Below, piece after piece: positions 1 through 64,000 of a DNA stretch of 64,000 nucleotides. Under the pieces are notes generated by a model. That model was not told the DNA's origin and did not search any database. It saw nothing but the letters and a program-made list of their open reading frames with translations. Location of the stretch: the IMG/VR virus record IMGVR_UViG_3300042691_038938; one strand, written 5' to 3'. The position numbers were made by a program, and so were the translations under genes. The DNA comes from a virus. Taxonomy: Duplodnaviria > Caudoviricetes. Position 1 is the first letter of the stretch, and every line of letters begins with the position of its first letter.

Positions 1-36
1 TATATTTTGCCATTTCAAAATATTTTTTATTATTTA

Positions 37-642
37 TTAAGAAGAGACAGAGTTATTTATTAGACCATTCAACCTTGCGTTAAATTCAGCAACGCTGTCC
101 TCATTGAAATGATTTACCATTTTGTCAAACTCATTGTTCTTTGAAGAATCAGTAATCTGTGGTTTGAATTCTGAAAATATCCTTTCAAAGAGTTCCTTTT
201 CGCTCTCTGCATTCTCAAAGTTTCCAAAGTAGTCTTTCTCTCTTCTAGTGATCTCAATCTCTTCAGCTCTCTCAACATATAGGACTTTGCTGTTCTGATA
301 AAGGTCACTCATTAGGATCTTCTTAAACTCTTCCAATAACCGAATCGCGCCCATTCTCTCTCGATAGATCGACCACACATAGGCTGAGAAGATGCAACGA
401 TCAAAGACTAGGATGTGATCCTTTAAGAGAGTCTGATTGAGCTCAAGTATCGTAAGCACGTTCGCAATGCTAAAGTAATGAACTCCTGGCCCAGTCTCCT
501 GATCCTTCATCTTCAAGGCTTCAATATATTTTGCGAATTGAAACTTGTAGTAATGAACCCTAGGATCAGTGTTCTGTTCAAGAAACTTTTCGATTAGAAA
601 AGTCTTTCCGCTATGTCTATGGCCTTCTATTATTAGTATCAT
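37..642 (-). CDS. Thymidylate/dNMP kinase-like P-loop protein
   Basis: IIEGHRHSGKT Walker A at N-terminus; FDRCIFSAY matches the dTMP-kinase DR motif. Confidence 0.6.
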   Translation of the reverse strand: MILIIEGHRHSGKTFLIEKFLEQNTDPRVHYYKFQFAKYIEALKMKDQETGPGVHYFSIANVLTILELNQTLLKDHILVFDRCIFSAYVWSIYRERMGAIRLLEEFKKILMSDLYQNSKVLYVERAEEIEITRREKDYFGNFENAESEKELFERIFSEFKPQITDSSKNNEFDKMVNHFNEDSVAEFNARLNGLINNSVSS

Positions 643-1232
643 CTCTTTAATTCTATTCTTCTTGATTCTCCTGCAGTAAAACTGTGGAGCGATATCACCT
701 TTGATTTATCCACTAGCTGCATGTTTAAAGTCATTAAACTACTCAATGAGGTTGCGGATCTTTGGATAGTCAAAACGTATTCATGGAAAAATTGCTGGTA
801 TTTCTTTAGCTGTTCTAATGAATCCTCATATACTCTTATCTCTTTGATGGTTGGAGTTTTTTCTAACTCAGACTTAAGAATAAGGATCTTCTCGGTCTTT
901 CTGCCCAAGAAGTAGCAGCGATCGAAGGAGATACCGTATTTTTCTAATAGGTGATCGACACAATGCTTAAGCTCCTCTATCCTATGTGTGATTAGTATAG
1001 TTATTGCGGTCGGGTCCTTTGAAGCTCTTAGCCAATCATCGTATACTGGTTCAATTAACTGAATGTTATGGATTTCAGGATCCATTGAGCTAGGGTGATC
1101 GTAAAACGAATAAGGATCGGGAAAATCAAGTTCCGGATTGAGCCTTTCTACTGAGAATCGATCAGTGTAGCCTGGCATTCTAAACAGTGTTTCATCAAAA
1201 TCAAACACAAAAATCTTAGTAATATCTTTCAT
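639..1232 (-). CDS. HAD-superfamily phosphatase (Swiss-Army-Knife RNA-repair-like HAD)
   Basis: FVFDFDETLFRMP motif I, ITHR motif II, YEDS motif IV; start moved to MKDITK. Confidence 0.65.
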   Translation of the reverse strand: MKDITKIFVFDFDETLFRMPGYTDRFSVERLNPELDFPDPYSFYDHPSSMDPEIHNIQLIEPVYDDWLRASKDPTAITILITHRIEELKHCVDHLLEKYGISFDRCYFLGRKTEKILILKSELEKTPTIKEIRVYEDSLEQLKKYQQFFHEYVLTIQRSATSLSSLMTLNMQLVDKSKVISLHSFTAGESRRIELKR

Positions 1233-1245
1233 GATATATTTTATT

Positions 1246-1253
1246 GATAAATA
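1246..1253 (+). promoter_or_regulatory. Late-type promoter box GATAAATA
   Basis: 22 nt before ATG 1276; variant of the T4 late box TATAAATA. Confidence 0.6.
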
Positions 1254-1275
1254 ATAAAAAGTTTTGATCTCTAAG

Positions 1276-1767
1276 ATGGGAAAATACATCAAGCTATTTG
1301 AGGACTATGAAAACGAACTAAAGAATTCGGACGAAGAGACCTCTCACAACTGGACCGACATTCGTGATGCCGTCCAGATGAGACTGCCCTTCGTGATAAT
1401 AGTCTTCAAGAACTCTGATTCATACCTATCTGCGTTGGACTCTGAACTGATCGGTGGAGACTACATCAAGCAAAAAGCCCTAATGAGTAAGGACGGAACG
1501 CTTGTTAAGTACCCTTCGATCTTCATGGTTGTCCAGGACGACGAGACCTTTAAGAATAAGATACCAAAGATATTCGATGCATTTAAGACTAAGGTGATCT
1601 TTTTGGGTAAAAAGGGAGACGACCAGATTGACTGTTATTACTCAGATGGATCTAACGTACAAGCAGGTAATGAGATAGTGTCCTCCTTAGGAAAGGATGA
1701 GATGGACAACAACGACCACTTTGAGATAGGATCAACTAATTACATGTTTGTTGACTTCGTCGGATAA
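1276..1767 (+). CDS. Hypothetical protein with CTS-like N-terminus
   Basis: MGKYIKLFEDYENE. Confidence 0.75.
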   Translation: MGKYIKLFEDYENELKNSDEETSHNWTDIRDAVQMRLPFVIIVFKNSDSYLSALDSELIGGDYIKQKALMSKDGTLVKYPSIFMVVQDDETFKNKIPKIFDAFKTKVIFLGKKGDDQIDCYYSDGSNVQAGNEIVSSLGKDEMDNNDHFEIGSTNYMFVDFVG

Positions 1768-1813
1768 ACCTAGCTCTCATTTTGAGTATAACATAAGATA
1801 AAGTCAAGACTCG

Positions 1814-2248
1814 ATGAACGAAGAAACCAAGCAAAAGATCTCCGCTAAATTTCAGGAACGACGTGCTGATATCTCAAAAGAGATCTATGCTAACATAGAA
1901 AAGCTCTCCAACCTAAAGACTCTAAAGGAGGCTCAGGTCAACATGCTCTCCCTACGTCAGCGACTGCTTGAGGACAATCACACTTTGCTGGAACACATCA
2001 CGATATTGCGTAAGAAATATCGAGAAGAACGAGCGGTCGAGCTTGAGAACGTTTCTAGAAACCTGCAGCTCAGGTATCAGGCAAACGAGAAGACTGTCGT
2101 GATTGACGGTCGTACTTCTGCGACTAAAGAATCTCTTGAAATGTTTGAGACCCAAGTCTCCTTCTTCAATGAGTCGATCAAGACCATCGATAACATCATC
2201 TTCGGGATCAAGACGAGACTTGATATAGAAAAGACCTTAGGTCTATAA
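1814..2248 (+). CDS. uvsY: Recombination mediator UvsY-like
   Basis: Helical 144 aa directly before UvsW; C-terminus FFNESIKTIDNIIFGIK resembles the UvsY C-terminal signature. Confidence 0.6.
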   Translation: MNEETKQKISAKFQERRADISKEIYANIEKLSNLKTLKEAQVNMLSLRQRLLEDNHTLLEHITILRKKYREERAVELENVSRNLQLRYQANEKTVVIDGRTSATKESLEMFETQVSFFNESIKTIDNIIFGIKTRLDIEKTLGL

Positions 2249-2258
2249 AATCTTCATT

Positions 2259-3833
2259 GTGTTAAAGTTTAAGCTCACACCCGACCGTAAATTCATTAAG
2301 CTTGTAGATTTTAATCTCAATATGGAAAGGACTGCGCTCTTTAATTTCTTTAAGAAGAAATCGAAGAAGGCTGCATTCAATGTGCTTGTTGATCGTGGCA
2401 TCTGGGACGGAATGGATCCATTCATCACTAAGAACGGAGAGATCGCAGTTGGTTTATGGAAGGAAATCTATAATTTTTCTGAAAGGAGCGGTTTTGAGTG
2501 TGAGATCGAGGGAGCAGAAGGTTTTGTGAATAAGAACCTAGATAGGGACAAGTATTTAGGATATGTCAAGAACTTATTAGACGGAATAGTCGACGAACGC
2601 GGCAACCCAATCATTCCTCGAGACTATCAGGTAGAAGGAGCATTTAGAGCAATAAAGTATAAGTTCTGTACTCAAGAGTTGGCGACTTCTGCTGGAAAGA
2701 CTCTGATCTTCTATATCTATAACTCATTCCTAAGAGACGGCGGCAAGATCAGTAAGGAGAAAAAGTCACTCATTATTGTGCCGAACATCTCACTAGTCGG
2801 TCAGACTGCCGAAAAGTTCATCATGTACGCCAAGCCTGGAAAGGAGTGGAATGTCTGTTCGATTGGAGGTAAGGATAAGTTCACTCAGGAAAGATTCGAT
2901 CAAGCAGAGATAGTGATATCCACATATCAGAGCTTAGTGAACCTGGATCCTAACCTGTTCAAATCATTCTCAGTCGTGCAAGTGGATGAAGTTCACAAGT
3001 CAAAGGGTAATTCCATTCGGGACATACTGCTCTCTTGTACTAATTGGGAATATCGGTTGGGTCTTTCAGGAACGGTGAAATTAGACGAGCAATTCTCAGA
3101 CTTTTTCAGAGTTCAAGAGAACGTTGGACCACTAGTGATGGTGCTCTCAGCAAAACATCTCATCGATAATGGTTATTCACCTAACATCAAGATCAAGATG
3201 GTGGAGGTGATGTATGATACGACAGACCCTCAGATCCAGAAATACTGGCACCTAAAGTCTACCGGCAAGGACATGTACAAGAATCCCAAGGATTTCGGTA
3301 GGGACATGTTGGCAATCGAAAAGGGAATCATCTTTGAGAGCAAGGAAAGATTAGATTTCATTAGCGATCTAGTAAGAAAGTTTGAAAAGAACTCTCTCAT
3401 ACTCTTTTCAGACGTAAAGAACGGCTATGGCAAACTGATCCAGTCAAAGTTACTTGAGTGGAATCCGGATACTTTTTACATCGACGGTGAGGTAGACTCA
3501 CTTGATCGAGACAAGTTTAAGGATATATTGGAATCTAAGGACGGAGTGGTGATAGTAGCGTCGTATGGAACCTTTGCTACTGGAATCGATTCCAAGAACC
3601 TGCACCACATCATACTCGCAGAGTCAACTAAGGCCGAGGTTACTCTTCGACAAGCGATAGGCCGAGGTATGCGAAAGCTCGCGGAAAAGACTAATGTGAT
3701 GGTTTGGGATCTAGTCGATCAGCTAGATGGATATTCAGTAAAGCATTCAAAGGTAAGAAAGGAGATCTATCAAGAACAGAAGTTTGAGATATCTAAGAGT
3801 CAAGTAGACTTAACAAAAAAGCGATCTGAGTAG
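2259..3833 (+). CDS. uvsW: SF2 helicase UvsW
   Basis: PRDYQ, LATSAGKT (I), VDEVH (II), GLSGT (III), SYGTFATGID (V), QAIGRGMR (VI). Confidence 0.9.
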   Translation: MLKFKLTPDRKFIKLVDFNLNMERTALFNFFKKKSKKAAFNVLVDRGIWDGMDPFITKNGEIAVGLWKEIYNFSERSGFECEIEGAEGFVNKNLDRDKYLGYVKNLLDGIVDERGNPIIPRDYQVEGAFRAIKYKFCTQELATSAGKTLIFYIYNSFLRDGGKISKEKKSLIIVPNISLVGQTAEKFIMYAKPGKEWNVCSIGGKDKFTQERFDQAEIVISTYQSLVNLDPNLFKSFSVVQVDEVHKSKGNSIRDILLSCTNWEYRLGLSGTVKLDEQFSDFFRVQENVGPLVMVLSAKHLIDNGYSPNIKIKMVEVMYDTTDPQIQKYWHLKSTGKDMYKNPKDFGRDMLAIEKGIIFESKERLDFISDLVRKFEKNSLILFSDVKNGYGKLIQSKLLEWNPDTFYIDGEVDSLDRDKFKDILESKDGVVIVASYGTFATGIDSKNLHHIILAESTKAEVTLRQAIGRGMRKLAEKTNVMVWDLVDQLDGYSVKHSKVRKEIYQEQKFEISKSQVDLTKKRSE

Positions 3834-3863
3834 ATCGCTTTTCACATCTATTGAAAACTAAGA

Positions 3864-4205
3864 TCAGTAGTTACTCATGTCCCAATTAGGTTCATCTTCG
3901 CCAGTCTCAGGATTTCTTAAAAGGTCTAGCGCGTGTTCTAAACCTGCCTTTATATCCTCAATTGAATTATAAGAAGACATTCCACTAACAAACATTTTAG
4001 CTAGCTTACGATCTCCGCTTAATTCTGTAAACAACATCTCTAATTGAGTTTGCTCTTCTGGAGTAAGCTCATCATATTGAGCCTTTTGTCCCCTTCCTCC
4101 AACTAGTTCAGATCTAAGTCGAGTTGATTTACTCTCTGGCTCTGAGCCATAATAGTATCCTTCATTTATGAATCGACCGAAAGGTTTTACATGATTTCTT
4201 TTCAT
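3864..4205 (-). CDS. Hypothetical protein with CTS-like N-terminus
   Basis: MKRNHVKPFGRFINE. Confidence 0.75.
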   Translation of the reverse strand: MKRNHVKPFGRFINEGYYYGSEPESKSTRLRSELVGGRGQKAQYDELTPEEQTQLEMLFTELSGDRKLAKMFVSGMSSYNSIEDIKAGLEHALDLLRNPETGEDEPNWDMSNY

Positions 4206-4222
4206 GAGTATTATTATTTTTT

Positions 4223-4987
4223 TTATTTATTTAGCTTCTCAGCATTTTCAATCTTTTCAAAAACTTTTTCTATCTTCTTGATTATAGGGTGCCGAACGAT
4301 ATCATCAGTCGATAGCCGAGCCATACCAATCTCCTCAATCTCCACGAAATATTCCATCAAGATCTCAAGCGCGCTCTTTTGATTCTTATTAACTGACTTT
4401 TGCTTGATGTCTCCTAAGAAGACCATCTTTGAATTCATTCCGATCCTGGTGATTAGAGTATGCAGGTGATCCTTTGCGATCTGCTGAGCCTCATCTATCA
4501 AGATGATTGAATCGTCTAACGTGACTCCTAGAGCAAACTTTATCGGCAGGATCTCGATCTTTCCGGCCGCCTTAAGAAACTCGGTCGCAGGCTTGCCAAT
4601 CACTTTATGAAAGTTAGAGATGAATGGATACATGTACATCTCCATCTTCTCCTCAAGAGTTCCCTTTAAGTAACCTATCTCCTCGTCCTTAGGAACGTTG
4701 ACTGACTTTATTAGGATGATCTTTTTATAGGTTCCTGGATCGTCCTTTAAGTACTTGAGAGCTCTAGCGCAAGAGAGGTATGTCTTACCCGTCCCTGGAG
4801 GACCTGTCACTATCGATATATCGTGATTCTCAATGGCGTTTATTGCATCCTTTTGTGCCTTTGATCTACATTTTATGTCTATCCTTTCGTTAAAATTCTT
4901 TGAAGTCTCAATCGCTTCTCTCTCCTTGGACCACAGGTCAAAGTCTTCTTGTTCTTCCTTGTTTAGTTGATTCTTTTTTCTTGCCAT
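4223..4987 (-). CDS. phoH: PhoH-family ATPase
   Basis: GPPGTGKTYL, IGYLKGTLEEKM, IDEAQ, FLGDIKQ, DIVRHP. Confidence 0.9.
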   Translation of the reverse strand: MARKKNQLNKEEQEDFDLWSKEREAIETSKNFNERIDIKCRSKAQKDAINAIENHDISIVTGPPGTGKTYLSCARALKYLKDDPGTYKKIILIKSVNVPKDEEIGYLKGTLEEKMEMYMYPFISNFHKVIGKPATEFLKAAGKIEILPIKFALGVTLDDSIILIDEAQQIAKDHLHTLITRIGMNSKMVFLGDIKQKSVNKNQKSALEILMEYFVEIEEIGMARLSTDDIVRHPIIKKIEKVFEKIENAEKLNK

Positions 4988-4990
4988 GCA

Positions 4991-5617
4991 TCAGTATATT
5001 TTAGCAGCGATCACGACACCAAGTATTATCCTAGAGTAGTGTAACTGAAAGTTAAGAAAGCCAGTAACGGCTTTGAATTGTCTTTCTGAGTATTCAGTAG
5101 ACTTTATTGAGGCCTCACTCAGTTTCTGTAAGCCTAATTTTATTTTGGATGTTAAGACAGTATCGTATATTCCCAAGAACTCGTTAAGTATCTCGCCGAA
5201 GTCTAGGCTCAACATGTGGTCGCAACCAAGTTCCTTAGTGAATTTTTTACCTAGTTTTATTGCTTTGCTCTTTTGGATCAGGTCATCTTCTTCTAGCGCC
5301 TTGTCGATGGTAAGTCGAATCGCATCCATCTTCTTGATCCTTTCAGACTCTTCCGCTATCCAATCAAGGTCATCCCTTGAGACAGATATCGCAACCTTTG
5401 AGTCATTATCATAATAATAAAAGCTTACGGTTTCAGTCATTCCGCTCTCTCCTATCATGTCAATTAGAAGCGGAGATATTCCCAACTGTAAGTAATCTTT
5501 CCCTTTCTCCTCTAACTTAATGTCGTATTCTTCGAACGGAAATACCGACATAAAGGGAAGGGCTGAGAACAGGTCTTTCGTCTTGTCTAGACTGCTTTCG
5601 TTTTCGAGCTCTTCCAT
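4991..5617 (-). CDS. Hypothetical protein
   Basis: 208-aa ORF abutting phoH, GATAAATA upstream. Confidence 0.75.
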   Translation of the reverse strand: MEELENESSLDKTKDLFSALPFMSVFPFEEYDIKLEEKGKDYLQLGISPLLIDMIGESGMTETVSFYYYDNDSKVAISVSRDDLDWIAEESERIKKMDAIRLTIDKALEEDDLIQKSKAIKLGKKFTKELGCDHMLSLDFGEILNEFLGIYDTVLTSKIKLGLQKLSEASIKSTEYSERQFKAVTGFLNFQLHYSRIILGVVIAAKIY

Positions 5618-5633
5618 AACTGAGTCTTTTTAT

Positions 5634-5641
5634 TATTTATC
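5634..5641 (-). promoter_or_regulatory. Late-type promoter box GATAAATA
   Basis: 16 nt upstream of ATG 5617. Confidence 0.55.
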
Positions 5642-5734
5642 TGACTTTTACAGGTCTTAAGTTTAAGGTCCCTCGAAGATTTAGTATTTTATTTAAGATC
5701 AAAACTTAAGCGTCTAAAAAAGTATAACTTTTAT

Positions 5735-7168
5735 ATGGAGGACAAATCAAAGAAAATAAAAAAGCTGGATCTAAAGCAGAATGCGATCAAGATCCTAATT
5801 AACTCGATATACGGAGCATTCGGTAACAAGTGGTTCTATTTTTACAATCCGGATATCGCTCAATCGATCACCCTTCAGGGTCAAGACCTAATAAAGTTCT
5901 CCATCAAGGCTGTGAATCACTATTTTCAAGAGAGATGGCACCTCGATAAGGAGCTGCACAGTCTACTTGGACTTGATGGATATACTATAAACAAGATAGA
6001 TGATGTCGCAGCGATCTATACTGACACTGACTCGATCTATGTACAGTTTGACTCTGCGATAGATTCGATAATCGGTGCAAACTTCACAAAGGAAGAGATC
6101 CTTAACATCTGTATCAATATCGACAAACATCGACTCTCTAGTTATTTCGACCAGTGTTTCGAAAGATACGGAAAGATATTCAATACGAAGAACCGACTTA
6201 AATTCAAATTGGAAAACCTTTCTGAACACGGAATCTGGTTAAAGAAGAAGAACTATGCTATTCGAGTGGCATATGAACCCAATCCTAGCTATGAGACTAT
6301 TCCTCAAGAGAAGAGATACCTTGTGATCAAGGGTCTCGAATCCATCAAGGGATCGTATCCAATCTGGGCCAGAAAAAAGCTTGAATCGCTTTACTCATTT
6401 ATTCTAAATCGAGGTAAACGTCTCGACATTGAGAAGGACATCATTCCGACTCTTCTTGAGATCAAGAAAGAGTTCATGAGCCTGCATCCAGACGAGCTTG
6501 CATTCAACTATAAGATTAGGGTCTATAATAAATACGTAGCGAGTGAGGCTAAGCTCGACTTAAAGAAGGGCATATCAATATTCCCAAGAGCAGCTGCCAT
6601 CTACAATCACACTCTAATCAAGACCAGTCTGACTGATCGCTATCCAAAGTTGAGAGAAGGTGACAAGATCAAGTTTTATTACTGTAATCCTGAAGAGAAT
6701 GACGGTGGATTTGACGTGTTCGCCTATTCTCCAGGTTCTTATCCTGATGAAATCGTTCCCAAGATGGACATGAATCTGCAGTTCTTCTCACTAATCGTCG
6801 AACCCATCAATAGGTTTCTTTTTGCGATGAACCTAGGTCAACTCGATCAAAACTTAAAAAGAGCAATTGAAGTGGTCACGATCAAGAGCAAGAAAGTTCT
6901 ATCTCAAAACCTAACTCATCCTCTCTTTGTAGTAGATCAAGCTAGTCTACAATACGAGCCTGTGCCCGAGAAGTTTTGGACAACTATTGGTAATCCAGAG
7001 AAGGAGGTCGAGACGCAAGACTTTCAAGAATATCTTAGCGTCATTACTCGATATGGTCTAAACTCAGTAATAGTCCCAGAGCCAGAGCTTGAAAAGTACA
7101 TCAAGCGTCTCTCTAAAAAGAAGGAAAAGGTAGAGTCTGAACTTGAGGTAGAGGAAGAAAATGTTTGA
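5735..7168 (+). CDS. Family-B DNA polymerase, C-terminal subunit (gp43B-like)
   Basis: Motif B KILINSIYGAFG, motif C YTDTDS, KKKNY, VIKGLE; no exonuclease domain or motif A. Confidence 0.9.
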   Translation: MEDKSKKIKKLDLKQNAIKILINSIYGAFGNKWFYFYNPDIAQSITLQGQDLIKFSIKAVNHYFQERWHLDKELHSLLGLDGYTINKIDDVAAIYTDTDSIYVQFDSAIDSIIGANFTKEEILNICINIDKHRLSSYFDQCFERYGKIFNTKNRLKFKLENLSEHGIWLKKKNYAIRVAYEPNPSYETIPQEKRYLVIKGLESIKGSYPIWARKKLESLYSFILNRGKRLDIEKDIIPTLLEIKKEFMSLHPDELAFNYKIRVYNKYVASEAKLDLKKGISIFPRAAAIYNHTLIKTSLTDRYPKLREGDKIKFYYCNPEENDGGFDVFAYSPGSYPDEIVPKMDMNLQFFSLIVEPINRFLFAMNLGQLDQNLKRAIEVVTIKSKKVLSQNLTHPLFVVDQASLQYEPVPEKFWTTIGNPEKEVETQDFQEYLSVITRYGLNSVIVPEPELEKYIKRLSKKKEKVESELEVEEENV

Positions 7169-8294
7169 TATCTTGACCAATTACAGTATACCTGAATTTG
7201 TTAGAGACCTCCTAAAAAAGAGGTTTCCTGGAGACAGGTTAAAACAGACTGTACACGACGCTGGAGATAAGCTTAACTTTGCATGCCCTTACTGTGGGGA
7301 TTCCAAGACTGATTCCAAGAAGAAGAGAGGTAACCTCTATCCTGAGAGAGGATTCTATAAGTGTTACAACGACGGGTGTTCCATCAAGGTGGATACTGCA
7401 AAGTTCGTCTCAAAATACGCTCAGACGTATGGATTAGAGATCCCAAGCGTCAAGGCTGTTGAACCGCAATGGGTACACAACACTTCCAAGAAGAAAAAAG
7501 GCTCCCTTATCGAGCTCCTAATAAATCGAAACATCGGATCATCCCTATTAGAAATAGATTATCTGGTCTCTAGGTTTTCTTTAACTCCCTGCAAAGAGGC
7601 CGACTTTGGATCTAGAATAGGGCAGTTTGTGGAGAGTCGAGGACTTAAAGGAATACCCACATTTGATGACTGTTGCTACTTCGATTCAAGCCAGAACAAG
7701 GTGTATCTCTTTAACGTCGACCTAAAATCAAAGAAGATCTTGGGATTTGCTATTCGTCGATTAGACCAAGTGAGCGGTCCAAAGTACTTGATCAAGAACT
7801 ATGCTGAACTAAAGAAAAACGGGCTAGTTCCTTCGCTAAACGATGAGGTGATAGGGGACATAGATTCTCTGAATAATTACTTTAACGTTTTTAACGTTGA
7901 CTTCACCAAGCCAGTCTTTGTGACTGAGGGTCAGATTGATGCAATGTTTCTTCAAAACGCGATAGCCACGACTGGAGTCTCTAAGAGTAAGCTGCTTCTT
8001 GAGAACCTTCTCTCTAAGAACTCTGCCCTCATCTTCTTCGATAGTGACCTTGCTGGAAAAAAGCAGTCGATTGAGCTCATTAAGAAAGGATATCGAGTCT
8101 TCCTATGGAGCAAGGTGATGAATGACTTAAAAATAAAGTACAAAGCCGATCGATTTGAAGTGTCTCTAATAAAAGACGTTAACGACTTGTTCCAATTCAT
8201 TCATTCAAGAGAAGAAGGGTTCGGGTTTGACGAATTTAACTCATTTGTTCTAGATTACTTTTCAGAATCGCCTCTAGATCTCATCTTGGTGTAG
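7161..8294 (+). CDS. DNA primase (T4 gp61-like)
   Basis: Zn finger CPYCGDS...KCYNDGC; TOPRIM VTEGQIDAMFL and FFDSD. Confidence 0.85.
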   Translation: MFDILTNYSIPEFVRDLLKKRFPGDRLKQTVHDAGDKLNFACPYCGDSKTDSKKKRGNLYPERGFYKCYNDGCSIKVDTAKFVSKYAQTYGLEIPSVKAVEPQWVHNTSKKKKGSLIELLINRNIGSSLLEIDYLVSRFSLTPCKEADFGSRIGQFVESRGLKGIPTFDDCCYFDSSQNKVYLFNVDLKSKKILGFAIRRLDQVSGPKYLIKNYAELKKNGLVPSLNDEVIGDIDSLNNYFNVFNVDFTKPVFVTEGQIDAMFLQNAIATTGVSKSKLLLENLLSKNSALIFFDSDLAGKKQSIELIKKGYRVFLWSKVMNDLKIKYKADRFEVSLIKDVNDLFQFIHSREEGFGFDEFNSFVLDYFSESPLDLILV

Positions 8295-8301
8295 ATAAAT
8301 A
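8294..8301 (+). promoter_or_regulatory. Late-type promoter box GATAAATA
   Basis: Overlaps primase stop; 19 nt before ATG 8321. Confidence 0.6.
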
Positions 8302-8320
8302 ACAAAAAGATCAAAAATTC

Positions 8321-8626
8321 ATGAAAAGAAGAATTTTATCGCTTAGAGACTATCGTCTTTATGAGTCTATCGATGAAAACGTTGACTTAAACATTGATAC
8401 TGCTATCCTAGATGAGCTAGTTGAACTCGTTGGATCAGAAGAGGACGTTGAAGAGGCTGCAAAAGCTGCTTTTGAGGACTTATCGGCTGCCGCTAAATCT
8501 AATCAAGTTGAAATGACGGAAGGCGACGTTCCTGAAAAGCTAGCGATGGCTGCATTACTAGTAAAACTTGTTGAAATGGGAAAACTCGATCCAACTAATG
8601 CTGATAAGCTCATGGAAAAAGTATAA
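8321..8626 (+). CDS. Acidic hypothetical protein with CTS-like N-terminus
   Basis: MKRRILSLRDYRLYE. Confidence 0.75.
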   Translation: MKRRILSLRDYRLYESIDENVDLNIDTAILDELVELVGSEEDVEEAAKAAFEDLSAAAKSNQVEMTEGDVPEKLAMAALLVKLVEMGKLDPTNADKLMEKV

Positions 8627-8657
8627 TCCTTTACTTTTGTCATATAAAGGTTTGTCT

Positions 8658-8692
8658 AACCTCACTCGCTGCCACAAGAGTGAGGTTTTTTT
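8658..8692 (+). terminator. Rho-independent terminator
   Basis: AACCTCACTC-N10-GAGTGAGGTT then T-tract. Confidence 0.75.
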
Positions 8693-8697
8693 ATTTA

Positions 8698-8705
8698 GAT
8701 AAATA
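8698..8705 (+). promoter_or_regulatory. Late-type promoter box GATAAATA
   Basis: 6 nt before ATG of the gp4-like gene. Confidence 0.6.
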
Positions 8706-8711
8706 ATCTAT

Positions 8712-9212
8712 ATGAAAGAGAAGAGAGACATACATGATTTCTTAAAACCACAAAGAGGAAAGGTCAAACAAGGATACTTTACTCCTCACAATCCTGAGAA
8801 ATACAAGGGAGACGTGACCAAGATCATCTATCGATCCAGTTGGGAACTTAAGTTTCTTCAGTATTGTGATAACAACGATCTAGTCGTTGAATATGCGTCT
8901 GAGCCAACTGGAATCGGGTATTGGAATCCTATTCTTAAGAAGGAATCAACATACTGGGTAGACTGTTACATGGCTACTCGTTCACCCGAAGGAGTGATAA
9001 CTAAGTGGATCATAGAGGTCAAACCCAATAAGTATCTCACTCCGCCTGAACCTCCAACTCGGCTTACTGAGAAAGCGACTCTTAATTATGCTCGTCATGC
9101 TAAGGCATACGTCATCAATGACGCTAAGTTCAAAGCAGCTAAAGTATACGCCAAGAAAAATAACATGCGTTTTGGGATCATAACAGAAAACTTTCTGTTC
9201 AACAAGGTGTAA
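8712..9212 (+). CDS. Head completion nuclease (T4 gp4-like, PD-(D/E)xK)
   Basis: QGYFTPHNPEKYKGD, IYRSSWELKF, YWVD, IEVKP. Confidence 0.85.
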   Translation: MKEKRDIHDFLKPQRGKVKQGYFTPHNPEKYKGDVTKIIYRSSWELKFLQYCDNNDLVVEYASEPTGIGYWNPILKKESTYWVDCYMATRSPEGVITKWIIEVKPNKYLTPPEPPTRLTEKATLNYARHAKAYVINDAKFKAAKVYAKKNNMRFGIITENFLFNKV

Positions 9213-9221
9213 AAGATAGTA

Positions 9222-9842
9222 TTGAAAAGATTTAATCAAATAGAGAAGAATGATGGATCTATGACTTATGCAAGAGTCGCAGAAGAAGTGGGTATCTCTC
9301 AAAATCGGTTACGAATAATTCCAGGAAGGTTTTATGCACTAAAGACAATGGTGCCAACTCCGAACATCAATGAAGAATTCGTTAGACTTTGGACCAAGAA
9401 AAACTATTTGGACCTGAATCCAGTCGGACTTTTACTCTTTCATGAGAATTGGAAGGAGACCAACTTGATCTTGAATTTAAAGGTAATTCCGCCAGTTGCT
9501 CTTAACAAGATCCTTGAGACATATTGGGAGTTTTCTTTGGTGAATGGACTGGCTAACTTATTCAAGCCGGACGGATCTTTAATTCCTCTTGAAGAGAGAA
9601 GACTTATCGATCAACGATTCTATTTAATCACTCCGACTACGTTAAGCAATGTATTAGGGATAGATAACTTAAATTACGCAATAAATAAATATGATATGGA
9701 CTATGTCCTTGAGGCAAGGCTGATCGATTGGGATAACTATGGAAAGTTAGTCAATCCTCAGCTTTCACCGGAAGGACTCTATCCAGATCCAATAAATATA
9801 GCAAAAGTCTTTGAAGACTTTTTAGAAAACTCAATAAAGTAA
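9222..9842 (+). CDS. Possible DNA end protector (T4 gp2-like)
   Basis: PGRFY...YLDLNPV...LNLKVIPP resembles gp2 PGxMY...YYDxFPL...GLNLHYLPP; next to gp4; TTG start. Confidence 0.45.
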   Translation: MKRFNQIEKNDGSMTYARVAEEVGISQNRLRIIPGRFYALKTMVPTPNINEEFVRLWTKKNYLDLNPVGLLLFHENWKETNLILNLKVIPPVALNKILETYWEFSLVNGLANLFKPDGSLIPLEERRLIDQRFYLITPTTLSNVLGIDNLNYAINKYDMDYVLEARLIDWDNYGKLVNPQLSPEGLYPDPINIAKVFEDFLENSIK

Positions 9843-9843
9843 G

Positions 9844-11562
9844 ATGGCAGGATTTTTAGACACAAATGGAAGAAGAGCAGGAAGCGCACTAGCCGGACTC
9901 AGTAAGTTCGGAACTCGACATGAGGATCTTCTTCTTAGAAACTCACAGGCAATAGGATTCATTGAGAGTCAGCTCCAGGCCAGATCAAACAAGATGAGTG
10001 CAAACGACGAACTCTTAAAGTTTTCAATGGCTATTTCTGATACGACATCTCAGCTTCGAACCAAGGCGATCGCCTTCTTTCAACTGGATTATGTTGTGAA
10101 GAGGGAACGACTTAGAGACGTCGCAGCAAACGGCGAGATCGAATTCATTCTTGAGACTATTGTGGATGACATGATCGTGTACGATGATGAGGGCCGATTC
10201 ATATATCCTAAGGACTTGACAGGCAAGATGCTTTATCGAGGAAACACTAAGGAAGAACGTTTAAACTTTCAGGAAGGAGTACTTAATAAGTATAGAGACA
10301 ATTTTGAGAAGATCTCAACTGCTTGGGGATTTAGTGAAGGAATATCTGCATGGCAGTATGCCTTTCAATTCCTAGTCGAAGGACACCTTTCTTTTGAGAT
10401 CATCTACGACGATTTAGACAAACCTAAAGAAGTCATAGGATTCAAAGAATTGGATCCTGCCAGCATTGCTCCACAGTTACAGAAGGATACTAATGGTAAA
10501 GTATTTCTTCAGTGGTTACAATACGACCCAGCTTCAGGTTCTACTCGAGTCCTAAACGATTCACAGGTGATCTATATCTCTTATGCAAACCACTTTAGGA
10601 CCAAGAGAGTCTCCTTTGTTGAGCGACTGATCAGATCATTCAATCTATTAAGAATCATCGAGCACAGTAAAGTTATTTGGCACGTGATGAATGCGCCGAT
10701 TCGCTTGACAACATCAGTTCCTATCGGAAGTAAGAGCTTTCAAAAGGGCCAAGAAGACGTTCGCGAGTTCCTAAACATGTTTAAGGAAGACATTTACTTT
10801 AATGGTGACACTGGAGAGCTTCAAGTTGACGGTAAACCTAATATTCTATTCTATAAGAACTACATCACACCAGTCAACGATCAGCAGCAACAGGTAAAGA
10901 TCGATGTTCTTCAGACTCCTGGACCAAACCTTTCCGGTTCAGAACTTCTTAATTACTTTTATAAGAAATTAAAGATGGACTCCAAGATACCTTACTCTCG
11001 TTGGGAAGGTCAGTCAGGTATGGGTGCATTTACTCTTAATGCTGAGGGTATTACTAGGGAGGAAGTTAGATATCAAAAATTCGTGAATCGATTAAGATCA
11101 GCTTTCTCTGAGCTCATGATCAAGCCATGGTACTTACAGATGTGTTTAGATTTTCCTGAGCTAGCGGATGACTATAAGTTCAACAATGCGATAGGCATAA
11201 CCTACAATAACGATAACGTCTTTGAAGAGATGAAGAAGAACGATATTGAGGCTAAGCGAATCGCATCGTTTACATCTAAGAAAGGAATCTTGAAGGACGA
11301 CGGTACGCCATTCTTCTCCACTCAATACTTGATTAGAGAAGAATTAAAGATGACTGAACCTGAGATTGAAGCTAATCAAAAATGGTTTGACCAAGAGATT
11401 AAGGAAGAGGCTGAAGCAGCAGCAGCCGCTCCACCTGCAGGAGGAGCTCCTCCACCAGCCGGAGGAGGAGGTGCAGCAGCCGCAGCAGGCGGAGCCGCTG
11501 CTGAAGGCGGAGGTTCTGAAGTAGTTGAGGGAGGCGAATCAAAAGGAGCAGGCCAACTTTAA
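9844..11562 (+). CDS. Portal vertex protein (T4 gp20-like)
   Basis: FLVEGHLSFE, YFYKKLKMDSKIPYSR, ITREEVRYQKFVNRLR; Ala/Gly/Pro tail. Confidence 0.9.
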   Translation: MAGFLDTNGRRAGSALAGLSKFGTRHEDLLLRNSQAIGFIESQLQARSNKMSANDELLKFSMAISDTTSQLRTKAIAFFQLDYVVKRERLRDVAANGEIEFILETIVDDMIVYDDEGRFIYPKDLTGKMLYRGNTKEERLNFQEGVLNKYRDNFEKISTAWGFSEGISAWQYAFQFLVEGHLSFEIIYDDLDKPKEVIGFKELDPASIAPQLQKDTNGKVFLQWLQYDPASGSTRVLNDSQVIYISYANHFRTKRVSFVERLIRSFNLLRIIEHSKVIWHVMNAPIRLTTSVPIGSKSFQKGQEDVREFLNMFKEDIYFNGDTGELQVDGKPNILFYKNYITPVNDQQQQVKIDVLQTPGPNLSGSELLNYFYKKLKMDSKIPYSRWEGQSGMGAFTLNAEGITREEVRYQKFVNRLRSAFSELMIKPWYLQMCLDFPELADDYKFNNAIGITYNNDNVFEEMKKNDIEAKRIASFTSKKGILKDDGTPFFSTQYLIREELKMTEPEIEANQKWFDQEIKEEAEAAAAAPPAGGAPPPAGGGGAAAAAGGAAAEGGGSEVVEGGESKGAGQL

Positions 11563-11610
11563 TAGTATCCAATAAAATAGTATAATAACTTAGAACAAAA
11601 AATCTAAGTT

Positions 11611-11997
11611 ATGAAAGAACAAGTCACAGTACTAGTAAACTCTCTGCTTGATCTACCTAAGGAGATCATGACCCTTCAACTTTCAGCTTTGTCGCTGAAT
11701 GAGAACATTCAAAAGCTATCTGAAGATATTACCGTTCGTGAGAATGAGATCAAGTCTGAGATCAATGCCGCAACCGATGACTCAGGTAAGAAGATGTATT
11801 CTAATGAAGAGTCTAGAAAGATCGCTTTCTTGAATGATTCCAAGAGTGATTCTACTCTGGCTTCTCTTTATTCTTCTAAGAAAGAATCAGATTCTTCTTT
11901 ACAGTCAATAAGAGTTGAGATTGAGATGAAGTCTAACGTCCAACGAAACATACGATCCATTCTAGGAGTCATGTCAGGCATTTCAATTGAGGGTTAG
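11611..11997 (+). CDS. Coiled-coil hypothetical protein
   Basis: 128-aa helical ORF, TATAAT at 11581. Confidence 0.7.
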   Translation: MKEQVTVLVNSLLDLPKEIMTLQLSALSLNENIQKLSEDITVRENEIKSEINAATDDSGKKMYSNEESRKIAFLNDSKSDSTLASLYSSKKESDSSLQSIRVEIEMKSNVQRNIRSILGVMSGISIEG

Positions 11998-12371
11998 TCG
12001 TAAAATATCGCGATAGAATTCTTGACTTCAGGGACGTCTATTAATAAAACAAGGATGTCTCTATTGGAAGTCTGATCAGCATAGATCGAGGGTTTCACCT
12101 CGATCTTTCTTTTTCTAGTCTCTCCAACATATCTATTGATCTGATCAGCTGCCTCTCTTGCCACGGCAAACGGATCGATTGAAAACTCAAAGAGATAATT
12201 GTTAAGGCTTACTCCAAAGTCAGGATCGCCAAGCACTTCTCCCTTGTTTGTGAATAGAGTCATTCGTATTCCTTGAATAGTTGCTTCAAGGTCGTCTGCG
12301 ATTTCCACCTGATTAGCCCGATATTTGGGATCATCCGGTGTTCTCATGTAAAAGTCTCTTAAGCTCGCCAT
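11994..12371 (-). CDS. Baseplate wedge subunit (gp25-like)
   Basis: LFTNKGEVLGDPDFG signature. Confidence 0.8.
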   Translation of the reverse strand: MASLRDFYMRTPDDPKYRANQVEIADDLEATIQGIRMTLFTNKGEVLGDPDFGVSLNNYLFEFSIDPFAVAREAADQINRYVGETRKRKIEVKPSIYADQTSNRDILVLLIDVPEVKNSIAIFYD

Positions 12372-12372
12372 C

Positions 12373-13107
12373 TTACTGTCTTGTTAAATACATCCAGTCG
12401 GCAGTGTTTTCACCCTTCATCATGGTGTTGACTGCTTCCATTTCTTTTTCTGCGGTTGTGACTATATTCTGATAATTCACAGTCACTCCTCCAGGAAGAG
12501 TATAATTAAAGGTCTGAAGCATGTGAGCAAGCCTCACTTTTGCGTGTGCTCTAACGTATCGTTGGAACATCTCATCCTCAAAAAGCTTGTCCTGTTCAAG
12601 TTTCTTGAAAACTCGAAGAACTGCATTTGTTTTAGGAGTTCTTCCGATCACTCCCAATAGTTTAGTGTTCTTGTTATAATCGTATGCAATCGTGTCTAGC
12701 ATCATAGCTTTAGTCAAGTCTAGGAAAGAGAACATTACCGTTCTGTACATGATGCTCTCTCCAATAAAAGGAGTCAAGAATATCTCAGAACCTATGAATT
12801 TCTGTTCAGCAAAGTCACGGTCGATCGTTGCAAAGATAGATCCTCCTTTTGCTTCCTTAAAGTCAACTACGAACTGTACACAGTCAGGAAGTTGAATCTG
12901 TCGTAGCTTCTTAAAGGTCGCATTATTAAAGAGGTCAAGAGGTAACATTAAGTATCTGCTCTCAACTGCATGTCTCCAGTTATCCCAAAAGAATCTAGAA
13001 TCATTTAGAATGATACGTTTAATCTCCTTTTCAGGAAGACCGTATGGTAATGCTCCTGAGAAAGTGATCTCATCATTTATGTCCTGTATGAGCTGGGCTT
13101 CCGTCAT
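12373..13107 (-). CDS. Neck protein (T4 gp13-like)
   Basis: YVRAHAK...LPGGVTVN...AEKEME C-terminal gp13 signature. Confidence 0.7.
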   Translation of the reverse strand: MTEAQLIQDINDEITFSGALPYGLPEKEIKRIILNDSRFFWDNWRHAVESRYLMLPLDLFNNATFKKLRQIQLPDCVQFVVDFKEAKGGSIFATIDRDFAEQKFIGSEIFLTPFIGESIMYRTVMFSFLDLTKAMMLDTIAYDYNKNTKLLGVIGRTPKTNAVLRVFKKLEQDKLFEDEMFQRYVRAHAKVRLAHMLQTFNYTLPGGVTVNYQNIVTTAEKEMEAVNTMMKGENTADWMYLTRQ

Positions 13108-13112
13108 TCTTA

Positions 13113-13556
13113 TTATTGATTTTTACCTGTTCCGCTTCCCTTCTCGTCGCTAAATCTAACGCTAGACTTATCGATTGAGAGGTTGAAGTCTTTGTCTCCC
13201 ATTGAGCGACCTAACGCTCTTAGGTTTTTCTTAGCGACGACATTATCCTGCTTAGCTGCACGACCAGTAGAATTCCTCATCACTTGATCTATGGCCTGTT
13301 GCTTGATATTTTTCTTCCAATCGCTATGAAAGATCATGTTCATCGCTCTAGTGATATCGACTTCCTGTATGTCGCCGTTATATCGATTTGGATTTCTTGC
13401 AGCCTTTTCATTCGCGAGCTCTCTGGCTATAGCCATAATCTGAGAATAAAGTCCAGCCAACGCGCCTTGTACCATGCCCTTAAAATTAGTAGGGTACACC
13501 ACCTCCTTAGTAGCTTCATTGATGAATTGATTATATGACTTTATCTTTCTCTCCAT
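13113..13556 (-). CDS. Hypothetical protein with CTS-like N-terminus
   Basis: MERKIKSYNQFINE. Confidence 0.75.
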   Translation of the reverse strand: MERKIKSYNQFINEATKEVVYPTNFKGMVQGALAGLYSQIMAIARELANEKAARNPNRYNGDIQEVDITRAMNMIFHSDWKKNIKQQAIDQVMRNSTGRAAKQDNVVAKKNLRALGRSMGDKDFNLSIDKSSVRFSDEKGSGTGKNQ

Positions 13557-13870
13557 TATGCGGTCGGCGTAGCAGGTTGAGGAACTGCTTCTGCTGCTTT
13601 TTGTGCGGCTGCTTGAGCAGCTTGAGTTGCAGCTTGCTTCTTCTTTTGTTCTTCAGCTAATACTTTTTTGCGATTCTCAATATCCCTTTCCCAAGTGTTT
13701 ATTTGGTTCTTATACTGCTGAATCTTTGTGCTAAGGTCAATCAACGTAGGGTCAGTAAGAGCAGCGTCTTCCTCCTTTACCATTTGAGGATTCGCACCAG
13801 CTTCTACTTCCTTAGCTGCCTTGTCTGCCGCGTTTTGAAAACTCTTAAAGCTCTTTATGTATGATGACAT
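13556..13870 (-). CDS. Ala/Gln-rich coiled-coil protein with CTS-like N-terminus
   Basis: MSSYIKSFKSFQN. Confidence 0.75.
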   Translation of the reverse strand: MSSYIKSFKSFQNAADKAAKEVEAGANPQMVKEEDAALTDPTLIDLSTKIQQYKNQINTWERDIENRKKVLAEEQKKKQAATQAAQAAAQKAAEAVPQPATPTA

Positions 13871-13885
13871 CGGTATGCTTTATTT

Positions 13886-14155
13886 TTATTTATTCTGGTG
13901 TCTTCTGGTCGCATCAATAAATTCTTTATATGACATGACCTTATTCTTTGAAGATCCCTTTGGGTTTGCTCCAAACGCACTAGTTAATCTTCCTCCAGAT
14001 AAGAATGGAGAGTTGTTCCAGTGTGCTGGTACCTTGCCCGACGCTCCTTGATAAAACATCAATGAGTTTGCTCGCTGAATGTCTGGTCTTGTGATTAGAT
14101 CCAATGGATCCGTTTCCATGGTGTTTGCACCAAATCCTTCAGTGAGTCTCTTCAT
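13886..14155 (-). CDS. Hypothetical protein with CTS-like motif at C-terminus
   Basis: MKRLTE start; KVMSYKEFID near the end. Confidence 0.7.
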   Translation of the reverse strand: MKRLTEGFGANTMETDPLDLITRPDIQRANSLMFYQGASGKVPAHWNNSPFLSGGRLTSAFGANPKGSSKNKVMSYKEFIDATRRHQNK

Positions 14156-14158
14156 GTT

Positions 14159-14614
14159 TTATGCTGGAAAGTTAAGATCACTTGCAGGCTGGTCTAGAGA
14201 AAAATCAGCAGGTTGCGGTTCTACTTGCTTAGAGAAAGTAATATCCGTGTTATCGTCGATTGTAGGCTCCTCTGCACCAGTAGTCATGGCCAAGATCTCT
14301 TCCTTGTTCTCCTCTACGAATTTCTCAAGTCCCATGCAAACTAATGGATCGATCTTTTTACATCTTTCCATAAGCTCCTTAACTGTAAGATTCATCACAT
14401 CAGCCTCAGGCAAAGCCGGCTGAGAATCAGAAAAATTTGGCATCTCTTCCATTGAAGTAGCAGCAGGCTGTGGAACTTCCATTGGTATGTCCATTCCGCT
14501 TTGTGGTTGGATTGGAGCAGGCGCTGGCATTCCTTGTGCAGGCTGCATTTGCTGTGTTGGCATTTGCTGAACGTCATCTGCCTCGTAAAGTCTTTTTATT
14601 GAATTGTACCTCAT
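14159..14614 (-). CDS. Pro/Gln-rich hypothetical protein
   Basis: MRYNSIKRLYE start; low-complexity QP segment. Confidence 0.75.
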   Translation of the reverse strand: MRYNSIKRLYEADDVQQMPTQQMQPAQGMPAPAPIQPQSGMDIPMEVPQPAATSMEEMPNFSDSQPALPEADVMNLTVKELMERCKKIDPLVCMGLEKFVEENKEEILAMTTGAEEPTIDDNTDITFSKQVEPQPADFSLDQPASDLNFPA

Positions 14615-14685
14615 GATGTAACAAACATTATTTTATATCTTTATTTATTCAAAAACCAGTAGATTGTTTTGAGATATAATCAATC

Positions 14686-14925
14686 ATGAAGGAAAAAGAG
14701 ATAGCAGCAGCGTCTGCTGCACTTATAGAAGAATTAAAAGGACAAATATTGAAGAAGATCGAGTTAGTTAGATCTAATATAGTCGAAGGCCAAGGCTCCA
14801 ATAGTGAATCATACATTCAGATGTTAATGATGATCGATGAGGATCTTGATGACGTTCTCTTGAATTGGGAATACGATTCGATCAGTGCAAGGAGAATCGG
14901 ATCATTTTTTGATGAAGAAGACTAA
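14686..14925 (+). CDS. Hypothetical protein
   Basis: 79 aa, TATAAT just upstream. Confidence 0.7.
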   Translation: MKEKEIAAASAALIEELKGQILKKIELVRSNIVEGQGSNSESYIQMLMMIDEDLDDVLLNWEYDSISARRIGSFFDEED

Positions 14926-14934
14926 CAGCAAAGT

Positions 14935-15408
14935 TTATCTTTTCCCATTCAAGTCAACCATGTACTTACCCTTAGTGATTGCATTCTTACCTATGATACA
15001 TGGAAATTTCATATTGCCTCTATCCGTAAGAGACACCTGAACCCTAATCTCGTCATTCCCTATCTTAAGCATAGTCCTAATTCGGTAGCGGTCCTCAGAC
15101 TTGCCTGAAGAATTCTTGACCTTTACTTTATCAAATTTTGAGAATTCTAGACGATTAGATGGAGATTTTATCCAAAATGAAAGAACCCCATTTTTAACTT
15201 TAATGTCGTTTGCGTCGATTGAAGTTCCATCTGCTCCAGTATCAATCTTAGCTTTAATGCTAGACACTTTAAGCTCAGGAAAAGATACTTTTTCAGTGGA
15301 CCCTAATGATCTTCGAGGATTTGAACCATAGTAATCCCAAGCTCCTGGGTTCTGATGGATCTCTGATGAAGTTATGAACTCCTTAAAACTCTCTACTAGC
15401 CTTTTCAT
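14935..15408 (-). CDS. Retropepsin-like aspartic protease (RimK-associated family) with CTS-like N-terminus
   Basis: AKIDTGADGTS, LTDRGNMKFPCIIG; MKRLVESFKEFI. Confidence 0.8.
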   Translation of the reverse strand: MKRLVESFKEFITSSEIHQNPGAWDYYGSNPRRSLGSTEKVSFPELKVSSIKAKIDTGADGTSIDANDIKVKNGVLSFWIKSPSNRLEFSKFDKVKVKNSSGKSEDRYRIRTMLKIGNDEIRVQVSLTDRGNMKFPCIIGKNAITKGKYMVDLNGKR

Positions 15409-16016
15409 TTGCCTAGGTGATTCATTAAAGCTCCGCCTATGATGTTTGCATGAATCCTAAGATGAGCACAATCCTCTGAATCAAGCTTAGTCTTCTTTCT
15501 AGTATAATCTATTCCCATTATTCCTATGAACTTATCATCAATGTTCTTGATAGAGAATAGGTACCCTGACCTACAACCAGATTCTTCAGCAACATACTTT
15601 AGTCCATAAGTAGCAATACTTTCATCTTTGAAATCAGGTATCTCAATCGCATCCCTATCTAATAACTGATTTATTGACCGACTAAATAGGTTTACTGGTA
15701 TGTTTTGAAAGCTAGTTTGAATAGAATTTGCACCGCTTCCAACAGTCTCATATAGCATGCTAAACTTAGCAATAGACTTTCCAGTGGGATAGAAATGTCC
15801 TCCATTATGAAACTGGATGATCCACACACGGTCAGCTTTAAAATCTTCCCGGATTGCCTCTATCTTATTCGTTATCTGTTCGCCGACTTTTAGTGCATCA
15901 AGCACAATATCTGGTTTCGGCTTAGAATTGTCCAGTTTATTCTTTATGTAGATGACAAGAACTGGTCCTATCACACCTGTTATGAATGCTATTATTATAG
16001 GTATCATCTCCTTCAC
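15405..16016 (-). CDS. Single-TM protein with GAF-like domain (possible T4 holin T-like)
   Basis: N-terminal TM IPIIIAFITGVIGPVLVIYI; ADRVWIIQFHNG...FIGIMGIDY GAF-like pattern. Confidence 0.45.
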   Translation of the reverse strand: MKEMIPIIIAFITGVIGPVLVIYIKNKLDNSKPKPDIVLDALKVGEQITNKIEAIREDFKADRVWIIQFHNGGHFYPTGKSIAKFSMLYETVGSGANSIQTSFQNIPVNLFSRSINQLLDRDAIEIPDFKDESIATYGLKYVAEESGCRSGYLFSIKNIDDKFIGIMGIDYTRKKTKLDSEDCAHLRIHANIIGGALMNHLGK

Positions 16017-16030
16017 TAAGTACTCTTTAA

Positions 16031-16696
16031 TTACATGTTACAGCCACAACTATAACCGTACTCGTCTCCCATTGCTCCGCAATTAGAGCAGAATTGCTCT
16101 TCTTCTTCAGAATAATAGTCCTCTTCTGGATACATTCCATATTCATCCTCATCCTCTGGATACATTCCATATTCATCCTCATCTGGGTTTGCGCCATACC
16201 CGAAATAGTCATCAGGATTAGCTCCATAGTCTTCACCACTATCTTCGTCTTCTCCATAATAACCATCATATGATTCATTAAGGAATCTAGAAAAACTCTT
16301 TACTAGTCTAAAGCTTTCTTCGACTTTTTCTTCTTCAGTCTCGTCTTCTTCAGTCTCGTCTCCTTCAGGATTTCCAGAGTCATCATCATCCTCTTCAACT
16401 TCTTCAGCGTCATCTTCAAAGTCGTCTTCTTCCTCTTCTTCTGGAGGATTCATTCCTGGTCTTTCTCCTTGAGAGAATGCAGGAACGCTTCCTTCTCCTG
16501 GACCAGCCGGTGTTGCTTCATAATTACCAGAAACAGGTCGTTTTGGCCCTAATTCAGGTTGATCGTATGTTGTATCATCAAATCCCTCTTCAAAGTTTGA
16601 GGAAGCACTTGTCATGTTATCCACTCCCAATGGATCGCTATTTCCTGTTGAATATTTGTCAGAAAATTCGAAAAAGTTTAAAACTCTACCCGACAT
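16031..16696 (-). CDS. Highly acidic protein with internal CTS-like motif and Cys-rich end
   Basis: MSGRVLNFFEF; internal RLVKSFSRFLNE; CSNCG...SCGCNM. Confidence 0.75.
   Translation of the reverse strand: MSGRVLNFFEFSDKYSTGNSDPLGVDNMTSASSNFEEGFDDTTYDQPELGPKRPVSGNYEATPAGPGEGSVPAFSQGERPGMNPPEEEEEDDFEDDAEEVEEDDDDSGNPEGDETEEDETEEEKVEESFRLVKSFSRFLNESYDGYYGEDEDSGEDYGANPDDYFGYGANPDEDEYGMYPEDEDEYGMYPEEDYYSEEEEQFCSNCGAMGDEYGYSCGCNM
16125..16183. repeat. 30-bp coding tandem repeat (2 copies)
   Basis: TCTGGATACATTCCATATTCATCCTCATC(C) twice, encoding DEDEYGMYPE. Confidence 0.85.
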
Positions 16697-16715
16697 TGTG
16701 TATAATTATTTTAGT

Positions 16716-16723
16716 TATTTATC
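16716..16723 (-). promoter_or_regulatory. Late-type promoter box GATAAATA
   Basis: 19 nt upstream of ATG 16696. Confidence 0.6.
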
Positions 16724-16758
16724 TCTAACTTTTAGAGACTTTAAAAAAATCAAGTTAA

Positions 16759-16965
16759 ATGAGTGAATGGAGAGTACGAGATGATCACCGAGCCAATGAG
16801 CTTAGTGTGATGCCAGGAGGAAGCGACGTAAAAGCGCTTTACACAGATGGCAAAATATTAATTTACGACAAAATAAAGAACGTCAAGAAGTATTGCTCCG
16901 TTCTTATTTCTAGACCCGAAGTCATTGAGATCTGGGTCGATGAGAAACCTTATTGGAAACGCTAA
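16759..16965 (+). CDS. Hypothetical protein
   Basis: First of a tightly packed + strand run. Confidence 0.7.
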   Translation: MSEWRVRDDHRANELSVMPGGSDVKALYTDGKILIYDKIKNVKKYCSVLISRPEVIEIWVDEKPYWKR

Positions 16966-16975
16966 ACAATCATAT

Positions 16976-17389
16976 ATGGAAAATGAAATGGAACAGATGC
17001 TTGACTCCTACTATGAGGATTCAGTCGAGCTTAGGGACAACAAGTTCTTAATTTTTAAGAGAGTCAATGACTATCGTCAGAGCGATCGAATGGCTGCAAT
17101 GGTCTACCTTGAGGATCGTACTCTTGGAACCATGATTGAGCTAGGAACTTACTTTGACGCTTCGTGGAGGTTTCTAACTCCGATGACTGAGAAACTGTTT
17201 TGGTCAAACGTTAAGTCCTATCAGGATGAAACTAAGGATGTCTTCAACAGGATTAGGTGTCGCATTCCAGATTCTAGAGACCTGTTTATGTATCGTTTGC
17301 ATTTTTCCAAATTTAGGACCAGCACAGCAGAAACGATAGACCGACTTAAAAAAATATTTCACGGTGAAGTACAAGACAATAACAATTAG
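16976..17389 (+). CDS. Hypothetical protein
   Basis: Start moved to MENEMEQ after previous stop. Confidence 0.65.
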   Translation: MENEMEQMLDSYYEDSVELRDNKFLIFKRVNDYRQSDRMAAMVYLEDRTLGTMIELGTYFDASWRFLTPMTEKLFWSNVKSYQDETKDVFNRIRCRIPDSRDLFMYRLHFSKFRTSTAETIDRLKKIFHGEVQDNNN

Positions 17390-17555
17390 AGTTGAACTCT
17401 CAGGAGAGAAAGAAGCTCTTCTAAAGACTGTGACAGACATTGAACTAAAGGTCTCAAAGAAAATAAATCGCGTGATCTGGTGGAGGCGACTCTTTGGAAA
17501 GAAGAGTACCATCAATCTGGACAGGGTTAACATAACACAATTTCCAAACAATTAA
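17364..17555 (+). CDS. Hypothetical protein
   Basis: Fits the operon packing. Confidence 0.55.
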   Translation: MKYKTITIRVELSGEKEALLKTVTDIELKVSKKINRVIWWRRLFGKKSTINLDRVNITQFPNN

Positions 17556-17557
17556 TT

Positions 17558-17836
17558 ATGGCAAGATTATATAAGACAGTTGAAGTAGACGCCGAGGTAG
17601 AGATAAAGTTCAACGACGTAATCGAATACATTGAAGATTACGCGACGAGGGCCGAGATCGCAGAGATCCTAGAGACGATACGTGACGAGAAAGTAGACAA
17701 TTTTCTTGAAGCAAATAAGCTAGATGGAGACTACCTCAAAGAAGAAAAGACTATTCTGCTTTCAAGAGCGGCAAAGAAGTTCACACTACAGGAACTTGAA
17801 GAAAAGCTTGGAGGAAATAAATTTGATTTTATTTAG
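17558..17836 (+). CDS. Hypothetical protein
   Basis: 2 nt after previous stop. Confidence 0.7.
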   Translation: MARLYKTVEVDAEVEIKFNDVIEYIEDYATRAEIAEILETIRDEKVDNFLEANKLDGDYLKEEKTILLSRAAKKFTLQELEEKLGGNKFDFI

Positions 17837-17948
17837 GTCCTTTTTTACGAGACCTAACTATTAAACAGACGATTATCGCAATTAGAATTACTGATAGTCC
17901 GCTTAAGTGGACTATCGATTCTATTTCTTGAGATACCATTTATTAGTG

Positions 17949-18458
17949 CTATTTAAGATTATACTTCTTAGCGAGCATCATCGCTCTTTTCTTATCCATT
18001 CCACCGGCCTTATATTGAGCAAGCTTAGCGTCTGCATAGTCGTTATCCCCGTCTCCGTCCTGGTCTTCTTGCTTCTTCTTTTTAGCGGCAGCTTTCATCT
18101 TTTCTTTCTTCTTTGCTTCATTCACAGTAAAACTCTCAAAGCTCTTAGCTAACTTACTAAATGGGTTGTCCTGCATCATGAGCCCAGCAAGAGGATTTTC
18201 TCCGCCTTGATGTTGAGTACTCATTAGGAAGTTTGCAACCTCTTGGATATCGTCTAGTGAGGAAGCAATGTGATCAACCGCCCAACCATGACCGTCACTT
18301 AGGATTGAATCAACCATTTGAGGATCCATTTCTAGCATCGCATCAATGTGTCTCTTTATGGTCTTTAGGTTTCCGAAGAACATGTAGTTATCAGGTTCCT
18401 GCATACAACCACCGTCCATTCCTCCACAACCGCATCCACATTCGTAAAGTCTTCTCAT
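17949..18458 (-). CDS. Protein with Cys/Gly N-terminus, internal CTS-like motif and DxDGDG loop
   Basis: MRRLYECGCGCGG; KLAKSFESFTVNE; DQDGDGDNDYAD. Confidence 0.75.
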   Translation of the reverse strand: MRRLYECGCGCGGMDGGCMQEPDNYMFFGNLKTIKRHIDAMLEMDPQMVDSILSDGHGWAVDHIASSLDDIQEVANFLMSTQHQGGENPLAGLMMQDNPFSKLAKSFESFTVNEAKKKEKMKAAAKKKKQEDQDGDGDNDYADAKLAQYKAGGMDKKRAMMLAKKYNLK

Positions 18459-18467
18459 CTCTTTTAA

Positions 18468-19379
18468 TTATTTTCCTTTAGAAGCCTTGATCAAGTTCTT
18501 AGCTAGAGTATTTCTCTTATGGGTCTTAGCATCCTTCTTGTCAAGCTGAAGTCCAGGTTTCTTTTTATCTTTGTCCTTCTTCTTAAGTTTTGCCTCGCTC
18601 TTATCGATGTCAGATATATTCATCTTCTCACCTTTTTTCATTCCCATTTCCTTGCGAAGAGCTCCCTTCTTCATGTCTCCAACAACTCCTCCGATCCATT
18701 TGTCTTTCTTAGCTTCATTTACGAATTGTGAGAAGCTCATGATTCCCCTAGACTCCTGTACTCCAGGTTGAGTTGCAGTATCCAATTCGCCTTCAACTGG
18801 GGCAGCAGGTACAGTTCCTGAAGTAACTTGACTATCACTAGGCGCGACTCCAGTAGTGCCGACTGGCTGAGCATCAAGGGATTGATCTAGGTTAAATCGT
18901 ACTGCTACTGGAATAGACGTGTCTCCAGTAACGAATTCAGACTGGTATGTTCCTCCGACCATTCCATCCTTCATGTCTTTAAACTGTTCATCACTAATCA
19001 CAAAAGAGATCGCATCAGGATCGTCTTGCGAACCAGTGGTCTGTTTTCCAGCTATACTTATCTTCATTGATACAGTAACGACATCTAATGAAGTTTGCTT
19101 ATTCATGAACTTAGCATCAGGCTTGAGTAGAGTACCGTCTTTTTCTAACTGTTCAACTTCCGCCTTTGTGAAGAGAGAGTCAAGTATATGAGTCTTCGCA
19201 AGCTCTTCAAAGTTTAAGACCGCAGGTTCATCAGTAGATGAAACGTTCGCTTTTATTTGAGTCGAATCGCTAGGCACGCTCGCTTCTGGAGCGGCCGGTG
19301 TTCCCATTTCTTCTGGGCTTAGAGGCTCTCCCGCTTGTTCAGCTTCGAATATCTTTGCAAAATTAAAGTACTTATGCAT
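18468..19379 (-). CDS. Acidic domain plus Lys-rich C-terminal domain separated by a CTS-like motif
   Basis: MHKYFNFAKIFEAE; GIMSFSQFVNE before the basic tail. Confidence 0.75.
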   Translation of the reverse strand: MHKYFNFAKIFEAEQAGEPLSPEEMGTPAAPEASVPSDSTQIKANVSSTDEPAVLNFEELAKTHILDSLFTKAEVEQLEKDGTLLKPDAKFMNKQTSLDVVTVSMKISIAGKQTTGSQDDPDAISFVISDEQFKDMKDGMVGGTYQSEFVTGDTSIPVAVRFNLDQSLDAQPVGTTGVAPSDSQVTSGTVPAAPVEGELDTATQPGVQESRGIMSFSQFVNEAKKDKWIGGVVGDMKKGALRKEMGMKKGEKMNISDIDKSEAKLKKKDKDKKKPGLQLDKKDAKTHKRNTLAKNLIKASKGK

Positions 19380-19397
19380 TAGTATTTCCTTTTTTGT

Positions 19398-19405
19398 TAT
19401 TTATC
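19398..19405 (-). promoter_or_regulatory. Late-type promoter box GATAAATA
   Basis: 18 nt upstream of ATG 19379. Confidence 0.6.
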
Positions 19406-20146
19406 TTAATCAGAATAGATTTTAGAATAGAGATCAGACATTAAGTCTATCATCTCTTCTATCGTACCTTCCCTTCTTAGTTCCTTGAAGACTAAATTCT
19501 CGACTGAGAACTCTCCTCCTGAAGCAAGACCTGACTTCCGGTCAGCTAATACCTTCCTTTTGAGTCTCTCAACATACTCATACAGGATCTTAGCTTCCAT
19601 TCCGGAGATAGACTTTGCTCTCTTCTTCATCATCTCTACTTCTGCCTGAATCACTCTCTTCTTTTCAGAAACGTCCTTTTGATCGATCTGTGGAGGATTG
19701 TATTGTGGAACTATTATCCACTTTCCTTTAAGAAGAGAATAGAGACCTGAAGCGGTGTGTTGTTCGTCTTTGTGTTGTACATAGCATTCCACATCATGTC
19801 CTCTAAGGACTACTGGATGCCGTTGGTTCCACATAAATCTCTGACCATCCAATGCCTTTCTTACTAAATCGATGTTTGAGTCGACTTGTGAAAAATCAAC
19901 TATTAAGTGAACATCTAGGTCAGAGTCACGATTCCAGTTATAGTTAGCCAACGAGCCAGTCAGCTGTACGTCAATGATCGGAACATCGAGCTTTAAGGAT
20001 TCCCAAAAGTCCTTGGCTATCTGTAAGAGAGTCTTTCTGATCTCAGGCTTCATTTGATTTTCCTCCCATATCTTTGGACAGAGATCCTTATGATACTCAA
20101 CCTTTTCGTTGATCCACTCGCTAAATTTTCTAGCTCGATTTTTCAA
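19406..20146 (-). CDS. Pol-beta superfamily nucleotidyltransferase with CTS-like N-terminus
   Basis: LTGSLANYNWNRDSDLDVH (GS...DxD), third carboxylate in HDVECY; (M)KNRARKFSEWINE; TTG start. Confidence 0.8.
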   Translation of the reverse strand: MKNRARKFSEWINEKVEYHKDLCPKIWEENQMKPEIRKTLLQIAKDFWESLKLDVPIIDVQLTGSLANYNWNRDSDLDVHLIVDFSQVDSNIDLVRKALDGQRFMWNQRHPVVLRGHDVECYVQHKDEQHTASGLYSLLKGKWIIVPQYNPPQIDQKDVSEKKRVIQAEVEMMKKRAKSISGMEAKILYEYVERLKRKVLADRKSGLASGGEFSVENLVFKELRREGTIEEMIDLMSDLYSKIYSD

Positions 20147-20165
20147 AATAAGAGATAATTTGTAT

Positions 20166-20194
20166 TATTTATCTGATTATTCTTTTGATAAATA
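20166..20194. promoter_or_regulatory. Back-to-back late-type boxes
   Basis: GATAAATA on - (20166-20173) and + (20187-20194) serving divergent genes. Confidence 0.65.
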
Positions 20195-20200
20195 ATGAAT

Positions 20201-21127
20201 ATGAAACACGTTAAATCATACTCCTCAATAAATGAGTCAGTTCTTCAAAACGGAATAGTCCTAATCAAGGGAAAGCCTAGAGGTAAGGACAAGGAGAAGA
20301 TGTTGTATGCAGGTCACGTGATGAGTTCTGCTGAGCTTAGACCTGGTGCAACCATGCTCTTTATGTCAGACCAGTTCTATAGAATAATAAAAGAAGGAGA
20401 TCGACTGAAGGGAGTGAAGATAAACTGGAGGAGTGAAGAGTCACTAAAGGATTCACTAAACTTGAAGTCTCCAGGAAAGATAAGCATCGTTAAGAATAAC
20501 AATAAGACTCCATATCATTGGAAGACACTAAAAGAGACTACAATCTCACAGGCACTAGACAGAGTTAGGGACGACATCGACGGTTCAGATTATCTCTTTG
20601 AGTCAGTTGACCAGACAGCAGGGGGCTCTACTTACGCTAAGTTCGTCAAAGCTGCAGTAGATTCGATATTCGGAGGAGAAAAGAAAGCTGTCGTTCTTTC
20701 ATGGACTGCGACTGACGCGATGGATCTCGTCGAACCTGACGAAGACAGTACTGTCGCTGAGCATGAAGCAAAGATTCAATTCATATTTATAGATCCGAGT
20801 CTAGTCAAAGAATTAGAGGAAATGGGTGCAAGCACTAGGGGCGACCTGTACTTAGAGATCTCATCTAACTTGACTTATTCTAGTTGGTATGATCCTGGAG
20901 ATTACATGAATCCGCCTGATGGAGACACTGAGATAACTGATGCTGAGCATGAGATAGTCGACATATCTATAAGTAACGTGGAATATGACGCAAATTTCGT
21001 TGAATTTGAACTCAACCCCATAAAAAAGACCATCAGTACTGCGTTAACTGGATCAAATGACGTTGACGATTTTCTTATCTCTTCTCCTAGATCCTACACA
21101 AATTTTGAGAAATATTTTAATATTTAA
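20201..21127 (+). CDS. Hypothetical protein with CTS-like N-terminus
   Basis: MKHVKSYSSINE. Confidence 0.75.
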   Translation: MKHVKSYSSINESVLQNGIVLIKGKPRGKDKEKMLYAGHVMSSAELRPGATMLFMSDQFYRIIKEGDRLKGVKINWRSEESLKDSLNLKSPGKISIVKNNNKTPYHWKTLKETTISQALDRVRDDIDGSDYLFESVDQTAGGSTYAKFVKAAVDSIFGGEKKAVVLSWTATDAMDLVEPDEDSTVAEHEAKIQFIFIDPSLVKELEEMGASTRGDLYLEISSNLTYSSWYDPGDYMNPPDGDTEITDAEHEIVDISISNVEYDANFVEFELNPIKKTISTALTGSNDVDDFLISSPRSYTNFEKYFNI

Positions 21128-21159
21128 CTTTCTTTAAGTATCTTTTCAAAAAGGAAAGA

Positions 21160-21558
21160 ATGGAAAAGTGTTATCACATGAATGATTCTGAATTCGAGGA
21201 ATTCTTAGAATCAATCGGAGGTCTCGAAAATGGGTACTATACTGATCGACCTCGTATCGTATCCAAAGGATTTTTTGAAGTTGACCCCGGCTGGTATGGT
21301 CTTATTAAGGAGCTCATTGAAGAAATCATTGCTCTTGGCTGGGACAAGCAAATATGTCAAGTAAAAGAGAAATTTGGAGGTCTTCGATTCTACATCAACT
21401 CTGCAAGCAATGAGATTCATGACAGGATAAGTGAAGCTGAGAAACTAAGTTACTCGGTTTGTGAGAAGTGTGGAAATCCTGGAAAGCTTAGAAACAATCG
21501 ACGTTGGGTTCTCACACTGTGTGACCAGCATGATGCTGAACCTAAAAAAACTAATTAA
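21160..21558 (+). CDS. Conserved phage protein with C-terminal CxxC
   Basis: QVKEKFGGLRFY...VCEKCGNPG. Confidence 0.7.
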   Translation: MEKCYHMNDSEFEEFLESIGGLENGYYTDRPRIVSKGFFEVDPGWYGLIKELIEEIIALGWDKQICQVKEKFGGLRFYINSASNEIHDRISEAEKLSYSVCEKCGNPGKLRNNRRWVLTLCDQHDAEPKKTN

Positions 21559-21559
21559 C

Positions 21560-21862
21560 ATGGCAAAGAAAAGAATGAGCATGCAAGAAAAGCATCAAGA
21601 GACGATCATTGATATGATCAATGAGATGTTCAAATTCGCCGGTCATGACGTGACCTATGACGACATTAAGGATCGTAAGGACGATTGGTACATGCAGTGG
21701 ACCATGACTCACGCACAGTACGATGAGTGGCGAGCTTGGGGATCAACTTACCTTAAGAAGAAGTACAATTGGAACAAGACTCTAATCGAAAGAGAGATGT
21801 CGATGTTTGGACTCATGTGGGGACTCAAGTTCAGCGACAGTCCACAATACTTTTCAAAATGA
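21560..21862 (+). CDS. Hypothetical protein
   Basis: Start moved to MAKKRM right after previous stop. Confidence 0.65.
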   Translation: MAKKRMSMQEKHQETIIDMINEMFKFAGHDVTYDDIKDRKDDWYMQWTMTHAQYDEWRAWGSTYLKKKYNWNKTLIEREMSMFGLMWGLKFSDSPQYFSK

Positions 21863-22275
21863 AGAAGCTTTTCTTAGATGACATTCGTATCCCAAAGGAT
21901 GCGATCACTCTAGTGCCAAGCCAATTTAATAAGTTCTACTGGGAAAACGATTGGGACATAGTTAGGACATACGATGAGTTCATGCAATATCTTACGTCAA
22001 GAGGCATGCCTGATTTTGTTTCCTTTGATCATGATCTTGCTGACTTTCACTATGATTTCAAGCCTGAGGATTATGAATCCATGAGTGAGGAGGAGATGAT
22101 CGCTAAATTCGGCAGCATGGAAAAGACCGGATTAGACTGTGCTAAAGCTCTGGTAGACTATTGCGGAATCTCCGATAAAAAATTACCAAATTACTTAGTA
22201 CACTCAGCTAACCCAACAGGTAAGGAAAACATAGAGAAGTTTTTAATTAACGCTAAAAAGCATCTTAATATTTAA
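21859..22275 (+). CDS. Cyclic-phosphate-processing receiver-like (cREC) domain protein
   Basis: LFLDDIR, VSFDHDL, TGLDCAKAL, VHSANPTG; ATGA overlap. Confidence 0.7.
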   Translation: MKKLFLDDIRIPKDAITLVPSQFNKFYWENDWDIVRTYDEFMQYLTSRGMPDFVSFDHDLADFHYDFKPEDYESMSEEEMIAKFGSMEKTGLDCAKALVDYCGISDKKLPNYLVHSANPTGKENIEKFLINAKKHLNI

Positions 22276-22310
22276 TTGGTTCTTTCGAGCCTTACGCAAA
22301 ACAGTTTATC

Positions 22311-22493
22311 ATGATGAACACATCTTTTTTATTGTTAGTCGGGATTGTCGCGAACTTAGGGTGCTGGATTTTCTCAACAGCCACGATGGTCAATGGAGAG
22401 CACAATAGAACCGCTTTTGTTATAAAATCAGTCTTCTATTGGTTTTCAGCTATAATCAATGTATTACTCGGTATTTTAATAATGGAATCATAA
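22311..22493 (+). CDS. Small two-TM membrane protein
   Basis: Two hydrophobic stretches. Confidence 0.6.
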   Translation: MMNTSFLLLVGIVANLGCWIFSTATMVNGEHNRTAFVIKSVFYWFSAIINVLLGILIMES

Positions 22494-22690
22494 TGGAGTG
22501 GAAAAAAATAAAGAGCAAGACCTGGTGCTTTCAATTAGGCGACGAACCAGAATTGATCCATGTGATCAAGACAGGATTTGAAGACATGTATATGGTGGTG
22601 CATGAAGACGCGTACCAACAGTTAATAGGTAAAGTTGAATTTGGAACCAAAAGGGATGTTGAAGTAAGATATAAAATAGAATTAACATGA
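22493..22690 (+). CDS. Hypothetical protein
   Basis: TAATG overlap, MEWKK start. Confidence 0.6.
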   Translation: MEWKKIKSKTWCFQLGDEPELIHVIKTGFEDMYMVVHEDAYQQLIGKVEFGTKRDVEVRYKIELT

Positions 22691-23175
22691 AAAAAGAAAA
22701 AAGAATAATCTTAAATCAGATTGAAACGCCGGACGGCACTGTGTTAAAATCAATGCATGTTCACGATTACGTGACCTATACTGACAAGAACGGTCGAGTA
22801 TACATGGTAGACGGAGGAAACGAATACTTGAGAAGAAACGTTCACAGGACCGAGCTCTCCGCTTGGATGAAGACAAAGGTTTTTCTACTAAAACTAATTG
22901 GTAAGACTTGGAAGGATCCGCTTGAATTCAAAGAGATCAGCATCTATAGCGATGCTCCCTTTGAGGTGATTCGTGAGAACTTCCACAGAGGAGGTAGAGG
23001 CAAGGATGGACGTCAGCCTCTGGCTTGGGTGCCGATGTCTGAGATGAGCGATGCTTGGCTAAAAGCGTGTATCTCATACAATAATGAAAGAGGCTTAGGA
23101 AGTAGCTTCGCTAATAAGATGTATCACAAGGAACTAAAATACCGAAAAGCTAACGGGATCAGTATTGAGGATTAA
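22687..23175 (+). CDS. Conserved phage hypothetical protein
   Basis: SMHVHDY...MVDGGNEYLRR; ATGA overlap. Confidence 0.7.
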   Translation: MKKEKRIILNQIETPDGTVLKSMHVHDYVTYTDKNGRVYMVDGGNEYLRRNVHRTELSAWMKTKVFLLKLIGKTWKDPLEFKEISIYSDAPFEVIRENFHRGGRGKDGRQPLAWVPMSEMSDAWLKACISYNNERGLGSSFANKMYHKELKYRKANGISIED

Positions 23176-23836
23176 CGTTTGGATCTATTACTTTTGTTGG
23201 ATCTAAAGTAGAAGCAATCTCTTCTTTGTCCTCCTTCGGTAGAGGAATATCACCTTCTTCAAACTCAATAGGAGGAGGCGCAACAAAAGCTAGAGTCTTA
23301 GCTAATTCCTCTCCTCCGGGTAATTTAGAAACATCAAACGCGTCTAAGTCAGGTAAAAATTCTCGGTTACCACCTTCATATACGAAAATCGCCTTAGCTA
23401 AAGTTTTGAACATGAGAATAGCGCTAGGGTCCGTCTCTTGATACCCTTTAAATTCAGGTAGTTTAGAGGTAGCTGTCGTACTAGGATTCCAACTCTTTTT
23501 AAGTTGTGAAGTTACATAATTAATGTATGCAGTAGACCCACCCGCGTAAACTTCTATGATGCCTTTGACTGTAAACAATTTTTTGACCGTGAAGTATTTA
23601 GATAAATTACCTAGTCCTGCACGTATTCCGTTTTCTAAAGTATCAAAGACTACAAATGGTTTTCCGCTATTTGAAGCAATCTTGTATCCAGTAACTCCCT
23701 TATAGTTTAAGGTTTTATCGTTCATGACGATATTGAACGGGTTGTTATCCGCACGAGTAGAAAAGGATCCAGGTAACTTTACTTTACCTCCCTCATTTAA
23801 GCTGACCCAATTATAGTATTCAAGTATGTGTTTCAT
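23159..23836 (-). CDS. Lysozyme-like virion protein (NNPxNI family) with CTS-like N-terminus
   Basis: NNPFNI...FVVFDTLENGIRAG...TVKGIIEVYA; MKHILEYYNWVSLNE. Confidence 0.55.
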   Translation of the reverse strand: MKHILEYYNWVSLNEGGKVKLPGSFSTRADNNPFNIVMNDKTLNYKGVTGYKIASNSGKPFVVFDTLENGIRAGLGNLSKYFTVKKLFTVKGIIEVYAGGSTAYINYVTSQLKKSWNPSTTATSKLPEFKGYQETDPSAILMFKTLAKAIFVYEGGNREFLPDLDAFDVSKLPGGEELAKTLAFVAPPPIEFEEGDIPLPKEDKEEIASTLDPTKVIDPNVNPQY

Positions 23837-23837
23837 C

Positions 23838-25214
23838 TTATGCTAACCAGCTTTCGATATCTTCGTCTCCTGATGTTTTGAAAGGATCTTCAAACTCTTC
23901 AGATTTGATCCCAAGTAGGGCACCCAAACTCACGTCAGCCTCCTTGATCTTTCCTGTAACTATGTATGCAATGAATTTACTAACAGTCCCATCAAGGGTG
24001 TGTTTTTTGATCATTGAAGGAATTGAAGCGTATTCACCAGCGATTGGAAGCTCTCTACGATACTGTTCAGGCTGTGCCTCTCTAGCACCAGTCTCAGGTT
24101 CACGTTGCTCCTCATCTGGACTAAATTTCTTAGTAGATATTCGATACAGATGGTACCAGCCTCCGCCTTTTCTCTGTATTTCCTGATTCTCTTTTTCTAA
24201 ATCAAATCCTGGAGTCTTTGAGTATGCGCTTATCGCTCCCTCAGTTCCAGCTCTACCTTCGTTGTACAGCTTTTGTCTAAAGTCTCTAAACTCAGTAAAC
24301 AGCATTCCATATAATCTCATTGGATTTGATTCCATCTCGTCAGCAAGAGCAGTGATCTCTCCAGGAGCAGAGCTCATCGCGTAAGAGGACTCAACTTTGG
24401 CTGCAAGCCGCGCTTGCATGTTGCCGTTCATCTTGGGATACATTGAATTTAGCTTGTTTGCAACGACTCTCACAAAATCGGCTGAGCTTGTCTTAGAGGA
24501 TTCTCTCTCCATTCTAGTCTCTCTAGGCTCGCCTGCTCCTTGTGAATGCGGGGCTGGTGCAGCCATCACGTATGCATTAACTGACTCTTCGTCCCTATTA
24601 GATGCCCATTTTTTACCACCGAATCCTTTGACTCTAGACCTTACGAATTCTTGTACCTTTCCTGCTGTGTTTCCTCCCTTATCAAGGTGTGCTTTTCTAA
24701 TGTCTCCAAGGTCAGCTGATCTTGTCGTCATCTCAGAAAAACCAAAATCGACTGCACTCTTTTTTATAGGGTCCCATGCGATCACCGCATATTGTGAACC
24801 TACTGCACCGACGCTCGGTTTCTTATTATAGATGAACACAAATAGGTCGTAATCTGGATGCACAATAAAGGATCGGTTCTCTCCATAAGGTAGGGATCTT
24901 AAGAACCAGATCAAGTCAGTGTATTCAGCGCTACCTAATTTTCCAGTGTCATCAGTATCGTTATTGAAAGGAGACTCTGTGCTCGTCCAGCCTCTAAGCT
25001 CAACCGGCGCTGGAATCTCAATTTCAGGAGAAGGTCTGTGATACTTATAAGGCATGGGAACTGCTCGTCTAGCCTTATATGTGTGTCCCATTCTAGGATA
25101 CTTTTCGTTATAGTGTTCGGGTTTCTGATGTATTGCAGAGATCATCTTCTTAGGAATCCCGATTTGACTCAAGTTAGAGTCCTCAAATATTGAGATGAAG
25201 TAATTAAAATCCAT
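23838..25214 (-). CDS. Large hypothetical protein, CTS-like start
   Basis: MDFNYFISIFED; 458 aa. Confidence 0.75.
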   Translation of the reverse strand: MDFNYFISIFEDSNLSQIGIPKKMISAIHQKPEHYNEKYPRMGHTYKARRAVPMPYKYHRPSPEIEIPAPVELRGWTSTESPFNNDTDDTGKLGSAEYTDLIWFLRSLPYGENRSFIVHPDYDLFVFIYNKKPSVGAVGSQYAVIAWDPIKKSAVDFGFSEMTTRSADLGDIRKAHLDKGGNTAGKVQEFVRSRVKGFGGKKWASNRDEESVNAYVMAAPAPHSQGAGEPRETRMERESSKTSSADFVRVVANKLNSMYPKMNGNMQARLAAKVESSYAMSSAPGEITALADEMESNPMRLYGMLFTEFRDFRQKLYNEGRAGTEGAISAYSKTPGFDLEKENQEIQRKGGGWYHLYRISTKKFSPDEEQREPETGAREAQPEQYRRELPIAGEYASIPSMIKKHTLDGTVSKFIAYIVTGKIKEADVSLGALLGIKSEEFEDPFKTSGDEDIESWLA

Positions 25215-25234
25215 TTCTAGAGGAATGTTTTTAT

Positions 25235-25242
25235 TATTTATC
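25235..25242 (-). promoter_or_regulatory. Late-type promoter box GATAAATA
   Basis: 20 nt upstream of ATG 25214. Confidence 0.6.
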
Positions 25243-25323
25243 TTTTTATTCTCTCTAGATTTTAATAGTAAGAAGCTTTTAGTACATTAGTCAAAACATT
25301 GAGTAACCGTTAAACATAAAAAG

Positions 25324-25352
25324 AAAAGCGAGCTTAAAGGCTCGCTTTTTTA
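25324..25352. terminator. Bidirectional terminator
   Basis: AAAAGCGAGC-TTAAAG-GCTCGCTTTT. Confidence 0.75.
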
Positions 25353-25372
25353 TTTTACAGACGGTAAGCCTT

Positions 25373-25984
25373 TTATTTTACATAATTGTAATATTTATAA
25401 GTAAGCTCTTTTCTGTGCTCTAATCCATTAGTTCCTCCATTAATTCTCTTTGTTAGAGCTAGGATTGCCGCATCAGTTATTCCTTGATCACAGATGGTCC
25501 ATAGCTTGTTTCGGTCAAAGAAAAACATTGCAGACTCAAAAGCATATGTTGTTGCGACTAAGTCAGGGTTTTCCATTATCTCAGGTTTCTTCAAATAGTC
25601 GGAGAAGTTCTTATAATTGGATTTTCCTGTCAACTGTAGGGCACCTCTTCCTCTATATTTCCAGCCGTCTCCTGATGTCTCATCCCCATTACCCATTCTG
25701 CTCGCATAAACTCTATTAGCAATCTTTTCAGGTTGTCGAGCATAGGACTCTTCAAGCGTTCCAGGAAAATACTTTCCAAAGGTTCCTTGTAATCCTTGAG
25801 CCGAATAATTTAGGTTTTCACTAAACGCCTTGAATACTCCAGTCTCATGTGAGGTTTGAGCAAAGAAGTGAGCTGCTCTCACCGGAGTTAGCTTATAATA
25901 AGCCATCGCGGCCTTCATTGTTCCAGGACCAAACGCACCATCGGTAGTAGTTCCTATCTTTTCTTGTAAACTTTTTAAACTCAT
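25373..25984 (-). CDS. GH19 endolysin with N-terminal peptidoglycan-binding segment
   Basis: DGAFGPGT; AHFFAQTSHETG; YRGRGALQLTGKSNY; INGGTNGLEHR. Confidence 0.9.
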   Translation of the reverse strand: MSLKSLQEKIGTTTDGAFGPGTMKAAMAYYKLTPVRAAHFFAQTSHETGVFKAFSENLNYSAQGLQGTFGKYFPGTLEESYARQPEKIANRVYASRMGNGDETSGDGWKYRGRGALQLTGKSNYKNFSDYLKKPEIMENPDLVATTYAFESAMFFFDRNKLWTICDQGITDAAILALTKRINGGTNGLEHRKELTYKYYNYVK

Positions 25985-26034
25985 CTTACACTGTTTTCTT
26001 ATTATTTATTAAATAAATAAAGAAAAAGACTTTT

Positions 26035-27714
26035 GTGATCAAGGATTTTAAGACATTTGTCAATGAGGCACTAACAGTAAGGTCGAGTCTGACCGGAGTC
26101 AAAGACACTCACTTTGAAGAGAGAGCAAAGCTTCGATTAAAAGGATTAAAGATAGTAAATTTTCTAGACGATTCAGGAAAGAATGTTGATGTAGATCCTA
26201 AGGTAAAATCAGCGAGCACAAGATTCTTTCAAGAAGTTTTCTTTCACCTAGCTGATCCAGAAAAGAGTAAGATATTTGATGAGGTTGACGTTCCTTTAGG
26301 AATGATTGGACTCATTAGAATGGGAAAACCAGTAGTAGTTCTTCCTAACGGCAAAAAGGTCAAGCCTGTGTTTGAAGTCTATGAAAGGACTGACCAGGGC
26401 AAGAAGATAATGAGGACTGGCCTCTACTTCTGGATATTCACAATAGGTTCGACTGTTCGTACCATAAAGCTATATACGTTAGACGGCAGCAACCAGTCTG
26501 AGAGAAACACGATCATCAATAAGTCAATAGATCACTTACGGTTTAATAAAGAGGCTGAACTTGCTAGGATATCTAGAGTGTTAAATGTGAGAATGGAAAA
26601 TCCGGAAGACTTGAAACAAAAGCACAAAGTTGTTTTAAAGCCGGCTGGCATAGATGAAGTAACATTTGACCTTAGTCTGCCTGCATCAACTGAACAACAG
26701 CTAACCGACTTTATCGCTGGAAGCACAGTCACTCGACAGGAACAAGTCTATATCGCTCCTGAGAGAGGCACTACTGATTTTACTTTAGAGACTGTTCCCA
26801 AACAAATGAACATCACCCCAAACAAGGTGTGGATTCTAGAGAGAAACGAGAAGCACAATACTTGGGGAGCAATACCCATTGAAGATTCTCAACTAGTGAA
26901 GAGAGGAGGGGACAATGAGATAGCTATGAAGATCGGAAAGAAATGGGTACACTGGTTAGACGAACCTAGATTCAATCCTCCTGTTCCTACTAACGAAAGA
27001 TTTATCAGAAAGGGAGACACTATCACACTAGCTAAGCAGTTAGGAAGCGGCCAGTGGCTCGCTAACACAGGAACTATTCGAGAGATCTCAATAGATCCAA
27101 AGAGCGCTTATCCATATGCCAAGACTGCGGGATGGGATAAGACTGAAATAATTCCTGCGGATCTTGCAGAGAGAATGTTTAAGGATTATCGATTAGCCAA
27201 TGAGAGCAGGTTTGTGATGAGCTTTAACGAATGGATAGATCACACCACTCCATTAAGCACCCGTTTGAATGAGGAAATAGTGATTGATAAAGAGATACCG
27301 GAAATGGATCAGTTCTTAGAGATAGTGTGTAATCCAGACGGCTCGCTTAAGTATCCCGAGCTTTTCACAAGATTGCAAGGAGGTAATGACAACCCTAAGC
27401 TTAGAGAACAGATCAAGAAAATGTATCTAGACACAAGTACTAGAAAAAACAAGAAGGCCAAATATTCAAAAGAGGCAAGGACGGTGATAGAAATGGTTTG
27501 GGAACTGACTAAAATAAACACTGATTCGGAAATAGACATTGACAAAATTATTCCTGAAACTATACTTGATCCAACTGAAAAGCAAGCTGATGGAACATAT
27601 CCGACTGACTACAAGTTCTTCGTTTTTACTGATCTAAATTCAAAAGCGATCGATTACTTGACTGGAGAAAGAAGCGGCATTGCCACAGGTTTTATGGGAC
27701 TCATGGCTAGATAA
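26035..27714 (+). CDS. Large hypothetical protein with N-terminal and internal CTS-like motifs
   Basis: (M)IKDFKTFVNE; ANESRFVMSFNEW; GTG start. Confidence 0.75.
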   Translation: MIKDFKTFVNEALTVRSSLTGVKDTHFEERAKLRLKGLKIVNFLDDSGKNVDVDPKVKSASTRFFQEVFFHLADPEKSKIFDEVDVPLGMIGLIRMGKPVVVLPNGKKVKPVFEVYERTDQGKKIMRTGLYFWIFTIGSTVRTIKLYTLDGSNQSERNTIINKSIDHLRFNKEAELARISRVLNVRMENPEDLKQKHKVVLKPAGIDEVTFDLSLPASTEQQLTDFIAGSTVTRQEQVYIAPERGTTDFTLETVPKQMNITPNKVWILERNEKHNTWGAIPIEDSQLVKRGGDNEIAMKIGKKWVHWLDEPRFNPPVPTNERFIRKGDTITLAKQLGSGQWLANTGTIREISIDPKSAYPYAKTAGWDKTEIIPADLAERMFKDYRLANESRFVMSFNEWIDHTTPLSTRLNEEIVIDKEIPEMDQFLEIVCNPDGSLKYPELFTRLQGGNDNPKLREQIKKMYLDTSTRKNKKAKYSKEARTVIEMVWELTKINTDSEIDIDKIIPETILDPTEKQADGTYPTDYKFFVFTDLNSKAIDYLTGERSGIATGFMGLMAR

Positions 27715-27716
27715 GA

Positions 27717-28037
27717 CTAGTCTCTAAACTTTCCTGGAAAGATCTGTCTCCATTCATGACCCTTCGGTATGAATTTCTTCTTGACTCCAAAGATCTTGTC
27801 CTCTCCTGGATCACAAGCATTCTCACCATTCCACTTGAATCCGTTGCGACATGCCCAATTCTTCATGAATATGGTAAAGGGTTGACCTGTCACAAAGGGA
27901 AACCTTACTCCAGACTCGTTATCAATTTCCTCAATCTTTCCGTGAGTCATCTTAATTGTAATAGTTCTTCCCTGTCTCGATGTAAGGACTATGACTTCTT
28001 CTCTCATCCAGCTTTCGTATAGCACAACGTGTTTCAC
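27717..28037 (-). CDS. Hypothetical protein with CTS-like N-terminus
   Basis: MKHVVLYESWMRE. Confidence 0.7.
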   Translation of the reverse strand: MKHVVLYESWMREEVIVLTSRQGRTITIKMTHGKIEEIDNESGVRFPFVTGQPFTIFMKNWACRNGFKWNGENACDPGEDKIFGVKKKFIPKGHEWRQIFPGKFRD

Positions 28038-28039
28038 TA

Positions 28040-28741
28040 TTAAATCTTTATTTTATATGCAGTCGTTTTTGCCACTCCCTTTAGGTTTCTTAGAGGTTCG
28101 CAAGAGTGTAACTGTAATTCTGAAAGAAGTCTACCGCTTCTTCTACGTTTACCCTCATAACATCTCTGCTGATAGTCAATGATCTCTAATTTACGACTCT
28201 TCTTAGAAACTAGATCCTCTATCCTTTTCTCCTCCTCTTTAGGTAGAGCTTCAGTAAAGCTAAAGGTCACGTTTCCAGGTTCAGAAACAGTCGACTCCAT
28301 TCGAGAAGCAGTGTTTACCGTGTTACCGAAGAAGTCCCATAGTTTTTTACCTTGGATGTCTGTCTGCTTTTTATATAGAGGTCCCCAGCAGATCCCAAGT
28401 CGAATCGTCATGTTCTTATCCTTAATCTTGATAGGGTTATTCTTAAGGTCCTCCTGTATCTCCATGCCTGCCTCTACCGCTCTTAGTAAGGAGTCCTTGC
28501 CCTCGAAGCTGACCATGTAACTATCACCGATAGTCTTTACGATCATGCCCTTGAACTTTGTGACCACCTTTGTCATTCGCTTATTGTGCTCTTCAAGAGC
28601 ATTGAACATGCCAGACTGATGTAGCTTCCAAAGCTTAGAGCTTGACTTAACGTCAGTGAACAGGATCGCCTGCTCCTTCTCTTCAAGTTTCTTTAGAGAG
28701 TCAATGCTCTCCCAGATAGGATAAGATACTAAGTATTTCAT
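28040..28741 (-). CDS. Class III adenylate cyclase with CTS-like N-terminus
   Basis: ILFTDVKSS, VKTIGDSYM, IRLGICWGP, WDFFGNTVNTASRME. Confidence 0.9.
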   Translation of the reverse strand: MKYLVSYPIWESIDSLKKLEEKEQAILFTDVKSSSKLWKLHQSGMFNALEEHNKRMTKVVTKFKGMIVKTIGDSYMVSFEGKDSLLRAVEAGMEIQEDLKNNPIKIKDKNMTIRLGICWGPLYKKQTDIQGKKLWDFFGNTVNTASRMESTVSEPGNVTFSFTEALPKEEEKRIEDLVSKKSRKLEIIDYQQRCYEGKRRRSGRLLSELQLHSCEPLRNLKGVAKTTAYKIKI

Positions 28742-28744
28742 GTC

Positions 28745-29074
28745 TTATTTGGGCCCAAATGTTTTTATCTTCTTGAGACCGTGTCTCTCTAAAAACTCAG
28801 AAGGAACTGCCTCTTCGATGATTGTGTGTAACTGTGATGCTAGCATTTCTTGATAAGTGGTCTCGTTTACATTAACAAAGCAGAACCAGTGAGTCGCAGG
28901 AAGCTCTCCTGTCTCAGACAAGGGAATAGTTAAATGGTCTACTGAAAACTCAGGGTCTTTCTTTTTCTTCAACTCAATGATGCGGTCTGCTGATTCGCGT
29001 TTAGGCAAGACACCAGCTGATCTCTTTCTAGCTTCAACTACATTCTCATTTTCACATAGTATGCATAGTCTCAT
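28745..29074 (-). CDS. Hypothetical protein
   Basis: Start moved to MRLCILC downstream of the previous stop. Confidence 0.6.
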   Translation of the reverse strand: MRLCILCENENVVEARKRSAGVLPKRESADRIIELKKKKDPEFSVDHLTIPLSETGELPATHWFCFVNVNETTYQEMLASQLHTIIEEAVPSEFLERHGLKKIKTFGPK

Positions 29075-29090
29075 ATACTTAATATTTTTT

Positions 29091-30014
29091 TTAGTAGCTA
29101 AATAGCGATAGTATCGATGTACCTTGACTCTCAAGGTTCAGGTTCTTTATGTATGAGACATAATACGGCGCAAGAGCTCCGCCCGTCTCAGTATCCACCT
29201 TAAAGAGTCCAAGGTTAGGATCTCCATCTAGTTCAGAGTCTGCAAACACTATCGCAGAGTAAACTGTGCCTCTGTGCTCGACTGTGCTGAATACTCCAAG
29301 TATCAACTCCACTCTAGTCTCACTAGGAGAAGGAACGAGTATGTTAGAATAGATAAAGTCGCCTGCATCTATATCAAAAGGCCCTATGATTATATCTGGC
29401 CCAGCATACGCTATCGCCCATGGAGTTCCATCATACAGAAAGAGGTTTCTAAGTAGGTAACCTGTCACGCCGTCATCGACTTCAGATACTTCAGTCACAT
29501 CGACCGTTTCGGCTAATTCGTTCAGTGTCACTCTAATGATGCTAGACACTCCAGTCTTCTTGAAACCGTTATCTAGATAGATAAAACTCCCATTACCTTC
29601 ATAATACAGAGAGCTTGCTCCCTTTGTCGCATAATCGTTGATGTTATTATCAAAGAAGGTAAACTCTCTGGTCTCCTTGTCGATTCGTATGAAATATACT
29701 TCTCCACCAAAATCAACCGCTGCGTATAAACGATCATCGTCTGTGTTTAGGGTGATTACGGTCAGATCAGGAAAATTCTCGAAGTTGAATGGCCAATTGG
29801 CTTCAGTTCGGTCTACTGTGTATATTAGACCATCGAATGAGACTCCAAATAGTCCCTCCAATGGATCATATCCGCCGCCGCTACCTGCTGCGCCAACTCC
29901 GCCTTGTGACTGCATCTTGATTCTTATTGCTTGCTCAAATAGAGCATCCTGTTCTAGCTTTGCGCGAAGAGCTCTTTGTTCGGGCGTCTCGTTTCCCCAA
30001 TTGATGAATGACAT
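29091..30014 (-). CDS. MSFINWG-anchor protein with beta-rich C-terminal domain
   Basis: N-terminus shared with 39765-41417; Gly linker. Confidence 0.75.
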   Translation of the reverse strand: MSFINWGNETPEQRALRAKLEQDALFEQAIRIKMQSQGGVGAAGSGGGYDPLEGLFGVSFDGLIYTVDRTEANWPFNFENFPDLTVITLNTDDDRLYAAVDFGGEVYFIRIDKETREFTFFDNNINDYATKGASSLYYEGNGSFIYLDNGFKKTGVSSIIRVTLNELAETVDVTEVSEVDDGVTGYLLRNLFLYDGTPWAIAYAGPDIIIGPFDIDAGDFIYSNILVPSPSETRVELILGVFSTVEHRGTVYSAIVFADSELDGDPNLGLFKVDTETGGALAPYYVSYIKNLNLESQGTSILSLFSY

Positions 30015-30034
30015 TCTATCTAAGTTTATTTTAG

Positions 30035-30661
30035 TTATTTATCCTGAAAGTGTCGCTGTATTCGTTCGCTTAGCCTAATTCTAGGATCCGACTTACTTCG
30101 TCCCAACTCCTCGTACTCTAACATGAATCCAAAACTAAGCAGCACTCTTCTACTCTTAAAAGGATTTGGTGTCCAGTGCTTGTATAGACTGGCTTCAAAA
30201 CAATAGAGATCAGTCTCTTCAACGTTTACTATCTCCTTCTCTATTGCGAACTCGTAGGGTCCTGAGAGCACACTCACGTTACACTTATAGTTTATGAGTC
30301 CGTCAAAGCCGGCATCATAGTGCGCTCCAATAGTTCCTCCCTCGTCCATGTCAACTATCTGCAAGAAGGAATTCTTGTTTGGAATCCCTACTTCTTTGCA
30401 GACACTCTCAGCGATGTCGCGAAAAACATTAGGTATCTCTGTCTGGACGACTGCACCCCCAGCTTGGTATTGGGAGATCTTGCCCGAGATCTCATTCTGA
30501 CTCAGGTCAAACATGCAAGAAAAGCCATTTAGCTTTCCTATGAGCTCTTTAAGATGAGGATTAGTTAAGTCTCCATCAGACCTTAAAGAATTAACGAAGT
30601 TTAGGATCTGATTCCTTTGTCTCTGAGCTAGGAATCCTTTGTGTAATAGGTGATTCGACAT
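30035..30661 (-). CDS. 2OG-Fe(II) oxygenase
   Basis: HYD, YKHW, RRVLLSFG; TATAAATA at 30685-30692. Confidence 0.8.
   Translation of the reverse strand: MSNHLLHKGFLAQRQRNQILNFVNSLRSDGDLTNPHLKELIGKLNGFSCMFDLSQNEISGKISQYQAGGAVVQTEIPNVFRDIAESVCKEVGIPNKNSFLQIVDMDEGGTIGAHYDAGFDGLINYKCNVSVLSGPYEFAIEKEIVNVEETDLYCFEASLYKHWTPNPFKSRRVLLSFGFMLEYEELGRSKSDPRIRLSERIQRHFQDK
30036..30043 (-). promoter_or_regulatory. Late-type box embedded in the end of the upstream gene
   Basis: GAT AAA TAA = D-K-stop of 30035-30661. Confidence 0.6.
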
Positions 30662-30697
30662 AATAAAAGCGTGTTATCTACTTTTATTTATAAAAGC

Positions 30698-30725
30698 AAA
30701 AAGGATCTCATTGGAGATCCTTTTT
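30698..30725. terminator. Bidirectional terminator
   Basis: AAAAAGGATCTC-ATTG-GAGATCCTTTTT. Confidence 0.8.
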
Positions 30726-30751
30726 CATTAAATTTATTTGTAATTGTAAAA

Positions 30752-31078
30752 TTATTGTGCTTCTACTGGGATAGCTGCTTCCAGTTCTGCTATGAATTCC
30801 TCAAGAATCGTTGCGTCCACTTCTGAGATCTTAACTAAAAATGAAGTCTCAGCAGTAGTATCCTCTGCTCTAACTCCTAAATATCGAACTGACTCTCCAT
30901 TAAAGATGTGGATAACATGATAGTCAGTAAGAGTCACATCTTCAGGTTTAAAAGTCTTGACATGGTCAACTAGAGCAGTAAGTTTAGTCATGGTGTCAGC
31001 TTTTATTGTACCTTTTTTCTCTCCGATAAGCTGAACATCCCCAAATCCAAAAACATGGATAGTATTAAATTTTGCCAT
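30752..31078 (-). CDS. Hypothetical protein
   Basis: GATAAATA at 31095-31102 upstream. Confidence 0.7.
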   Translation of the reverse strand: MAKFNTIHVFGFGDVQLIGEKKGTIKADTMTKLTALVDHVKTFKPEDVTLTDYHVIHIFNGESVRYLGVRAEDTTAETSFLVKISEVDATILEEFIAELEAAIPVEAQ

Positions 31079-31114
31079 TTTGAAAGTTTTTTATTATTTA
31101 TCTTAAACTAAAAT

Positions 31115-31141
31115 AAAAAAGGACTCAGCAAGAGTCCTTTT
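31115..31141. terminator. Terminator (bidirectional form)
   Basis: AAAAAAGGACTC-AGCAA-GAGTCCTTTT. Confidence 0.8.
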
Positions 31142-31163
31142 CCTAGAGCCTGACGGGCAAAAT

Positions 31164-31922
31164 TTATACTTTAGTTCCGCAGTTAGGGCAGAACTTCCAG
31201 CTGGATTTTTTAAGACGCGAGCCGCAATCAGTGCAGTAGTTTCTAATCTCTTTAAGATCGACTGGTTTTTTGGACTCTGGCAAGATCCTGATAAAGACTG
31301 AATTGCTTGCCCAGAAATTATATTCTGAGTTGTCCTGACCGAATTCTTGGTCAGAAGACTCTCCCTTCTCAGTTCGGCCAGTCTCAAGGGATCCTGCGAT
31401 CGGCATTGAAGAGGTGACCATTGACGAGTTTGCCCCAATGACATCGTTCAGTGAAAAACCTAAAGTAGGATTAGAATTAGAATAGTAGACTGTGTTGACT
31501 GTTGATCCGCCGAATGGAGGATATGAGTCATGCGTCCAAGTAGTATTGAACCCACCTGTCAGCTTGATGAATTCATCATAAAACTCTATTTTTACTCTAC
31601 CGTTTTCTCTAGTTGCCTCCTTCGATTCAGCTGAGTTCTCGACTTCATAAGTCTCAAAGATAAACTTTTTTGGCTCATCGATCCATCTTTCTAAAAAGAC
31701 TCTCTGGCCAGGTTTCACCACGATTCCAGTCGATGAAATAAGTTTTTCATCGATGTAGATCTTGGCAAGCACCTTTGATTTTTTGGGATTGTAAAGCTCT
31801 ATCTCAAAGTGAGTCCCGTCTTTAAGATAGACTTTGTTATCGTATTGTTTCATACGATTTCTGTTCACTGCAATGTGTGCAGTAGGAGACAGTGAGTCCC
31901 CTTTAATTGATGTGTAATTCAT
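31164..31922 (-). CDS. Hypothetical protein with C-terminal zinc ribbon
   Basis: CTDCG...FCPNCG. Confidence 0.75.
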   Translation of the reverse strand: MNYTSIKGDSLSPTAHIAVNRNRMKQYDNKVYLKDGTHFEIELYNPKKSKVLAKIYIDEKLISSTGIVVKPGQRVFLERWIDEPKKFIFETYEVENSAESKEATRENGRVKIEFYDEFIKLTGGFNTTWTHDSYPPFGGSTVNTVYYSNSNPTLGFSLNDVIGANSSMVTSSMPIAGSLETGRTEKGESSDQEFGQDNSEYNFWASNSVFIRILPESKKPVDLKEIRNYCTDCGSRLKKSSWKFCPNCGTKV

Positions 31923-32141
31923 AATTTACCTGTTTTTTTAAAGCCGACATCATCGTGGGTCAACCCACTCAAAAGCCACTAGGACTTGATGCCGACTGGA
32001 GTGTCAGGCTCTATTGATATTTACTCTAATTTAGGTAAAAGTTTTTGGGTTAGGAGGTTACTGCTCTCTAGTTTATCTGCTATTTCTGATCCCTAGGTCC
32101 AAGCTTATGAGTCCTTCCTAGCTTCTTTAAAGTTGGCATTG

Positions 32142-33608
32142 TTAGCTATTGAGTCTAAGCCAAGCGCTAAAGGACACGTTTAGTCCCTCTCCCAAGTACT
32201 TCTTACGTAATCGATCAGCTTTATCAATGTCTCCTTTCAAATAGGCATCAATGATCGCATCTTGTATCTCGTCCTGGCTCATCTCGCTTTCAACATCCGG
32301 CTCAACATCCGGCTCAACCTCTTGAGTCGGCATCTCGTATCGAGGTTCCTCCTCTTTAGATTGGTCACCATATTTAGACTGTGCTTCAAGGTTGGCTAGT
32401 GCTTCTTCAATTATGGGATAAAATAATCTTTCGATACCTGATTTATCATTCATCAAGATTGCATATACAATCTTAAGCATTTCCTTAGGGTCATCTTTAC
32501 CAGTCGTTGCAAGCATTCCAAATACCATCCAATAGAGACGTTGTTCCTCTGCCGCGAGGTCATTCCATATCGAATCGACATTCTCTCCTGTTTCTCGGTC
32601 CATTTCGCGTCGATAGCTAGAAAACCTCTCTTCAACTTCCGGATGAGAGTTGATTGCTTTACGAAAATCGTTCTGCATGTCAGTGCCGTACTTAAACTCT
32701 TCAGCTTCATCAAGTAGAGTATCAGTGTTCATTATCACCTGTTCTGCCTCATCTTCTGAAAGGTGCTCAGTGCTTAGCTGTACTGGAAGAACGTAGACTG
32801 CTTTGATCGCTTCATGGATAAGAACTGAGAGATCAACTCCCCTAGCAAATATCTTCATCTCAAGGTCTGCCATTAACTCTTCAGCTGAGTCGCTTTCAGT
32901 AAAGTCCTTTCCTTTTTCAAGATCGTCTAACATCTTCTTAGCTGCGTCTTCGTCTGGCTTTTTATCTCCAAAATCAATCATATTGACCCCAGCTCCAGAC
33001 ATCTTCAAGTAGGTCTTTATCTGGTTATCTGGTAATCTCCAATCATTGAATTGAGCCACTGCTGAGATCTTATTCAAGAGCTTAAGATATTCTTCACCGT
33101 CGGTTTTTCCTAGTATTGTCTTGATTCCAGACTTGAACATAGGTAGATTTAGAATCGCTTTAGAATTCAATCCCATTCCCTGCTGAAGCGTCTTTAAGAT
33201 CTTTCTCTTGTGGATCTCATTAATTATCTTACGATTAACGATTTCCTCGACGTTAGGCTGTTCAGGTTCCTCTGGAGTCATTGATCCCATTGATCGTGCC
33301 TCATCACCTATCTTAAAATCGAATTCAACATCATCAAGCAGACCCTTGAATATGAATCTAAATGAAGAAACAGTCAGGTCAGATAACGCGTCCTCGTGCC
33401 CTGATTGAAGTGCTTTTGATTTGCCAATAAGCCCCATGAAATTACTAAGGTCTTCACGATTTTCCATGGCAAATCTTGCCATTTTAGGATCCTTTTCCGC
33501 TTTGACCTTCGCTAACCATGAAGGATCATTGGACTCTCCTTCTCCTGGAATTCCGATGTTTCCTCTAAGGGAAGCCTCATTGATATAGTCTTCGAAATTA
33601 TTTAACAT
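32142..33608 (-). CDS. Large acidic helical protein with CTS-like N-terminus
   Basis: MLNNFEDYINE; C-terminal EGLNVSFSAWLRLN. Confidence 0.75.
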   Translation of the reverse strand: MLNNFEDYINEASLRGNIGIPGEGESNDPSWLAKVKAEKDPKMARFAMENREDLSNFMGLIGKSKALQSGHEDALSDLTVSSFRFIFKGLLDDVEFDFKIGDEARSMGSMTPEEPEQPNVEEIVNRKIINEIHKRKILKTLQQGMGLNSKAILNLPMFKSGIKTILGKTDGEEYLKLLNKISAVAQFNDWRLPDNQIKTYLKMSGAGVNMIDFGDKKPDEDAAKKMLDDLEKGKDFTESDSAEELMADLEMKIFARGVDLSVLIHEAIKAVYVLPVQLSTEHLSEDEAEQVIMNTDTLLDEAEEFKYGTDMQNDFRKAINSHPEVEERFSSYRREMDRETGENVDSIWNDLAAEEQRLYWMVFGMLATTGKDDPKEMLKIVYAILMNDKSGIERLFYPIIEEALANLEAQSKYGDQSKEEEPRYEMPTQEVEPDVEPDVESEMSQDEIQDAIIDAYLKGDIDKADRLRKKYLGEGLNVSFSAWLRLNS

Positions 33609-33870
33609 ATTTGTCGTGTAGTTTTTGAATCATTTTCATTCCTTCTGGAGTGTCCTTTATTGCGTTAAGCTCGTTAAAGAACATGTCAATCATCTCTTCG
33701 TATGCGAACTGAGGCTTGGTTTTCTCTCTTTCGCTAGGTCTCTTAGTAGGAATAGGCCTCCATGGTCTCTTTCCCTTCTCTTCATCCGGTGGTGCAGTAG
33801 GAGTCTTAGGCTTGATCGCAGGTTCTGCCATCGCTAACCTTTCGTTGATTGATTTGATGTACTTCCTCAT
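33598..33870 (-). CDS. Small protein with CTS-like N-terminus
   Basis: MRKYIKSINE. Confidence 0.7.
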   Translation of the reverse strand: MRKYIKSINERLAMAEPAIKPKTPTAPPDEEKGKRPWRPIPTKRPSEREKTKPQFAYEEMIDMFFNELNAIKDTPEGMKMIQKLHDKYVK

Positions 33871-33893
33871 GATGAGAACAAAGTTATTTTAGT

Positions 33894-33924
33894 TATTTAT
33901 TCTTATATTAGGTAAAGATAAATA
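33894..33924. promoter_or_regulatory. Divergent late-type boxes
   Basis: AATAAATA on - (33894-33901), GATAAATA on + (33917-33924). Confidence 0.55.
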
Positions 33925-33951
33925 AATCTATAAAAATACGATCAATAAAAG

Positions 33952-35472
33952 ATGAGTCACTTACTTTCATTTAATTCTTTTACAGACCAACCTAGAATGG
34001 ACGAAAACATCCAGGCAGCGAAGGGATATCTTCTTAAAAGTTATTCTGACAAGATGAACGTTCCCATCTCTGAGATTCCCAAAGAGGAGCAGGGAGAGAT
34101 CTTACGTAATAATAAAGACTATCAAGCGATCCTAACGATGCTAAAGGGCAAGGACGGATACGTATATCCCTTTGTTCTTTTTAGGTTTGAGCATAACGTT
34201 CGAATGAATCAGTTGGCTAACCTTCTAGAGAAGATCAAGCAGTATTCTGCTGTGTTAAATACTCTGCCGATGCCGATCGAAGAGTATGCGAAACAGGCTC
34301 AAGTAAACGGAGTAGATAGTTTCGAGGCACTGATGGACGCATTTGACTCAATAGAAGTAAAGAAAAGGAGCCGATGGATCATTGACGACACTCCAGGAGA
34401 CCTGCGTCGCCGATTAAGAATGTTGAGTGACCGTGACCAGGACAGACTGATAAAGTCTGCAAAGATCATTGACGATATCGATGCTAAAGTCGGAAACTTC
34501 ATTGATGAGGAGACTGGCAGAGAGACGAATAATAAGATCAGTCTTCTTAAGAAAGTAAAGTCATTCGCAGATAAATCAGCTGAAGAATATTTAGAATGGG
34601 TGGAGAGCTTTGCGGATGGAGTCGCCTCATCAGATGTTGTATCAAAGATGGAACAGCTAAAGGATCTCATACCTGAAGCTGGACTACTCTACCTAAAGAA
34701 TGGGTACATGGTTCTAGGAATTCGTACTGAAAAGGCTCAAAAGGATCTTTGTTCCATCGCTAACTGGTGTATCAACCGTGGATCTTGGGGATCGTACGGT
34801 GGTCAAAAGGATCGTTTACAAATAAACATCTTTAACTTCAACAAGAAACCGACAGATCCTCTACACATCACTGGTACTACAGTGACTAAGGACAAGAGAG
34901 TCACCCATTCACACGATAAGAACGACTTAAGCATCATAAAATCAAATGATTTCAGACAGCACCTCTTGGGTCTAGGTTATCCTGAGGAACTTGCGACAGC
35001 AGTTGACTCTTCCATCATGCGGGAGGGACTCATCAAAGATATCGTTACTGGGTTCAACATGGACGCAAGCTCTCCTAGAGATCTATTAAAGACGATAGTG
35101 TTTGCGAGCTACGATCCTCGAATGAATCTTGAAGAGGATAAGTCAGTGATCGGTCCGATACTTGAGATAATCGATGAACGTGTTTCAGGAAACATCTCGC
35201 CACAGGAAACACAGTCTCTCTTCATGGAAAAGGGATGGTTATCTCCTTTTTCAGCGAAGCTATTCAACCTGCTCTTTCCCGACCTTTCTACTGATTTTAG
35301 AAATAGGATAGTGAGTAGAGCGAAGGAGATCTTTGGAGATCTTGAAGAGATCCTCGTTTATTTCGGAGCTTCAAAATATCCTGCAGTAGCCGGAGCAGTG
35401 AAGAGAAAACAAGAGATCCTAGACATACTTGAGAGAGGCGAATCGATTGAGAGAGATTCTCAAGAAAGATAA
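33952..35472 (+). CDS. Large hypothetical protein, CTS-like start, WCI motif
   Basis: MSHLLSFNSF; CSIANWCINRG. Confidence 0.75.
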   Translation: MSHLLSFNSFTDQPRMDENIQAAKGYLLKSYSDKMNVPISEIPKEEQGEILRNNKDYQAILTMLKGKDGYVYPFVLFRFEHNVRMNQLANLLEKIKQYSAVLNTLPMPIEEYAKQAQVNGVDSFEALMDAFDSIEVKKRSRWIIDDTPGDLRRRLRMLSDRDQDRLIKSAKIIDDIDAKVGNFIDEETGRETNNKISLLKKVKSFADKSAEEYLEWVESFADGVASSDVVSKMEQLKDLIPEAGLLYLKNGYMVLGIRTEKAQKDLCSIANWCINRGSWGSYGGQKDRLQINIFNFNKKPTDPLHITGTTVTKDKRVTHSHDKNDLSIIKSNDFRQHLLGLGYPEELATAVDSSIMREGLIKDIVTGFNMDASSPRDLLKTIVFASYDPRMNLEEDKSVIGPILEIIDERVSGNISPQETQSLFMEKGWLSPFSAKLFNLLFPDLSTDFRNRIVSRAKEIFGDLEEILVYFGASKYPAVAGAVKRKQEILDILERGESIERDSQER

Positions 35473-36014
35473 CCCTCTATTTCTCCTTGAGTCTTTTTGA
35501 TCGGTGGAAACTTCTTTGGATGGGTGTAAGCTATAAAGATCTGTCTAATGAATGCACCCTTTCCTTGAAAAGTAAAGTCAAGCACTCGTTTGGATTCTAA
35601 ACCAAGGTCGCCGACCTCTGCCGCAAGGTTAGAGATCTTTTTAACTGCTTGTCTTTCAGCACGTTGAACTGATCCGTTTATTCCATCCTTACGACCAGCT
35701 CCTCCTCTACTAGTCAGACCCACCCAGGCCTTACCATCCTTGCTCTCCTCAATGGTGACTTCCCAAGAAACCTTCCAATTAGTATCGTCCATGTTGATCT
35801 TAATTGAGGTGATCTCTGGATTTGCTCCAAGCTCCTTGTAAAACTTTGCCAGTGCTTCATTCACGAGAGTGTTCATCTTGCCGCCGAAGCCATCCTTCTT
35901 TCTGGACTGAAAGGAATGCATGGCATCATAGTCTCCCCTAGGTGGTGAGAACTCTCCCTTCACAACTCTCTTTTTCTGTAGAGAAAACTGTTCGTAAAGT
36001 TTTAAGTACTTCAT
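35460..36014 (-). CDS. Hypothetical protein with CTS-like N-terminus
   Basis: MKYLKLYEQF; GATAAATA at 36021-36028. Confidence 0.75.
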   Translation of the reverse strand: MKYLKLYEQFSLQKKRVVKGEFSPPRGDYDAMHSFQSRKKDGFGGKMNTLVNEALAKFYKELGANPEITSIKINMDDTNWKVSWEVTIEESKDGKAWVGLTSRGGAGRKDGINGSVQRAERQAVKKISNLAAEVGDLGLESKRVLDFTFQGKGAFIRQIFIAYTHPKKFPPIKKTQGEIEGYLS

Positions 36015-36053
36015 ATACTTTATTTATCTTTTATTTTTAAGTACAATAGTACT

Positions 36054-36659
36054 ATGATAGACAATTTAGAAACCATTAAGCCTCTCTTAAAATTCTCTGA
36101 ACCTGGAGACTTTTACATGCTCTATGTGTTTAAAAGAAAGAAGGATCAGCCTGAAGGGGAACGAGACAATCACCAGTCGGTGCGAACCATTAAAACTTAT
36201 TGCATTGAGAGCATGGATCACCTGGAGAGAAGGTGGGACGAGATCAAGCAACTCTGTGAAGTATTCAGGGCCAGAGCCTACATCCATGTGCAGAAACAGA
36301 ATCATCGGGACGTTTCCTTGAACATGATGGTCTCACTTGCTGAAAGGATAAGAGACGGTGTTCAAAACCAGAAGGGTCTCTTTGACTCAGTAGTCGGTCA
36401 GATCAAGACTCAAGAAAAGAGATGGATCGTCGATATCGACACTCACGACTACCATGCAGTTAACGAGCTCGCAAAGGTCATCAATCGCTTGGATCCAGCT
36501 GGACCTAAGTGCGAAGTAGTTGTTCCCACGAAGAACGGATATCACCTGATCACTGCAAAGTTTGATGCAAAATCCTTCAAGGAGAAGTTCCCTGACATAG
36601 ACATACAGAAAAAGAATCCAACTCTTCTCTACTATCCGGATTCTCTAGATCAAAACTAA
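36054..36659 (+). CDS. Archaeo-eukaryotic primase (AEP)-like protein
   Basis: WIVDID (DxD) and TKNGYHL (motif II-like). Confidence 0.5.
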   Translation: MIDNLETIKPLLKFSEPGDFYMLYVFKRKKDQPEGERDNHQSVRTIKTYCIESMDHLERRWDEIKQLCEVFRARAYIHVQKQNHRDVSLNMMVSLAERIRDGVQNQKGLFDSVVGQIKTQEKRWIVDIDTHDYHAVNELAKVINRLDPAGPKCEVVVPTKNGYHLITAKFDAKSFKEKFPDIDIQKKNPTLLYYPDSLDQN

Positions 36660-36683
36660 TCACTGACTAATAGTAAAAATAAC

Positions 36684-37286
36684 ATGGAAGAATACATTCG
36701 TAAGGGCAATCATCACATTGCAGTATTCATGAAAGATTTCTATGATACTGGACTAGAGCCTTCGTATTACATTCGTAAGAACAAGGAGTATAAGATTGAG
36801 GAAGCTCAGTATCACTCCTCTTGGGACTGGCTCATGCCAGTTGTCGATAAGATCGAAGAACTTGGATTTAGAGTGTATCTCGATAAGTACTCATGTCAGA
36901 TCTACAGAAGAGATGCATCATTTCCGGAAAACTTTATAGTTGATGCTGATTTCAAGCAGGATAGGCTTGAGAACGCATTTGAAGGAATCTCAGCTTTCGC
37001 TGAGTGGTGGTGTCGTAAGAGGAGAAAGAGACCTGCACTCAAAAAGAATCCTGAACTCGAAAGGGAAATCTCTGAATTCATCAGTGATTGGATAATTGAA
37101 AGAATCTTATTTAAAGAGGAGAATATATTTGAGACAAGCTTCATGCCGGGCAAGACAACAAAGTGGTATCCTGTGCATCCAAAGGGAAGCTCAAATAGGC
37201 CTTATCTTGAAAAAAAGATGAGAGCCGATATATGCAGGTTGATCAGACTAAAAAAATCAGATAAGGATGCCGTTTCATCTACGTAG
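36684..37286 (+). CDS. Hypothetical protein
   Basis: YHSSWDWLMPVVDKIE motif. Confidence 0.7.
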   Translation: MEEYIRKGNHHIAVFMKDFYDTGLEPSYYIRKNKEYKIEEAQYHSSWDWLMPVVDKIEELGFRVYLDKYSCQIYRRDASFPENFIVDADFKQDRLENAFEGISAFAEWWCRKRRKRPALKKNPELEREISEFISDWIIERILFKEENIFETSFMPGKTTKWYPVHPKGSSNRPYLEKKMRADICRLIRLKKSDKDAVSST

Positions 37287-37563
37287 AATATCAGACAGGC
37301 GCAGTTGGTCAGGTTTAAGAAGCGAGGCTATTGCGTGGGACGAGGAGTCAGAGATCGGAAAGATTCACGGTCATGAGCCTGAGGTCGGCAAGTCAATCCT
37401 AGTCGGACCCATTAGATCCAACGATATCTGGATCACGACTCAGGTCGAGGAGATCTTGGAAGAGATCAGAACAGAACAAGTGGACTACCTTAGGTTCAGG
37501 ACAAAGAACTCAGAGTACGAATGGTGGAACGGAGTGCACCCAAAAGAAAGAGATGAAGACTAA
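37267..37563 (+). CDS. Hypothetical protein
   Basis: Operon packing. Confidence 0.6.
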   Translation: MPFHLRRISDRRSWSGLRSEAIAWDEESEIGKIHGHEPEVGKSILVGPIRSNDIWITTQVEEILEEIRTEQVDYLRFRTKNSEYEWWNGVHPKERDED

Positions 37564-37852
37564 ATACGAGGTATATGCGGTGGGTTCACAGGTGTGGGCG
37601 ATATCTAGATATAGAGCGTCCAATGGAGACACAGATCATTGCGCAGTCTATCCTGCAATAGTGCGGTCAGTCACCATATACCAGGACGATAAGACGAATG
37701 ACATCAGCATCGACTACTGGGTAAAGACTCCAAAGGGCGATGACTGGGGAGACTCAGTGGAAGCAGAGTGGGTGAGCGATAGCTTTGAAGAACTAATAGA
37801 AAAACTAAAGGAGGAATGGACAAGGAACGCCAATCGGATGGATCTAGAGTAA
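37553..37852 (+). CDS. Hypothetical protein
   Basis: Operon packing. Confidence 0.65.
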   Translation: MKTKYEVYAVGSQVWAISRYRASNGDTDHCAVYPAIVRSVTIYQDDKTNDISIDYWVKTPKGDDWGDSVEAEWVSDSFEELIEKLKEEWTRNANRMDLE

Positions 37853-38226
37853 AGAAGAGTCAAGACTATCAGGTCATGGGAAAGTATTTAGAGCACACTA
37901 GACGAGTCTTTACCGTTCGAGAGATACTGCACATTAGAGCAAAGATCATGAGGGGCACCAGGATCTCCAGGATAGCTGAGGGATATGGTGTCGATTATCG
38001 AGTAATAGCTAATATCTTCAAGGAATTTTGCTGGGGATTCTCTAAGAACTGCCCGTCAATCGTGATAGAGAGGCTCGGTCACAAGAACGAGCCCTACTAT
38101 GAAACTGAGGATGAGATGCTAGAAGAGCCTGAATACTCTTGGGAAAGCCTAAGTGCTCTGGAAAAGGAGTGGTACTTGCAAAGAACGGGAAATCCCACGT
38201 TAATCACAAACAAAATAGACAAATGA
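37816..38226 (+). CDS. Possible HTH DNA-binding protein
   Basis: ISRIAEGYGVDYRVIANI resembles an HTH; true start may be 37876. Confidence 0.45.
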   Translation: MDKERQSDGSRVKKSQDYQVMGKYLEHTRRVFTVREILHIRAKIMRGTRISRIAEGYGVDYRVIANIFKEFCWGFSKNCPSIVIERLGHKNEPYYETEDEMLEEPEYSWESLSALEKEWYLQRTGNPTLITNKIDK

Positions 38227-38369
38227 AAGAGTCACTAAACGACAAAAAGAAGAATAATCTTTTTTCTCTTGAGATAATTGAGAATGAGAAATACTGGAAG
38301 ATCTTTTTAAGAGGGACAATAATTGGGATCTTTTGTGGTATCGCGATCGCAATGCTCTTGATGAAGTGA
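38223..38369 (+). CDS. Small C-terminally anchored membrane protein
   Basis: ATGA overlap; IIGIFCGIAIAMLLM. Confidence 0.55.
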   Translation: MKESLNDKKKNNLFSLEIIENEKYWKIFLRGTIIGIFCGIAIAMLLMK

Positions 38370-38380
38370 CGTTAGTTTAT

Positions 38381-38980
38381 TTATGCAAAACGGTTTCCTC
38401 CTGAAACAAGCTGAGCTATCCCATCCGCGAGCTCATCTACTAATATTGCGACGGTTGCTGTATAATTCACTTGAGGCACAAAGCTTACGGTCAAGACCTG
38501 ATAGTCTCTTTCACTATAAGTAACGATTTCTTGAAGCCCGACTCTTCTAACATATGCTGAATCAATAGCGACTGCCCTATCTTCTAATATGGAGGATGTA
38601 TCCTGATCTAAAGCATAAAAACGTGGTCCGCGTGGCTCACCTATTCCTCCATCATAAGTGCTGTTATCGAAGAGAAGATTGACCCTTCTTCCTAGGCTCG
38701 AGATCACTCTTTTTCTACCCACTGCAAAGAATCTTTCACCTGCTGGGACTCGACGGCCTATTGGAAAATATGCTTCAGCAAGAGTCTCGCTTCCTGGCGA
38801 AAAAGCTAACTCAGGTGAATCGATGAAAGTCTCAGAGTATGCCTCTTGTAGGCTTTCCAAGAGCAAGGACTCAATGTTTAGTGACCATGCTCGCGGATCT
38901 CTTCTAGTTGTAAAAGTACGATATGTTGGAGAAAATCCATATGGAGAATTAACAAGAGATTGGAGTAGTTCAAAGGTCAT
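38381..38980 (-). CDS. Hypothetical protein
   Basis: GATAAATA at 39000-39007 upstream. Confidence 0.7.
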   Translation of the reverse strand: MTFELLQSLVNSPYGFSPTYRTFTTRRDPRAWSLNIESLLLESLQEAYSETFIDSPELAFSPGSETLAEAYFPIGRRVPAGERFFAVGRKRVISSLGRRVNLLFDNSTYDGGIGEPRGPRFYALDQDTSSILEDRAVAIDSAYVRRVGLQEIVTYSERDYQVLTVSFVPQVNYTATVAILVDELADGIAQLVSGGNRFA

Positions 38981-39035
38981 GGATTGTGAGATTTTATTTT
39001 ATTTATCTACAGGATTTTAGTACAATAGTGATAAG

Positions 39036-39761
39036 ATGAAAGATAGCATTTACGAGAGCATTTACGACTTCTGCAAGGTCAGAAACCTGGGCACGGTATT
39101 TATGAATGGTGACGAGCCCACACCAAGGGTAAAGTTCATCCTTGACCTCTTGGACAAGGAGGGGATTCCTTATGAGTTAGACAAGTTTAAAGTCAATAGC
39201 GCTCAATGCTATAACATCATACTTAGGGGTTCCAGTTCAAGAATGGTGACCGCTCACCATGACATCGTGAATCCCAACATCGATAACGCCAACGACAACT
39301 CGGCCTCAGTGATCAATGCAATCGCGATAAAGAAGAAACTACCTGAGGTTCACGTAGTCCTCCTAGACGGTGAGGAGGTGGGCGGCTTGGGATCCCAACG
39401 ATGTTCTGAACAGATCAAGGCTGGCGAGTTCGGAGAGATCGAGTGGGTGCTGAACTTAGAACTTACTGGCCGAGGTGGCAAGAACTTTTTTATCGGCAAC
39501 TATCCAGGTCCGCTGAGCGATCGTATCGGTGGAATGTTTGAGTGTCAGATAGAGTCAACCCCTTTCAACGACTCGGTCATCTTTAGGAGAAACGGCATCG
39601 ACTCAGTTGTGATCAATCCCTTGCCTATAGTTGATGGAGAGCTAGACTTTAGCATGCTCTGGAACTGTCACTCAAGTCGAGACACACTAGATACGATCTG
39701 CACCAAGGACATGCAGGAATTCGTGGAAGAGGTGGTGATTCCTATACTTAGGAACGACTAG
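39036..39761 (+). CDS. M28-family metallopeptidase
   Basis: TAHHD, NDNSAS, DGEEVG, LNLE, HSSRDT. Confidence 0.85.
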   Translation: MKDSIYESIYDFCKVRNLGTVFMNGDEPTPRVKFILDLLDKEGIPYELDKFKVNSAQCYNIILRGSSSRMVTAHHDIVNPNIDNANDNSASVINAIAIKKKLPEVHVVLLDGEEVGGLGSQRCSEQIKAGEFGEIEWVLNLELTGRGGKNFFIGNYPGPLSDRIGGMFECQIESTPFNDSVIFRRNGIDSVVINPLPIVDGELDFSMLWNCHSSRDTLDTICTKDMQEFVEEVVIPILRND

Positions 39762-39764
39762 ATT

Positions 39765-41417
39765 TTAAACTGTTCCTACTTGTAAAGATCCTTGAGCTGA
39801 GCTAAATGGATCGTTTGTGCTATAAGCGAATCCCTGCGTTCCTGATGCGGAGTTACCATTTCCGCTGTTGTCATTCAATAGAGCGCTTTCTGTTGTTCCT
39901 TGAAACAATAGAAGTTTAACAGTCGGTAAAGTTGGGACGGTGAATGGTGCAGCAGGTGACGTGAATCCAGCTGTTGAATACTGCGCGGTGTCTGACCATC
40001 TAAAGTTACTTATGAATCCGTCGAGCGAAGAATTAGGCTCGTTACCGTATCCTATTGCTAAAGGCAAGCCTTGACTCGGTATTGGGTCGGGGTACGGATT
40101 TGATGCAACATTTATACCATCGATAAAGAGATCAATATTACCACTTGTTCTCATTGCGCATATATGATACCATTGTCCTAGTGTAGGTGTAAATGACCCA
40201 ACCGACCTCTGATCACCGTTTGCCCAGAAAATGATTTGATTAGTTTGAAAAGATATAGCATTGGCAGCAGTCGGAAAGGCACCAAAACTATACGGACGAG
40301 GGGAGGTGCCGAAGACGTCTAGTTGATTAAAATTAACAAACATCTCGATCGTAAAATCACCCGTGATATCGAAGTCTATGCTTGCTGGAATACTAAGGTC
40401 CGACACCAGAATATTAACGTCTACCGTCCACCCATTTCCTTCTAGAACTTCTTTGGCCGCAAGACCAATTTCACTCGGCGCAGCATTAGTAACTCCAGAT
40501 AAATCAACATATCCATTCGATACCCCGTTAGTACTTAAAGCAACTAAGATGTTATCTACAGCTTCTTCCGTTAGAGCCCCATCATCCACATCCACAGATT
40601 CACCATCACCAAGAGGCTGGGTATTTGATATAATTACATTTGTGATATCATCGTTATTACTTAGATCAAACCCTCGTAAAGAAGGCAACATTGATAAGTC
40701 AATACTAGTAATATTGCAATCATCAAAATCTATATACTGAAGGTCATTTAAACCAGTCAAATCTGGAGTTCCAGCAGAAAAATCACTGTCATCAAGATAA
40801 AGAAATTCTAATGAAGTACAACCTGAAACATTAACACTTGTTAATGATGGCGCCTCTGTATCAAGATCATCACAATCACTAATATCAATATATGTAAGAT
40901 TAGTCATTCCTGAAAAATCTACGCTTACTAATGAATTGTAGTCTGCTCTAAATTCTTGTAAATTGGCAAGGGTTTGTAAACCAGTTATTGATACTAAAGA
41001 TGAATAATTATCATCCCAACCTGGAAAATCCAACTGTAATACTTTAAGAGGATCATCAAATGTAACTTTAACTGTGTACTCTCCACCTTCATCATATGTA
41101 TGTTCTTCTGAATAGAATCCTCCAGAGCCTGAACCTTCATATGTATTACCGTCGCCCCAATCAATAGTAAATTCGATTGGTTCATTTGTAGAAGTAAATT
41201 CAATTCTAAAGTCAAGTTCTTGTGTTGTATTTACTACAAATTGTAAGCCGGTTGGCGGCACACTCCCTCCGCCGGCGGCCCCGCCAAACATGGTATTTGT
41301 TCCACGGTTTCTTGCCTGACTTAGCCTAGCTGCCTGCTCTAACAGGGCATCTTGCTCAAATTTTGCACGAAGAGCTCTCTGCTCCGGCGATTCACCTCCC
41401 CAATTGATGAATGACAT
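39765..41417 (-). CDS. MSFINWG-anchor protein with PKD-like, LRR and LamG domains
   Basis: IDWGDG (PKD); LxxLxL repeats; DFTIEMFV...WYHICAMR...LFIDG (LamG); GATAAATA at 41438-41445. Confidence 0.8.
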   Translation of the reverse strand: MSFINWGGESPEQRALRAKFEQDALLEQAARLSQARNRGTNTMFGGAAGGGSVPPTGLQFVVNTTQELDFRIEFTSTNEPIEFTIDWGDGNTYEGSGSGGFYSEEHTYDEGGEYTVKVTFDDPLKVLQLDFPGWDDNYSSLVSITGLQTLANLQEFRADYNSLVSVDFSGMTNLTYIDISDCDDLDTEAPSLTSVNVSGCTSLEFLYLDDSDFSAGTPDLTGLNDLQYIDFDDCNITSIDLSMLPSLRGFDLSNNDDITNVIISNTQPLGDGESVDVDDGALTEEAVDNILVALSTNGVSNGYVDLSGVTNAAPSEIGLAAKEVLEGNGWTVDVNILVSDLSIPASIDFDITGDFTIEMFVNFNQLDVFGTSPRPYSFGAFPTAANAISFQTNQIIFWANGDQRSVGSFTPTLGQWYHICAMRTSGNIDLFIDGINVASNPYPDPIPSQGLPLAIGYGNEPNSSLDGFISNFRWSDTAQYSTAGFTSPAAPFTVPTLPTVKLLLFQGTTESALLNDNSGNGNSASGTQGFAYSTNDPFSSAQGSLQVGTV

Positions 41418-41474
41418 GGTATCAAGTTTATTTGTTTTATTTATCTTTTCGGAGATCTTTAGTATAATAGCTAC

Positions 41475-41600
41475 ATGAAAAATCAAAATATTTACCGATT
41501 ATTGGTTCAATTTTCGCTTATTGTCGGAATAGTCCACCTTGCCTCCCAAGGAATGGAGGGTTGGGGCTGGCTTATTATTGCATTATTTTTAACCCTATAA
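41475..41600 (+). CDS. 41-aa membrane peptide (not in ORF track)
   Basis: MKNQNIYRLLVQFSLIVGIVHLASQGMEGWGWLIIALFLTL; TATAAT upstream. Confidence 0.55.
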   Translation: MKNQNIYRLLVQFSLIVGIVHLASQGMEGWGWLIIALFLTL

Positions 41601-41610
41601 ATACGAAGAG

Positions 41611-42045
41611 ATGAATAAGTTTAGAGTGGGAGACAGGCTGCGAGCCAATGAGTTCGATCGAGAGAACTACGACCTCACGTGGGTGACGATCACTGAGATA
41701 GACGAGGAGAACGAGGTCTACCACTGGCAGGCAGAGGAACCTCTCACCGGCGACGCGATCCACTCAGGTTACTTCTTTCCCGACGCTGTCGAGTACGATG
41801 AGAGGGAAGAGGCAATGATCAGGATGATGCGGGAGGACGAGGCGTCCGGAATCTATCAGGAACTCAGCCCAGTGGAGTGGTTCATTGAGGAACTCAAGAA
41901 GCTCAATGAGATACTGGATCCCCAGACCTGGCACTTCACCCGGATCGAGATCTACGAAAAGGCCAAACGGATGGAACGGGAAAGGGACGAGCTGCTCAAG
42001 GACTTCGATAACTGGAAGAAGTGGAAACACGGAGAACCTTTCTAA
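41611..42045 (+). CDS. Hypothetical protein
   Basis: 144 aa, follows the small peptide. Confidence 0.7.
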   Translation: MNKFRVGDRLRANEFDRENYDLTWVTITEIDEENEVYHWQAEEPLTGDAIHSGYFFPDAVEYDEREEAMIRMMREDEASGIYQELSPVEWFIEELKKLNEILDPQTWHFTRIEIYEKAKRMERERDELLKDFDNWKKWKHGEPF

Positions 42046-42158
42046 ATTAGAACATCACCGCCATGCAAAAGTACACAGCAGACTTTGGGCTCCAGGCAAG
42101 GACCACTCCTTGGCCGCATCGAACCCATTCAGACGTCGAGGTTGAGATCAAACTCTTA

Positions 42159-42533
42159 TTAATATCTTTCCCCTCTATATCTGCGCTCGTTCTCAGCCTG
42201 GACGTCAGCCATGCGCTTCCACATCTCCTCTGTTCTTCTTTCAGAGTCCTCTCTGAATCTACCCTTTCTCTGCCACAGGCTTTCATCATCCATAAAACTC
42301 CTCTTTAGTCTGTCCAATTCCAATAAGAGCTGGTTTGCAGGCTCAGCATAGTTCTCATTGATATATCTAGAGTCGACTCCCTCAATCCTTAGAGCTCTTA
42401 GGTGATCTACTAGAGCAGAAAGATCGTTTAGTGGTTCCTGAAAGACTTCCATTGAATGTAATAGGTCCTTATATGTCTCGTTGATTCGACTCTCGTTCAG
42501 GTGATTTTCAAATCCTTTTACGTAATTCTTCAT
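42159..42533 (-). CDS. Hypothetical protein with CTS-like N-terminus
   Basis: MKNYVKGFENHLNESRINE; GATAAATA 42553-42560. Confidence 0.75.
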   Translation of the reverse strand: MKNYVKGFENHLNESRINETYKDLLHSMEVFQEPLNDLSALVDHLRALRIEGVDSRYINENYAEPANQLLLELDRLKRSFMDDESLWQRKGRFREDSERRTEEMWKRMADVQAENERRYRGERY

Positions 42534-42644
42534 GATGGTTCTTTATTTTTTTTATTTATCTACTACGGAGTCCAGCTACTAATACTAAATAACTAGAGAT
42601 AAAGATAAAAGAAAAGATTGGTAGGCGACAGAGACCCAAACCCT

Positions 42645-43109
42645 TTAAAAAGAACCGCTAAACCTTGATATGCCGCTGCTGCTATAGCCGCCGCTAGTGT
42701 CTAGAGACTGGCTTCTTGAGCCTGAAGAGCGCATTTTTGGCATTCTCTCCCAATCCGCTTTAACCTCTCTAAAATAGTTTTCAACGAAATCATTGGCTCC
42801 TTGAACAAAACCGGTTAGATTAGAGTAGGGCTCAGTCTCCAATAGCTCAAGTAGGTTTTCCCTAGTTCCTTCTACTTTACCGGCATACCACGCATCCTTA
42901 AACGCGTCCAGGATCTCATCCTCACTGTACTGTGAAATATCGACCTTTAAAAAGTCTTCTTTAGTCGGTGAATCCAGGCGTTTGAGGTACCACAGATATG
43001 CGCTCGACGGTTTTTCCGGCTCCTGCTGTCTGCTTTTTTTCCAACCGAACCAGCTCTCGTCCAACCTAGATTGCGAAAAGGATTCAAACGTCTTGATATG
43101 CTTCTTCAT
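42645..43109 (-). CDS. Hypothetical protein with CTS-like N-terminus
   Basis: MKKHIKTFESFSQSRLDE; GATAAATA 43130-43137. Confidence 0.75.
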   Translation of the reverse strand: MKKHIKTFESFSQSRLDESWFGWKKSRQQEPEKPSSAYLWYLKRLDSPTKEDFLKVDISQYSEDEILDAFKDAWYAGKVEGTRENLLELLETEPYSNLTGFVQGANDFVENYFREVKADWERMPKMRSSGSRSQSLDTSGGYSSSGISRFSGSF

Positions 43110-43173
43110 GACTCTCTTCTATTTTTCTTTATTTATCTACTAACGCTGTTCTACTACGGAGTCCAGCACCCGA

Positions 43174-43749
43174 TCAATCGCGGTACCAATCACCTTCCTC
43201 GTCGCCCAGGGCCACCTCTGAATCAAATGACTTGAGCACCTGTACCAGGTCGTCGACAGTGAATATGTTGATCTCGCCGTTATAGATCCACGTGCCGTCA
43301 TAATCAAAGTAGCCATCGTCATCATCGTCATAAGCCGCGTCCTCATGATTCGCATATAGCGCCCTGATCTCGACCGTGCTCTCCACACCAAGTCCAATGA
43401 CTATCAGAGCAGGCTCATCATCAACGACCTGATACGACCAGTCGTTATAGTGAGTTTCAGGCAGGTCTAGAAGACCCGGCGCAACAGTCAGCTCAGCGGC
43501 CTCAAAGCTAGCATATCTCGTCTTCTTCACCCCAAGATACTTATCGGGCTCGGAATTACACAGAGCCTCAAGCTGAGAATAAAACTCGTCGGCCCAACCC
43601 TGTAGGTCAATCTCCTTGATCCCCTTTTCAAACTCTTGCTGGCTAATTAGCCCGAGCCCTAACAGTCGATTAAGGTGACGTTCGGTCTTTTCTCCGCTCT
43701 GTTGAGAGTCCTCGCTCTCCCATACTCTAGATGATTTGATATACTTCAT
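43174..43749 (-). CDS. Acidic protein with CTS-like N-terminus
   Basis: MKYIKSSRVWE; GATAAATA 43771-43778. Confidence 0.75.
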   Translation of the reverse strand: MKYIKSSRVWESEDSQQSGEKTERHLNRLLGLGLISQQEFEKGIKEIDLQGWADEFYSQLEALCNSEPDKYLGVKKTRYASFEAAELTVAPGLLDLPETHYNDWSYQVVDDEPALIVIGLGVESTVEIRALYANHEDAAYDDDDDGYFDYDGTWIYNGEINIFTVDDLVQVLKSFDSEVALGDEEGDWYRD

Positions 43750-43763
43750 GCCACGCTAGTTCT

Positions 43764-44231
43764 TTAGTTATATTTATCAGGTCTCCATACTGGCACGTTT
43801 TCAACTCCATCGGGTATCCTATAACGTTTAGAAAAATGGGGCAGCTCATGCACGATGGACCTAGCGTCAATGCTGTGACCCTTCCTGGAGAGCACGTTCT
43901 CTATGCACTGTTCCGGATCATTGCTAAACCAGATCTCTCTTAAATCGACTCCTTCCAACTCAGCTAGACCCTGCCTAAGCTTCTCCCCTAGACCGATAAG
44001 AGTATAATCCTCAAAGTAGGGAGAGGCCAAGATCACGTGCTCTCCACTCTGCAAGGCTGATACTATCTCTTCAACGCTAGCAGAATCGTCGAAGACTCTC
44101 CACTCAAGATCGCTATCACTAATGATCTCACGTATGAGATGACTCTTACCCGAACCAGGTAGACCGTGTATCCAGACCATTGAAACCTTCGATCTGTTCT
44201 CAAATAATGAATATGATACTATGTGCTTCAT
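43764..44231 (-). CDS. P-loop kinase (PNK/AAA_33-like) with CTS-like N-terminus
   Basis: WIHGLPGSGKS; MKHIVSYSLFE; TATAAATA 44254-44261. Confidence 0.7.
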   Translation of the reverse strand: MKHIVSYSLFENRSKVSMVWIHGLPGSGKSHLIREIISDSDLEWRVFDDSASVEEIVSALQSGEHVILASPYFEDYTLIGLGEKLRQGLAELEGVDLREIWFSNDPEQCIENVLSRKGHSIDARSIVHELPHFSKRYRIPDGVENVPVWRPDKYN

Positions 44232-44529
44232 GCTATAGTTAGTTCTTTAGTTATATTTATACTACGGAGTCCGGCCACCAGTGACCAAGATACCCAGAAA
44301 CCAGGACAAAGAGAAATGGGAAGAGAGTCTCTAGACAGGAGACCCAACATCATAGATAGCCCATGGCCAGGAGCGTAGATCCTAGAGACCAGACACGATA
44401 CCAACGACCTACCGCCAGACCAGCCAAAGGAGCCCAGCTACAGTCGCACCCAGGTAGCCCTTTAGTGAGACGTAATGTGGGAACCACTGCCGACTGGGTC
44501 TACGGAGTCCCATACGGGAAACTCCATGG

Positions 44530-44568
44530 GTGCCACCCTTGTTGCCACGCTTGCTACGTTTGCCATGC
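44530..44568. repeat. Degenerate 9-bp direct repeats
   Basis: GTGCCACCC, then TTGCCACGC TTGCTACGT TTGCCATGC in tandem. Confidence 0.6.
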
Positions 44569-44606
44569 TACTTTCAGTGTGAACCCCTTATGGCAAGCCC
44601 AGGTGT

Positions 44607-44614
44607 GATAAATA
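44607..44614 (+). promoter_or_regulatory. Late-type promoter box GATAAATA
   Basis: 15 nt before ATG 44630. Confidence 0.55.
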
Positions 44615-44629
44615 ATAAGAAAGGGTAAC

Positions 44630-45322
44630 ATGTACGTAAAGGAGGTAATGGCAACCTTGCAATGCAGCTATAACGCCTGCCGCAAGTGGAGGAACGAGGG
44701 TAAGCTAAGGACCACCAAGATGCCCAACGGCAAGGTGATGTACTGGGACGACGACGTCTACGCCCTACTGGGCAAGAAGATCCAGAAGGAGAACTGGTCG
44801 GTCGCCTACTGTAGGGTACCGGGGACTACGGAGTCCGACCGGAGACTCATGCTCCGCCAGCAGCAACTGATCCGGGAGTGGTGTGCCAAGCGTGGAGTGT
44901 CTCTAGAAAAGCTCTACGACGACTGGTGCCCGTCTACTGACTTCTCCATGGACGGGAGACCCGGGTTACATGAGCTCATACAGGATGTCATAAAGAAAAA
45001 GATAAGCGTGATCGTGGTGGAGACCCCGGACAGGCTGGCTCGAGTCGGTTGGGAGATCTTTCCCTCCTGGTTCAAGTATTATGGGGTGGAGGTAATAGTC
45101 ATCAACAGTGCTATAGTGGTGCCAGAGTATCAGCAGGAGCAGGAGAGGGATCTCACGAATCTCTTGTTAAAGGCGGGCGTGGACAGGCTGGATAAGCTAG
45201 GAGCTGAGAGCCTACCGGTACCCAGAAAGCGGGAGAGGCGCAAGCACCCGGGCAAGATCACCCCTGACTGGGAGGACAAGCCAGAGACCCCATCAGATCG
45301 AGACCTGTCAGACCTCATGTAG
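44630..45322 (+). CDS. IS607-type serine recombinase homolog lacking the catalytic Ser
   Basis: N-terminal MerR-like HTH; AYCRVP in place of YARVS; VVETPDRLARVG. Confidence 0.8.
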   Translation: MYVKEVMATLQCSYNACRKWRNEGKLRTTKMPNGKVMYWDDDVYALLGKKIQKENWSVAYCRVPGTTESDRRLMLRQQQLIREWCAKRGVSLEKLYDDWCPSTDFSMDGRPGLHELIQDVIKKKISVIVVETPDRLARVGWEIFPSWFKYYGVEVIVINSAIVVPEYQQEQERDLTNLLLKAGVDRLDKLGAESLPVPRKRERRKHPGKITPDWEDKPETPSDRDLSDLM

Positions 45323-45334
45323 ATAAATATTAGT

Positions 45335-45679
45335 ATGGAAGAAGAATTAAGCCTGTATGGCGCCGGCGTCGAGTGGATCGGCCAGCGTCCCATCAACACG
45401 GTCGGCAACGACTCCCCTGACTGGGAGCTCATGTATGAGCTCTGGCTTAGGGTAAAGGACGAGTCTCCCAAACCGGTCGCGATAGAGAAGACTAGCTTCA
45501 CCGTGACAGCAGTGCAGCGAGTAAGGATCCTGGAGGAACCCGTCGCGGTCGCGCTCTTCTACTCGCTGGACGAGTGGATAGGGGAGGAGGATCCCAGGAA
45601 GGACTTTACCTGGTTCATGGTGGGAGACGGTTTCCTTCGGGAATTGGAGCTCATAAAGGAGTGGGGATTCCGCCTATAA
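45335..45679 (+). CDS. Hypothetical protein
   Basis: GATAAATA 45322-45329 upstream. Confidence 0.7.
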   Translation: MEEELSLYGAGVEWIGQRPINTVGNDSPDWELMYELWLRVKDESPKPVAIEKTSFTVTAVQRVRILEEPVAVALFYSLDEWIGEEDPRKDFTWFMVGDGFLRELELIKEWGFRL

Positions 45680-45701
45680 ATAACTAAAAAATCGAGGAGG
45701 C

Positions 45702-45845
45702 ATGGCAAAGGCGAAAGGGGCTAGCGTTGCCGTGTGGAATCCAAGAGCCAAGACCAAGCGGCCTGGAGTACACGCGAAGTGCAAACGTAGCGCCTCTAAG
45801 AAGAGCAAGAACTGGAAGAAGCCCTATCGCGGACAGGGTCGGTAA
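45702..45845 (+). CDS. 47-aa highly basic peptide (not in ORF track)
   Basis: MAKAKGASVAVWNPRAKTKRPGVHAKCKRSASKKSKNWKKPYRGQGR; TATAAATA 45675-45682 and GAGGAGG upstream. Confidence 0.75.
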   Translation: MAKAKGASVAVWNPRAKTKRPGVHAKCKRSASKKSKNWKKPYRGQGR

Positions 45846-45868
45846 CAGACAACAGTTCTACAGTCTAG

Positions 45869-45895
45869 AAGGGTCTCTTAGGGAGGCCCTTTCTT
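45869..45895 (+). terminator. Probable terminator of the + strand operon
   Basis: AAGGGTCTC-loop-GAGGCCCTT then TCTT. Confidence 0.5.
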
Positions 45896-46044
45896 GCATC
45901 TCATTAGTATCTACCGGTCAGATTAACGAGCCTCGTCCAGGGAAACGGTGTCCCTCTTGGTTGAGCTCCGCGCGCCATGGTAGCCAGGGCTCCCAGAAGT
46001 CTCGGCGGGCAGGGGAACCGGGAGACCCGGCTAGCGGTAGAAAT

Positions 46045-46067
46045 CGGGAGACTCCTCGGGTCTCCCG
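46045..46067. repeat. Perfect inverted pair of the promoter-upstream box
   Basis: CGGGAGAC-N7-GTCTCCCG. Confidence 0.85.
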
Positions 46068-46140
46068 TGTACGGGCACCCGCAGGCGGGTTACGACGCGC
46101 GATACCAGAGACTCCCTACTACGGAGTAAAAGTATGAGCC

Positions 46141-46166
46141 AAAAAAGGGAGCCGTTAAGCTCCCTC
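46141..46166 (-). terminator. Terminator ending the minus-strand array
   Basis: GGGAGC-N6-GCTCCC followed by T6 on -. Confidence 0.75.
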
Positions 46167-46185
46167 TTCTCAAGTCAAACCAACC

Positions 46186-47361
46186 TTACAAGGTCGCGTA
46201 GTCTGCGAACTGTAAGTCATATCCGCTGTTAGCTCCTTTTGCGAAGAGCTGGCCAGCAGCTGCCTTTAATTCGTATTTGTTCTCTAATTCAATTCCCGAG
46301 TTGTTGGATCCCAAGTAGGTCAAGGAGTTCACGACATCCCAGATCGACATGCCCGTTCGGATGAAGCTCTTCTGGCGATCGTTCAGCTTCATTGGGTCCT
46401 GACCCTTTTGCACTATTCTGGCCATGGTATTGTTGTAGCCGTCGAAGTAGTTGCGTTGCACCGCATCGATGAAGTTCTTCTTGAACTGTGGGTCGTCCTC
46501 CTTCACCTTGCGCTGCACGCTTAGCATTGCCTGCTCAACTTCAGTAAGACTCGCTTTAGTGGAGACCGCACGTTCCAATGACTGTTGAAAGCCTAATGGA
46601 ACAAAGTCCGCCTTCTTCATCGCTTCTATGTTGTTAAGGAAGGTACGAATGTCCTCGGCATCTGTGCCTCCTAGACGAAACTTCTCTGCGAAGTTTAGGT
46701 CACGGTTTCCACCGATGGCTCCGCTTCCTAGGCTTACTCGTAACCCATTGGAGCATACTAATCTCTGGTTGTAGGTCTCAATGATGGTGTCACGAGTGGT
46801 CTGCATGATGGAGAAGCCGAACTTAAAGAACTCGTCCTTGCCTGCTCCTGGGAAACCTACCTCGTTTTGATTTAAGAAGTTGATCTCGACCGAGCCGGAG
46901 TAAGGGTTGTGGTCGATGGTCTCTATCATCAGGGAAGGGTGCTCGTTCATGATCTTGCTCGTGATATCGAAGAGCGAGTCGGTGGTCACTCGACGGTAAC
47001 GCTTAGGATCGCAGACGTCGACGATCTCGCGAGTGCTAACGTTCGCTATTAGCAGGACTGAAGCTCCGCCCTGACGCTGACGATAATCGTTTAGTGCGTT
47101 CATCAGTGCTGCAGCAACCTTGCCGTCCTCGTTCTTGATGAACTCTCGAGTAAGGGAGGCGTTCATCTTCATCATGCTCGCTAGCTTGATAAAGAAGTTC
47201 TGAGCCACCTTGACTGGCTGGCCTGACACCTCTATCTGACCCTTAAGGAACGATTGGTCGCTGAGCTTGATCGCTGAGGTAGGCACCTCTTTAGTAGCAA
47301 ACTCGTTGGACACCATCGCCTCGCGAATGGCATCGAATTGTGATTGTGTTACTTCTCTCAT
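46186..47361 (-). CDS. DUF932-like protein
   Basis: YNQRLVCSNGL resembles the DUF932 RxVCxNGL motif. Confidence 0.55.
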   Translation of the reverse strand: MREVTQSQFDAIREAMVSNEFATKEVPTSAIKLSDQSFLKGQIEVSGQPVKVAQNFFIKLASMMKMNASLTREFIKNEDGKVAAALMNALNDYRQRQGGASVLLIANVSTREIVDVCDPKRYRRVTTDSLFDITSKIMNEHPSLMIETIDHNPYSGSVEINFLNQNEVGFPGAGKDEFFKFGFSIMQTTRDTIIETYNQRLVCSNGLRVSLGSGAIGGNRDLNFAEKFRLGGTDAEDIRTFLNNIEAMKKADFVPLGFQQSLERAVSTKASLTEVEQAMLSVQRKVKEDDPQFKKNFIDAVQRNYFDGYNNTMARIVQKGQDPMKLNDRQKSFIRTGMSIWDVVNSLTYLGSNNSGIELENKYELKAAAGQLFAKGANSGYDLQFADYATL

Positions 47362-47426
47362 TGTCTCTTTGTTTTTAGTTGATTTGACTTATTTATATTA
47401 TACTAATTTTCTGGTCTACTTTAAAA
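47362..47426 (-). promoter_or_regulatory. Variant early-type promoter
   Basis: TTTAAA-N17-TATAAT with A-rich leader. Confidence 0.6.
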
Positions 47427-47437
47427 TTTGGGGACGA

Positions 47438-48556
47438 TTAATTTTCGTCGTCCCCTTCGATTTCTACTAGGTCCTGATCCTCCTCTTCTACGGAGTGATC
47501 GTCGAACGTTCTGCCCAAGAAGACCTGCTCAAAGCGTAGGCTCAAGTCCTGCTGACGCAAGGTCTCGACGTTCTCCATTGAGCGTAGCTCCTCGGTCTCA
47601 GCATAGCGTGTAACGTCGTACACCACCTGACCTTCCTCGTTCAGCTTGTAGTAGAGACGTTTGCCCGTACCGCTGCCGCCTCGACGGTTCTTTGAGAACT
47701 CTAGGTAGCGTAGGCCAGTCGAGTCGAAACGGATCTCAACCATTGCCGTAGTTGCATGCTTAAGATATGTAGAACCAACGTACTGCCCTCCCTTCGTCAT
47801 GTGCTGGATGGCCAACACTGCACAGCCGTTCTTCTCTGCCGCATCGATCATCATGTTAGTCATCCACGACTCGGCTTTAGTTGACTTCCAACCATGTACT
47901 TCCTTGAGCTTTACTAACACGTCCTGATAAGAGTCTAAGAGGATGATGTCGTAGTCGCCGTTGAAGGTCTTCTCGAGGACGGGTGCAAGCTGATTAGACT
48001 TCACGTAATCCATGAGCAAGAGTGTGGGCACGCGACCGATGGCAGGGGTCTTACGATAGTAGAACATGATGTCGTTTCTGGTCATCTCGCTGGAGATGTA
48101 TAGGATCCTTGCCTCGGGGTTTTGGTCCACGACAGATGCCAAGAGATCCAGCATGACAGTTGACTTACCGACGCCTGACTCGCCGATGACGATGTTCACA
48201 GTACCGCCGTAGATACCGCCACCTTCCTCATGGTCTGAGAAGAGATCGTCGATCTTTTTGCCTGTACGGAAGAGACCGAAGTTAGGGAACTCCATGTCCT
48301 CCACCCTTACTATCTGAGGCTCTACTACGGAGTGAACTGATGCAGTATGTTCGCTGCGTTCGTAGTGACCCTCGGCCACGATCTTCTTGATGACTCCATT
48401 GAAGAGCCCGTATGAGATCTCCTCGGGCCTTTCACCCGCGTCGAATTCCTGGAACAGGTCCAGTACCTTTGAGCGAGTCGGCACGACTCCTTCGTAAGCG
48501 TCATTAAACCACTGTCTAACGATTTGCTCCTTCTTTCCTCCTGTGATTTCAATCAT
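47438..48556 (-). CDS. RadA/Sms-like RecA-fold ATPase
   Basis: GESGVGKST, LYISSE, ILLDSYQ, QHMTKGGQYVG, KNRRGG; no Zn finger or Lon-like domain. Confidence 0.75.
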   Translation of the reverse strand: MIEITGGKKEQIVRQWFNDAYEGVVPTRSKVLDLFQEFDAGERPEEISYGLFNGVIKKIVAEGHYERSEHTASVHSVVEPQIVRVEDMEFPNFGLFRTGKKIDDLFSDHEEGGGIYGGTVNIVIGESGVGKSTVMLDLLASVVDQNPEARILYISSEMTRNDIMFYYRKTPAIGRVPTLLLMDYVKSNQLAPVLEKTFNGDYDIILLDSYQDVLVKLKEVHGWKSTKAESWMTNMMIDAAEKNGCAVLAIQHMTKGGQYVGSTYLKHATTAMVEIRFDSTGLRYLEFSKNRRGGSGTGKRLYYKLNEEGQVVYDVTRYAETEELRSMENVETLRQQDLSLRFEQVFLGRTFDDHSVEEEDQDLVEIEGDDEN

Positions 48557-48621
48557 AATTCTGCTTTTTTTATTGGTTTGACTTAAGATTATAGTACTAA
48601 ATTTCCGGTAAACTTTAAAAC
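48557..48621 (-). promoter_or_regulatory. Variant early-type promoter
   Basis: TTTAAA-N17-TACTAT. Confidence 0.6.
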
Positions 48622-49047
48622 TTATTGCGATAAATCTTTCAGTCTCTGAAGTTCTTCCGCTGTGAAGTTCTGAAGTCCTTTAGCTTGCACCAAGTCTAGC
48701 AACTCGTCGAGACTCATGGTACACTTCTTCTTGACGTTACCGAATTCCCTGTCCCACTCCGCGCTCATGGGTTTGAAGTGCTCAAAGAAACCCTCACTTA
48801 GGTTGGCAGAGGCCTGATCGCCCTCGACCCACACGATGATTGGTAACTGATCCTCCATTTCGGCCTCAACCTCCTTAAAGATCTGCACGATCTGTGCGGG
48901 ACTCTTGTCAGTACCGATGATTGATATGACACCAAACGGAGAACCTGCTCCCACAGAGGTCTCTCTACACCCGATACGTTCGATTGCTTGTTGGTCACCT
49001 TGAGTTGGAATTGGCATTCCGAACCTGATTAAAAATACTTTTTTCAT
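48622..49047 (-). CDS. Hypothetical protein with DUF6576-like C-terminal motif
   Basis: LDELLDLVQAKGLQNFTAEELQRL. Confidence 0.65.
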   Translation of the reverse strand: MKKVFLIRFGMPIPTQGDQQAIERIGCRETSVGAGSPFGVISIIGTDKSPAQIVQIFKEVEAEMEDQLPIIVWVEGDQASANLSEGFFEHFKPMSAEWDREFGNVKKKCTMSLDELLDLVQAKGLQNFTAEELQRLKDLSQ

Positions 49048-49131
49048 CTGCTTTTGTTTTTAAGTTTATATAGTAAATATACTACTAAAGAACCCAAATG
49101 TACAATCCTGGCGTGAGTAAATTCGGGAGAC
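49048..49131 (-). promoter_or_regulatory. Repeated early-type promoter element 1
   Basis: GTCTCCCG...AGGATTGTACA-N17-TATATTTAC...TTAAAAACAAAAG. Confidence 0.85.
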
Positions 49132-49171
49132 GCGACCTGCCTGGACTAGCTCCATTACTACGGAGTAAAAC

Positions 49172-49200
49172 AAAAAAGCCAGCCTCTTGCGAAGCTGGCC
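49172..49200 (-). terminator. Rho-independent terminator
   Basis: GCCAGC-N10-GCTGGC plus T6 on -. Confidence 0.75.
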
Positions 49201-49225
49201 GACCCGGAAAAGCAGGAACCTAGGT

Positions 49226-49411
49226 CTAATTACTTATCTGAACTCCAACAGTCTGCCACTGTGTTATGGTGTACTCAAAGCCTTCCTCTTCGGGCATGGC
49301 CATCTTTAATCTCTCTCTGACATCAAGCGCTCTGGCAACCGTAGTTATCGATCTCTTATCAGTGGAGAAGTAATGCTTCCCATCCTTGCTTACGTTTATC
49401 TCGTACCACAT
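49226..49411 (-). CDS. Hypothetical protein
   Basis: 61 aa, coupled to upstream gene. Confidence 0.7.
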   Translation of the reverse strand: MWYEINVSKDGKHYFSTDKRSITTVARALDVRERLKMAMPEEEGFEYTITQWQTVGVQISN

Positions 49412-49416
49412 GTCTC

Positions 49417-49848
49417 CTAAAATTCGATTACTCCTGAGATTACTAGATTGAGTGGAACAGGGTCCTCATCATTGTGAGAGGTCTTCACGAGCCACTCTCC
49501 CTCCTGAGTGAACAGGTATCCATACTCCTCGATGTCTGACTTAAAGAATGAAGAGACTGACTCGTCCTTACGTGGATCAGTGTCGTCCTCACCTCGGTCT
49601 CTGCCGTATGCGACTGTGACTCCCTTCTCCCGCTGGTCATAGTCGAAGCCGTGTGGGCCGGTTGGGTGCACCTTCTTGCCCAGTAGCGATAGGTCTCCTA
49701 GAGCGATGAGGTCCTTCACCTTCTCTGGGTCTTGATAGTGGGTGTGTAGGATGAACCCGTTGTATTCGATGTAACCGTCACTGTGACAGTATACTGAGAG
49801 AACTGAGCCGTCCTCTTGCTCCATTGCGATTCTTGATCTTGTTGCCAT
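49417..49848 (-). CDS. Conserved phage hypothetical protein
   Basis: MATRSRI...SVYCHSDGY. Confidence 0.75.
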   Translation of the reverse strand: MATRSRIAMEQEDGSVLSVYCHSDGYIEYNGFILHTHYQDPEKVKDLIALGDLSLLGKKVHPTGPHGFDYDQREKGVTVAYGRDRGEDDTDPRKDESVSSFFKSDIEEYGYLFTQEGEWLVKTSHNDEDPVPLNLVISGVIEF

Positions 49849-49933
49849 GCTGCTTTTGTTTTTAAGTTTATATAGTAAATATACTAAGATTCTTGTGACT
49901 TGTACAATCCAGTGGACCTAAAAGTCGGGAGAC
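49849..49933 (-). promoter_or_regulatory. Repeated early-type promoter element 2
   Basis: Same consensus; spacer identical to elements 3 and 4. Confidence 0.85.
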
Positions 49934-49941
49934 GGTGCCGC

Positions 49942-50175
49942 CTACTGCGGGAAGAGAAAGTCCTGCACTTCTTTGAGTAGACCCGGATACTCGTCCTCAC
50001 TGAAGGTGTCTCCATACTGGTCAGTCATGAAGGTATCGATGACAGCTTCTTCCTGAGTCAAGATCTCGGTGTAGACAATCGTGATCTCCTCTTCCTCGTC
50101 GTTTAATATGTATTCACGTACGATTACTGGGTTCTTTTCTTCTTGCTTGAGCAATTCAAATCTTGGTGTTTTCAT
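49942..50175 (-). CDS. Acidic hypothetical protein
   Basis: Between two promoter elements. Confidence 0.7.
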   Translation of the reverse strand: MKTPRFELLKQEEKNPVIVREYILNDEEEEITIVYTEILTQEEAVIDTFMTDQYGDTFSEDEYPGLLKEVQDFLFPQ

Positions 50176-50257
50176 CTGCTTTTGTTTTTAAGTTATAAGT
50201 AAATATACTAAGATTCTTGTGACTTGTACAATCCTGCCGTGACAGAAATCAAGAGAC
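50176..50257 (-). promoter_or_regulatory. Repeated early-type promoter element 3
   Basis: Same consensus. Confidence 0.85.
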
Positions 50258-50283
50258 GTTATTCCTCTTCCGTTACATGGTTT

Positions 50284-50499
50284 CTAAATTTCAATAATAT
50301 CAACATCAGTTACTTCAAACGAAAATATATCAAGCTCATCAATCACTTCCTCGTCATATCCGTATTCATCTGCCATCATCTTTTTAACCTCATCTTCGGC
50401 CTGCTCGGACTCTTTGCATTTGATATGAAAGATAACCGGGCTATCTAGCCCAACTGAGTATCCCTCATCTGATACTACTACGCAAAATAATTTCTTCAT
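50284..50499 (-). CDS. Acidic hypothetical protein flanked by the direct repeat
   Basis: 71 aa. Confidence 0.7.
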   Translation of the reverse strand: MKKLFCVVVSDEGYSVGLDSPVIFHIKCKESEQAEDEVKKMMADEYGYDEEVIDELDIFSFEVTDVDIIEI

Positions 50500-50581
50500 G
50501 GTTTCTGCTTTTAAGTTATAGTATAAATATACTAAGATTCTTGTGACTTGTACAATCCTGCCGTGGCAGAAATCAAGAGAC
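50500..50581 (-). promoter_or_regulatory. Repeated early-type promoter element 4
   Basis: Same consensus. Confidence 0.85.
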
Positions 50582-50582
50582 G

Positions 50583-50789
50583 CTATTCCTCTTCCGTTAC
50601 ATGGTGAGCCTCGATCTCGAAAGAGTTGTTCTCTAAAAAAGAGTTGAGTGCGGGCTGCTCTCCCTTAAAGTAGACGATTGCGGATGGGCCTCCTGCGCCA
50701 AGATGAGTCCACTCCAATCCTTCGTACTCTAGCTCGTGTATTACTGAGTCCACCTTTTCTGGGTCTACAAAAATGCTGAATGCTTTCAT
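50583..50789 (-). CDS. Hypothetical protein
   Basis: 68 aa. Confidence 0.7.
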   Translation of the reverse strand: MKAFSIFVDPEKVDSVIHELEYEGLEWTHLGAGGPSAIVYFKGEQPALNSFLENNSFEIEAHHVTEEE

Positions 50790-50868
50790 GGGTTTGATTT
50801 AAGTTATAAGTAAATATACAAAGACTAATTAGTATTGTACACTTCTACGGAGTAAACTTTCGGGAGAC
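50790..50868 (-). promoter_or_regulatory. Repeated early-type promoter element 5
   Basis: Consensus, with CTACGGAGT between the -35 and the GAGAC box. Confidence 0.85.
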
Positions 50869-50872
50869 CTGG

Positions 50873-51142
50873 CTAGAAGGTTGCCTTAGTCTCCATCGCG
50901 AAGACGAGCTCCACGCCCCACGGAAACTTATAGGCTCTGAACCCACCTGTCCCTGTAGACATAGTCTCTTCTGAATTCTGCATTGCGTTGACTAGAAGAA
51001 TCGCCGCAGTTCTTTTTAAATCATCTATCGTCGGCATCTCACCTCTCCATTTCCAATCAACCTGTACCATGTAGTCGTGCACCTTTTGAAAATCGAATCT
51101 ATCGATGATCTGTCCTATCGTCTCTGCGTGTTTCTGTTCCAT
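50873..51142 (-). CDS. Hypothetical protein
   Basis: FDFQKVHDYM...W...STGTGGF. Confidence 0.7.
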   Translation of the reverse strand: MEQKHAETIGQIIDRFDFQKVHDYMVQVDWKWRGEMPTIDDLKRTAAILLVNAMQNSEETMSTGTGGFRAYKFPWGVELVFAMETKATF

Positions 51143-51151
51143 CTTTCCTGC

Positions 51152-51361
51152 TTATTGGTTTTCTAATCGGGTTAACTTCTTGTTTAGGGTCTTTAGCCTG
51201 CCCTTGAGTCTCTTGGTCTCGAGCCTACGTAGGTAGGGACCGTGATTGTAGGTGCTGCCTTCCCATGCCATGGTCCAAACAGTCTTATCGTTCTTTAGGA
51301 ACTCTATCCTTGCGTCGATCTTTTGGATGAGGTCTAATATCTCCTGTCTAGTCATCGCCAC
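51152..51361 (-). CDS. Hypothetical protein
   Basis: Coupled by stop/start overlap. Confidence 0.65.
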   Translation of the reverse strand: MAMTRQEILDLIQKIDARIEFLKNDKTVWTMAWEGSTYNHGPYLRRLETKRLKGRLKTLNKKLTRLENQ

Positions 51362-51603
51362 TACTTTAGAATGAATACTGTCTCTTCCTCGTGGATGCCC
51401 TCTTCTGTGTCCAGTCCAAGTCCTTCCATGATGGGCTCAAACTCTTCCTGATTCTTGACCAGGACCATGAATCCAGGATCGTCGGTAATATCCTCTCCAC
51501 AGTTTAGGAAGCCCAAATAACCTGAGCTATTAGGATTGAGTTGGAAATCGTTCTTTACCTTGAGTAGGAATAGAACACCGGCTTTGAATTCTTCTTTAGT
51601 CAT
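51361..51603 (-). CDS. Hypothetical protein
   Basis: Directly after promoter element. Confidence 0.7.
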   Translation of the reverse strand: MTKEEFKAGVLFLLKVKNDFQLNPNSSGYLGFLNCGEDITDDPGFMVLVKNQEEFEPIMEGLGLDTEEGIHEEETVFILK

Positions 51604-51685
51604 CTGCTTTTGTTTTTAAGTTATAAGTAAATATAATAAAAACTTGGGTATGAGTACAATCCTATGATGGGTAAATTCAGGAGAC
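51604..51685 (-). promoter_or_regulatory. Repeated early-type promoter element 6
   Basis: Same consensus. Confidence 0.85.
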
Positions 51686-51701
51686 TCGGTGCCAAGTCGG
51701 C

Positions 51702-51998
51702 TCAGTAACCCTCTTCTCCAAAAAACGCGGTTGCCGTTATGCTATATGACTTTCCTTCAAGCATAAATGAGATTTCCCAGATATCATCAAAGTGATTCTT
51801 TCTGCCGGTTAGCTCTACCTCTGTTTCCATTAGCTCTACTAATTTCTCAAGGGTGCTAGTTCCATAATCGTCGGCTCCTATACTTTGGGCATGGACTCCA
51901 TCAACTAACATAGTATTCGTTACTTGCCAGTTCTCCATCCAATTCGATCCCATGTACCAATCAAAGAGTCCATCAATCGTTGTTGTTGCGGTATTCAT
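51702..51998 (-). CDS. Hypothetical protein
   Basis: 98 aa. Confidence 0.7.
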   Translation of the reverse strand: MNTATTTIDGLFDWYMGSNWMENWQVTNTMLVDGVHAQSIGADDYGTSTLEKLVELMETEVELTGRKNHFDDIWEISFMLEGKSYSITATAFFGEEGY

Positions 51999-52058
51999 CT
52001 GCTTTTGTTTTTAAGTTATAAGTAAATATAATAAACGCTTGAGCATTTGTACAATCCT
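51999..52058 (-). promoter_or_regulatory. Repeated early-type promoter element 7 (no GAGAC box)
   Basis: -35, -10 and leader conserved. Confidence 0.8.
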
Positions 52059-52067
52059 GTTGAAAGA

Positions 52068-52985
52068 TTATTCGTTTATTTGAAATCCGCTAGCGTACTT
52101 AAGAAATTCCTCAAACTCGATTCCTAGTCTCTCCATTACTAACGTGCTTAGTTTGATGGGTCTCCCTCCATATTGAGTAGATTCACTGGCAGGGTCGACT
52201 ACTCTTATGATAAAAGGGGACAGCTCATCTTCTTGTAAAATCCTAATCAGTCTAGAAGTAGTTGAGCAAAAGGTTGTCCCGAAAAAGAAATGCCATGGAC
52301 GACCATTGCTTTTTAGGAATACCTCTTCTTTGATCTCAAAGACGGACTCCAATAGCTCCTTGACCTGGATCTTTCCATATGGATCCTTTTTCCCGTATTC
52401 CACATCGATCACGTCAATTAGTTCGTCGTCAACACCAAAAGATTCTTTAAGATTAGCGAGTGCATCTTTTCTTACCATGAAGTCCTCATCCACGCATAAC
52501 TTGACTAGAAGATCCTTCGGTGTCATTTCATGTTTAGCCGCTCGGCATCTCTCAACCCAATTAAAAGATTTGGAAAATCTCTCCAATATCTCGAGCCGAG
52601 TGGAGTCAAGAGTGTTTTGGTGACGAAGTATTTCGGATTGTAGATCCGGCTCCTCCTTTGCAAACTTAGAAAGAATTTCAGCTGGACAGAAAGGGGAGCT
52701 CACGTATTTCTTCCTTGTCGCAAGTGACTTCACGTTAGGGTCAAACTTCTCCTCCTTAGTCGAGACCTCGATTGATTCGATCTCATAGGTTCCAATGGAC
52801 ATCGACCGTGAATCTCTTCCGTATGAGTCGATCACGTTACACATGTATTCATGGATCTTTTGATTGGCCACTTTCTCGGCATCCTCTTGGCTTTCTCCAT
52901 GAACCATGAAAGTCTTAGTTGGCATAAAGGACGGGCGTCGTTGTGCGCTCGATGTTCTCTTAAATTGTACGCGATACCTTTTCAT
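52068..52985 (-). CDS. Protein with HEAT/LRV-like repeats
   Basis: CPAEILSKFA, TPKDLLVKLCVDEDFMVR. Confidence 0.6.
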   Translation of the reverse strand: MKRYRVQFKRTSSAQRRPSFMPTKTFMVHGESQEDAEKVANQKIHEYMCNVIDSYGRDSRSMSIGTYEIESIEVSTKEEKFDPNVKSLATRKKYVSSPFCPAEILSKFAKEEPDLQSEILRHQNTLDSTRLEILERFSKSFNWVERCRAAKHEMTPKDLLVKLCVDEDFMVRKDALANLKESFGVDDELIDVIDVEYGKKDPYGKIQVKELLESVFEIKEEVFLKSNGRPWHFFFGTTFCSTTSRLIRILQEDELSPFIIRVVDPASESTQYGGRPIKLSTLVMERLGIEFEEFLKYASGFQINE

Positions 52986-53065
52986 ACTTCTGTTTTTAAG
53001 TTATAAGTAAATATAACCAAGAATCAGGCATTTGTACAATCCTGGCGTGGGTAAAATCGGGAGAC
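52986..53065 (-). promoter_or_regulatory. Repeated early-type promoter element 8
   Basis: Same consensus. Confidence 0.85.
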
Positions 53066-53068
53066 GCT

Positions 53069-53233
53069 TTACTCCTGCTCTGCAATGGAGCTCACCTCAT
53101 CGAGCAGCGCAATCATCTGAGAAAAGACGAACTCTTCCACCTCGGTCTCGGCGCCTTTCAGCTCCTCTCCATATGCAAGCTTTCTGCCCGTAATAAAGTC
53201 TCTCACTGCTTGTAATCTTTCTTTATCGTTCAT
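53069..53233 (-). CDS. 54-aa hypothetical protein (not in ORF track)
   Basis: MNDKERLQAVRDFITGRKLAYGEE...; fills the gap exactly. Confidence 0.6.
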   Translation of the reverse strand: MNDKERLQAVRDFITGRKLAYGEELKGAETEVEEFVFSQMIALLDEVSSIAEQE

Positions 53234-53234
53234 C

Positions 53235-53492
53235 CTAATAATATTTGATCTTTACTATCGTTACTTGTTGTTCTCCCTTCAGGCTCTTAAGGGTATAAGC
53301 ACCCTTTACCTTAATCGTCTCTAGCACCTTGCGATAGCTAGAGTCAGGATCAGCCACTCTTCCCAAGAACATGCCGACTTCATATGCCTTCTTCAGGTTG
53401 GAGCAGACGGCAAGCGTCTCCACGAGTTCTTGCTCCCACTGGAGACCGGTCTCCCTATTGCTCATTACCAAGTAAACCTCTCTTCTCTTCAT
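53235..53492 (-). CDS. Hypothetical protein
   Basis: Operon packing. Confidence 0.65.
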   Translation of the reverse strand: MKRREVYLVMSNRETGLQWEQELVETLAVCSNLKKAYEVGMFLGRVADPDSSYRKVLETIKVKGAYTLKSLKGEQQVTIVKIKYY

Positions 53493-53730
53493 CCTCTATC
53501 TTTTTTTGTAGGTCCCTAATGAAAGCACAGTCCTCATACTTTTCTTCGCTCTCAAAGTGTCTTAACATCGTCTTTAGAGCTGAGATCTTTTGTGAGACTT
53601 GGTGACCGTCCTCTACTGCCAGGTCGGGAAACCTTTTTAGAGACTCCAGCACCAGCTGCATGAAGAGTGATGGGTCCCGCTCTCGTATCTCCAATAGAGA
53701 TGCCAAGAACTCTTCATCCTGCGGATTCAT
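53455..53730 (-). CDS. Hypothetical protein with UvrB/UvrC-like C-terminal motif
   Basis: EKYEDCAFIRDLQKKI. Confidence 0.55.
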   Translation of the reverse strand: MNPQDEEFLASLLEIRERDPSLFMQLVLESLKRFPDLAVEDGHQVSQKISALKTMLRHFESEEKYEDCAFIRDLQKKIEDEEKRGLLGNEQ

Positions 53731-54031
53731 CCCTCTCCTTCTTTATGGCGGTTAGTACTTGTTCCTCGATCTCTAATACCTTCTCCTCGCCTACTCTCTC
53801 TGAGAGCTCAAGCTTGAGACGATCGTATGCCGATTGTGCACCCTCTATCTTGCTGGTAAAGAAGGGAAGGGGCGTCCCTTTTCCTAGCTCCTTAGCCAGG
53901 TCGAGGTAGATCGCAGTTGATTGGAAAGCTTCTGCCAGTTGGCGTGAGCTCCTCTTAAAGAAGTCTCGGAGACCCTGTTCTTCCAGGTAGTGCTCCTCAT
54001 CTTCGTAAAAAACTATAAATTGTGTGTTCAT
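53714..54031 (-). CDS. Hypothetical protein
   Basis: 105 aa. Confidence 0.7.
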   Translation of the reverse strand: MNTQFIVFYEDEEHYLEEQGLRDFFKRSSRQLAEAFQSTAIYLDLAKELGKGTPLPFFTSKIEGAQSAYDRLKLELSERVGEEKVLEIEEQVLTAIKKERDESAG

Positions 54032-54033
54032 GA

Positions 54034-54195
54034 CTACGGAGTAAAAAGTAAGTAAATCGGCCAGAGAATCAATATCGCCAGCGTCTGTATCGGACCGTTC
54101 ATCTCATATCCCTTGTTACTTAGGTAGAGTAGAGTGGTAAAGCCTGCTGCGGTCCAGAGCAGCAGGCTTAGTATTATGATTATGGTTGTTATCAA
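54034..54195 (-). CDS. Possible 53-aa two-TM peptide (TTG start overlapping the sigma stop)
   Basis: ITTIIIILSLLLWTAAGFTTLLYL...LAILILWPIYLLFTP; its stop lies inside the polar motif. Confidence 0.4.
   Translation of the reverse strand: MITTIIIILSLLLWTAAGFTTLLYLSNKGYEMNGPIQTLAILILWPIYLLFTP
54140..54169 (-). terminator. 11-bp hairpin after the sigma gene
   Basis: AAGCCTGCTGC-N8-GCAGCAGGCTT; short U-tract. Confidence 0.45.
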
Positions 54196-54905
54196 TTGAT
54201 TCGCATTTTTTCTAGCGATGCCTTCACGATCTGGCTGACACGAACGTTTGACATGTCGTAGCGCTCAGCGATCGCATCAGTCGGCATCTCATACTCTCGG
54301 TCTATGCCGAAGTAGTCCATCACGATCAGGCGGTCACGTTCCTTTAGGGAGCTTAAGACCTTCTTTACCTTGAACTTGATGTCGTCGATCTCGATCTCAG
54401 ACTCAGTTTGGGATGGAGAGTGTAGGATGAGGTCGCCTAGAGACGTGCCGCCTTCTTCTCCTACTCGATCGTCGATGTAGGCACGCTTGGGTTCTTCGAC
54501 CTCCTCATGATTCATCTTGGCCTTGTAGATCTCGTATTCCTGGTTGTGAGGCAGTCTCACTATCCGGCCCGTCTTAGCGACTGCTTCGTTAAGTCGTTTA
54601 CGAATCCATAGGCTCGCGTATGAAATGAATCTCTGACCCTCTTTGGGCTTGAAGTTCTTTGCGGCTTCCATCAAGCCGATGTTGCCCTCTTGGATGAGGT
54701 CGTCGATGGGCACTCCTTGACCTATGTGGCGGTTTGCAAGCTTCACCACGAATTTTAGGTTGGCCTGTACGAGCTCGTTAAGTGCCATACGATCTCCCTC
54801 TTGGATTAGTTTTACCAGTTCGATCTCACGATCGTGCGTCACTGGCGTGCTCTTTTGAATAGTACGAAAGTACTTTGGCAAGTTTTCTGAAGTTTCAAAT
54901 CTCAT
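54192..54905 (-). CDS. Sigma70-family factor, Bacteroidota RpoD-like, shortened region 3
   Basis: ANLKFVV, DLIQEGNIGL, RFISYASLWIR, IVRLPHNQ, C-terminal HTH RVSQI. Confidence 0.9.
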   Translation of the reverse strand: MRFETSENLPKYFRTIQKSTPVTHDREIELVKLIQEGDRMALNELVQANLKFVVKLANRHIGQGVPIDDLIQEGNIGLMEAAKNFKPKEGQRFISYASLWIRKRLNEAVAKTGRIVRLPHNQEYEIYKAKMNHEEVEEPKRAYIDDRVGEEGGTSLGDLILHSPSQTESEIEIDDIKFKVKKVLSSLKERDRLIVMDYFGIDREYEMPTDAIAERYDMSNVRVSQIVKASLEKMRIN

Positions 54906-54967
54906 GTTCTTTATGTTTTTAAGTTATATAGTAAATTTAACAAATTACTCTGATTCTGTACAATCCT
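54906..54967 (-). promoter_or_regulatory. Repeated early-type promoter element 9 (no GAGAC box)
   Basis: -35 lies in the last codons of 54945-55154. Confidence 0.75.
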
Positions 54968-55154
54968 GTTCGTTTAATTTTCCGCTTTTTACCAGAGACC
55001 AATACTGCTCTTCCGTGATCCGAACTCCACCGAGTAGATCGAGTTGCACGCAGTCTGAACAGGTCACTGCCTCTGAATTGATGTCCACCTTAGGTACGAT
55101 GTTACCGCATCTCTTACACGCTAACTGCTTAAATGTCTTGCTTAAATTCTTCAT
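54945..55154 (-). CDS. Zn-ribbon protein
   Basis: CKRCG...CSDC. Confidence 0.7.
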   Translation of the reverse strand: MKNLSKTFKQLACKRCGNIVPKVDINSEAVTCSDCVQLDLLGGVRITEEQYWSLVKSGKLNEQDCTESE

Positions 55155-55178
55155 CTTTTCTGCTTTTTTCTTTTTATA

Positions 55179-55415
55179 TTATACTCTGTTTTTTGGCTTA
55201 AGTTTAGCCTTTTCAAATCGTTCTAGCTCTATCTCGGCTCTGAGCTTGGCTCCCTCTAGGGTCTCCTCCCACTCATCTGCAGGTAGGAACTTGGAGACCT
55301 CATCGATCCGGATGTAGATCGAGAGCACCTTCTCTTCGCGGTTCATTAGGATCCAACATCGGACCTTGTCCTGTTGACCCTCGACTATCCTGTCTCTGAC
55401 TGGTCCCCACTTCAT
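55179..55415 (-). CDS. Hypothetical protein
   Basis: ATGA overlap. Confidence 0.65.
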   Translation of the reverse strand: MKWGPVRDRIVEGQQDKVRCWILMNREEKVLSIYIRIDEVSKFLPADEWEETLEGAKLRAEIELERFEKAKLKPKNRV

Positions 55416-55645
55416 ATGTGGGAGGTTTTTGAGTATTCAGTAAAGTACCAATTAGTCAGCGTCGCGTGATCCTCACCGCTTAGTCGACTCGTCTCGTCGG
55501 TGATTCCATAGGTGACCTTACGTACGAAGTCGTCAGAATCAATTGCGATCTCAAACATCGTGTGGAGAAAGTCTAGGATCTCTTCGAGCTCGACCTGAGT
55601 ATAGATCCCCTCATATTCTGTCGTTATCGTCTTCATCGCAATCAT
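55412..55645 (-). CDS. Hypothetical protein
   Basis: ATGA overlap. Confidence 0.65.
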   Translation of the reverse strand: MIAMKTITTEYEGIYTQVELEEILDFLHTMFEIAIDSDDFVRKVTYGITDETSRLSGEDHATLTNWYFTEYSKTSHI

Positions 55646-55767
55646 ACTTTAGCTCCACAATCACTGCATCTCACTAGCTGTATTCCCGATACGTGTCGTA
55701 CTGCCACATAGGTTCTCTTGTGCTCGCACTTAGGTTTTTCTACCTGCTTTTCTTTTGAATTTTCCAT
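55642..55767 (-). CDS. 41-aa Cys-containing peptide (not in ORF track)
   Basis: MENSKEKQVEKPKCEH...RCSDCGAKV; right after promoter, ATGA overlap downstream. Confidence 0.65.
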   Translation of the reverse strand: MENSKEKQVEKPKCEHKRTYVAVRHVSGIQLVRCSDCGAKV

Positions 55768-55849
55768 TTTGCTTTGTTTTTAAGTTATAAGTAAATATAA
55801 TTATTATTCTGCAATAAGTACAATCCTGGTGCGATAAAAATCGGGAGAC
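55768..55849 (-). promoter_or_regulatory. Repeated early-type promoter element 10
   Basis: Same consensus. Confidence 0.85.
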
Positions 55850-55868
55850 CCTGTATAACAGCACAAAG

Positions 55869-55889
55869 AAAAGGCTCCGCTTGGGAGCC
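55869..55889 (-). terminator. Rho-independent terminator
   Basis: GGCTCC-N5-GGAGCC plus T-tract on -. Confidence 0.7.
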
Positions 55890-55896
55890 GTGTTTC

Positions 55897-56364
55897 TTAT
55901 CCGTGATAAGATTCAATCTTGAACCAGATCTCGTAGCCGTTTGCGATCCTGTCCTGTCGACCGTTTCGGGTCCAGAACCAGTCGTGAATGAACTCGCCCT
56001 TGATCTTCTTAACGTCGATCACGAACGGTGTCTCATCAAGGTATCCCAAGACTACTTCGACTGGCTCCTTAAACTCAAGCACTGCCTCATGACTCCACCT
56101 GTTCTCTCGGATAATCTTTACTCCATCGTAAAACTCGATTTGAGTCTTGTCCTTTTTTCTGGTGAGACGGTTAATCCAGTGGCTTGCTCCCTCCTCATCC
56201 AGTGCATTCGCGTCTCTCGTGTAGGATGCCACGGTTGGATAAGTACCATCATCAGTATCCTGAGATATTTCGAATAACATGCAGTTATTACCAAAGTCCA
56301 TCTTAATTCCTTTAAGCGGGCCGTCTCCATCGAGCAGGCTCCAGATGCTGTGTGTTGTTTTCAT
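55897..56364 (-). CDS. Hypothetical protein
   Basis: 155 aa. Confidence 0.7.
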   Translation of the reverse strand: MKTTHSIWSLLDGDGPLKGIKMDFGNNCMLFEISQDTDDGTYPTVASYTRDANALDEEGASHWINRLTRKKDKTQIEFYDGVKIIRENRWSHEAVLEFKEPVEVVLGYLDETPFVIDVKKIKGEFIHDWFWTRNGRQDRIANGYEIWFKIESYHG

Positions 56365-56447
56365 GCTGCTTTCGTTTTTAAGTTATAGTTAAATATAATC
56401 ATTAAGTCTGAATCTTAACAATCCGGTAGCGAAAACTTTTAAGAGAC
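56365..56447 (-). promoter_or_regulatory. Repeated early-type promoter element 11
   Basis: GTCTC box overlaps the stop of 56439-56828. Confidence 0.8.
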
Positions 56448-56828
56448 ATGTTCCGCCTCTTCCTTCAAGTAGTTATCGAAGTTGACTAATAGGAACTGGC
56501 CGTAGCTTTTAAAGTACTCTTCAACGATTCGTTCTATACGACGGAGAGAACTCGCTCTGACCTTTGACTCGTCTCCTTCGCAGACAAGCACCCACCACCC
56601 GTTACTGCGACCGGCAAAGCTCCAATCAGTAATGAACGGATAGTCACTCTCCATTATCTTCTCGAAACACTGTTCTGAGTGATAGTTAGTATAGAACCCG
56701 TCCTCCCACTCGTATTGTAGGAGTTCCTCATGAGCTTCAGTTAGGGGCAAAGTAGGAAACTTCACGTCGAACTCAATGGTGAAGTCACAGTGAAAGTCTC
56801 TTTTGTGTCTGTTAAATACTGCTTCCAT
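56439..56828 (-). CDS. Hypothetical protein
   Basis: WSFAGRSNGWWV. Confidence 0.7.
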   Translation of the reverse strand: MEAVFNRHKRDFHCDFTIEFDVKFPTLPLTEAHEELLQYEWEDGFYTNYHSEQCFEKIMESDYPFITDWSFAGRSNGWWVLVCEGDESKVRASSLRRIERIVEEYFKSYGQFLLVNFDNYLKEEAEHVS

Positions 56829-56844
56829 TTCTTCTTGTTTTAGG

Positions 56845-57090
56845 TTATGAAAATCTTAAAAATTCTACTGATCCTGTATGGATGAACGCAATCGATCCGT
56901 CTCCGAACTGGATGCCGATTGTGTGTTCGTCGGCTGAACAGACGGTCACGTCGATCTCGTCTCCTTTCGCGAAGGCCTCCTCGACCGGTTTGTGTAGCTC
57001 GATATCCTCGTTCTCAAAGACCTCAATGAGAGTGTCTCCTAAGAACATGAATACTACGTCGTCCCCTTCTTCAAAGTCTTGTGTTTTCAT
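56845..57090 (-). CDS. Acidic hypothetical protein
   Basis: 81 aa. Confidence 0.7.
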   Translation of the reverse strand: MKTQDFEEGDDVVFMFLGDTLIEVFENEDIELHKPVEEAFAKGDEIDVTVCSADEHTIGIQFGDGSIAFIHTGSVEFLRFS

Positions 57091-57172
57091 GCTTTTAAGT
57101 TTTTAAGTTATAGTTAAATATAATACTAATCTTTGAGTCGTGAAAATTGGGCGGCGACAAAAGTAGGGAGAC
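57091..57172 (-). promoter_or_regulatory. Repeated early-type promoter element 12
   Basis: Same consensus, divergent -35. Confidence 0.8.
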
Positions 57173-57189
57173 GCGTCGCCCAGACCGGA

Positions 57190-57534
57190 TCAGACTTGAT
57201 CTAGGACGAGGTCGATGAATTTTTGAAAGTCGTCTTTCTCTAGGTCATCAAAGGAGACGGGAGCCTCGATCAAGGCTTGCATCATTAGACGAGCTTCTTC
57301 CTCAGTATTCGCAGCGACTGGGAAAGGCGTAGCATCCCAAAAGAACTGAATGAGCCCTTCCTCATAGATGCTGATTATCGGCGGACACGCTTCGTCAGGA
57401 AAATCGATAATGGGTTCGTAACAAGTAAAGTGGCCAAACTCCTCGTTCTCACATCCCTCATCCTCCCTAGAATCAAAGGTTTGAACGAGCTTGATTCCAA
57501 ATAATTCTTCTACTTTTTCTTTTACTTCTTGCAT
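57190..57534 (-). CDS. Acidic hypothetical protein
   Basis: 114 aa. Confidence 0.7.
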   Translation of the reverse strand: MQEVKEKVEELFGIKLVQTFDSREDEGCENEEFGHFTCYEPIIDFPDEACPPIISIYEEGLIQFFWDATPFPVAANTEEEARLMMQALIEAPVSFDDLEKDDFQKFIDLVLDQV

Positions 57535-57614
57535 CTTTTTGTTTTTAAGTTATAGTTAAATATAACAACTATTCTCCAATCTATAAAATCCTGGTTTGGG
57601 AAAAGTCGGGAGAC
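57535..57614 (-). promoter_or_regulatory. Repeated early-type promoter element 13
   Basis: Same consensus. Confidence 0.85.
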
Positions 57615-57644
57615 TCTTTTGACAGGTCTTGACAGAGCACAAAG

Positions 57645-57670
57645 AAAAAGGGACCGATTTCTCGATCCCC
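57645..57670 (-). terminator. Rho-independent terminator
   Basis: GGGATCGA-GAAA-TCGGTCCC plus T-tract on -. Confidence 0.7.
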
Positions 57671-57713
57671 GTTCCTACAACTTAAAACAACTTCTTTGTT
57701 ACTACGGAGTAAA

Positions 57714-57965
57714 CTATTTAAGTCCCTTTGCCCCGTTGTATATCTTCTCTGCCTTTGTATAATCGTACTCAGCAGCTATTAGTGCTCCTATCTCCTGGGA
57801 GAAATTGGTCCTAAAGAATTTTAGATTCTCCGGAGTGTCGTTCACGTAGGGCACCATCTCGTGCAGGACGGGTAACCTCTCCTTTAGACTCAGTCTCTTG
57901 AGGTACTGTCTTACCGTGTCCTGTGCCCCGACCTTGATCAGGTTTATCGCTTTGTCCACTCTCAT
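57714..57965 (-). CDS. Hypothetical protein
   Basis: ATGA overlap. Confidence 0.65.
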   Translation of the reverse strand: MRVDKAINLIKVGAQDTVRQYLKRLSLKERLPVLHEMVPYVNDTPENLKFFRTNFSQEIGALIAAEYDYTKAEKIYNGAKGLK

Positions 57966-58276
57966 GCTACGTATCCTTGGTTATAGACTAAGTATACATA
58001 AAATCGGATGGCGTTTAAATTGATTGAGTCGGCTCTTCCCACTGTCTCCATCAAGTTGTTATCGACTATCGCCTGCACAAAGCTTCCGCCTGGAAATCCC
58101 ACTCCCCACTTGGTGCTCAGTATGGAGACGCCGATCCTAGTGACGTGTTCTCTACTTTCGTTGAACGCTATCGCCTGTCCAAATGCGAGGTCGTGTCCCC
58201 ACGAGTAATACTCATCGATTCGCTTGGAAACGACCTCTGCTATTCTCTCCTCTTGTCCTTCAGTGTATGCTGCCAT
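57962..58276 (-). CDS. Conserved phage hypothetical protein
   Basis: PGGSFVQAIVDNNL...VGRADSIN. Confidence 0.7.
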   Translation of the reverse strand: MAAYTEGQEERIAEVVSKRIDEYYSWGHDLAFGQAIAFNESREHVTRIGVSILSTKWGVGFPGGSFVQAIVDNNLMETVGRADSINLNAIRFYVYLVYNQGYVA

Positions 58277-58335
58277 CTTTTTTGTTTTAAGTTATATAGT
58301 AAATATACTAAATTCTCTAGTGCTTGTACAATCCT
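58277..58335 (-). promoter_or_regulatory. Repeated early-type promoter element 14 (no GAGAC box)
   Basis: -35, -10 and leader conserved. Confidence 0.8.
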
Positions 58336-58696
58336 AGCGTAAACTCTTTAAGAAATCTTTGTCGACTCTGTGGAGTTCTATCTCTGCAATCTGGAGACCG
58401 TCAAACCCCATTCCTATTAGAGCCTGCTTAAATGGTACCCATACGTTCTCTTTGTGTGGTACGCCGCTTGCATATCCATGATAATCTCTCGTGCCCCATA
58501 CGGCAACGACTGCCTTGGCTCTTCGTACCAATTTAACGGGGTCTTTGATGAGCTTAGACTGCTTCTCAGCTAGACTCTGGATAGGCGAGCCATTACCATA
58601 AAACCAGTTTCGCATGCCGTGTTTGTAGAAGTCCATCTCCAGTGCACGGTGATAGTCCTTTGTTTGAGGTTCAATTGATGTTACCTGTAAATTCAT
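58334..58696 (-). CDS. Hypothetical protein
   Basis: Start moved to MNLQVTS after the promoter leader. Confidence 0.7.
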   Translation of the reverse strand: MNLQVTSIEPQTKDYHRALEMDFYKHGMRNWFYGNGSPIQSLAEKQSKLIKDPVKLVRRAKAVVAVWGTRDYHGYASGVPHKENVWVPFKQALIGMGFDGLQIAEIELHRVDKDFLKSLR

Positions 58697-58777
58697 TGTG
58701 CTTGTTTTTAAGTTATAAGTAAATGTAATAATAATAACTGATAATGTACAATTAGTCGGCCCTAAAAGCCGAGAGAC
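58697..58777 (-). promoter_or_regulatory. Repeated early-type promoter element 15
   Basis: Same consensus. Confidence 0.8.
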
Positions 58778-58792
58778 GCTGGGATACTGGGC

Positions 58793-58819
58793 AAAAAAAG
58801 ATCCCGATTTCTCGGGATC
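58793..58819 (-). terminator. Rho-independent terminator
   Basis: GATCCCGA-GAAA-TCGGGATC plus T7 on -. Confidence 0.8.
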
Positions 58820-58829
58820 AAATTGAGTC

Positions 58830-59321
58830 TTATAATGGCGGACCTCCGAACCACCATCTACCTCGTTGATATGTTTCACAAGGACCAAGTCGATCTCGAA
58901 TCTCTTGAGTACATTTTGGATTGTTTAGCACGTAATAGCGAATCGCATCGTTCTTCTCATGGCTTAGGATCTCAAGAAGGTTCTCTGGGATCTCCTCATT
59001 TTTTGCGAGCATACGTTTGACGTCGGGCCGATCGTTAATGAGATTGGCTAGGACGTCCGCTGGAGTCGACGGATTTCCTGCGACTCTTGATCGAATCACA
59101 CTGCTTCGATCCTTCGAAAGCTTTCGTAAGACGTCGCTTGGACACGTTCGGTTTTTGGCAACGATATCCTTGAAAGTGGTCGAGCTCAATGACTCCAATG
59201 CCATTGGGTCGGATGTCGTCTCCGCGATGGTGCTTAACCGTACACCCTTGTCGATCGAGGTCAATGTACGATCTCTTTTGATTTTTTTAATTTGGTCTAA
59301 GACGCTCATGTTTTCTTGCAT
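58830..59321 (-). CDS. Leucine-rich-variant (LRV/HEAT-like) repeat protein
   Basis: VAKNRTCPSDVL, VAGNPSTPADVL, LAKNEEIPENLL, VLNNPKC. Confidence 0.75.
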   Translation of the reverse strand: MQENMSVLDQIKKIKRDRTLTSIDKGVRLSTIAETTSDPMALESLSSTTFKDIVAKNRTCPSDVLRKLSKDRSSVIRSRVAGNPSTPADVLANLINDRPDVKRMLAKNEEIPENLLEILSHEKNDAIRYYVLNNPKCTQEIRDRLGPCETYQRGRWWFGGPPL

Positions 59322-59404
59322 AGCTTTTAAGCTTTTAAGTTATGTATAAATATAACAATAATAACGAGTAATGTACAATCCTGGCCGAAAGACTTTTGGG
59401 AGAC
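59322..59404 (-). promoter_or_regulatory. Repeated early-type promoter element 16
   Basis: Same consensus. Confidence 0.85.
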
Positions 59405-59412
59405 CTGTAGAT

Positions 59413-59943
59413 CTATTTCACAAAGAGCGTGCAATTGGTGTAAGGAAAGGAATGTTCTCCAAGCTTTACCTCAAGCTCCTCGAGGTCGAACCCCATCTCC
59501 TCACAAACAGAAGATATTGTCTCAGGACTAGCTTCATTTGGAACCTGGAACCCGCTCACCTTAAGAAACTTGAGAGCTGCATCTAGCCTAGCTTGCTCCT
59601 CATTAAGGGACTCAACGGTCGTCACCATCGATGCGGTGCCTAGGGGCAGGCTAGAGTAGCGGTTTGCCAGTATCGCAACTGAGAAAGTCTCCGTCTCATC
59701 AGGAACGGTAGGAACTTCAGCTCCCTCAAGGAAATTGAGAAGATCACCTACTTTCTCGACGTCCTCTAATTCTTCAGGAATCTTTACTCCAAACTTTTTC
59801 TCGAGCTTTATGATTACCTCGACGATGTCCAATGCATCCATTCTAAGATCGTCCATTAGGCTCGTGTTCTCGTCGATCTCAGCGCACACTGCATACTCCT
59901 CAACGTGAAGTCTAATTATCTCAAATACTTTTTCTTTTAACAT
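59413..59943 (-). CDS. Acyl-carrier-protein-like domain (Ser to Ala) fused to an unknown domain
   Basis: EKVFEII...DDLRMDALDIVEVIIKLEKKFGVKIPEE...KVGDL. Confidence 0.8.
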   Translation of the reverse strand: MLKEKVFEIIRLHVEEYAVCAEIDENTSLMDDLRMDALDIVEVIIKLEKKFGVKIPEELEDVEKVGDLLNFLEGAEVPTVPDETETFSVAILANRYSSLPLGTASMVTTVESLNEEQARLDAALKFLKVSGFQVPNEASPETISSVCEEMGFDLEELEVKLGEHSFPYTNCTLFVK

Positions 59944-60024
59944 GGTGGTAGGTTTTAAGTTATAAGTAAATATAACTACGATCCCTGAATAAGTACAATC
60001 CTGTGATGGGTAAATTCAGGAGAC
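59944..60024 (-). promoter_or_regulatory. Repeated early-type promoter element 17
   Basis: Same consensus. Confidence 0.85.
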
Positions 60025-60068
60025 CAGTTGGATCCAGTCTTGATCCAACGTACTACGGAGTAAACGAC

Positions 60069-60091
60069 AAAGGGTCAGCTCCCGCTGACCC
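60069..60091 (-). terminator. Repeated terminator module A
   Basis: GGGTCAGC-GGGA-GCTGACCC-TTTG. Confidence 0.75.
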
Positions 60092-60115
60092 CAGTCTCTA
60101 ACCTAAAACAACTTC

Positions 60116-60310
60116 TTAATATTCGCCTTTGTCGTATTCCTTTTTCAAGAGTTCAACGATCATTTCTCTCTCCTCCTCTAACATTCTGTTGTTGGCGAAG
60201 GAAACTAGGATGTCGGCAACGGTTAGCCCATGTTCTCCTGAGTCTACCATTCCTACTAGGATTTCTCCAAGGACGTCGTTTCGTGTTGATTCGTTTGCTG
60301 ATTTTTCCAT
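60116..60310 (-). CDS. Hypothetical protein
   Basis: 64 aa ending EY-stop. Confidence 0.65.
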   Translation of the reverse strand: MEKSANESTRNDVLGEILVGMVDSGEHGLTVADILVSFANNRMLEEEREMIVELLKKEYDKGEY

Positions 60311-60318
60311 GGGTTCTA

Positions 60319-60708
60319 TTATTTAAAGAGTGCAATTATCTTATTCTCAAGCTCACGATCGAACGCGATATCATTATTACAATCGTCATCGAACTCGTGA
60401 CTAACACATCCCGCTAAGAGGTCGAGAGCGTTTGATTCCATCTCCACTCCTTCCTCGTCCTCCCACTCGAAGTTGAAGAAGTCTCTAGAATCTCCATGCA
60501 CCACCACATCGATGGTCCCATCCTCGCGTACCCTCCATGCAGGATAGTGACTATTAAGAACGAACTCTAGTGCTTCAGCCTCAGCATCACTCTCGCACTG
60601 CTCTTCCCAATTGGCAATGAAGCTATTGACATGATTGGTGATGGCAACGTACAGTGCACTGTCGATCTTCTCTACCTCATTGTCGTTAAGAAACCTTTGA
60701 TTTGTCAT
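60319..60708 (-). CDS. Acidic hypothetical protein
   Basis: 129 aa. Confidence 0.7.
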   Translation of the reverse strand: MTNQRFLNDNEVEKIDSALYVAITNHVNSFIANWEEQCESDAEAEALEFVLNSHYPAWRVREDGTIDVVVHGDSRDFFNFEWEDEEGVEMESNALDLLAGCVSHEFDDDCNNDIAFDRELENKIIALFK

Positions 60709-60790
60709 AGTGTTTAAGTTTTAAGTTATAAGTAAATATAACAAATGCTTTCAAATAAGTACAATCCTGTGCTCAGCAAATTTGGGAGAC
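60709..60790 (-). promoter_or_regulatory. Repeated early-type promoter element 18
   Basis: Same consensus. Confidence 0.85.
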
Positions 60791-60822
60791 ACTCAGGCTT
60801 GAAGTTGAAAGGAGTTGAAACG

Positions 60823-60845
60823 AAAAAGCGGAGATTTCTCTCCGC
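60823..60845 (-). terminator. Rho-independent terminator
   Basis: GCGGAGA-GAAA-TCTCCGC plus T5 on -. Confidence 0.75.
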
Positions 60846-60850
60846 CTCGA

Positions 60851-61375
60851 CTATCCTATCTTGCTCGCTATCTGCCTCACCTTGTTGACGTAATCGGGAT
60901 CCCCTGCGTAATTCTTTTTGAGGTACTGCAAGTATTCTTCTCTCGTCTTACACTTTTTCGTGTAGGCAGCCTGGAAGAGCGCGTAGTCCATGACGCTATG
61001 CTGCCACGACTCGTACTTTGCGTGACCCTTGTATTCTCCTATCGCGGTCGTGGGTCGCTGCCTTGCCACCTTCATGCCGAAGAGGTTATTACCGTTCCTA
61101 AAGATGTTAGAGGTGAATCGCCCAGTCTCGACTATTGCTTGAGCGTAGACGATGTCATAGTACTTGACTCTCATCTCCTTCAGGGTCTCTAGAAGCTTTT
61201 CCTTGCTGAAGCTCGGATCGACTGGTTTTACGGGTTCTACTCGAGCGACTCTCTCTAACTTGAGACCCGATACTTCAGGTTTCTTTAAGAACGACAGCGA
61301 GATGATGAGTCCAAAGCAGACTCCGGTAAATCCATAAAGCAATCTTTTAAACGGTTCCATGTTTACTGTTTCCAT
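60851..61375 (-). CDS. Membrane-anchored GH73-like glucosaminidase
   Basis: TM LLYGFTGVCFGLIISLSFL; AQAIVETG, NNLFGMK, YAGDPDY; start moved to METVNM. Confidence 0.8.
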   Translation of the reverse strand: METVNMEPFKRLLYGFTGVCFGLIISLSFLKKPEVSGLKLERVARVEPVKPVDPSFSKEKLLETLKEMRVKYYDIVYAQAIVETGRFTSNIFRNGNNLFGMKVARQRPTTAIGEYKGHAKYESWQHSVMDYALFQAAYTKKCKTREEYLQYLKKNYAGDPDYVNKVRQIASKIG

Positions 61376-61456
61376 CTTTTTTGTTTTTAAGTTATGGTTA
61401 AATATAACCATTATCTTTGGATAAGTACAATCCTAGTTGCAGAAAAACTGGGAGAC
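61376..61456 (-). promoter_or_regulatory. Repeated early-type promoter element 19
   Basis: Same consensus. Confidence 0.85.
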
Positions 61457-61565
61457 TCGTCTGCTACAGGAATTCGGCTTCCCTACTTTGAGCTCGGGGC
61501 GCCATGGCACATGGGCTCTCTCGGAGTCTCAGCGGGCAGGGGCTCGGCTCTACGGAGTAAACGAC

Positions 61566-61588
61566 AAAGGGCCAGCTCTCGCTGACCC
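61566..61588 (-). terminator. Repeated terminator module B
   Basis: GGGTCAGC-GAGA-GCTGGCCC-TTTG. Confidence 0.75.
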
Positions 61589-61613
61589 CTCGTCTCTAAC
61601 CTAAAACAACTTC

Positions 61614-62006
61614 TTAATATTCCTCTTCCTCGTCGTAGTCCTCTTCTTCTCCTTTCGTATCAATCTCTATCTCACCGATCCGGATTATTCCGTCTTCCTC
61701 GCTAGTTTCAAAGTCCTCCTCAAAATCAAAGGTGTTTCCTAACGTAATTTCCAAGTGTCCCTCTGTTATATCATCGACTAGCACACAACCGATCGATCCC
61801 GAATCTACTGGATACCCGTTACCGTGCTGATCGGGATACACTCCGTCTCCGTAAGCGGTCCCATAGATCGCGAACTTGGTCCCATCCTTAAGCTCAAACT
61901 CTCCGTCCAAACAGTTGTGGTCCACGATGATGAGGTCACACACCTCAGTCCAACGGTCTCCCAAAACATAGCATAGGTCTCCAACATAATACTTGCCTGC
62001 TTTCAT
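61614..62006 (-). CDS. Conserved phage hypothetical protein
   Basis: YYVGDLCYV...GTAYGDG...VDSGSIG. Confidence 0.75.
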   Translation of the reverse strand: MKAGKYYVGDLCYVLGDRWTEVCDLIIVDHNCLDGEFELKDGTKFAIYGTAYGDGVYPDQHGNGYPVDSGSIGCVLVDDITEGHLEITLGNTFDFEEDFETSEEDGIIRIGEIEIDTKGEEEDYDEEEEY

Positions 62007-62089
62007 ACTCTTTTAGTTTTTAAGTTATAGTTAAATATAATCATTTCTTTCTAATCTTGACAATCCTGCATCGGATAAAGTCGGGAGAC
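62007..62089 (-). promoter_or_regulatory. Repeated early-type promoter element 20
   Basis: Same consensus. Confidence 0.85.
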
Positions 62090-62122
62090 CTGCTCCCATT
62101 CTTCTACTACGGAGTAAACGAC

Positions 62123-62145
62123 AAAGGGTCAGCTCCCGCTGACCC
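62123..62145 (-). terminator. Repeated terminator module C
   Basis: Identical to module A. Confidence 0.75.
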
Positions 62146-62151
62146 CAGTCT

Positions 62152-62256
62152 CTAACTCAATATGAATCTGATTATGTTTCCGATAATGATGAACGATCCC
62201 AATAGGATCAGGATCGCCCACATGATTTGCTCGAATAACTCGCTTCCTCTTCTCAT
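62152..62256 (-). CDS. 34-aa membrane peptide (not in ORF track)
   Basis: MRRGSELFEQIMWAILILLGSFIIIGNIIRFILS. Confidence 0.5.
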   Translation of the reverse strand: MRRGSELFEQIMWAILILLGSFIIIGNIIRFILS

Positions 62257-62260
62257 GACT

Positions 62261-62515
62261 CTATAGGTTTGAGAGGAAGATTTCCTGGTTCACTGAAACG
62301 CTTCTCCACGACTGTTTCTCAAGATCGAAGAAGGTGACCTGCCGAGGAGAGCTCTCTCGCACTCCCTTAGGGTGGTGGTCGCTAGGAATGGTGGTAAGGT
62401 TGGTCGTACCTACCGCGGTACGCAAGGTCCCGTCTAGTTTCTTGAATGCGAACTGCACTGCTCCGCTTCTCAATCTCTGACGCAATACTTCTGGTGAAAT
62501 CGGCTCTAATACCAT
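62261..62515 (-). CDS. SH3-like beta-barrel (WYL_2/DUF2693-like) protein
   Basis: FAFKKLDGTLRTAVGT...FFDLEKQSWRSV. Confidence 0.75.
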   Translation of the reverse strand: MVLEPISPEVLRQRLRSGAVQFAFKKLDGTLRTAVGTTNLTTIPSDHHPKGVRESSPRQVTFFDLEKQSWRSVSVNQEIFLSNL

Positions 62516-62608
62516 GTCTTTTATGTTTTTAAGTTATAGTTAAATATAACCATTATTCGTTAAAAGTAAAAATCCTGTGTAAAAATTTTTCGCCTAAAAT
62601 CAGGAGAC
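62516..62608 (-). promoter_or_regulatory. Repeated early-type promoter element 21 (box shifted by 10 nt)
   Basis: GAGAC at 61 nt rather than 51; box encodes V-S-stop of the upstream gene. Confidence 0.8.
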
Positions 62609-62887
62609 CCGGCCGTGCTTGGCTTTAACGTAAGCCCTCGCGTTTTGAGCAGTAATGTGAGCGTCATTGCATACTCGAAACTCAATACCTTCTTGGCTGG
62701 TGTACACCCACTCGGTCGTGGGATCGAACTCTGGCCCGGTTGAGTGGGAAAAGTTAAATACCATTGAGTTACCAGTCTTGGCTGAGACTACCTCGTACTG
62801 GGTATCAAACTGGACATCCTTTTCTGAAACTTTGATAATCCCTGTTTCAACTGAAAATCTTACCTCTTTAAGGTTTACTCTCTTCAT
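62600..62887 (-). CDS. Hypothetical protein
   Basis: Start moved to MKRVNLKE. Confidence 0.7.
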   Translation of the reverse strand: MKRVNLKEVRFSVETGIIKVSEKDVQFDTQYEVVSAKTGNSMVFNFSHSTGPEFDPTTEWVYTSQEGIEFRVCNDAHITAQNARAYVKAKHGRVS

Positions 62888-62968
62888 TCTTCTTGTTTTT
62901 AAGTTATGTATAAATATAACCATTATACTTGAATAAGTACAATCTTCTTTACGATAAAGTCGGGAGAC
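62888..62968 (-). promoter_or_regulatory. Repeated early-type promoter element 22
   Basis: Same consensus. Confidence 0.85.
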
Positions 62969-62996
62969 ACGCCCGATCGAGCCAAGATTACCAAAC

Positions 62997-63020
62997 AAAA
63001 AAAGCCAGCGTAAGCTGGCT
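62997..63020 (-). terminator. Rho-independent terminator
   Basis: GCCAGC-TTAC-GCTGGC plus T7 on -. Confidence 0.75.
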
Positions 63021-63040
63021 CTCCATTAAACTGTGACTGA

Positions 63041-63301
63041 TTATGACTTGACTATCTTATAAGTGATACACTCATTATCCTCGTCGAACTCATGATTCTC
63101 ATCTGAGAGGGTGTACCCCATCTTTTCCAAAGCATCTAAGACCGGTTCGTTAACACAATCGTTAGCGTTCTCAGCAGCGGCTTCTAAGTCTAGCCTCCAT
63201 CTCTTACGACTGTCCCACTCACTCGACTCATAATAGACTACCATCTTAGTAAAATCATCAGTGATCGTTCCGGTGCAATTAAAACCGATTTCCATTTCCA
63301 T
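63041..63301 (-). CDS. Acidic hypothetical protein
   Basis: Start moved to MEMEIGF. Confidence 0.7.
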   Translation of the reverse strand: MEMEIGFNCTGTITDDFTKMVVYYESSEWDSRKRWRLDLEAAAENANDCVNEPVLDALEKMGYTLSDENHEFDEDNECITYKIVKS

Positions 63302-63382
63302 GTTGTTTGTTTTTAAGTTATAGTTAAATATAACCATTATTCTTCAGTCTTGACAATATTGTCTTGATTAAAATCAGGAGAC
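63302..63382 (-). promoter_or_regulatory. Repeated early-type promoter element 23
   Basis: Box and -35 lie inside the end of 63337-63513. Confidence 0.8.
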
Positions 63383-63513
63383 AGGAACATGGCTAGCCTA
63401 GCGGGAATCACCACCGTCATGTTACATGAGTCACAACATCGACCCGAGTTTACGGGCTCAGCATTGTTTGACCGATTCTCTTGAATTGACTCTTTACAGA
63501 TTGAACATTTCAT
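63337..63513 (-). CDS. Small Zn-finger protein
   Basis: CSIC...NNAEPV...CCDSCN; start moved to MKCSIC. Confidence 0.7.
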   Translation of the reverse strand: MKCSICKESIQENRSNNAEPVNSGRCCDSCNMTVVIPARLAMFLSPDFNQDNIVKTEE

Positions 63514-63529
63514 CTCTTTTGTTTTTAGG

Positions 63530-63760
63530 TTAAAGTAAATTCCAAATATCCTGTGTCGCGTCGTAGACAAAGATGTCTCCGGCATGTCCGTCCTTGAACA
63601 CTAGTGAGGTTCCCTTCTTCTCTATCACGTAGCGAATGCCTAGGTCCTCCTTGATGTCTCTCTTGGCAGAGGCGATTGAGATTCTGGATAATTCCGCCCA
63701 CATGTCGATTAGAGAATCGTGAGCGCTTGAGTGCTCCTTCTTAAGATCAGTTAGATTCAT
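63530..63760 (-). CDS. Hypothetical protein
   Basis: 76 aa directly after promoter. Confidence 0.7.
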   Translation of the reverse strand: MNLTDLKKEHSSAHDSLIDMWAELSRISIASAKRDIKEDLGIRYVIEKKGTSLVFKDGHAGDIFVYDATQDIWNLL

Positions 63761-63842
63761 GTCTTTAAGTTTTTAAGTTATAAGTAAATATAACAATAAT
63801 AATCTTTACTTTAAAATCCTGGCCTAATAAAAATTGGGAGAC
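63761..63842 (-). promoter_or_regulatory. Repeated early-type promoter element 24
   Basis: Same consensus. Confidence 0.85.
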
Positions 63843-63886
63843 CCGTTGGATCCAGCATTGATCCAACTTACTACGGAGTAAACAAC

Positions 63887-63909
63887 AAAGGGCCGGCTTT
63901 AGCCGACCC
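63887..63909 (-). terminator. Repeated terminator module D
   Basis: GGGTCGGC-TAAA-GCCGGCCC-TTTG. Confidence 0.75.
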
Positions 63910-63936
63910 CTGTCCCGTCTCTTCTCGACGATACCT

Positions 63937-64000
63937 TTACTCCACGACTCTGAATCGAACATGAGTAAGATCGAATTTTTCTCCTTCAATCACTCCATCT
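63937..64000 (-). CDS. 3' end of a gene truncated by the window
   Basis: ...DGVIEGEKFDLTHVRFRVVE-stop, just before terminator D. Confidence 0.5.
   Translation of the reverse strand, partial: DGVIEGEKFDLTHVRFRVVE

Follow-up and report, generated by a model that had tools for sequence, protein, structure and literature searches.

An 82-bp direct repeat that brackets a 71-aa minus-strand ORF in a 64,000-nt stretch of viral DNA (the whole stretch analysed, hereafter the window) is a genuine recombination scar, and at least four structural alleles of this locus exist among strains of at least 99.6% identity. Each copy of the repeat joins the end of a neighbouring gene to a complete promoter. On the reading we prefer, and consider likely, the scar arose through general homologous and microhomology recombination between repeated promoter elements, and the repeat would later have mediated the deletion of one 324-bp unit.

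The source of the window is a large uncultured freshwater phage. Genes for a DNA helicase, a DNA polymerase, a primase, a portal and baseplate-like proteins are found at 2-42 kb, and from about 42.6 kb to the end of the window every gene lies on the minus strand. This minus-strand stretch includes the locus and the larger genes listed in Table 1, as well as many small proteins that fall into no known family. The portal is a member of the T4-like family, its best matches (30-38% identity) being to huge uncultured phages and Prevotella Lak phages. A DNA search against deposited phages gave 0 matches to the region. Metagenome contigs with the same genes reach 213-258 kb, and the public runs richest in these sequences are lake or freshwater metagenomes, some of them labelled 'fungus metagenome'. 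The four successive genes of the locus, named here by the length of their products (68, 71, 77 and 143 aa), were found on ENA, JGI and NCBI metagenome contigs by exact-protein look-up, the 68-aa protein on more than 20 of them; an IMG/VR search with the 143-aa protein returned one distant relative and no other. In addition, 24 public runs were examined as k=31 unitigs.

Table 1. Positions of the repeat, the cassette, their joints and the surrounding features in the window
Feature	Position	Strand	Basis or remark
Serine-recombinase/IS607-like ORF	44630-45322	-	Adjoins array; candidate recombinase
RecA-fold ATPase	47438-48556	-	Adjoins array
Array of 22 co-oriented promoter-element copies before small genes	49074..63815	-
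Promoter copy C, before the 143-aa gene	49876..49912	-	Sequence comparison
77-aa gene, second 324-bp unit	49942..50175	-	Absent from ~80% relatives, which read 68>143
Repeat copy B: non-coding relic of the 68-aa tail (TAA) and complete promoter	50200..50281	-	Predicted to drive the 77-aa gene
ACCATG hexamer, 3' joint	50276..50281	-	Common to the cassette's trailing start context and the His-His-Val codons of the 68-aa tail
Mobile ORF cassette, 231 nt	50276..50506	-	AGAAACC-ATG to TAG-AAACC-ATG; L030 comparison
71-aa acidic early gene (predicted)	50284..50499	-	ORF list
Copy-A-specific leader TACTATAACTTAAAAGC	50507..50523	-	Alignments
Repeat copy A: 68-aa gene tail and TAG, GTCTC box, -33 box TTGTAC, 18-nt spacer, -7 box TATATTTA	50524..50605	-	Predicted to drive the 71-aa gene
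68-aa early gene (predicted)	50583..50789	-	ORF list
Sigma-70-family gene	54192-54905	-

The two copies of the repeat are identical at 80 of 82 positions, in direct orientation and with a period of 324. They differ at 50242 (A) versus 50566 (G) and at 50259 (T) versus 50583 (C). The second pair is the third base of the 68-aa stop codon, which is TAG in copy A and TAA in the copy-B relic; on the gene strand the diagnostic letters are TAG/C in copy A and TAA/T in copy B. Each copy reads, on the same strand, ACCATGTAACGGAAGAGGAATA(G/A), upstream box, -33 box, 18-nt spacer and -7 box. The first 24 nt of copy A close the 68-aa gene with seven codons and the stop (AHHVTEEE-stop); the final codons of this gene, CAC CAT GTA ACG GAA GAG GAA TAG, form the left part of the copy. 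In copy B the same letters stand directly after the 71-aa stop and are non-coding. The identity ends sharply directly after the -7 box TATATTTA, in what is the 5' joint zone, and the leader that follows in copy A occurs in no other of the 22 promoter copies.

Comparison across the array sets this pair apart. Among the 231 pairs formed by the 22 promoter copies, A and B are 97.6% identical, with the next best pair at 67% and the median at 51%; in the 24 nt outside the conserved element they are 95.8% identical, versus a median of 29%. This likeness is far beyond chance or promoter conservation. The original prediction had described near-identical repeats flanking the 71-aa ORF with two differences, a repeat that takes in the promoter and an HVTEEE-stop coding in one copy only, and an element at 49877-49910 with the same spacer, and this description was right in every particular. 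At the last of these sites, promoter copy C shares with copies A and B an identical stretch of 35 nt (49876-49910) that comprises the -7 box, the spacer and the -33 stretch, and differs from them in its upstream box region. The spacer is common to these three consecutive promoters and is found in no other copy of the array.

The promoter element is about 110 nt long and consists of a GTCTCCCGA box, about 14 nt, CAGGATTGTAC, N17-18, TATATTTA, the leader CTTATAACTTAAAAACAAAAGCAG and ATG. Its core pattern yields the 22 copies, versus 1.8 expected by chance. The GTCTCCCGA box lies about 25 nt upstream of the -33 box, and what is conserved in this GTCTC box, in 19 of the 22 copies, is sequence and not structure. 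The consensus TTGTAC-N17/18-TATATTTA agrees at 9 of 12 positions with TTGACA/TATAAT, the E. coli sigma-70 reference, and the leader is A-rich, without a GGAG or Shine-Dalgarno sequence. The box pattern and this leader resemble what we take to be the consensus of Bacteroidota -33/-7 promoters, and the promoters look Bacteroidota-type in sequence. The exact promoter string had 0 matches in IMG/VR. No terminator-like sites were found in the three intergenic regions at the locus, and the intergenic fold z-scores there were -0.3, +1.2, -0.45 and -0.69; the terminator scan and these scores ruled out the GTCTC box region as a terminator stem. In relatives L025 and L028 the -33 box is covered by a CCCCGG...CGGGG stem.

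Both copies, with the same two fixed differences, were recovered in at least ten contigs from three sources (ENA, JGI and NCBI). The letters TAG/C in copy A and TAA/T in copy B recur in every contig with the 71-aa gene at this site. Unitig depth over the 71-aa gene was 24.5 in run X1 (flanks 23.3 and 22.3) and 7.6 in run X5 (flanks 7.7). In favour of an assembly artefact, which the original prediction had named as the finding that would overturn it, contigs L006, L008, L018 and L021 break inside the repeat, where assemblers evidently struggle. However, megahit (ENA), JGI and NCBI assemblies and the k=31 unitigs all agree on the same structure, and none of the perfectly matching stretches within the repeat (22, 16 and 43 nt) reaches the final k of the assemblers. 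Moreover, a unitig of run X6, described below, could not exist without reads that run from the unique part of the 68-aa gene to the TAA letter. That either the repeat or the deletion allele is an artefact is hardly credible.

The bounds of the inserted sequence were drawn from relatives that carry the 71-aa gene elsewhere. The cassette is 97.4% identical to L030 over 234 nt, from decamer to decamer (window 50506-50273); elsewhere L030 aligns to the window in pieces of 75-88% identity, whose order is scrambled. In the 64-kb window AGAAACCATG occurs at two places only, the ends of the 71-aa ORF, and AAACCATG likewise occurs twice, at both ends of this ORF only; in the relatives' loci AAACCATG is found almost solely at the ends of ORFs of the 71-aa family. 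This family counts 26 homologues of 59-100% identity, which occur between different neighbours. With genes given by protein length, the order is 98 > remnant of 80 > 73 > 89 in L022 (85% aa identity), 51 > 71 > 80 in L030 (97%), promoter > 73 > 80 in L031 (92%), 127 > 71 > 96 in L032-35 (68%) and, upstream of a sigma gene, 154 > 71 > 111 in L025-29 (59-66%).

The 3' end of the cassette is of particular value for locating the joint. In L022, L031, L032 and L034 the gene ends with GAAATT TAG AAACC ATG, the ATG opening the next gene, and L033 and L035 have the same cassette 3' end. The trailing start codon stands behind the 71-aa gene in five other genomic contexts, and the gene that it opens belongs to different families in different phages. 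By this comparison, the end of the cassette in the window would consist of the 71-aa stop and the start codon of a downstream neighbour since lost. What follows TAG AAACC ATG in the window is TAACGGAAGAGG, the tail of the 68-aa gene, where copy A reads CAC CAT GTA ACG. Because relatives have the same TAG-AAACC-ATG and the 68-aa tail comes next in the window, the 3' joint falls within ACCATG. These are the only letters that both joint partners have in common, and the joint, which creates an ATG-TAA mini-ORF, appears to be an illegitimate microhomology joint. The repeat spans exactly the resident interval from the promoter-core joint at the -7 box to this microhomology joint, and the scars retain traces of both genes that formerly adjoined the moved one. 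Searches for a donor with the exact copy-A leader found none: the leader-plus-start string gave 0 matches in IMG/VR, and the 17-nt cassette end returned two unrelated chance matches only from IMG/VR. Exact-pattern scans of a JGI metagenome contig collection, which lacks the samples concerned, likewise gave 0 matches to the junction of the 71-aa end with the relic.

The product of the cassette has no family in Pfam or PHROG. Its AlphaFold2 model (pLDDT 88) has a beta-beta-alpha-alpha-beta fold, for which a fold search gave no match at E <= 0.001 and a weak likeness to the fold of the small ribosomal protein LX/eL20. An Atlas look-up of the protein returned features only, at most 0.84 and uninformative. 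Early 'hyperplastic' regions house the host-takeover and counter-defence genes of phages, and the early-type promoter position is what suggests such a role for the 71-aa protein.

The locus is polymorphic among close strains. Contig L014 (JGI 3300031784) equals the window minus exactly 324 bp, with flanks of 1,686 and 1,600 nt that are 100% identical to the window. Its single copy of the repeat leads from the 68-aa gene body through TAA/T, both copy-B letters, to the 77-aa leader. In run X6 a 533-nt unitig that leads from the 68-aa gene into the promoter has the two copy-B letters as well, and the 71-aa gene is not covered at all; one more ENA contig has an 84-nt 68>77 spacing. The 324-bp deletion allele, whose existence had been predicted, was therefore present when searched for, in L014 and in the X6 unitigs. 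These sightings (L014, X6 and the ENA contigs) may come from overlapping samples and hence may not be independent.

Other alleles have joints at other positions. In L018 (ENA ERZ27247978) the end of an L022-type 80-aa gene stands directly before the 71-aa gene; L022-type letters extend over the first ~70 nt of the ORF, followed by window-type sequence that takes in the relic, copy B and the 77-aa gene. The same four variant letters recur in a 151-nt unitig of run X7, and the arrangement of L018 appears to be the product of an ectopic crossover inside the cassette, within the 71-aa ORF. In L038 (JGI 3300032093) a version of the 89-aa gene with 82% identity is separated by a single promoter from the 143-aa gene (99.65% identical), and the 68-, 71- and 77-aa genes are missing; the switch point is in the promoter spacer or the -7 box. 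In relatives of ~80% identity (L009, L010 and L015; LR796670.1 and others) the 68-aa gene is followed directly by the 143-homologue, with the letters TAG/T, and L022 is arranged likewise. The 68-aa protein of L009 and L010 is 100% identical in amino acids to that of the window, and the lone promoter of L010 has an A/B-type upstream half and a C-type downstream half. Since the ~80% relatives and L022 read 68>143, this order is taken to be the older state, to which both 324-bp units were added in the lineage of the window. The check on relatives that had been proposed at the outset thus found more distant relatives without the 71-aa gene at this site. Rather than both copies being fixed across relatives, L014, X6, L018, X7 and L038 reveal a variable locus, and the claim that the array is dynamic is borne out by the several structural alleles and by the cassette at other array positions.

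Contigs L006 and L008 contribute a further arrangement, with the 68-aa gene, copy A, the 71-aa gene and then a second copy that has copy-A letters at both diagnostic sites. Both contigs end at window position 50205, 5 nt short of the A/B divergence. These letters would suit the product reciprocal to the L014 deletion, whether a tandem 71-71 or a 324-bp circle read across its junction; they would equally fit B-to-A conversion or an assembly tip. The diagnostic letters lie at least 42 nt from the A/B divergence point, farther than k=31 reaches, and no joint or loose end among the unitigs bears on a circle; two unitig 'skips' were rejected as evidence for circles, as their sides are 20-22 nt long and lie within the shared promoter core.

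Another reading is that nothing was inserted or duplicated at all and that neighbouring promoters were homogenised by gene conversion, as in concerted evolution; L006 and L008 could be an instance of such conversion, from B to A. The spacer confined to three consecutive promoters would follow from such a process, and the short patches in which strains differ are typical of conversion tracts. Against this, the identity between copies A and B runs 24 nt past the conserved element into the 68-aa coding end and halts at the cassette 3' end; conversion cannot create a relic where homology was absent, and the alleles with and without the gene differ by exactly one repeat period. We regard homogenisation as a very unlikely account of the repeat.

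The direction of the 324-bp difference can be read from the diagnostic letters, which are TAG/T in the outgroup, TAG/C in copy A, TAA/T in copy B and TAA/T in L014. Because L014 has TAA/T and the outgroup TAG/T, the allele lacking the 324 bp is best read as a recent deletion; a crossover confined to the opening 22 nt of the repeat would derive it from the window arrangement without any point change. On these letters, we consider it probable that this allele is a deletion and not an unoccupied ancestor. The identical flanks of L014 might seem to add to the argument for a recent deletion. However, strain differences cluster in 60-100-nt patches, which appear to be imports and not a clock, and this argument is weakened accordingly.

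The same letters bear on the age of the duplication. The original prediction had called the scar a fresh insertion; this cannot be maintained, as all 71-bearing contigs have the same fixed A/B letters and differ from one another elsewhere (L002, L003 and L020). From these comparisons, the duplication is best read as predating the diversification of the strains and the loss as the recent event.

The prediction had also proposed a single-crossover integration of a 324-bp gene-plus-promoter circle. In its simplest form a recent event of this kind would have hit an L014-like empty site, of which L014 would be the surviving ancestor. Such an integration would leave a repeat exactly as long as the shared homology, L014 proves that an 'empty' site exists, and the copy-A letters behind the 71-aa gene in L006 and L008 are those that the junction of a circle or of a tandem would carry. 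Mini-circles are moreover documented in RB49 and phi1 (PMC2839356) for PeSLs, the repeated early promoters with stem-loops in the hyperplastic regions of T4-type phages (PMC2839356, PMC4122927). However, L014 as ancestor requires two changes within 82 bp, one of them a reversal, versus none in 3.3 kb of flanks; the duplication is common to strains that differ elsewhere and hence is not fresh; and a circle with the 68-aa tail already presupposes the ACCATG joint. A recent circle integration is therefore unlikely. What stands of the proposal is that a circle could account for the final step or for how the cassette spread; the origin of the relic, which begins exactly at the ACCATG hexamer, is beyond its reach.

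Promoter-mediated recombination, the reading we prefer, would account for the joints, the alleles and the repeat in four steps, whose order and enzymology we infer. The ancestral order would have been 68-aa gene > promoter > 143-aa gene. A 231-nt cassette with the 71-aa gene would then have arrived behind the 68-aa gene, with a 5' joint that falls in the repeated promoter, either at the -7 box or immediately behind it, and a 3' joint in the 6-nt microhomology ACCATG. In the resident sequence the 3' joint would lie 82 nt upstream of the 5' joint. As a consequence of this offset, the resident gene end and promoter would be present twice, and because the promoter is doubled, the 71-aa and 77-aa genes would each keep a complete one. 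Finally, each copy would have gained one substitution, and the repeat would have become a substrate for homologous recombination, a crossover within its first 22 nt producing the 324-bp loss seen in L014 and X6.

Two routes to the second and third steps can be envisaged. The first is a single replicative event with two template switches, in which the strand would exit in the promoter, copy the cassette from elsewhere or from another genome and return at ACCATG, 82 nt back. The second would begin with an ACCATG-to-ACCATG deletion that turns the order 71 > 89 ... 68 > promoter into a 71-relic-promoter block, which a promoter-core crossover or mini-circle integration would then place behind an intact 68-aa gene. 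Both routes fit the geometry equally and would need the same two kinds of joint; the circle of the original prediction would suit only the closing step of the second.

Both neighbouring units, that of the 71-aa gene and that of the 77-aa gene, are exactly 324 bp long, an equality that the best model leaves to coincidence. A duplication followed by replacement, the other origin that had been proposed, has only these equal periods in its favour and was not upheld. The equal periods would also follow if the 71-aa and 77-aa proteins were paralogues that have diverged; a BLASTP comparison did not show this (E = 0.035 over 15 residues).

A more elaborate possibility is that the 324-bp unit is an actively cycling element, in which crossovers in the first 22 nt would give a deletion plus a mini-circle, or a tandem 71-71, whose junction would be the one in L006 and L008, and in which the GTCTCCCGA box might aid pairing. 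We consider this doubtful. If true, it would be the first population-level sighting of both excision products of a promoter cassette in an uncultured phage outside the T4 group.

Another reading considered was a dedicated system of integron-like cassettes, in which a phage recombinase would act at the GTCTCCCGA box or the promoter element. Its attractions are that the GTCTC box is conserved in sequence and not structure in 19 of 22 copies, and that the serine-recombinase-like ORF and the RecA-fold ATPase (Table 1) adjoin the array. The joints, however, are scattered, falling in ACCATG, at the -7 box, in the spacer (L038), inside the 71-aa ORF (L018) and from decamer to decamer (L030), and a search for inverted repeats or an attC-like structure found none. 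Since joints occur at so many different positions, a site-specific system is highly improbable. A transposon target-site duplication was rejected: the repeat is 82 bp long, no inverted repeats flank the unit and the insert encodes only the 71-aa protein of no family.

Among known systems, the closest is PeSL shuffling, described in RB49/phi1, PST and nt-1 (Arbiol et al. 2010, PMC2839356; Comeau et al. 2014, PMC4122927). In those phages, PeSLs delimit the gene indels that separate RB49 from phi1. Crossovers there were placed in the interval from the -10 box to the ATG, and inverse PCR revealed mini-circles (PMC2839356). The present array resembles this system in its dense, co-oriented early-promoter elements of ~100 nt before small ORFans, here in 22 copies at 49074-63815. 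Further likenesses are gene-sized indels between near-identical phages that leave one chimeric element (L014, L038 and L010), crossovers between the promoter boxes and the ATG, and the fact that every moved gene keeps a promoter. The differences are equally specific. PeSLs follow the sigma-70 consensus, whereas the promoters here have TTGTAC-N17/18-TATATTTA with an A-rich leader and no Shine-Dalgarno sequence, together with an extra conserved GTCTCCCGA box. The copies at this locus are without a stem-loop, and, in contrast to PeSLs, the absence of one from the three intergenic elements here counts against our preferred reading. One of the joints is a 6-nt microhomology outside the element, and the phage probably lies outside the T4 group proper (portal 30-38% identical to those of huge uncultured and Lak phages). 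Mini-circles are known for PeSLs and would be only a candidate product here. By analogy, the locus would work like PeSL shuffling while failing two of its defining features, and is thus better described as a variant of that kind than as a member.

Two further comparisons concern the individual joints. In the Hendrix/Juhala model for lambdoid phages and their morons, and reportedly also in the work of De Paepe et al. from 2014, illegitimate or 'relaxed homologous' recombination at gene boundaries is said to give rise to mosaic phage genomes. The window shares with such cases the swapping of single genes between otherwise diverged genomes, at joints in very short shared sequences near start or stop codons, where relics of neighbours remain. 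It differs in that a repeated promoter element channels most exchanges, and in that both joint partners are readable in population data. Repeat-mediated deletion, or unequal crossing-over, is matched by the loss in L014 and X6 of exactly one period with one hybrid copy left, and L006 and L008, with the letters expected of the reciprocal product, are candidates for its counterpart; the difference is that the crossover here is confined to 22 nt of perfect identity.

To our knowledge, the movement of early genes of this kind has been known mainly from a few cultured T4-type coliphages. Here an uncultured freshwater jumbo phage whose promoters are of another type follows the same shuffling logic, and lake metagenomes reveal four or five structural alleles among near-identical strains. 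Homology is used at two tiers, that of the repeated promoter elements and that of hexamer-scale microhomology where genes start and stop. The locus also offers a concrete site at which rates of cassette gain and loss, and mini-circles, could be measured in environmental time series. Set beside these known systems, the finding is a well-documented and fairly ordinary case of promoter-mediated gene shuffling, which does not constitute a new kind of system and which extends such shuffling to a new lineage with a different promoter architecture.

The 68-aa protein (window 50583-50789) is 100% identical to its counterpart in a relative (L010:5001-5207), while the proteins of the neighbouring genes there are only 41-58% identical. 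This disparity indicates a recent exchange of a single cassette. The same protein also occurs on a further contig, in the gene order 125 > 68 > 98 > 80. Among near-identical strains, the differences are clustered: seven lie within 59 nt of the 67-aa gene in L002 (window 51232-51290), and six lie within 98 nt of the 143-aa gene in L003, L011 and L020 (window 49635-49732). Such clusters are what short-patch recombination, rather than clock-like mutation, would produce.

Two further contigs carry other structural alleles of the locus. In L018:1-130 (corresponding to window 50506-50430 and upstream), the end of an 80-aa gene of the type found in the relative L022 abuts the 71-aa gene, the mobile ORF at 50284-50499. 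The first ∼70 nt of this 71-aa ORF carry L022-type letters and are followed by window-type sequence; a unitig of the public run X7 shares these four variant letters. This mosaic allele reflects an ectopic crossover within the mobile ORF. L038:1-275 (window 49915 and upstream) is 99.65% identical to the window from the 143-aa gene onward. Upstream of that gene it carries an 89-aa gene variant (82% identical); the 68-, 71- and 77-aa genes are missing, and the point of change falls within the promoter spacer or the -7 box.

The diagnostic letters of the 82-bp direct repeat around the cassette are TAG and C in copy A (50524-50605) and TAA and T in copy B (50200-50281). L006:1900-2018 and L008:1330-1440 (window 50314-50205) both carry copy-A letters 3' of the 71-aa gene, as expected for a tandem 71-71 duplicate or the junction of a 324-bp circle, the reciprocal of the exact 324-bp deletion in the relative L014. 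Both contigs stop within copy B, and the same pattern could stem from gene conversion or from an assembly tip.

The 71-aa gene and the adjoining 77-aa gene each form, together with a promoter, a unit of exactly 324 bp (window 49876-50523); elsewhere in the array, neighbouring promoters lie 287 to 1924 bp apart. The two coding parts gave no usable alignment (BLASTP E = 0.035 over 15 residues), and the equal length may be a coincidence.

Sequence features at the cassette boundaries
Feature	Window position	Strand	Location
Start-stop mini-ORF (ATG TAA)	50273-50278	minus	five bases past the 71-aa gene stop
Promoter copies	49876, 50200, 50524		bounding the two 324-bp units

The mini-ORF is a creation of the cassette joint; its ATG is an orphaned start codon, left over from the gene that formerly lay downstream of the cassette. 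In L022 (2925-2990), an internal in-frame deletion has shrunk the 80-aa gene to a 20-codon ORF (MTVEEFKAG-IHAEETVFILK) immediately upstream of the 71-family gene.

A second promoter pair (window 59967-60048 and 63785-63866) has 21/24 nt in common upstream of the GTCTC box (TGGATCAA..CTGGATCCAAC). This stretch lies outside the conserved promoter element and may represent a further gene end, or a terminator relic, common to two copies. In the more distant relatives L025 (2940-2965) and L028 (2938-2963), the promoter preceding the 71-family gene contains a CCCCGG...CGGGG stem around the -33 box, followed by a T-run. This promoter/terminator composite resembles the promoter-early stem-loops (PeSLs) of T4-type phages, whereas the window's own promoter copies have no such stem.

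What the first reader, a model, noticed from the sequence alone, without database searches (positions are those of the whole stretch)
59413..59943. Acyl-carrier-protein mimic that cannot be phosphopantetheinylated
Seen: a clear ACP sequence, but the DSL motif reads DAL (codon GCA), fused to about 95 aa of unknown function and placed behind an early-type promoter. Known: the Ser carries the prosthetic group, and ACP is also a protein partner of SpoT and MukB. Inference: a permanent apo-ACP decoy that could inhibit AcpS or lipid synthesis, alter (p)ppGpp control, or titrate an ACP-dependent defence protein.
Basis: partly seen in the sequence, partly recalled or inferred. Interest (0 to 1): 0.7.

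Follow-up and report, generated by a model that had tools for sequence, protein, structure and literature searches.

The report
Serine-less acyl carrier look-alike, phage
An uncultured T4-like phage makes a two-part early protein whose front half is a copy of the bacterial acyl carrier protein without the serine that holds its cofactor, so it most likely works by docking onto other proteins, but its partner is unknown.

Summary
Window 59413-59943 (-) encodes a 176-aa protein. Residues 1-77 are an AcpP-type acyl carrier fold (Pfam PP-binding 27.8 bits; Foldseek TM 0.88 to solved ACPs), and Ala37 (GCA) sits exactly where the phosphopantetheine serine belongs.

It is not a sequencing error. Four independently sampled relatives carry Ala, three of them confirmed as the GCA codon. 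Homologs with the same architecture at 75-81% identity keep Ser. A sister fusion has Gln, and more distant fusions have Ser. A tree puts Ser as ancestral and lost twice.

Within the Ala clade the ACP module stays under purifying selection (dN/dS 0.11-0.17). The acidic docking residues of helices II/III are invariant.

The C-terminal 97 aa (domain Y) is an orphan alpha/beta domain that stands alone in other phages. Relatives fuse the same ACP module to two unrelated domains, one of which (X) is a separate gene 400 bp upstream here.

Best reading: a cofactor-independent docking module carrying swappable partners for early host takeover. The target is untested.

Earlier notes of this scan, which I did not check, report serine-less ACP look-alikes in several other phages.

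The parts
59413..59943 (-). Gene for the 176-aa two-domain protein (ACP-like module + domain Y), stop codon included
   Evidence: intact homologs at 81-91% identity in independent metagenomes
59713..59943 (-). Residues 1-77: AcpP-type four-helix acyl carrier fold
   Evidence: Pfam PP-binding 27.8 bits; PDB ACPs at E 2e-8; Foldseek TM 0.79-0.88; TIGR00517 41.8 bits, below the 70.45 cut-off
59833..59835 (-). Codon 37, GCA = Ala, at the position of the phosphopantetheine-bearing Ser of the DSL motif
   Evidence: the same GCA in L006 and L007, TCG in L008/L009 and L002, TCA in L001, CAA in L003
59695..59712 (-). Linker (residues 78-83, ..VPTVPDE..) and recombination junction. DNA identity to the ACP-Z gene of L003 stops abruptly here
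   Evidence: (DNA alignment)
59416..59694 (-). Residues 84-176: domain Y, an orphan beta-beta-alpha-alpha-beta-beta domain. It stands alone (93-105 aa) in other phages
   Evidence: model pLDDT 82.7; no fold match; stand-alone homologs P0007, P0015, P0017; dN/dS 0.09-0.25
59944..60024 (-). This gene's own copy of the repeated promoter element (GTCTCC box, GGATTGTAC, TTATAT, short leader without a Shine-Dalgarno sequence)
60071..60092 (-). Terminator-like hairpin that closes the upstream 64-aa gene and so isolates the ACP-Y unit
60319..60708 (-). Stand-alone domain X (129 aa). In relatives it is fused behind the same ACP module
   Evidence: 48% identity, E 4e-40 to residues 111-234 of P0011; alignment A4

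Best explanation
This is a real, expressed-looking early gene of an uncultured T4-like phage. Its N-terminal 77 residues descend from a fatty-acid-type acyl carrier protein (AcpP). They no longer serve as a carrier: Ala37 replaces the serine that must bear 4'-phosphopantetheine. The module is kept for its surface. It retains the acidic residues of helix II and helix III through which AcpP docks onto its many client enzymes. I propose that it docks, without a cofactor, onto a protein that normally binds ACP. In doing so it either blocks that protein or brings the fused C-terminal domain (Y here; X or Z in relatives) to it during early host takeover.

Shown: the fold, the missing Ser, its fixation and purifying selection, the two independent Ser losses, the swapping of C-terminal domains at the linker, and the promoter copy.

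Inferred: the docking itself, the target (host AcpS, a glycerol-phosphate or lipid A acyltransferase, or another ACP client) and the timing.
For: Fold and motif.

The Ala is genuine. The proteins of the window, P0002, P0003, P0004 and P0014 all read DAL, and GCA is confirmed in three DNAs. P0014 departs from the family after residue 43.

Ser was ancestral and was lost twice. In a codon tree the Ala clade has UFBoot 98. It is sister to a Ser-bearing ACP-Y (75). Next out is the Gln-bearing ACP-Z (71), then the Ser-bearing ACP-X fusions, with a stand-alone phage ACP as outgroup.

The Ser-less module is still constrained: dN/dS is 0.11-0.17 at dS 0.23-0.50 inside the Ala clade, no higher than between Ser-bearing members at 0.16-0.25.

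D36, L38, D39, E42, E48, F51, I55, P56, E57, L59 and E60 are invariant across all 11 family members whatever residue 37 is. By established knowledge of AcpP, these positions correspond to the recognition helix II and helix III contacts.

Helix II (VEVIIKLEKKF) resembles cellular ACPs of Bacteroidales and Spirochaetes (VELIMELEKKF).

The module is never found alone. It is fused to three unrelated domains: Y, X and Z. X versus Y gives hhalign probability 0.2. The DNA breakpoint lies at the linker.

The CheckV-complete 140-kb relative G001 has one ACP fusion and no PPTase, ketosynthase, AMP-binding or PlsC-type acyltransferase. Pfam scans of about 90 ORFs of this window found none either.

Precedents: apo-ACP inhibits glycerol-3-phosphate acyltransferase more strongly than holo-ACP and stops E. 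coli growth (review PMC3896788). Plasmodium mitochondrial ACP works as a pure binding subunit without the cofactor (PMC8547962).
Against: No binding partner was identified or could be tested, because the host is unknown.

Most family members keep Ser, so a carrier role in those cannot be excluded.

The dN/dS values rest on only 77 codons and a few sequences.

Conservation of helix II may reflect folding constraints as well as docking.

All members of the Y/Z clade have Arg instead of the usual Gly three residues before the Ser position. The consequence of this is unknown.

The full-length model gives no fixed orientation between the two domains (pTM 0.47).
Confidence: 0.5

Rival explanations
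1. The ACP module is only an inert structural or solubility scaffold, or an intramolecular partner, for the C-terminal domain. It binds no ACP client, and the activity lies wholly in Y (or X, Z).
For: Y and X also exist as free-standing genes, so they can work without the module. The module tolerates S, A or Q at the key site. All the early proteins nearby are similarly acidic.
Against: A mere scaffold would not be expected to keep the AcpP recognition residues invariant over dS above 1. Nor would three unrelated domains be expected to be joined repeatedly to the same module.
Confidence: 0.2
2. The family is a genuine phage acyl or aminoacyl carrier that the host PPTase loads. The Ala and Gln forms are loss-of-carrier variants, tolerated or acting as dominant negatives because the C-terminal domain still works.
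For: Ser is ancestral and is kept in most members. Other T4-like phages carry canonical ACPs: L107 has a stand-alone DLGADSL protein, and P-HM1 and P-HM2 have ACP plus ACPS (PMC3037559). The relative G001 encodes a hotdog-fold, YciA-like thioesterase.
Against: Purifying selection on the ACP module is as strong in the Ser-less clade as elsewhere. Ser was lost twice within a narrow clade. Neither G001 nor this window encodes a PPTase or any acyl-loading or acyl-using enzyme other than that thioesterase.
Confidence: 0.2
3. It is a sequencing or assembly error, or a decaying pseudogene.
For: Homologs at 75-81% identity read DSL. One homolog (P0006) was called as a split gene.
Against: The same GCA codon occurs in the window and in two independent read sets, and two further proteins have Ala. 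The frames are intact and dN/dS is 0.1-0.2. The 'split' in L002 is only a run of N at a scaffold gap.
Confidence: 0.02

Closest known systems
Bacterial type II fatty-acid acyl carrier protein AcpP (Pfam PF00550, TIGR00517), in particular its apo form
   Same: It has the four-helix fold (TM up to 0.88), the acidic helix II/III docking residues, and its best family matches are AcpP-type models. Apo-ACP is itself a known growth inhibitor that acts through glycerol-3-phosphate acyltransferase (PMC3896788).
   Different: It has no Ser at the attachment site (Ala37) and Arg instead of Gly at position -3. It scores below every equivalog cut-off (41.8 against 70.45 bits). It is fused to a 97-aa orphan domain, is phage-encoded and sits behind an early-type promoter.
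Phage-encoded ACP homologs annotated as auxiliary metabolic genes (PHROG 5934; ACP plus ACPS of Prochlorococcus phages P-HM1 and P-HM2, PMC3037559; Erythrobacter phage vB_EliS-R6L ORF32, PMC5463345)
   Same: It is an ACP homolog carried by a phage, in a T4-like genome, with function unclear in the literature. It matches PHROG 5934 at E 1.5e-9.
   Different: Those are stand-alone proteins of about 80-93 aa. The ones I read (L107, L109-L112) carry the Ser, and P-HM1/P-HM2 carry their own PPTase. This one lacks the Ser, is always fused, and its relative G001 encodes no PPTase.
Plasmodium falciparum mitochondrial ACP (Falekun et al. 2021, PMC8547962)
   Same: That protein is an ACP that has lost the phosphopantetheine group yet is retained and essential as a pure protein-binding subunit. 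This is the mode of action proposed here.
   Different: It is eukaryotic and organellar, and its partner is known (Isd11-Nfs1). There is no fusion and no allelic Ser/Ala/Gln variation. It is an analogy of mechanism, not homology beyond the ACP fold.
Promoter-bounded early-gene cassettes of T4-type phages (PeSL-type modular shuffling, RB49), as named in earlier notes of this scan
   Same: The gene sits in an array of small co-oriented genes, each behind a copy of one promoter element. Gene content around it differs between relatives.
   Different: Here the exchange point lies inside the coding region, at the inter-domain linker. That produces in-frame domain swaps rather than swaps of whole genes.

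Membership tests
Type II acyl carrier protein (PF00550 / AcpP) | Sequence match to PP-binding above the gathering score | tested here: met
   27.8 bits against a cut-off of 20.8, residues 21-71
Type II acyl carrier protein (PF00550 / AcpP) | Four-helix ACP fold | tested here: met
   AlphaFold model, pLDDT about 80 over residues 1-77. Foldseek to holo-ACPs and apo-ACPs gives TM 0.79-0.88, rmsd 1.3-2.3 A
Type II acyl carrier protein (PF00550 / AcpP) | Conserved Ser of the DSL motif that receives 4'-phosphopantetheine | tested here: not met
   Ala37 (GCA) aligns to the Ser in solved ACPs. The 12 cellular ACPs fetched all have DSL
Type II acyl carrier protein (PF00550 / AcpP) | Score above the NCBIfam equivalog cut-off for AcpP (TIGR00517) | tested here: not met
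   41.8 bits against 70.45; no ACP model reaches its cut-off
Type II acyl carrier protein (PF00550 / AcpP) | Acidic recognition helix II/III used to dock on partner enzymes | tested here: met
   D36, D39, E42, E48, E57 and E60 are invariant in the 11-member alignment A5. Their mapping to E. coli D35, D38, E41, E47, D56/E57 and E60 rests on my knowledge of AcpP
Type II acyl carrier protein (PF00550 / AcpP) | Modification by a PPTase and carriage of acyl chains | not testable with these tools
   This needs mass spectrometry. It is chemically impossible at residue 37. G001 has no PPTase, and none was found in this window
Phage-encoded ACP homologs (PHROG 5934) | Profile match to the PHROG family | tested here: met
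   E 1.5e-9, 38.9 bits, residues 8-72
Phage-encoded ACP homologs (PHROG 5934) | Stand-alone small protein with the Ser retained | tested here: not met
   This protein is a 176-aa fusion with Ala37. No stand-alone close relative exists among proteins of 30-95 aa. The database phage hits and L107 carry Ser
Cofactor-less ACP acting as a binding subunit (Plasmodium mACP type; functional class, not homology) | Loss of the Ppant site with retention under selection | tested here: met
   dN/dS 0.11-0.17 in the Ala clade
Cofactor-less ACP acting as a binding subunit (Plasmodium mACP type; functional class, not homology) | A demonstrated protein partner | not testable with these tools
   The host is unknown. 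This needs a pull-down or two-hybrid assay in the host

The most novel reading that the evidence does not exclude
The serine-less AcpP copy is a targeting handle. It docks on the host's ACP-client enzymes (lipid, lipid A or cofactor synthesis) and delivers interchangeable small effector domains (Y, X, Z) to them. Phages re-tool this modular host-takeover kit by recombination at the linker. Together with the serine-less ACP look-alikes that this scan noted in unrelated phages, this would make mimicry of the ACP hub a general, undescribed phage strategy.
Probability: 0.2. Interest if true: 0.75.

Novelty: new variant of a known kind. Interest (0 to 1): 0.5.

Why it matters
ACP is one of the most connected proteins in a bacterial cell. 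A phage protein that copies its docking surface while discarding its chemistry would be a new way of seizing or silencing lipid and envelope synthesis.

This family offers a natural experiment. Ser, Ala and Gln alleles sit in almost identical backgrounds, all under purifying selection, which argues that the cofactor is dispensable for whatever the module does.

The in-frame swapping of three unrelated C-terminal domains shows how early phage genes build new two-domain proteins.

In practical terms, database annotation of such genes as 'acyl carrier protein' (as JGI names the relatives) is misleading for the Ser-less members.

Tried and rejected
Complex prediction of the ACP module (A5) with stand-alone domain X (A4) gave no verdict (ipSAE 0.00 in both runs). 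I count it neither for nor against binding.

Fold searches for domain Y found nothing convincing:
- Foldseek against PDB: best E 0.15.
- VIA-align wide: best Z 4.7, among ribosomal, PurS-like and small anti-CRISPR-like alpha/beta proteins, which is within the noise.
- ESM Atlas by shape: TM at most 0.55.
- BFVD: best E 0.04.

The ESM Atlas search for X gave nothing usable. A full HMMER search for Y against 1.84 billion representatives gave only P0002, two stand-alone relatives and two coiled-coil-like chance hits.

Megablast of the region against GenBank phages found no match. The IMG/VR search with P0001 found none.

The metagenome scan with the ACP alignment was swamped by cellular ACPs and added a single family member, L026. 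The genome scan returned only ordinary cellular ACPs. It is biased by the search pattern, so it gives only a weak hint about the host.

PADLOC gave no match for the protein or its neighbours. X and Y are not homologous. The 129-aa gene next to Y in marine relatives is not X.

Sequencing error and pseudogene readings were rejected.

A literature search found no report of a serine-less phage ACP.

Full report
**What is there.** The minus-strand ORF 59413-59943 encodes 176 residues. Residues 21-71 match Pfam PP-binding above the curated cut-off (27.8 against 20.8 bits). They also match PHROG 5934 'acyl carrier protein' (E 1.5e-9). About 100 solved ACP chains match at E down to 2e-8, and in those alignments Ala37 falls on the Ser of the DSL motif. 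On the + strand, 59833-59835 reads TGC. On the coding strand that is GCA, flanked by GAT and TTG, giving D-A-L. An AlphaFold model (13-row alignment, mean pLDDT 75) gives the four ACP helices. It superposes on holo-ACPs and apo-ACPs at TM 0.79-0.88. NCBIfam ranks fatty-acid AcpP models first, but none reaches its equivalog cut-off (TIGR00517 41.8 against 70.45 bits).

**Context.** The window is part of an uncultured T4-like phage:
- T4 gp20-type portal at 9844-11562.
- Family B polymerase at 5735-7168.
- Helicase at 2259-3833.
- PhoH at 4226-4987.
- A sigma-70-like protein at 54192-54905.

No whole genome is held for this window. From about 49 to 64 kb, small co-oriented minus-strand genes each follow a copy of one element: GTCTCC, about 17 nt, GGATTGTAC, about 17 nt, TTATATTTAC, then a short leader without a Shine-Dalgarno sequence. 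GGATTGTAC occurs 14 times exactly, all on the minus strand between 49100 and 61433. One copy (59944-60024) lies immediately before this gene. A terminator-like hairpin (60071-60092) closes the gene upstream. The 'early' timing is inferred from the sigma-70-like hexamers and from the kind of genes present.

**Is the Ala real?** A search of 5.8 billion proteins found 12 relatives, and a search for shorter proteins found one more. Their states at residue 37 are as follows.

| Relatives | Identity or form | Motif |
|---|---|---|
| P0002, P0003, P0004 | 85-91% identical | DAL |
| P0014 | matches only residues 1-43 (98% identical), then departs from the family | DAL |
| P0005, P0006 | 81% and 75% identical, same architecture | DSL |
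| P0008 | different C-terminal domain (Z) | DQL |
| P0009-P0013, L001, L026 | 234-238-aa fusions | DSL |

At the DNA level the codon is GCA in the window, L006 and L007. It is TCG in L008/L009 and L002, TCA in L001, and CAA in L003. The apparent split of P0006 is only a run of N at a scaffold gap.

A codon tree rooted on a stand-alone phage ACP (L107) gives this order:
- The Ala clade (UFBoot 98).
- Its sister, a Ser-bearing ACP-Y (75).
- The Gln-bearing ACP-Z (71).
- The Ser-bearing ACP-X fusions.

Ser is therefore ancestral and was lost twice. It does not indicate an error: the Ala is shared by four independent samples besides the window.

**Is the Ser-less domain still doing something?** Nei-Gojobori estimates for the 77 ACP codons give dN/dS 0.11-0.17 within the Ala clade at dS 0.23-0.50. 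That is no higher than between Ser-bearing members (0.16-0.25). Domain Y gives 0.09-0.25. The numbers rest on few sites but are consistent. Across all 11 family members, D36, L38, D39, E42, E48, F51, V53, I55, P56, E57, L59 and E60 are invariant whatever residue 37 is. By established knowledge of AcpP these are the helix II and helix III positions that contact partner enzymes. Helix II (VEVIIKLEKKF) is close to that of Bacteroidales and Spirochaetes ACPs (VELIMELEKKF). That search was pattern-biased, so it is only a hint about origin or host. Every member of the Y/Z clade has Arg instead of the usual Gly three residues before position 37, including those that keep Ser. This suggests that constraint on the attachment site relaxed before the Ser was lost, which is inference.

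**The rest of the protein, and modularity.** Residues 84-176 (domain Y) fold with confidence (pLDDT 82.7) as beta-beta-alpha-alpha-beta-beta. They match no Pfam family and no solved or predicted fold convincingly. A HMMER scan of 1.84 billion representatives found Y only in this fusion and as free-standing proteins of 93-105 aa in freshwater and marine phage contigs. One contig carries a 238-aa PP-binding protein, probably an ACP-X fusion, followed by a free-standing Y (P0007). The 234-238-aa relatives fuse the same ACP module and linker to domain X. In this window X is a separate 129-aa gene at 60319-60708 (48% identity, E 4e-40). X and Y are unrelated (hhalign probability 0.2). P0008 carries a third domain, Z. 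The DNA identity between the window and L003 is high through the ACP module and stops abruptly after the ...IPDE linker. The C-terminal domains have therefore been exchanged in frame by recombination. No close stand-alone version of the module exists among proteins of 30-95 aa.

**Carrier machinery.** The CheckV-complete 140-kb relative G001 has one PP-binding hit. It has no ACPS-type PPTase, no ketosynthase, no AMP-binding enzyme and no PlsC-type acyltransferase. It does encode a 142-aa hotdog-fold protein with weak YciA likeness, which has no counterpart in this window. Pfam scans of about 90 ORFs of the window show no PPTase or fatty-acid enzyme.

**Interpretation.** The best-supported reading (about 0.5) is that the ACP module works without a cofactor as a docking surface for a protein that normally binds ACP. 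It would act as a competitor, as a handle for the fused domain, or as both.

The precedents are these. Apo-ACP inhibits glycerol-3-phosphate acyltransferase more strongly than holo-ACP and arrests E. coli growth (review PMC3896788). The Plasmodium mitochondrial ACP functions without the Ppant group as a binding subunit (PMC8547962).

- SpoT is unlikely, because it does not bind apo-ACP.
- MukB is unlikely if the host is outside the gamma-proteobacteria (my knowledge; host unverified).
- A defence-system target has no support.
- An AcpS or acyltransferase decoy remains open.

The rivals are an inert scaffold (0.2), a genuine carrier family with loss-of-carrier alleles (0.2), and an artefact (0.02, refuted).

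**Relation to earlier notes of this scan.** Notes on this window describe the promoter array and promoter-mediated gene shuffling. I re-derived the promoter copies and found an in-frame variant of such shuffling. Notes on other genomes report serine-less ACP look-alikes in several unrelated phages. I did not check those. If they hold, this is one more instance of a recurring pattern. It adds the Ser/Ala/Gln allelic series and the domain swapping. I found no published description of a serine-less phage ACP.

**Verdict.** This is a new variant of a known kind (phage ACP homologs), of moderate interest. The decisive experiments are mass spectrometry of the natural Ser alleles and partner identification.

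Noticed in passing
window 60319-60708 (-): A stand-alone 129-aa acidic protein (domain X). In relatives it is fused behind the same ACP module (48% identity to residues 111-234 of P0011). It has no Pfam or fold match. G72 and S74 of a 'HGDS' stretch are invariant in the 8-member alignment.
   Followed up: partly
window 59884-59886 (-), codon 20: Cys20 (..YAVC..) occurs only in the proteins with Ala37 (P0001-P0004, P0014). The Ser and Gln alleles read ..YAEG.. there. This may be linkage or a compensating change; it is unexplained.
   Followed up: no
window 58833-59321 (-): A basic (pI 9.2) 163-aa protein with leucine-rich-repeat-variant repeats (LRV_2, E 1e-9). It is inserted between the ACP gene and a conserved trio of 121-, 104- and 83-aa genes, and it is absent from that position in L002 and L003.
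   Followed up: partly
window 28043-28741 (-): A phage-encoded class III nucleotidyl cyclase domain (Guanylate_cyc, E 9e-23). A cREC_REC 'cyclic-phosphate processing receiver' domain (E 1e-20) is present in another ORF between 1 and 47 kb that I did not pinpoint.
   Followed up: partly
L108 1991-2419 (-) = G001:C1 about 39.5-39.9 kb: The complete 140-kb relative encodes a 142-aa hotdog-fold (4HBT) protein with weak likeness to the acyl-CoA thioesterase YciA. It has no counterpart in this window. It hints that these phages touch host acyl-thioester metabolism.
   Followed up: partly
L107 2989-3225 (+): Another T4-like phage contig (129.7 kb, IMG/VR) carries a canonical stand-alone 78-aa ACP (DLGADSL) just upstream of its family B DNA polymerase. 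Its helix II (VELVMEIENNF) resembles that of the ACP-X fusions, so it is a plausible ancestral form.
   Followed up: partly
L002 about 1000-1040: The 'split' homolog P0006 (139 aa, preceded by a 34-aa ORF) is an artefact of a 10-N scaffold gap inside an otherwise intact Ser-bearing gene.
   Followed up: yes
window 60854-61411 (-) and 62264-62515 (-): The array of small early-type genes also holds a glucosaminidase-domain protein with an N-terminal hydrophobic stretch (PF01832, E 1e-18) and a WYL_2 Sm-like protein (E 5e-18). WYL_2 recurs in the same neighbourhood in freshwater and marine relatives (L003, L004, L011, L012).
   Followed up: no
window 44000-48000: GC content rises to 0.52 in this 4-kb block, against 0.40-0.45 elsewhere. 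The block holds a resolvase-domain protein (44630-45322) and a RecA-fold AAA_25 ATPase (47438-48556).
   Followed up: no
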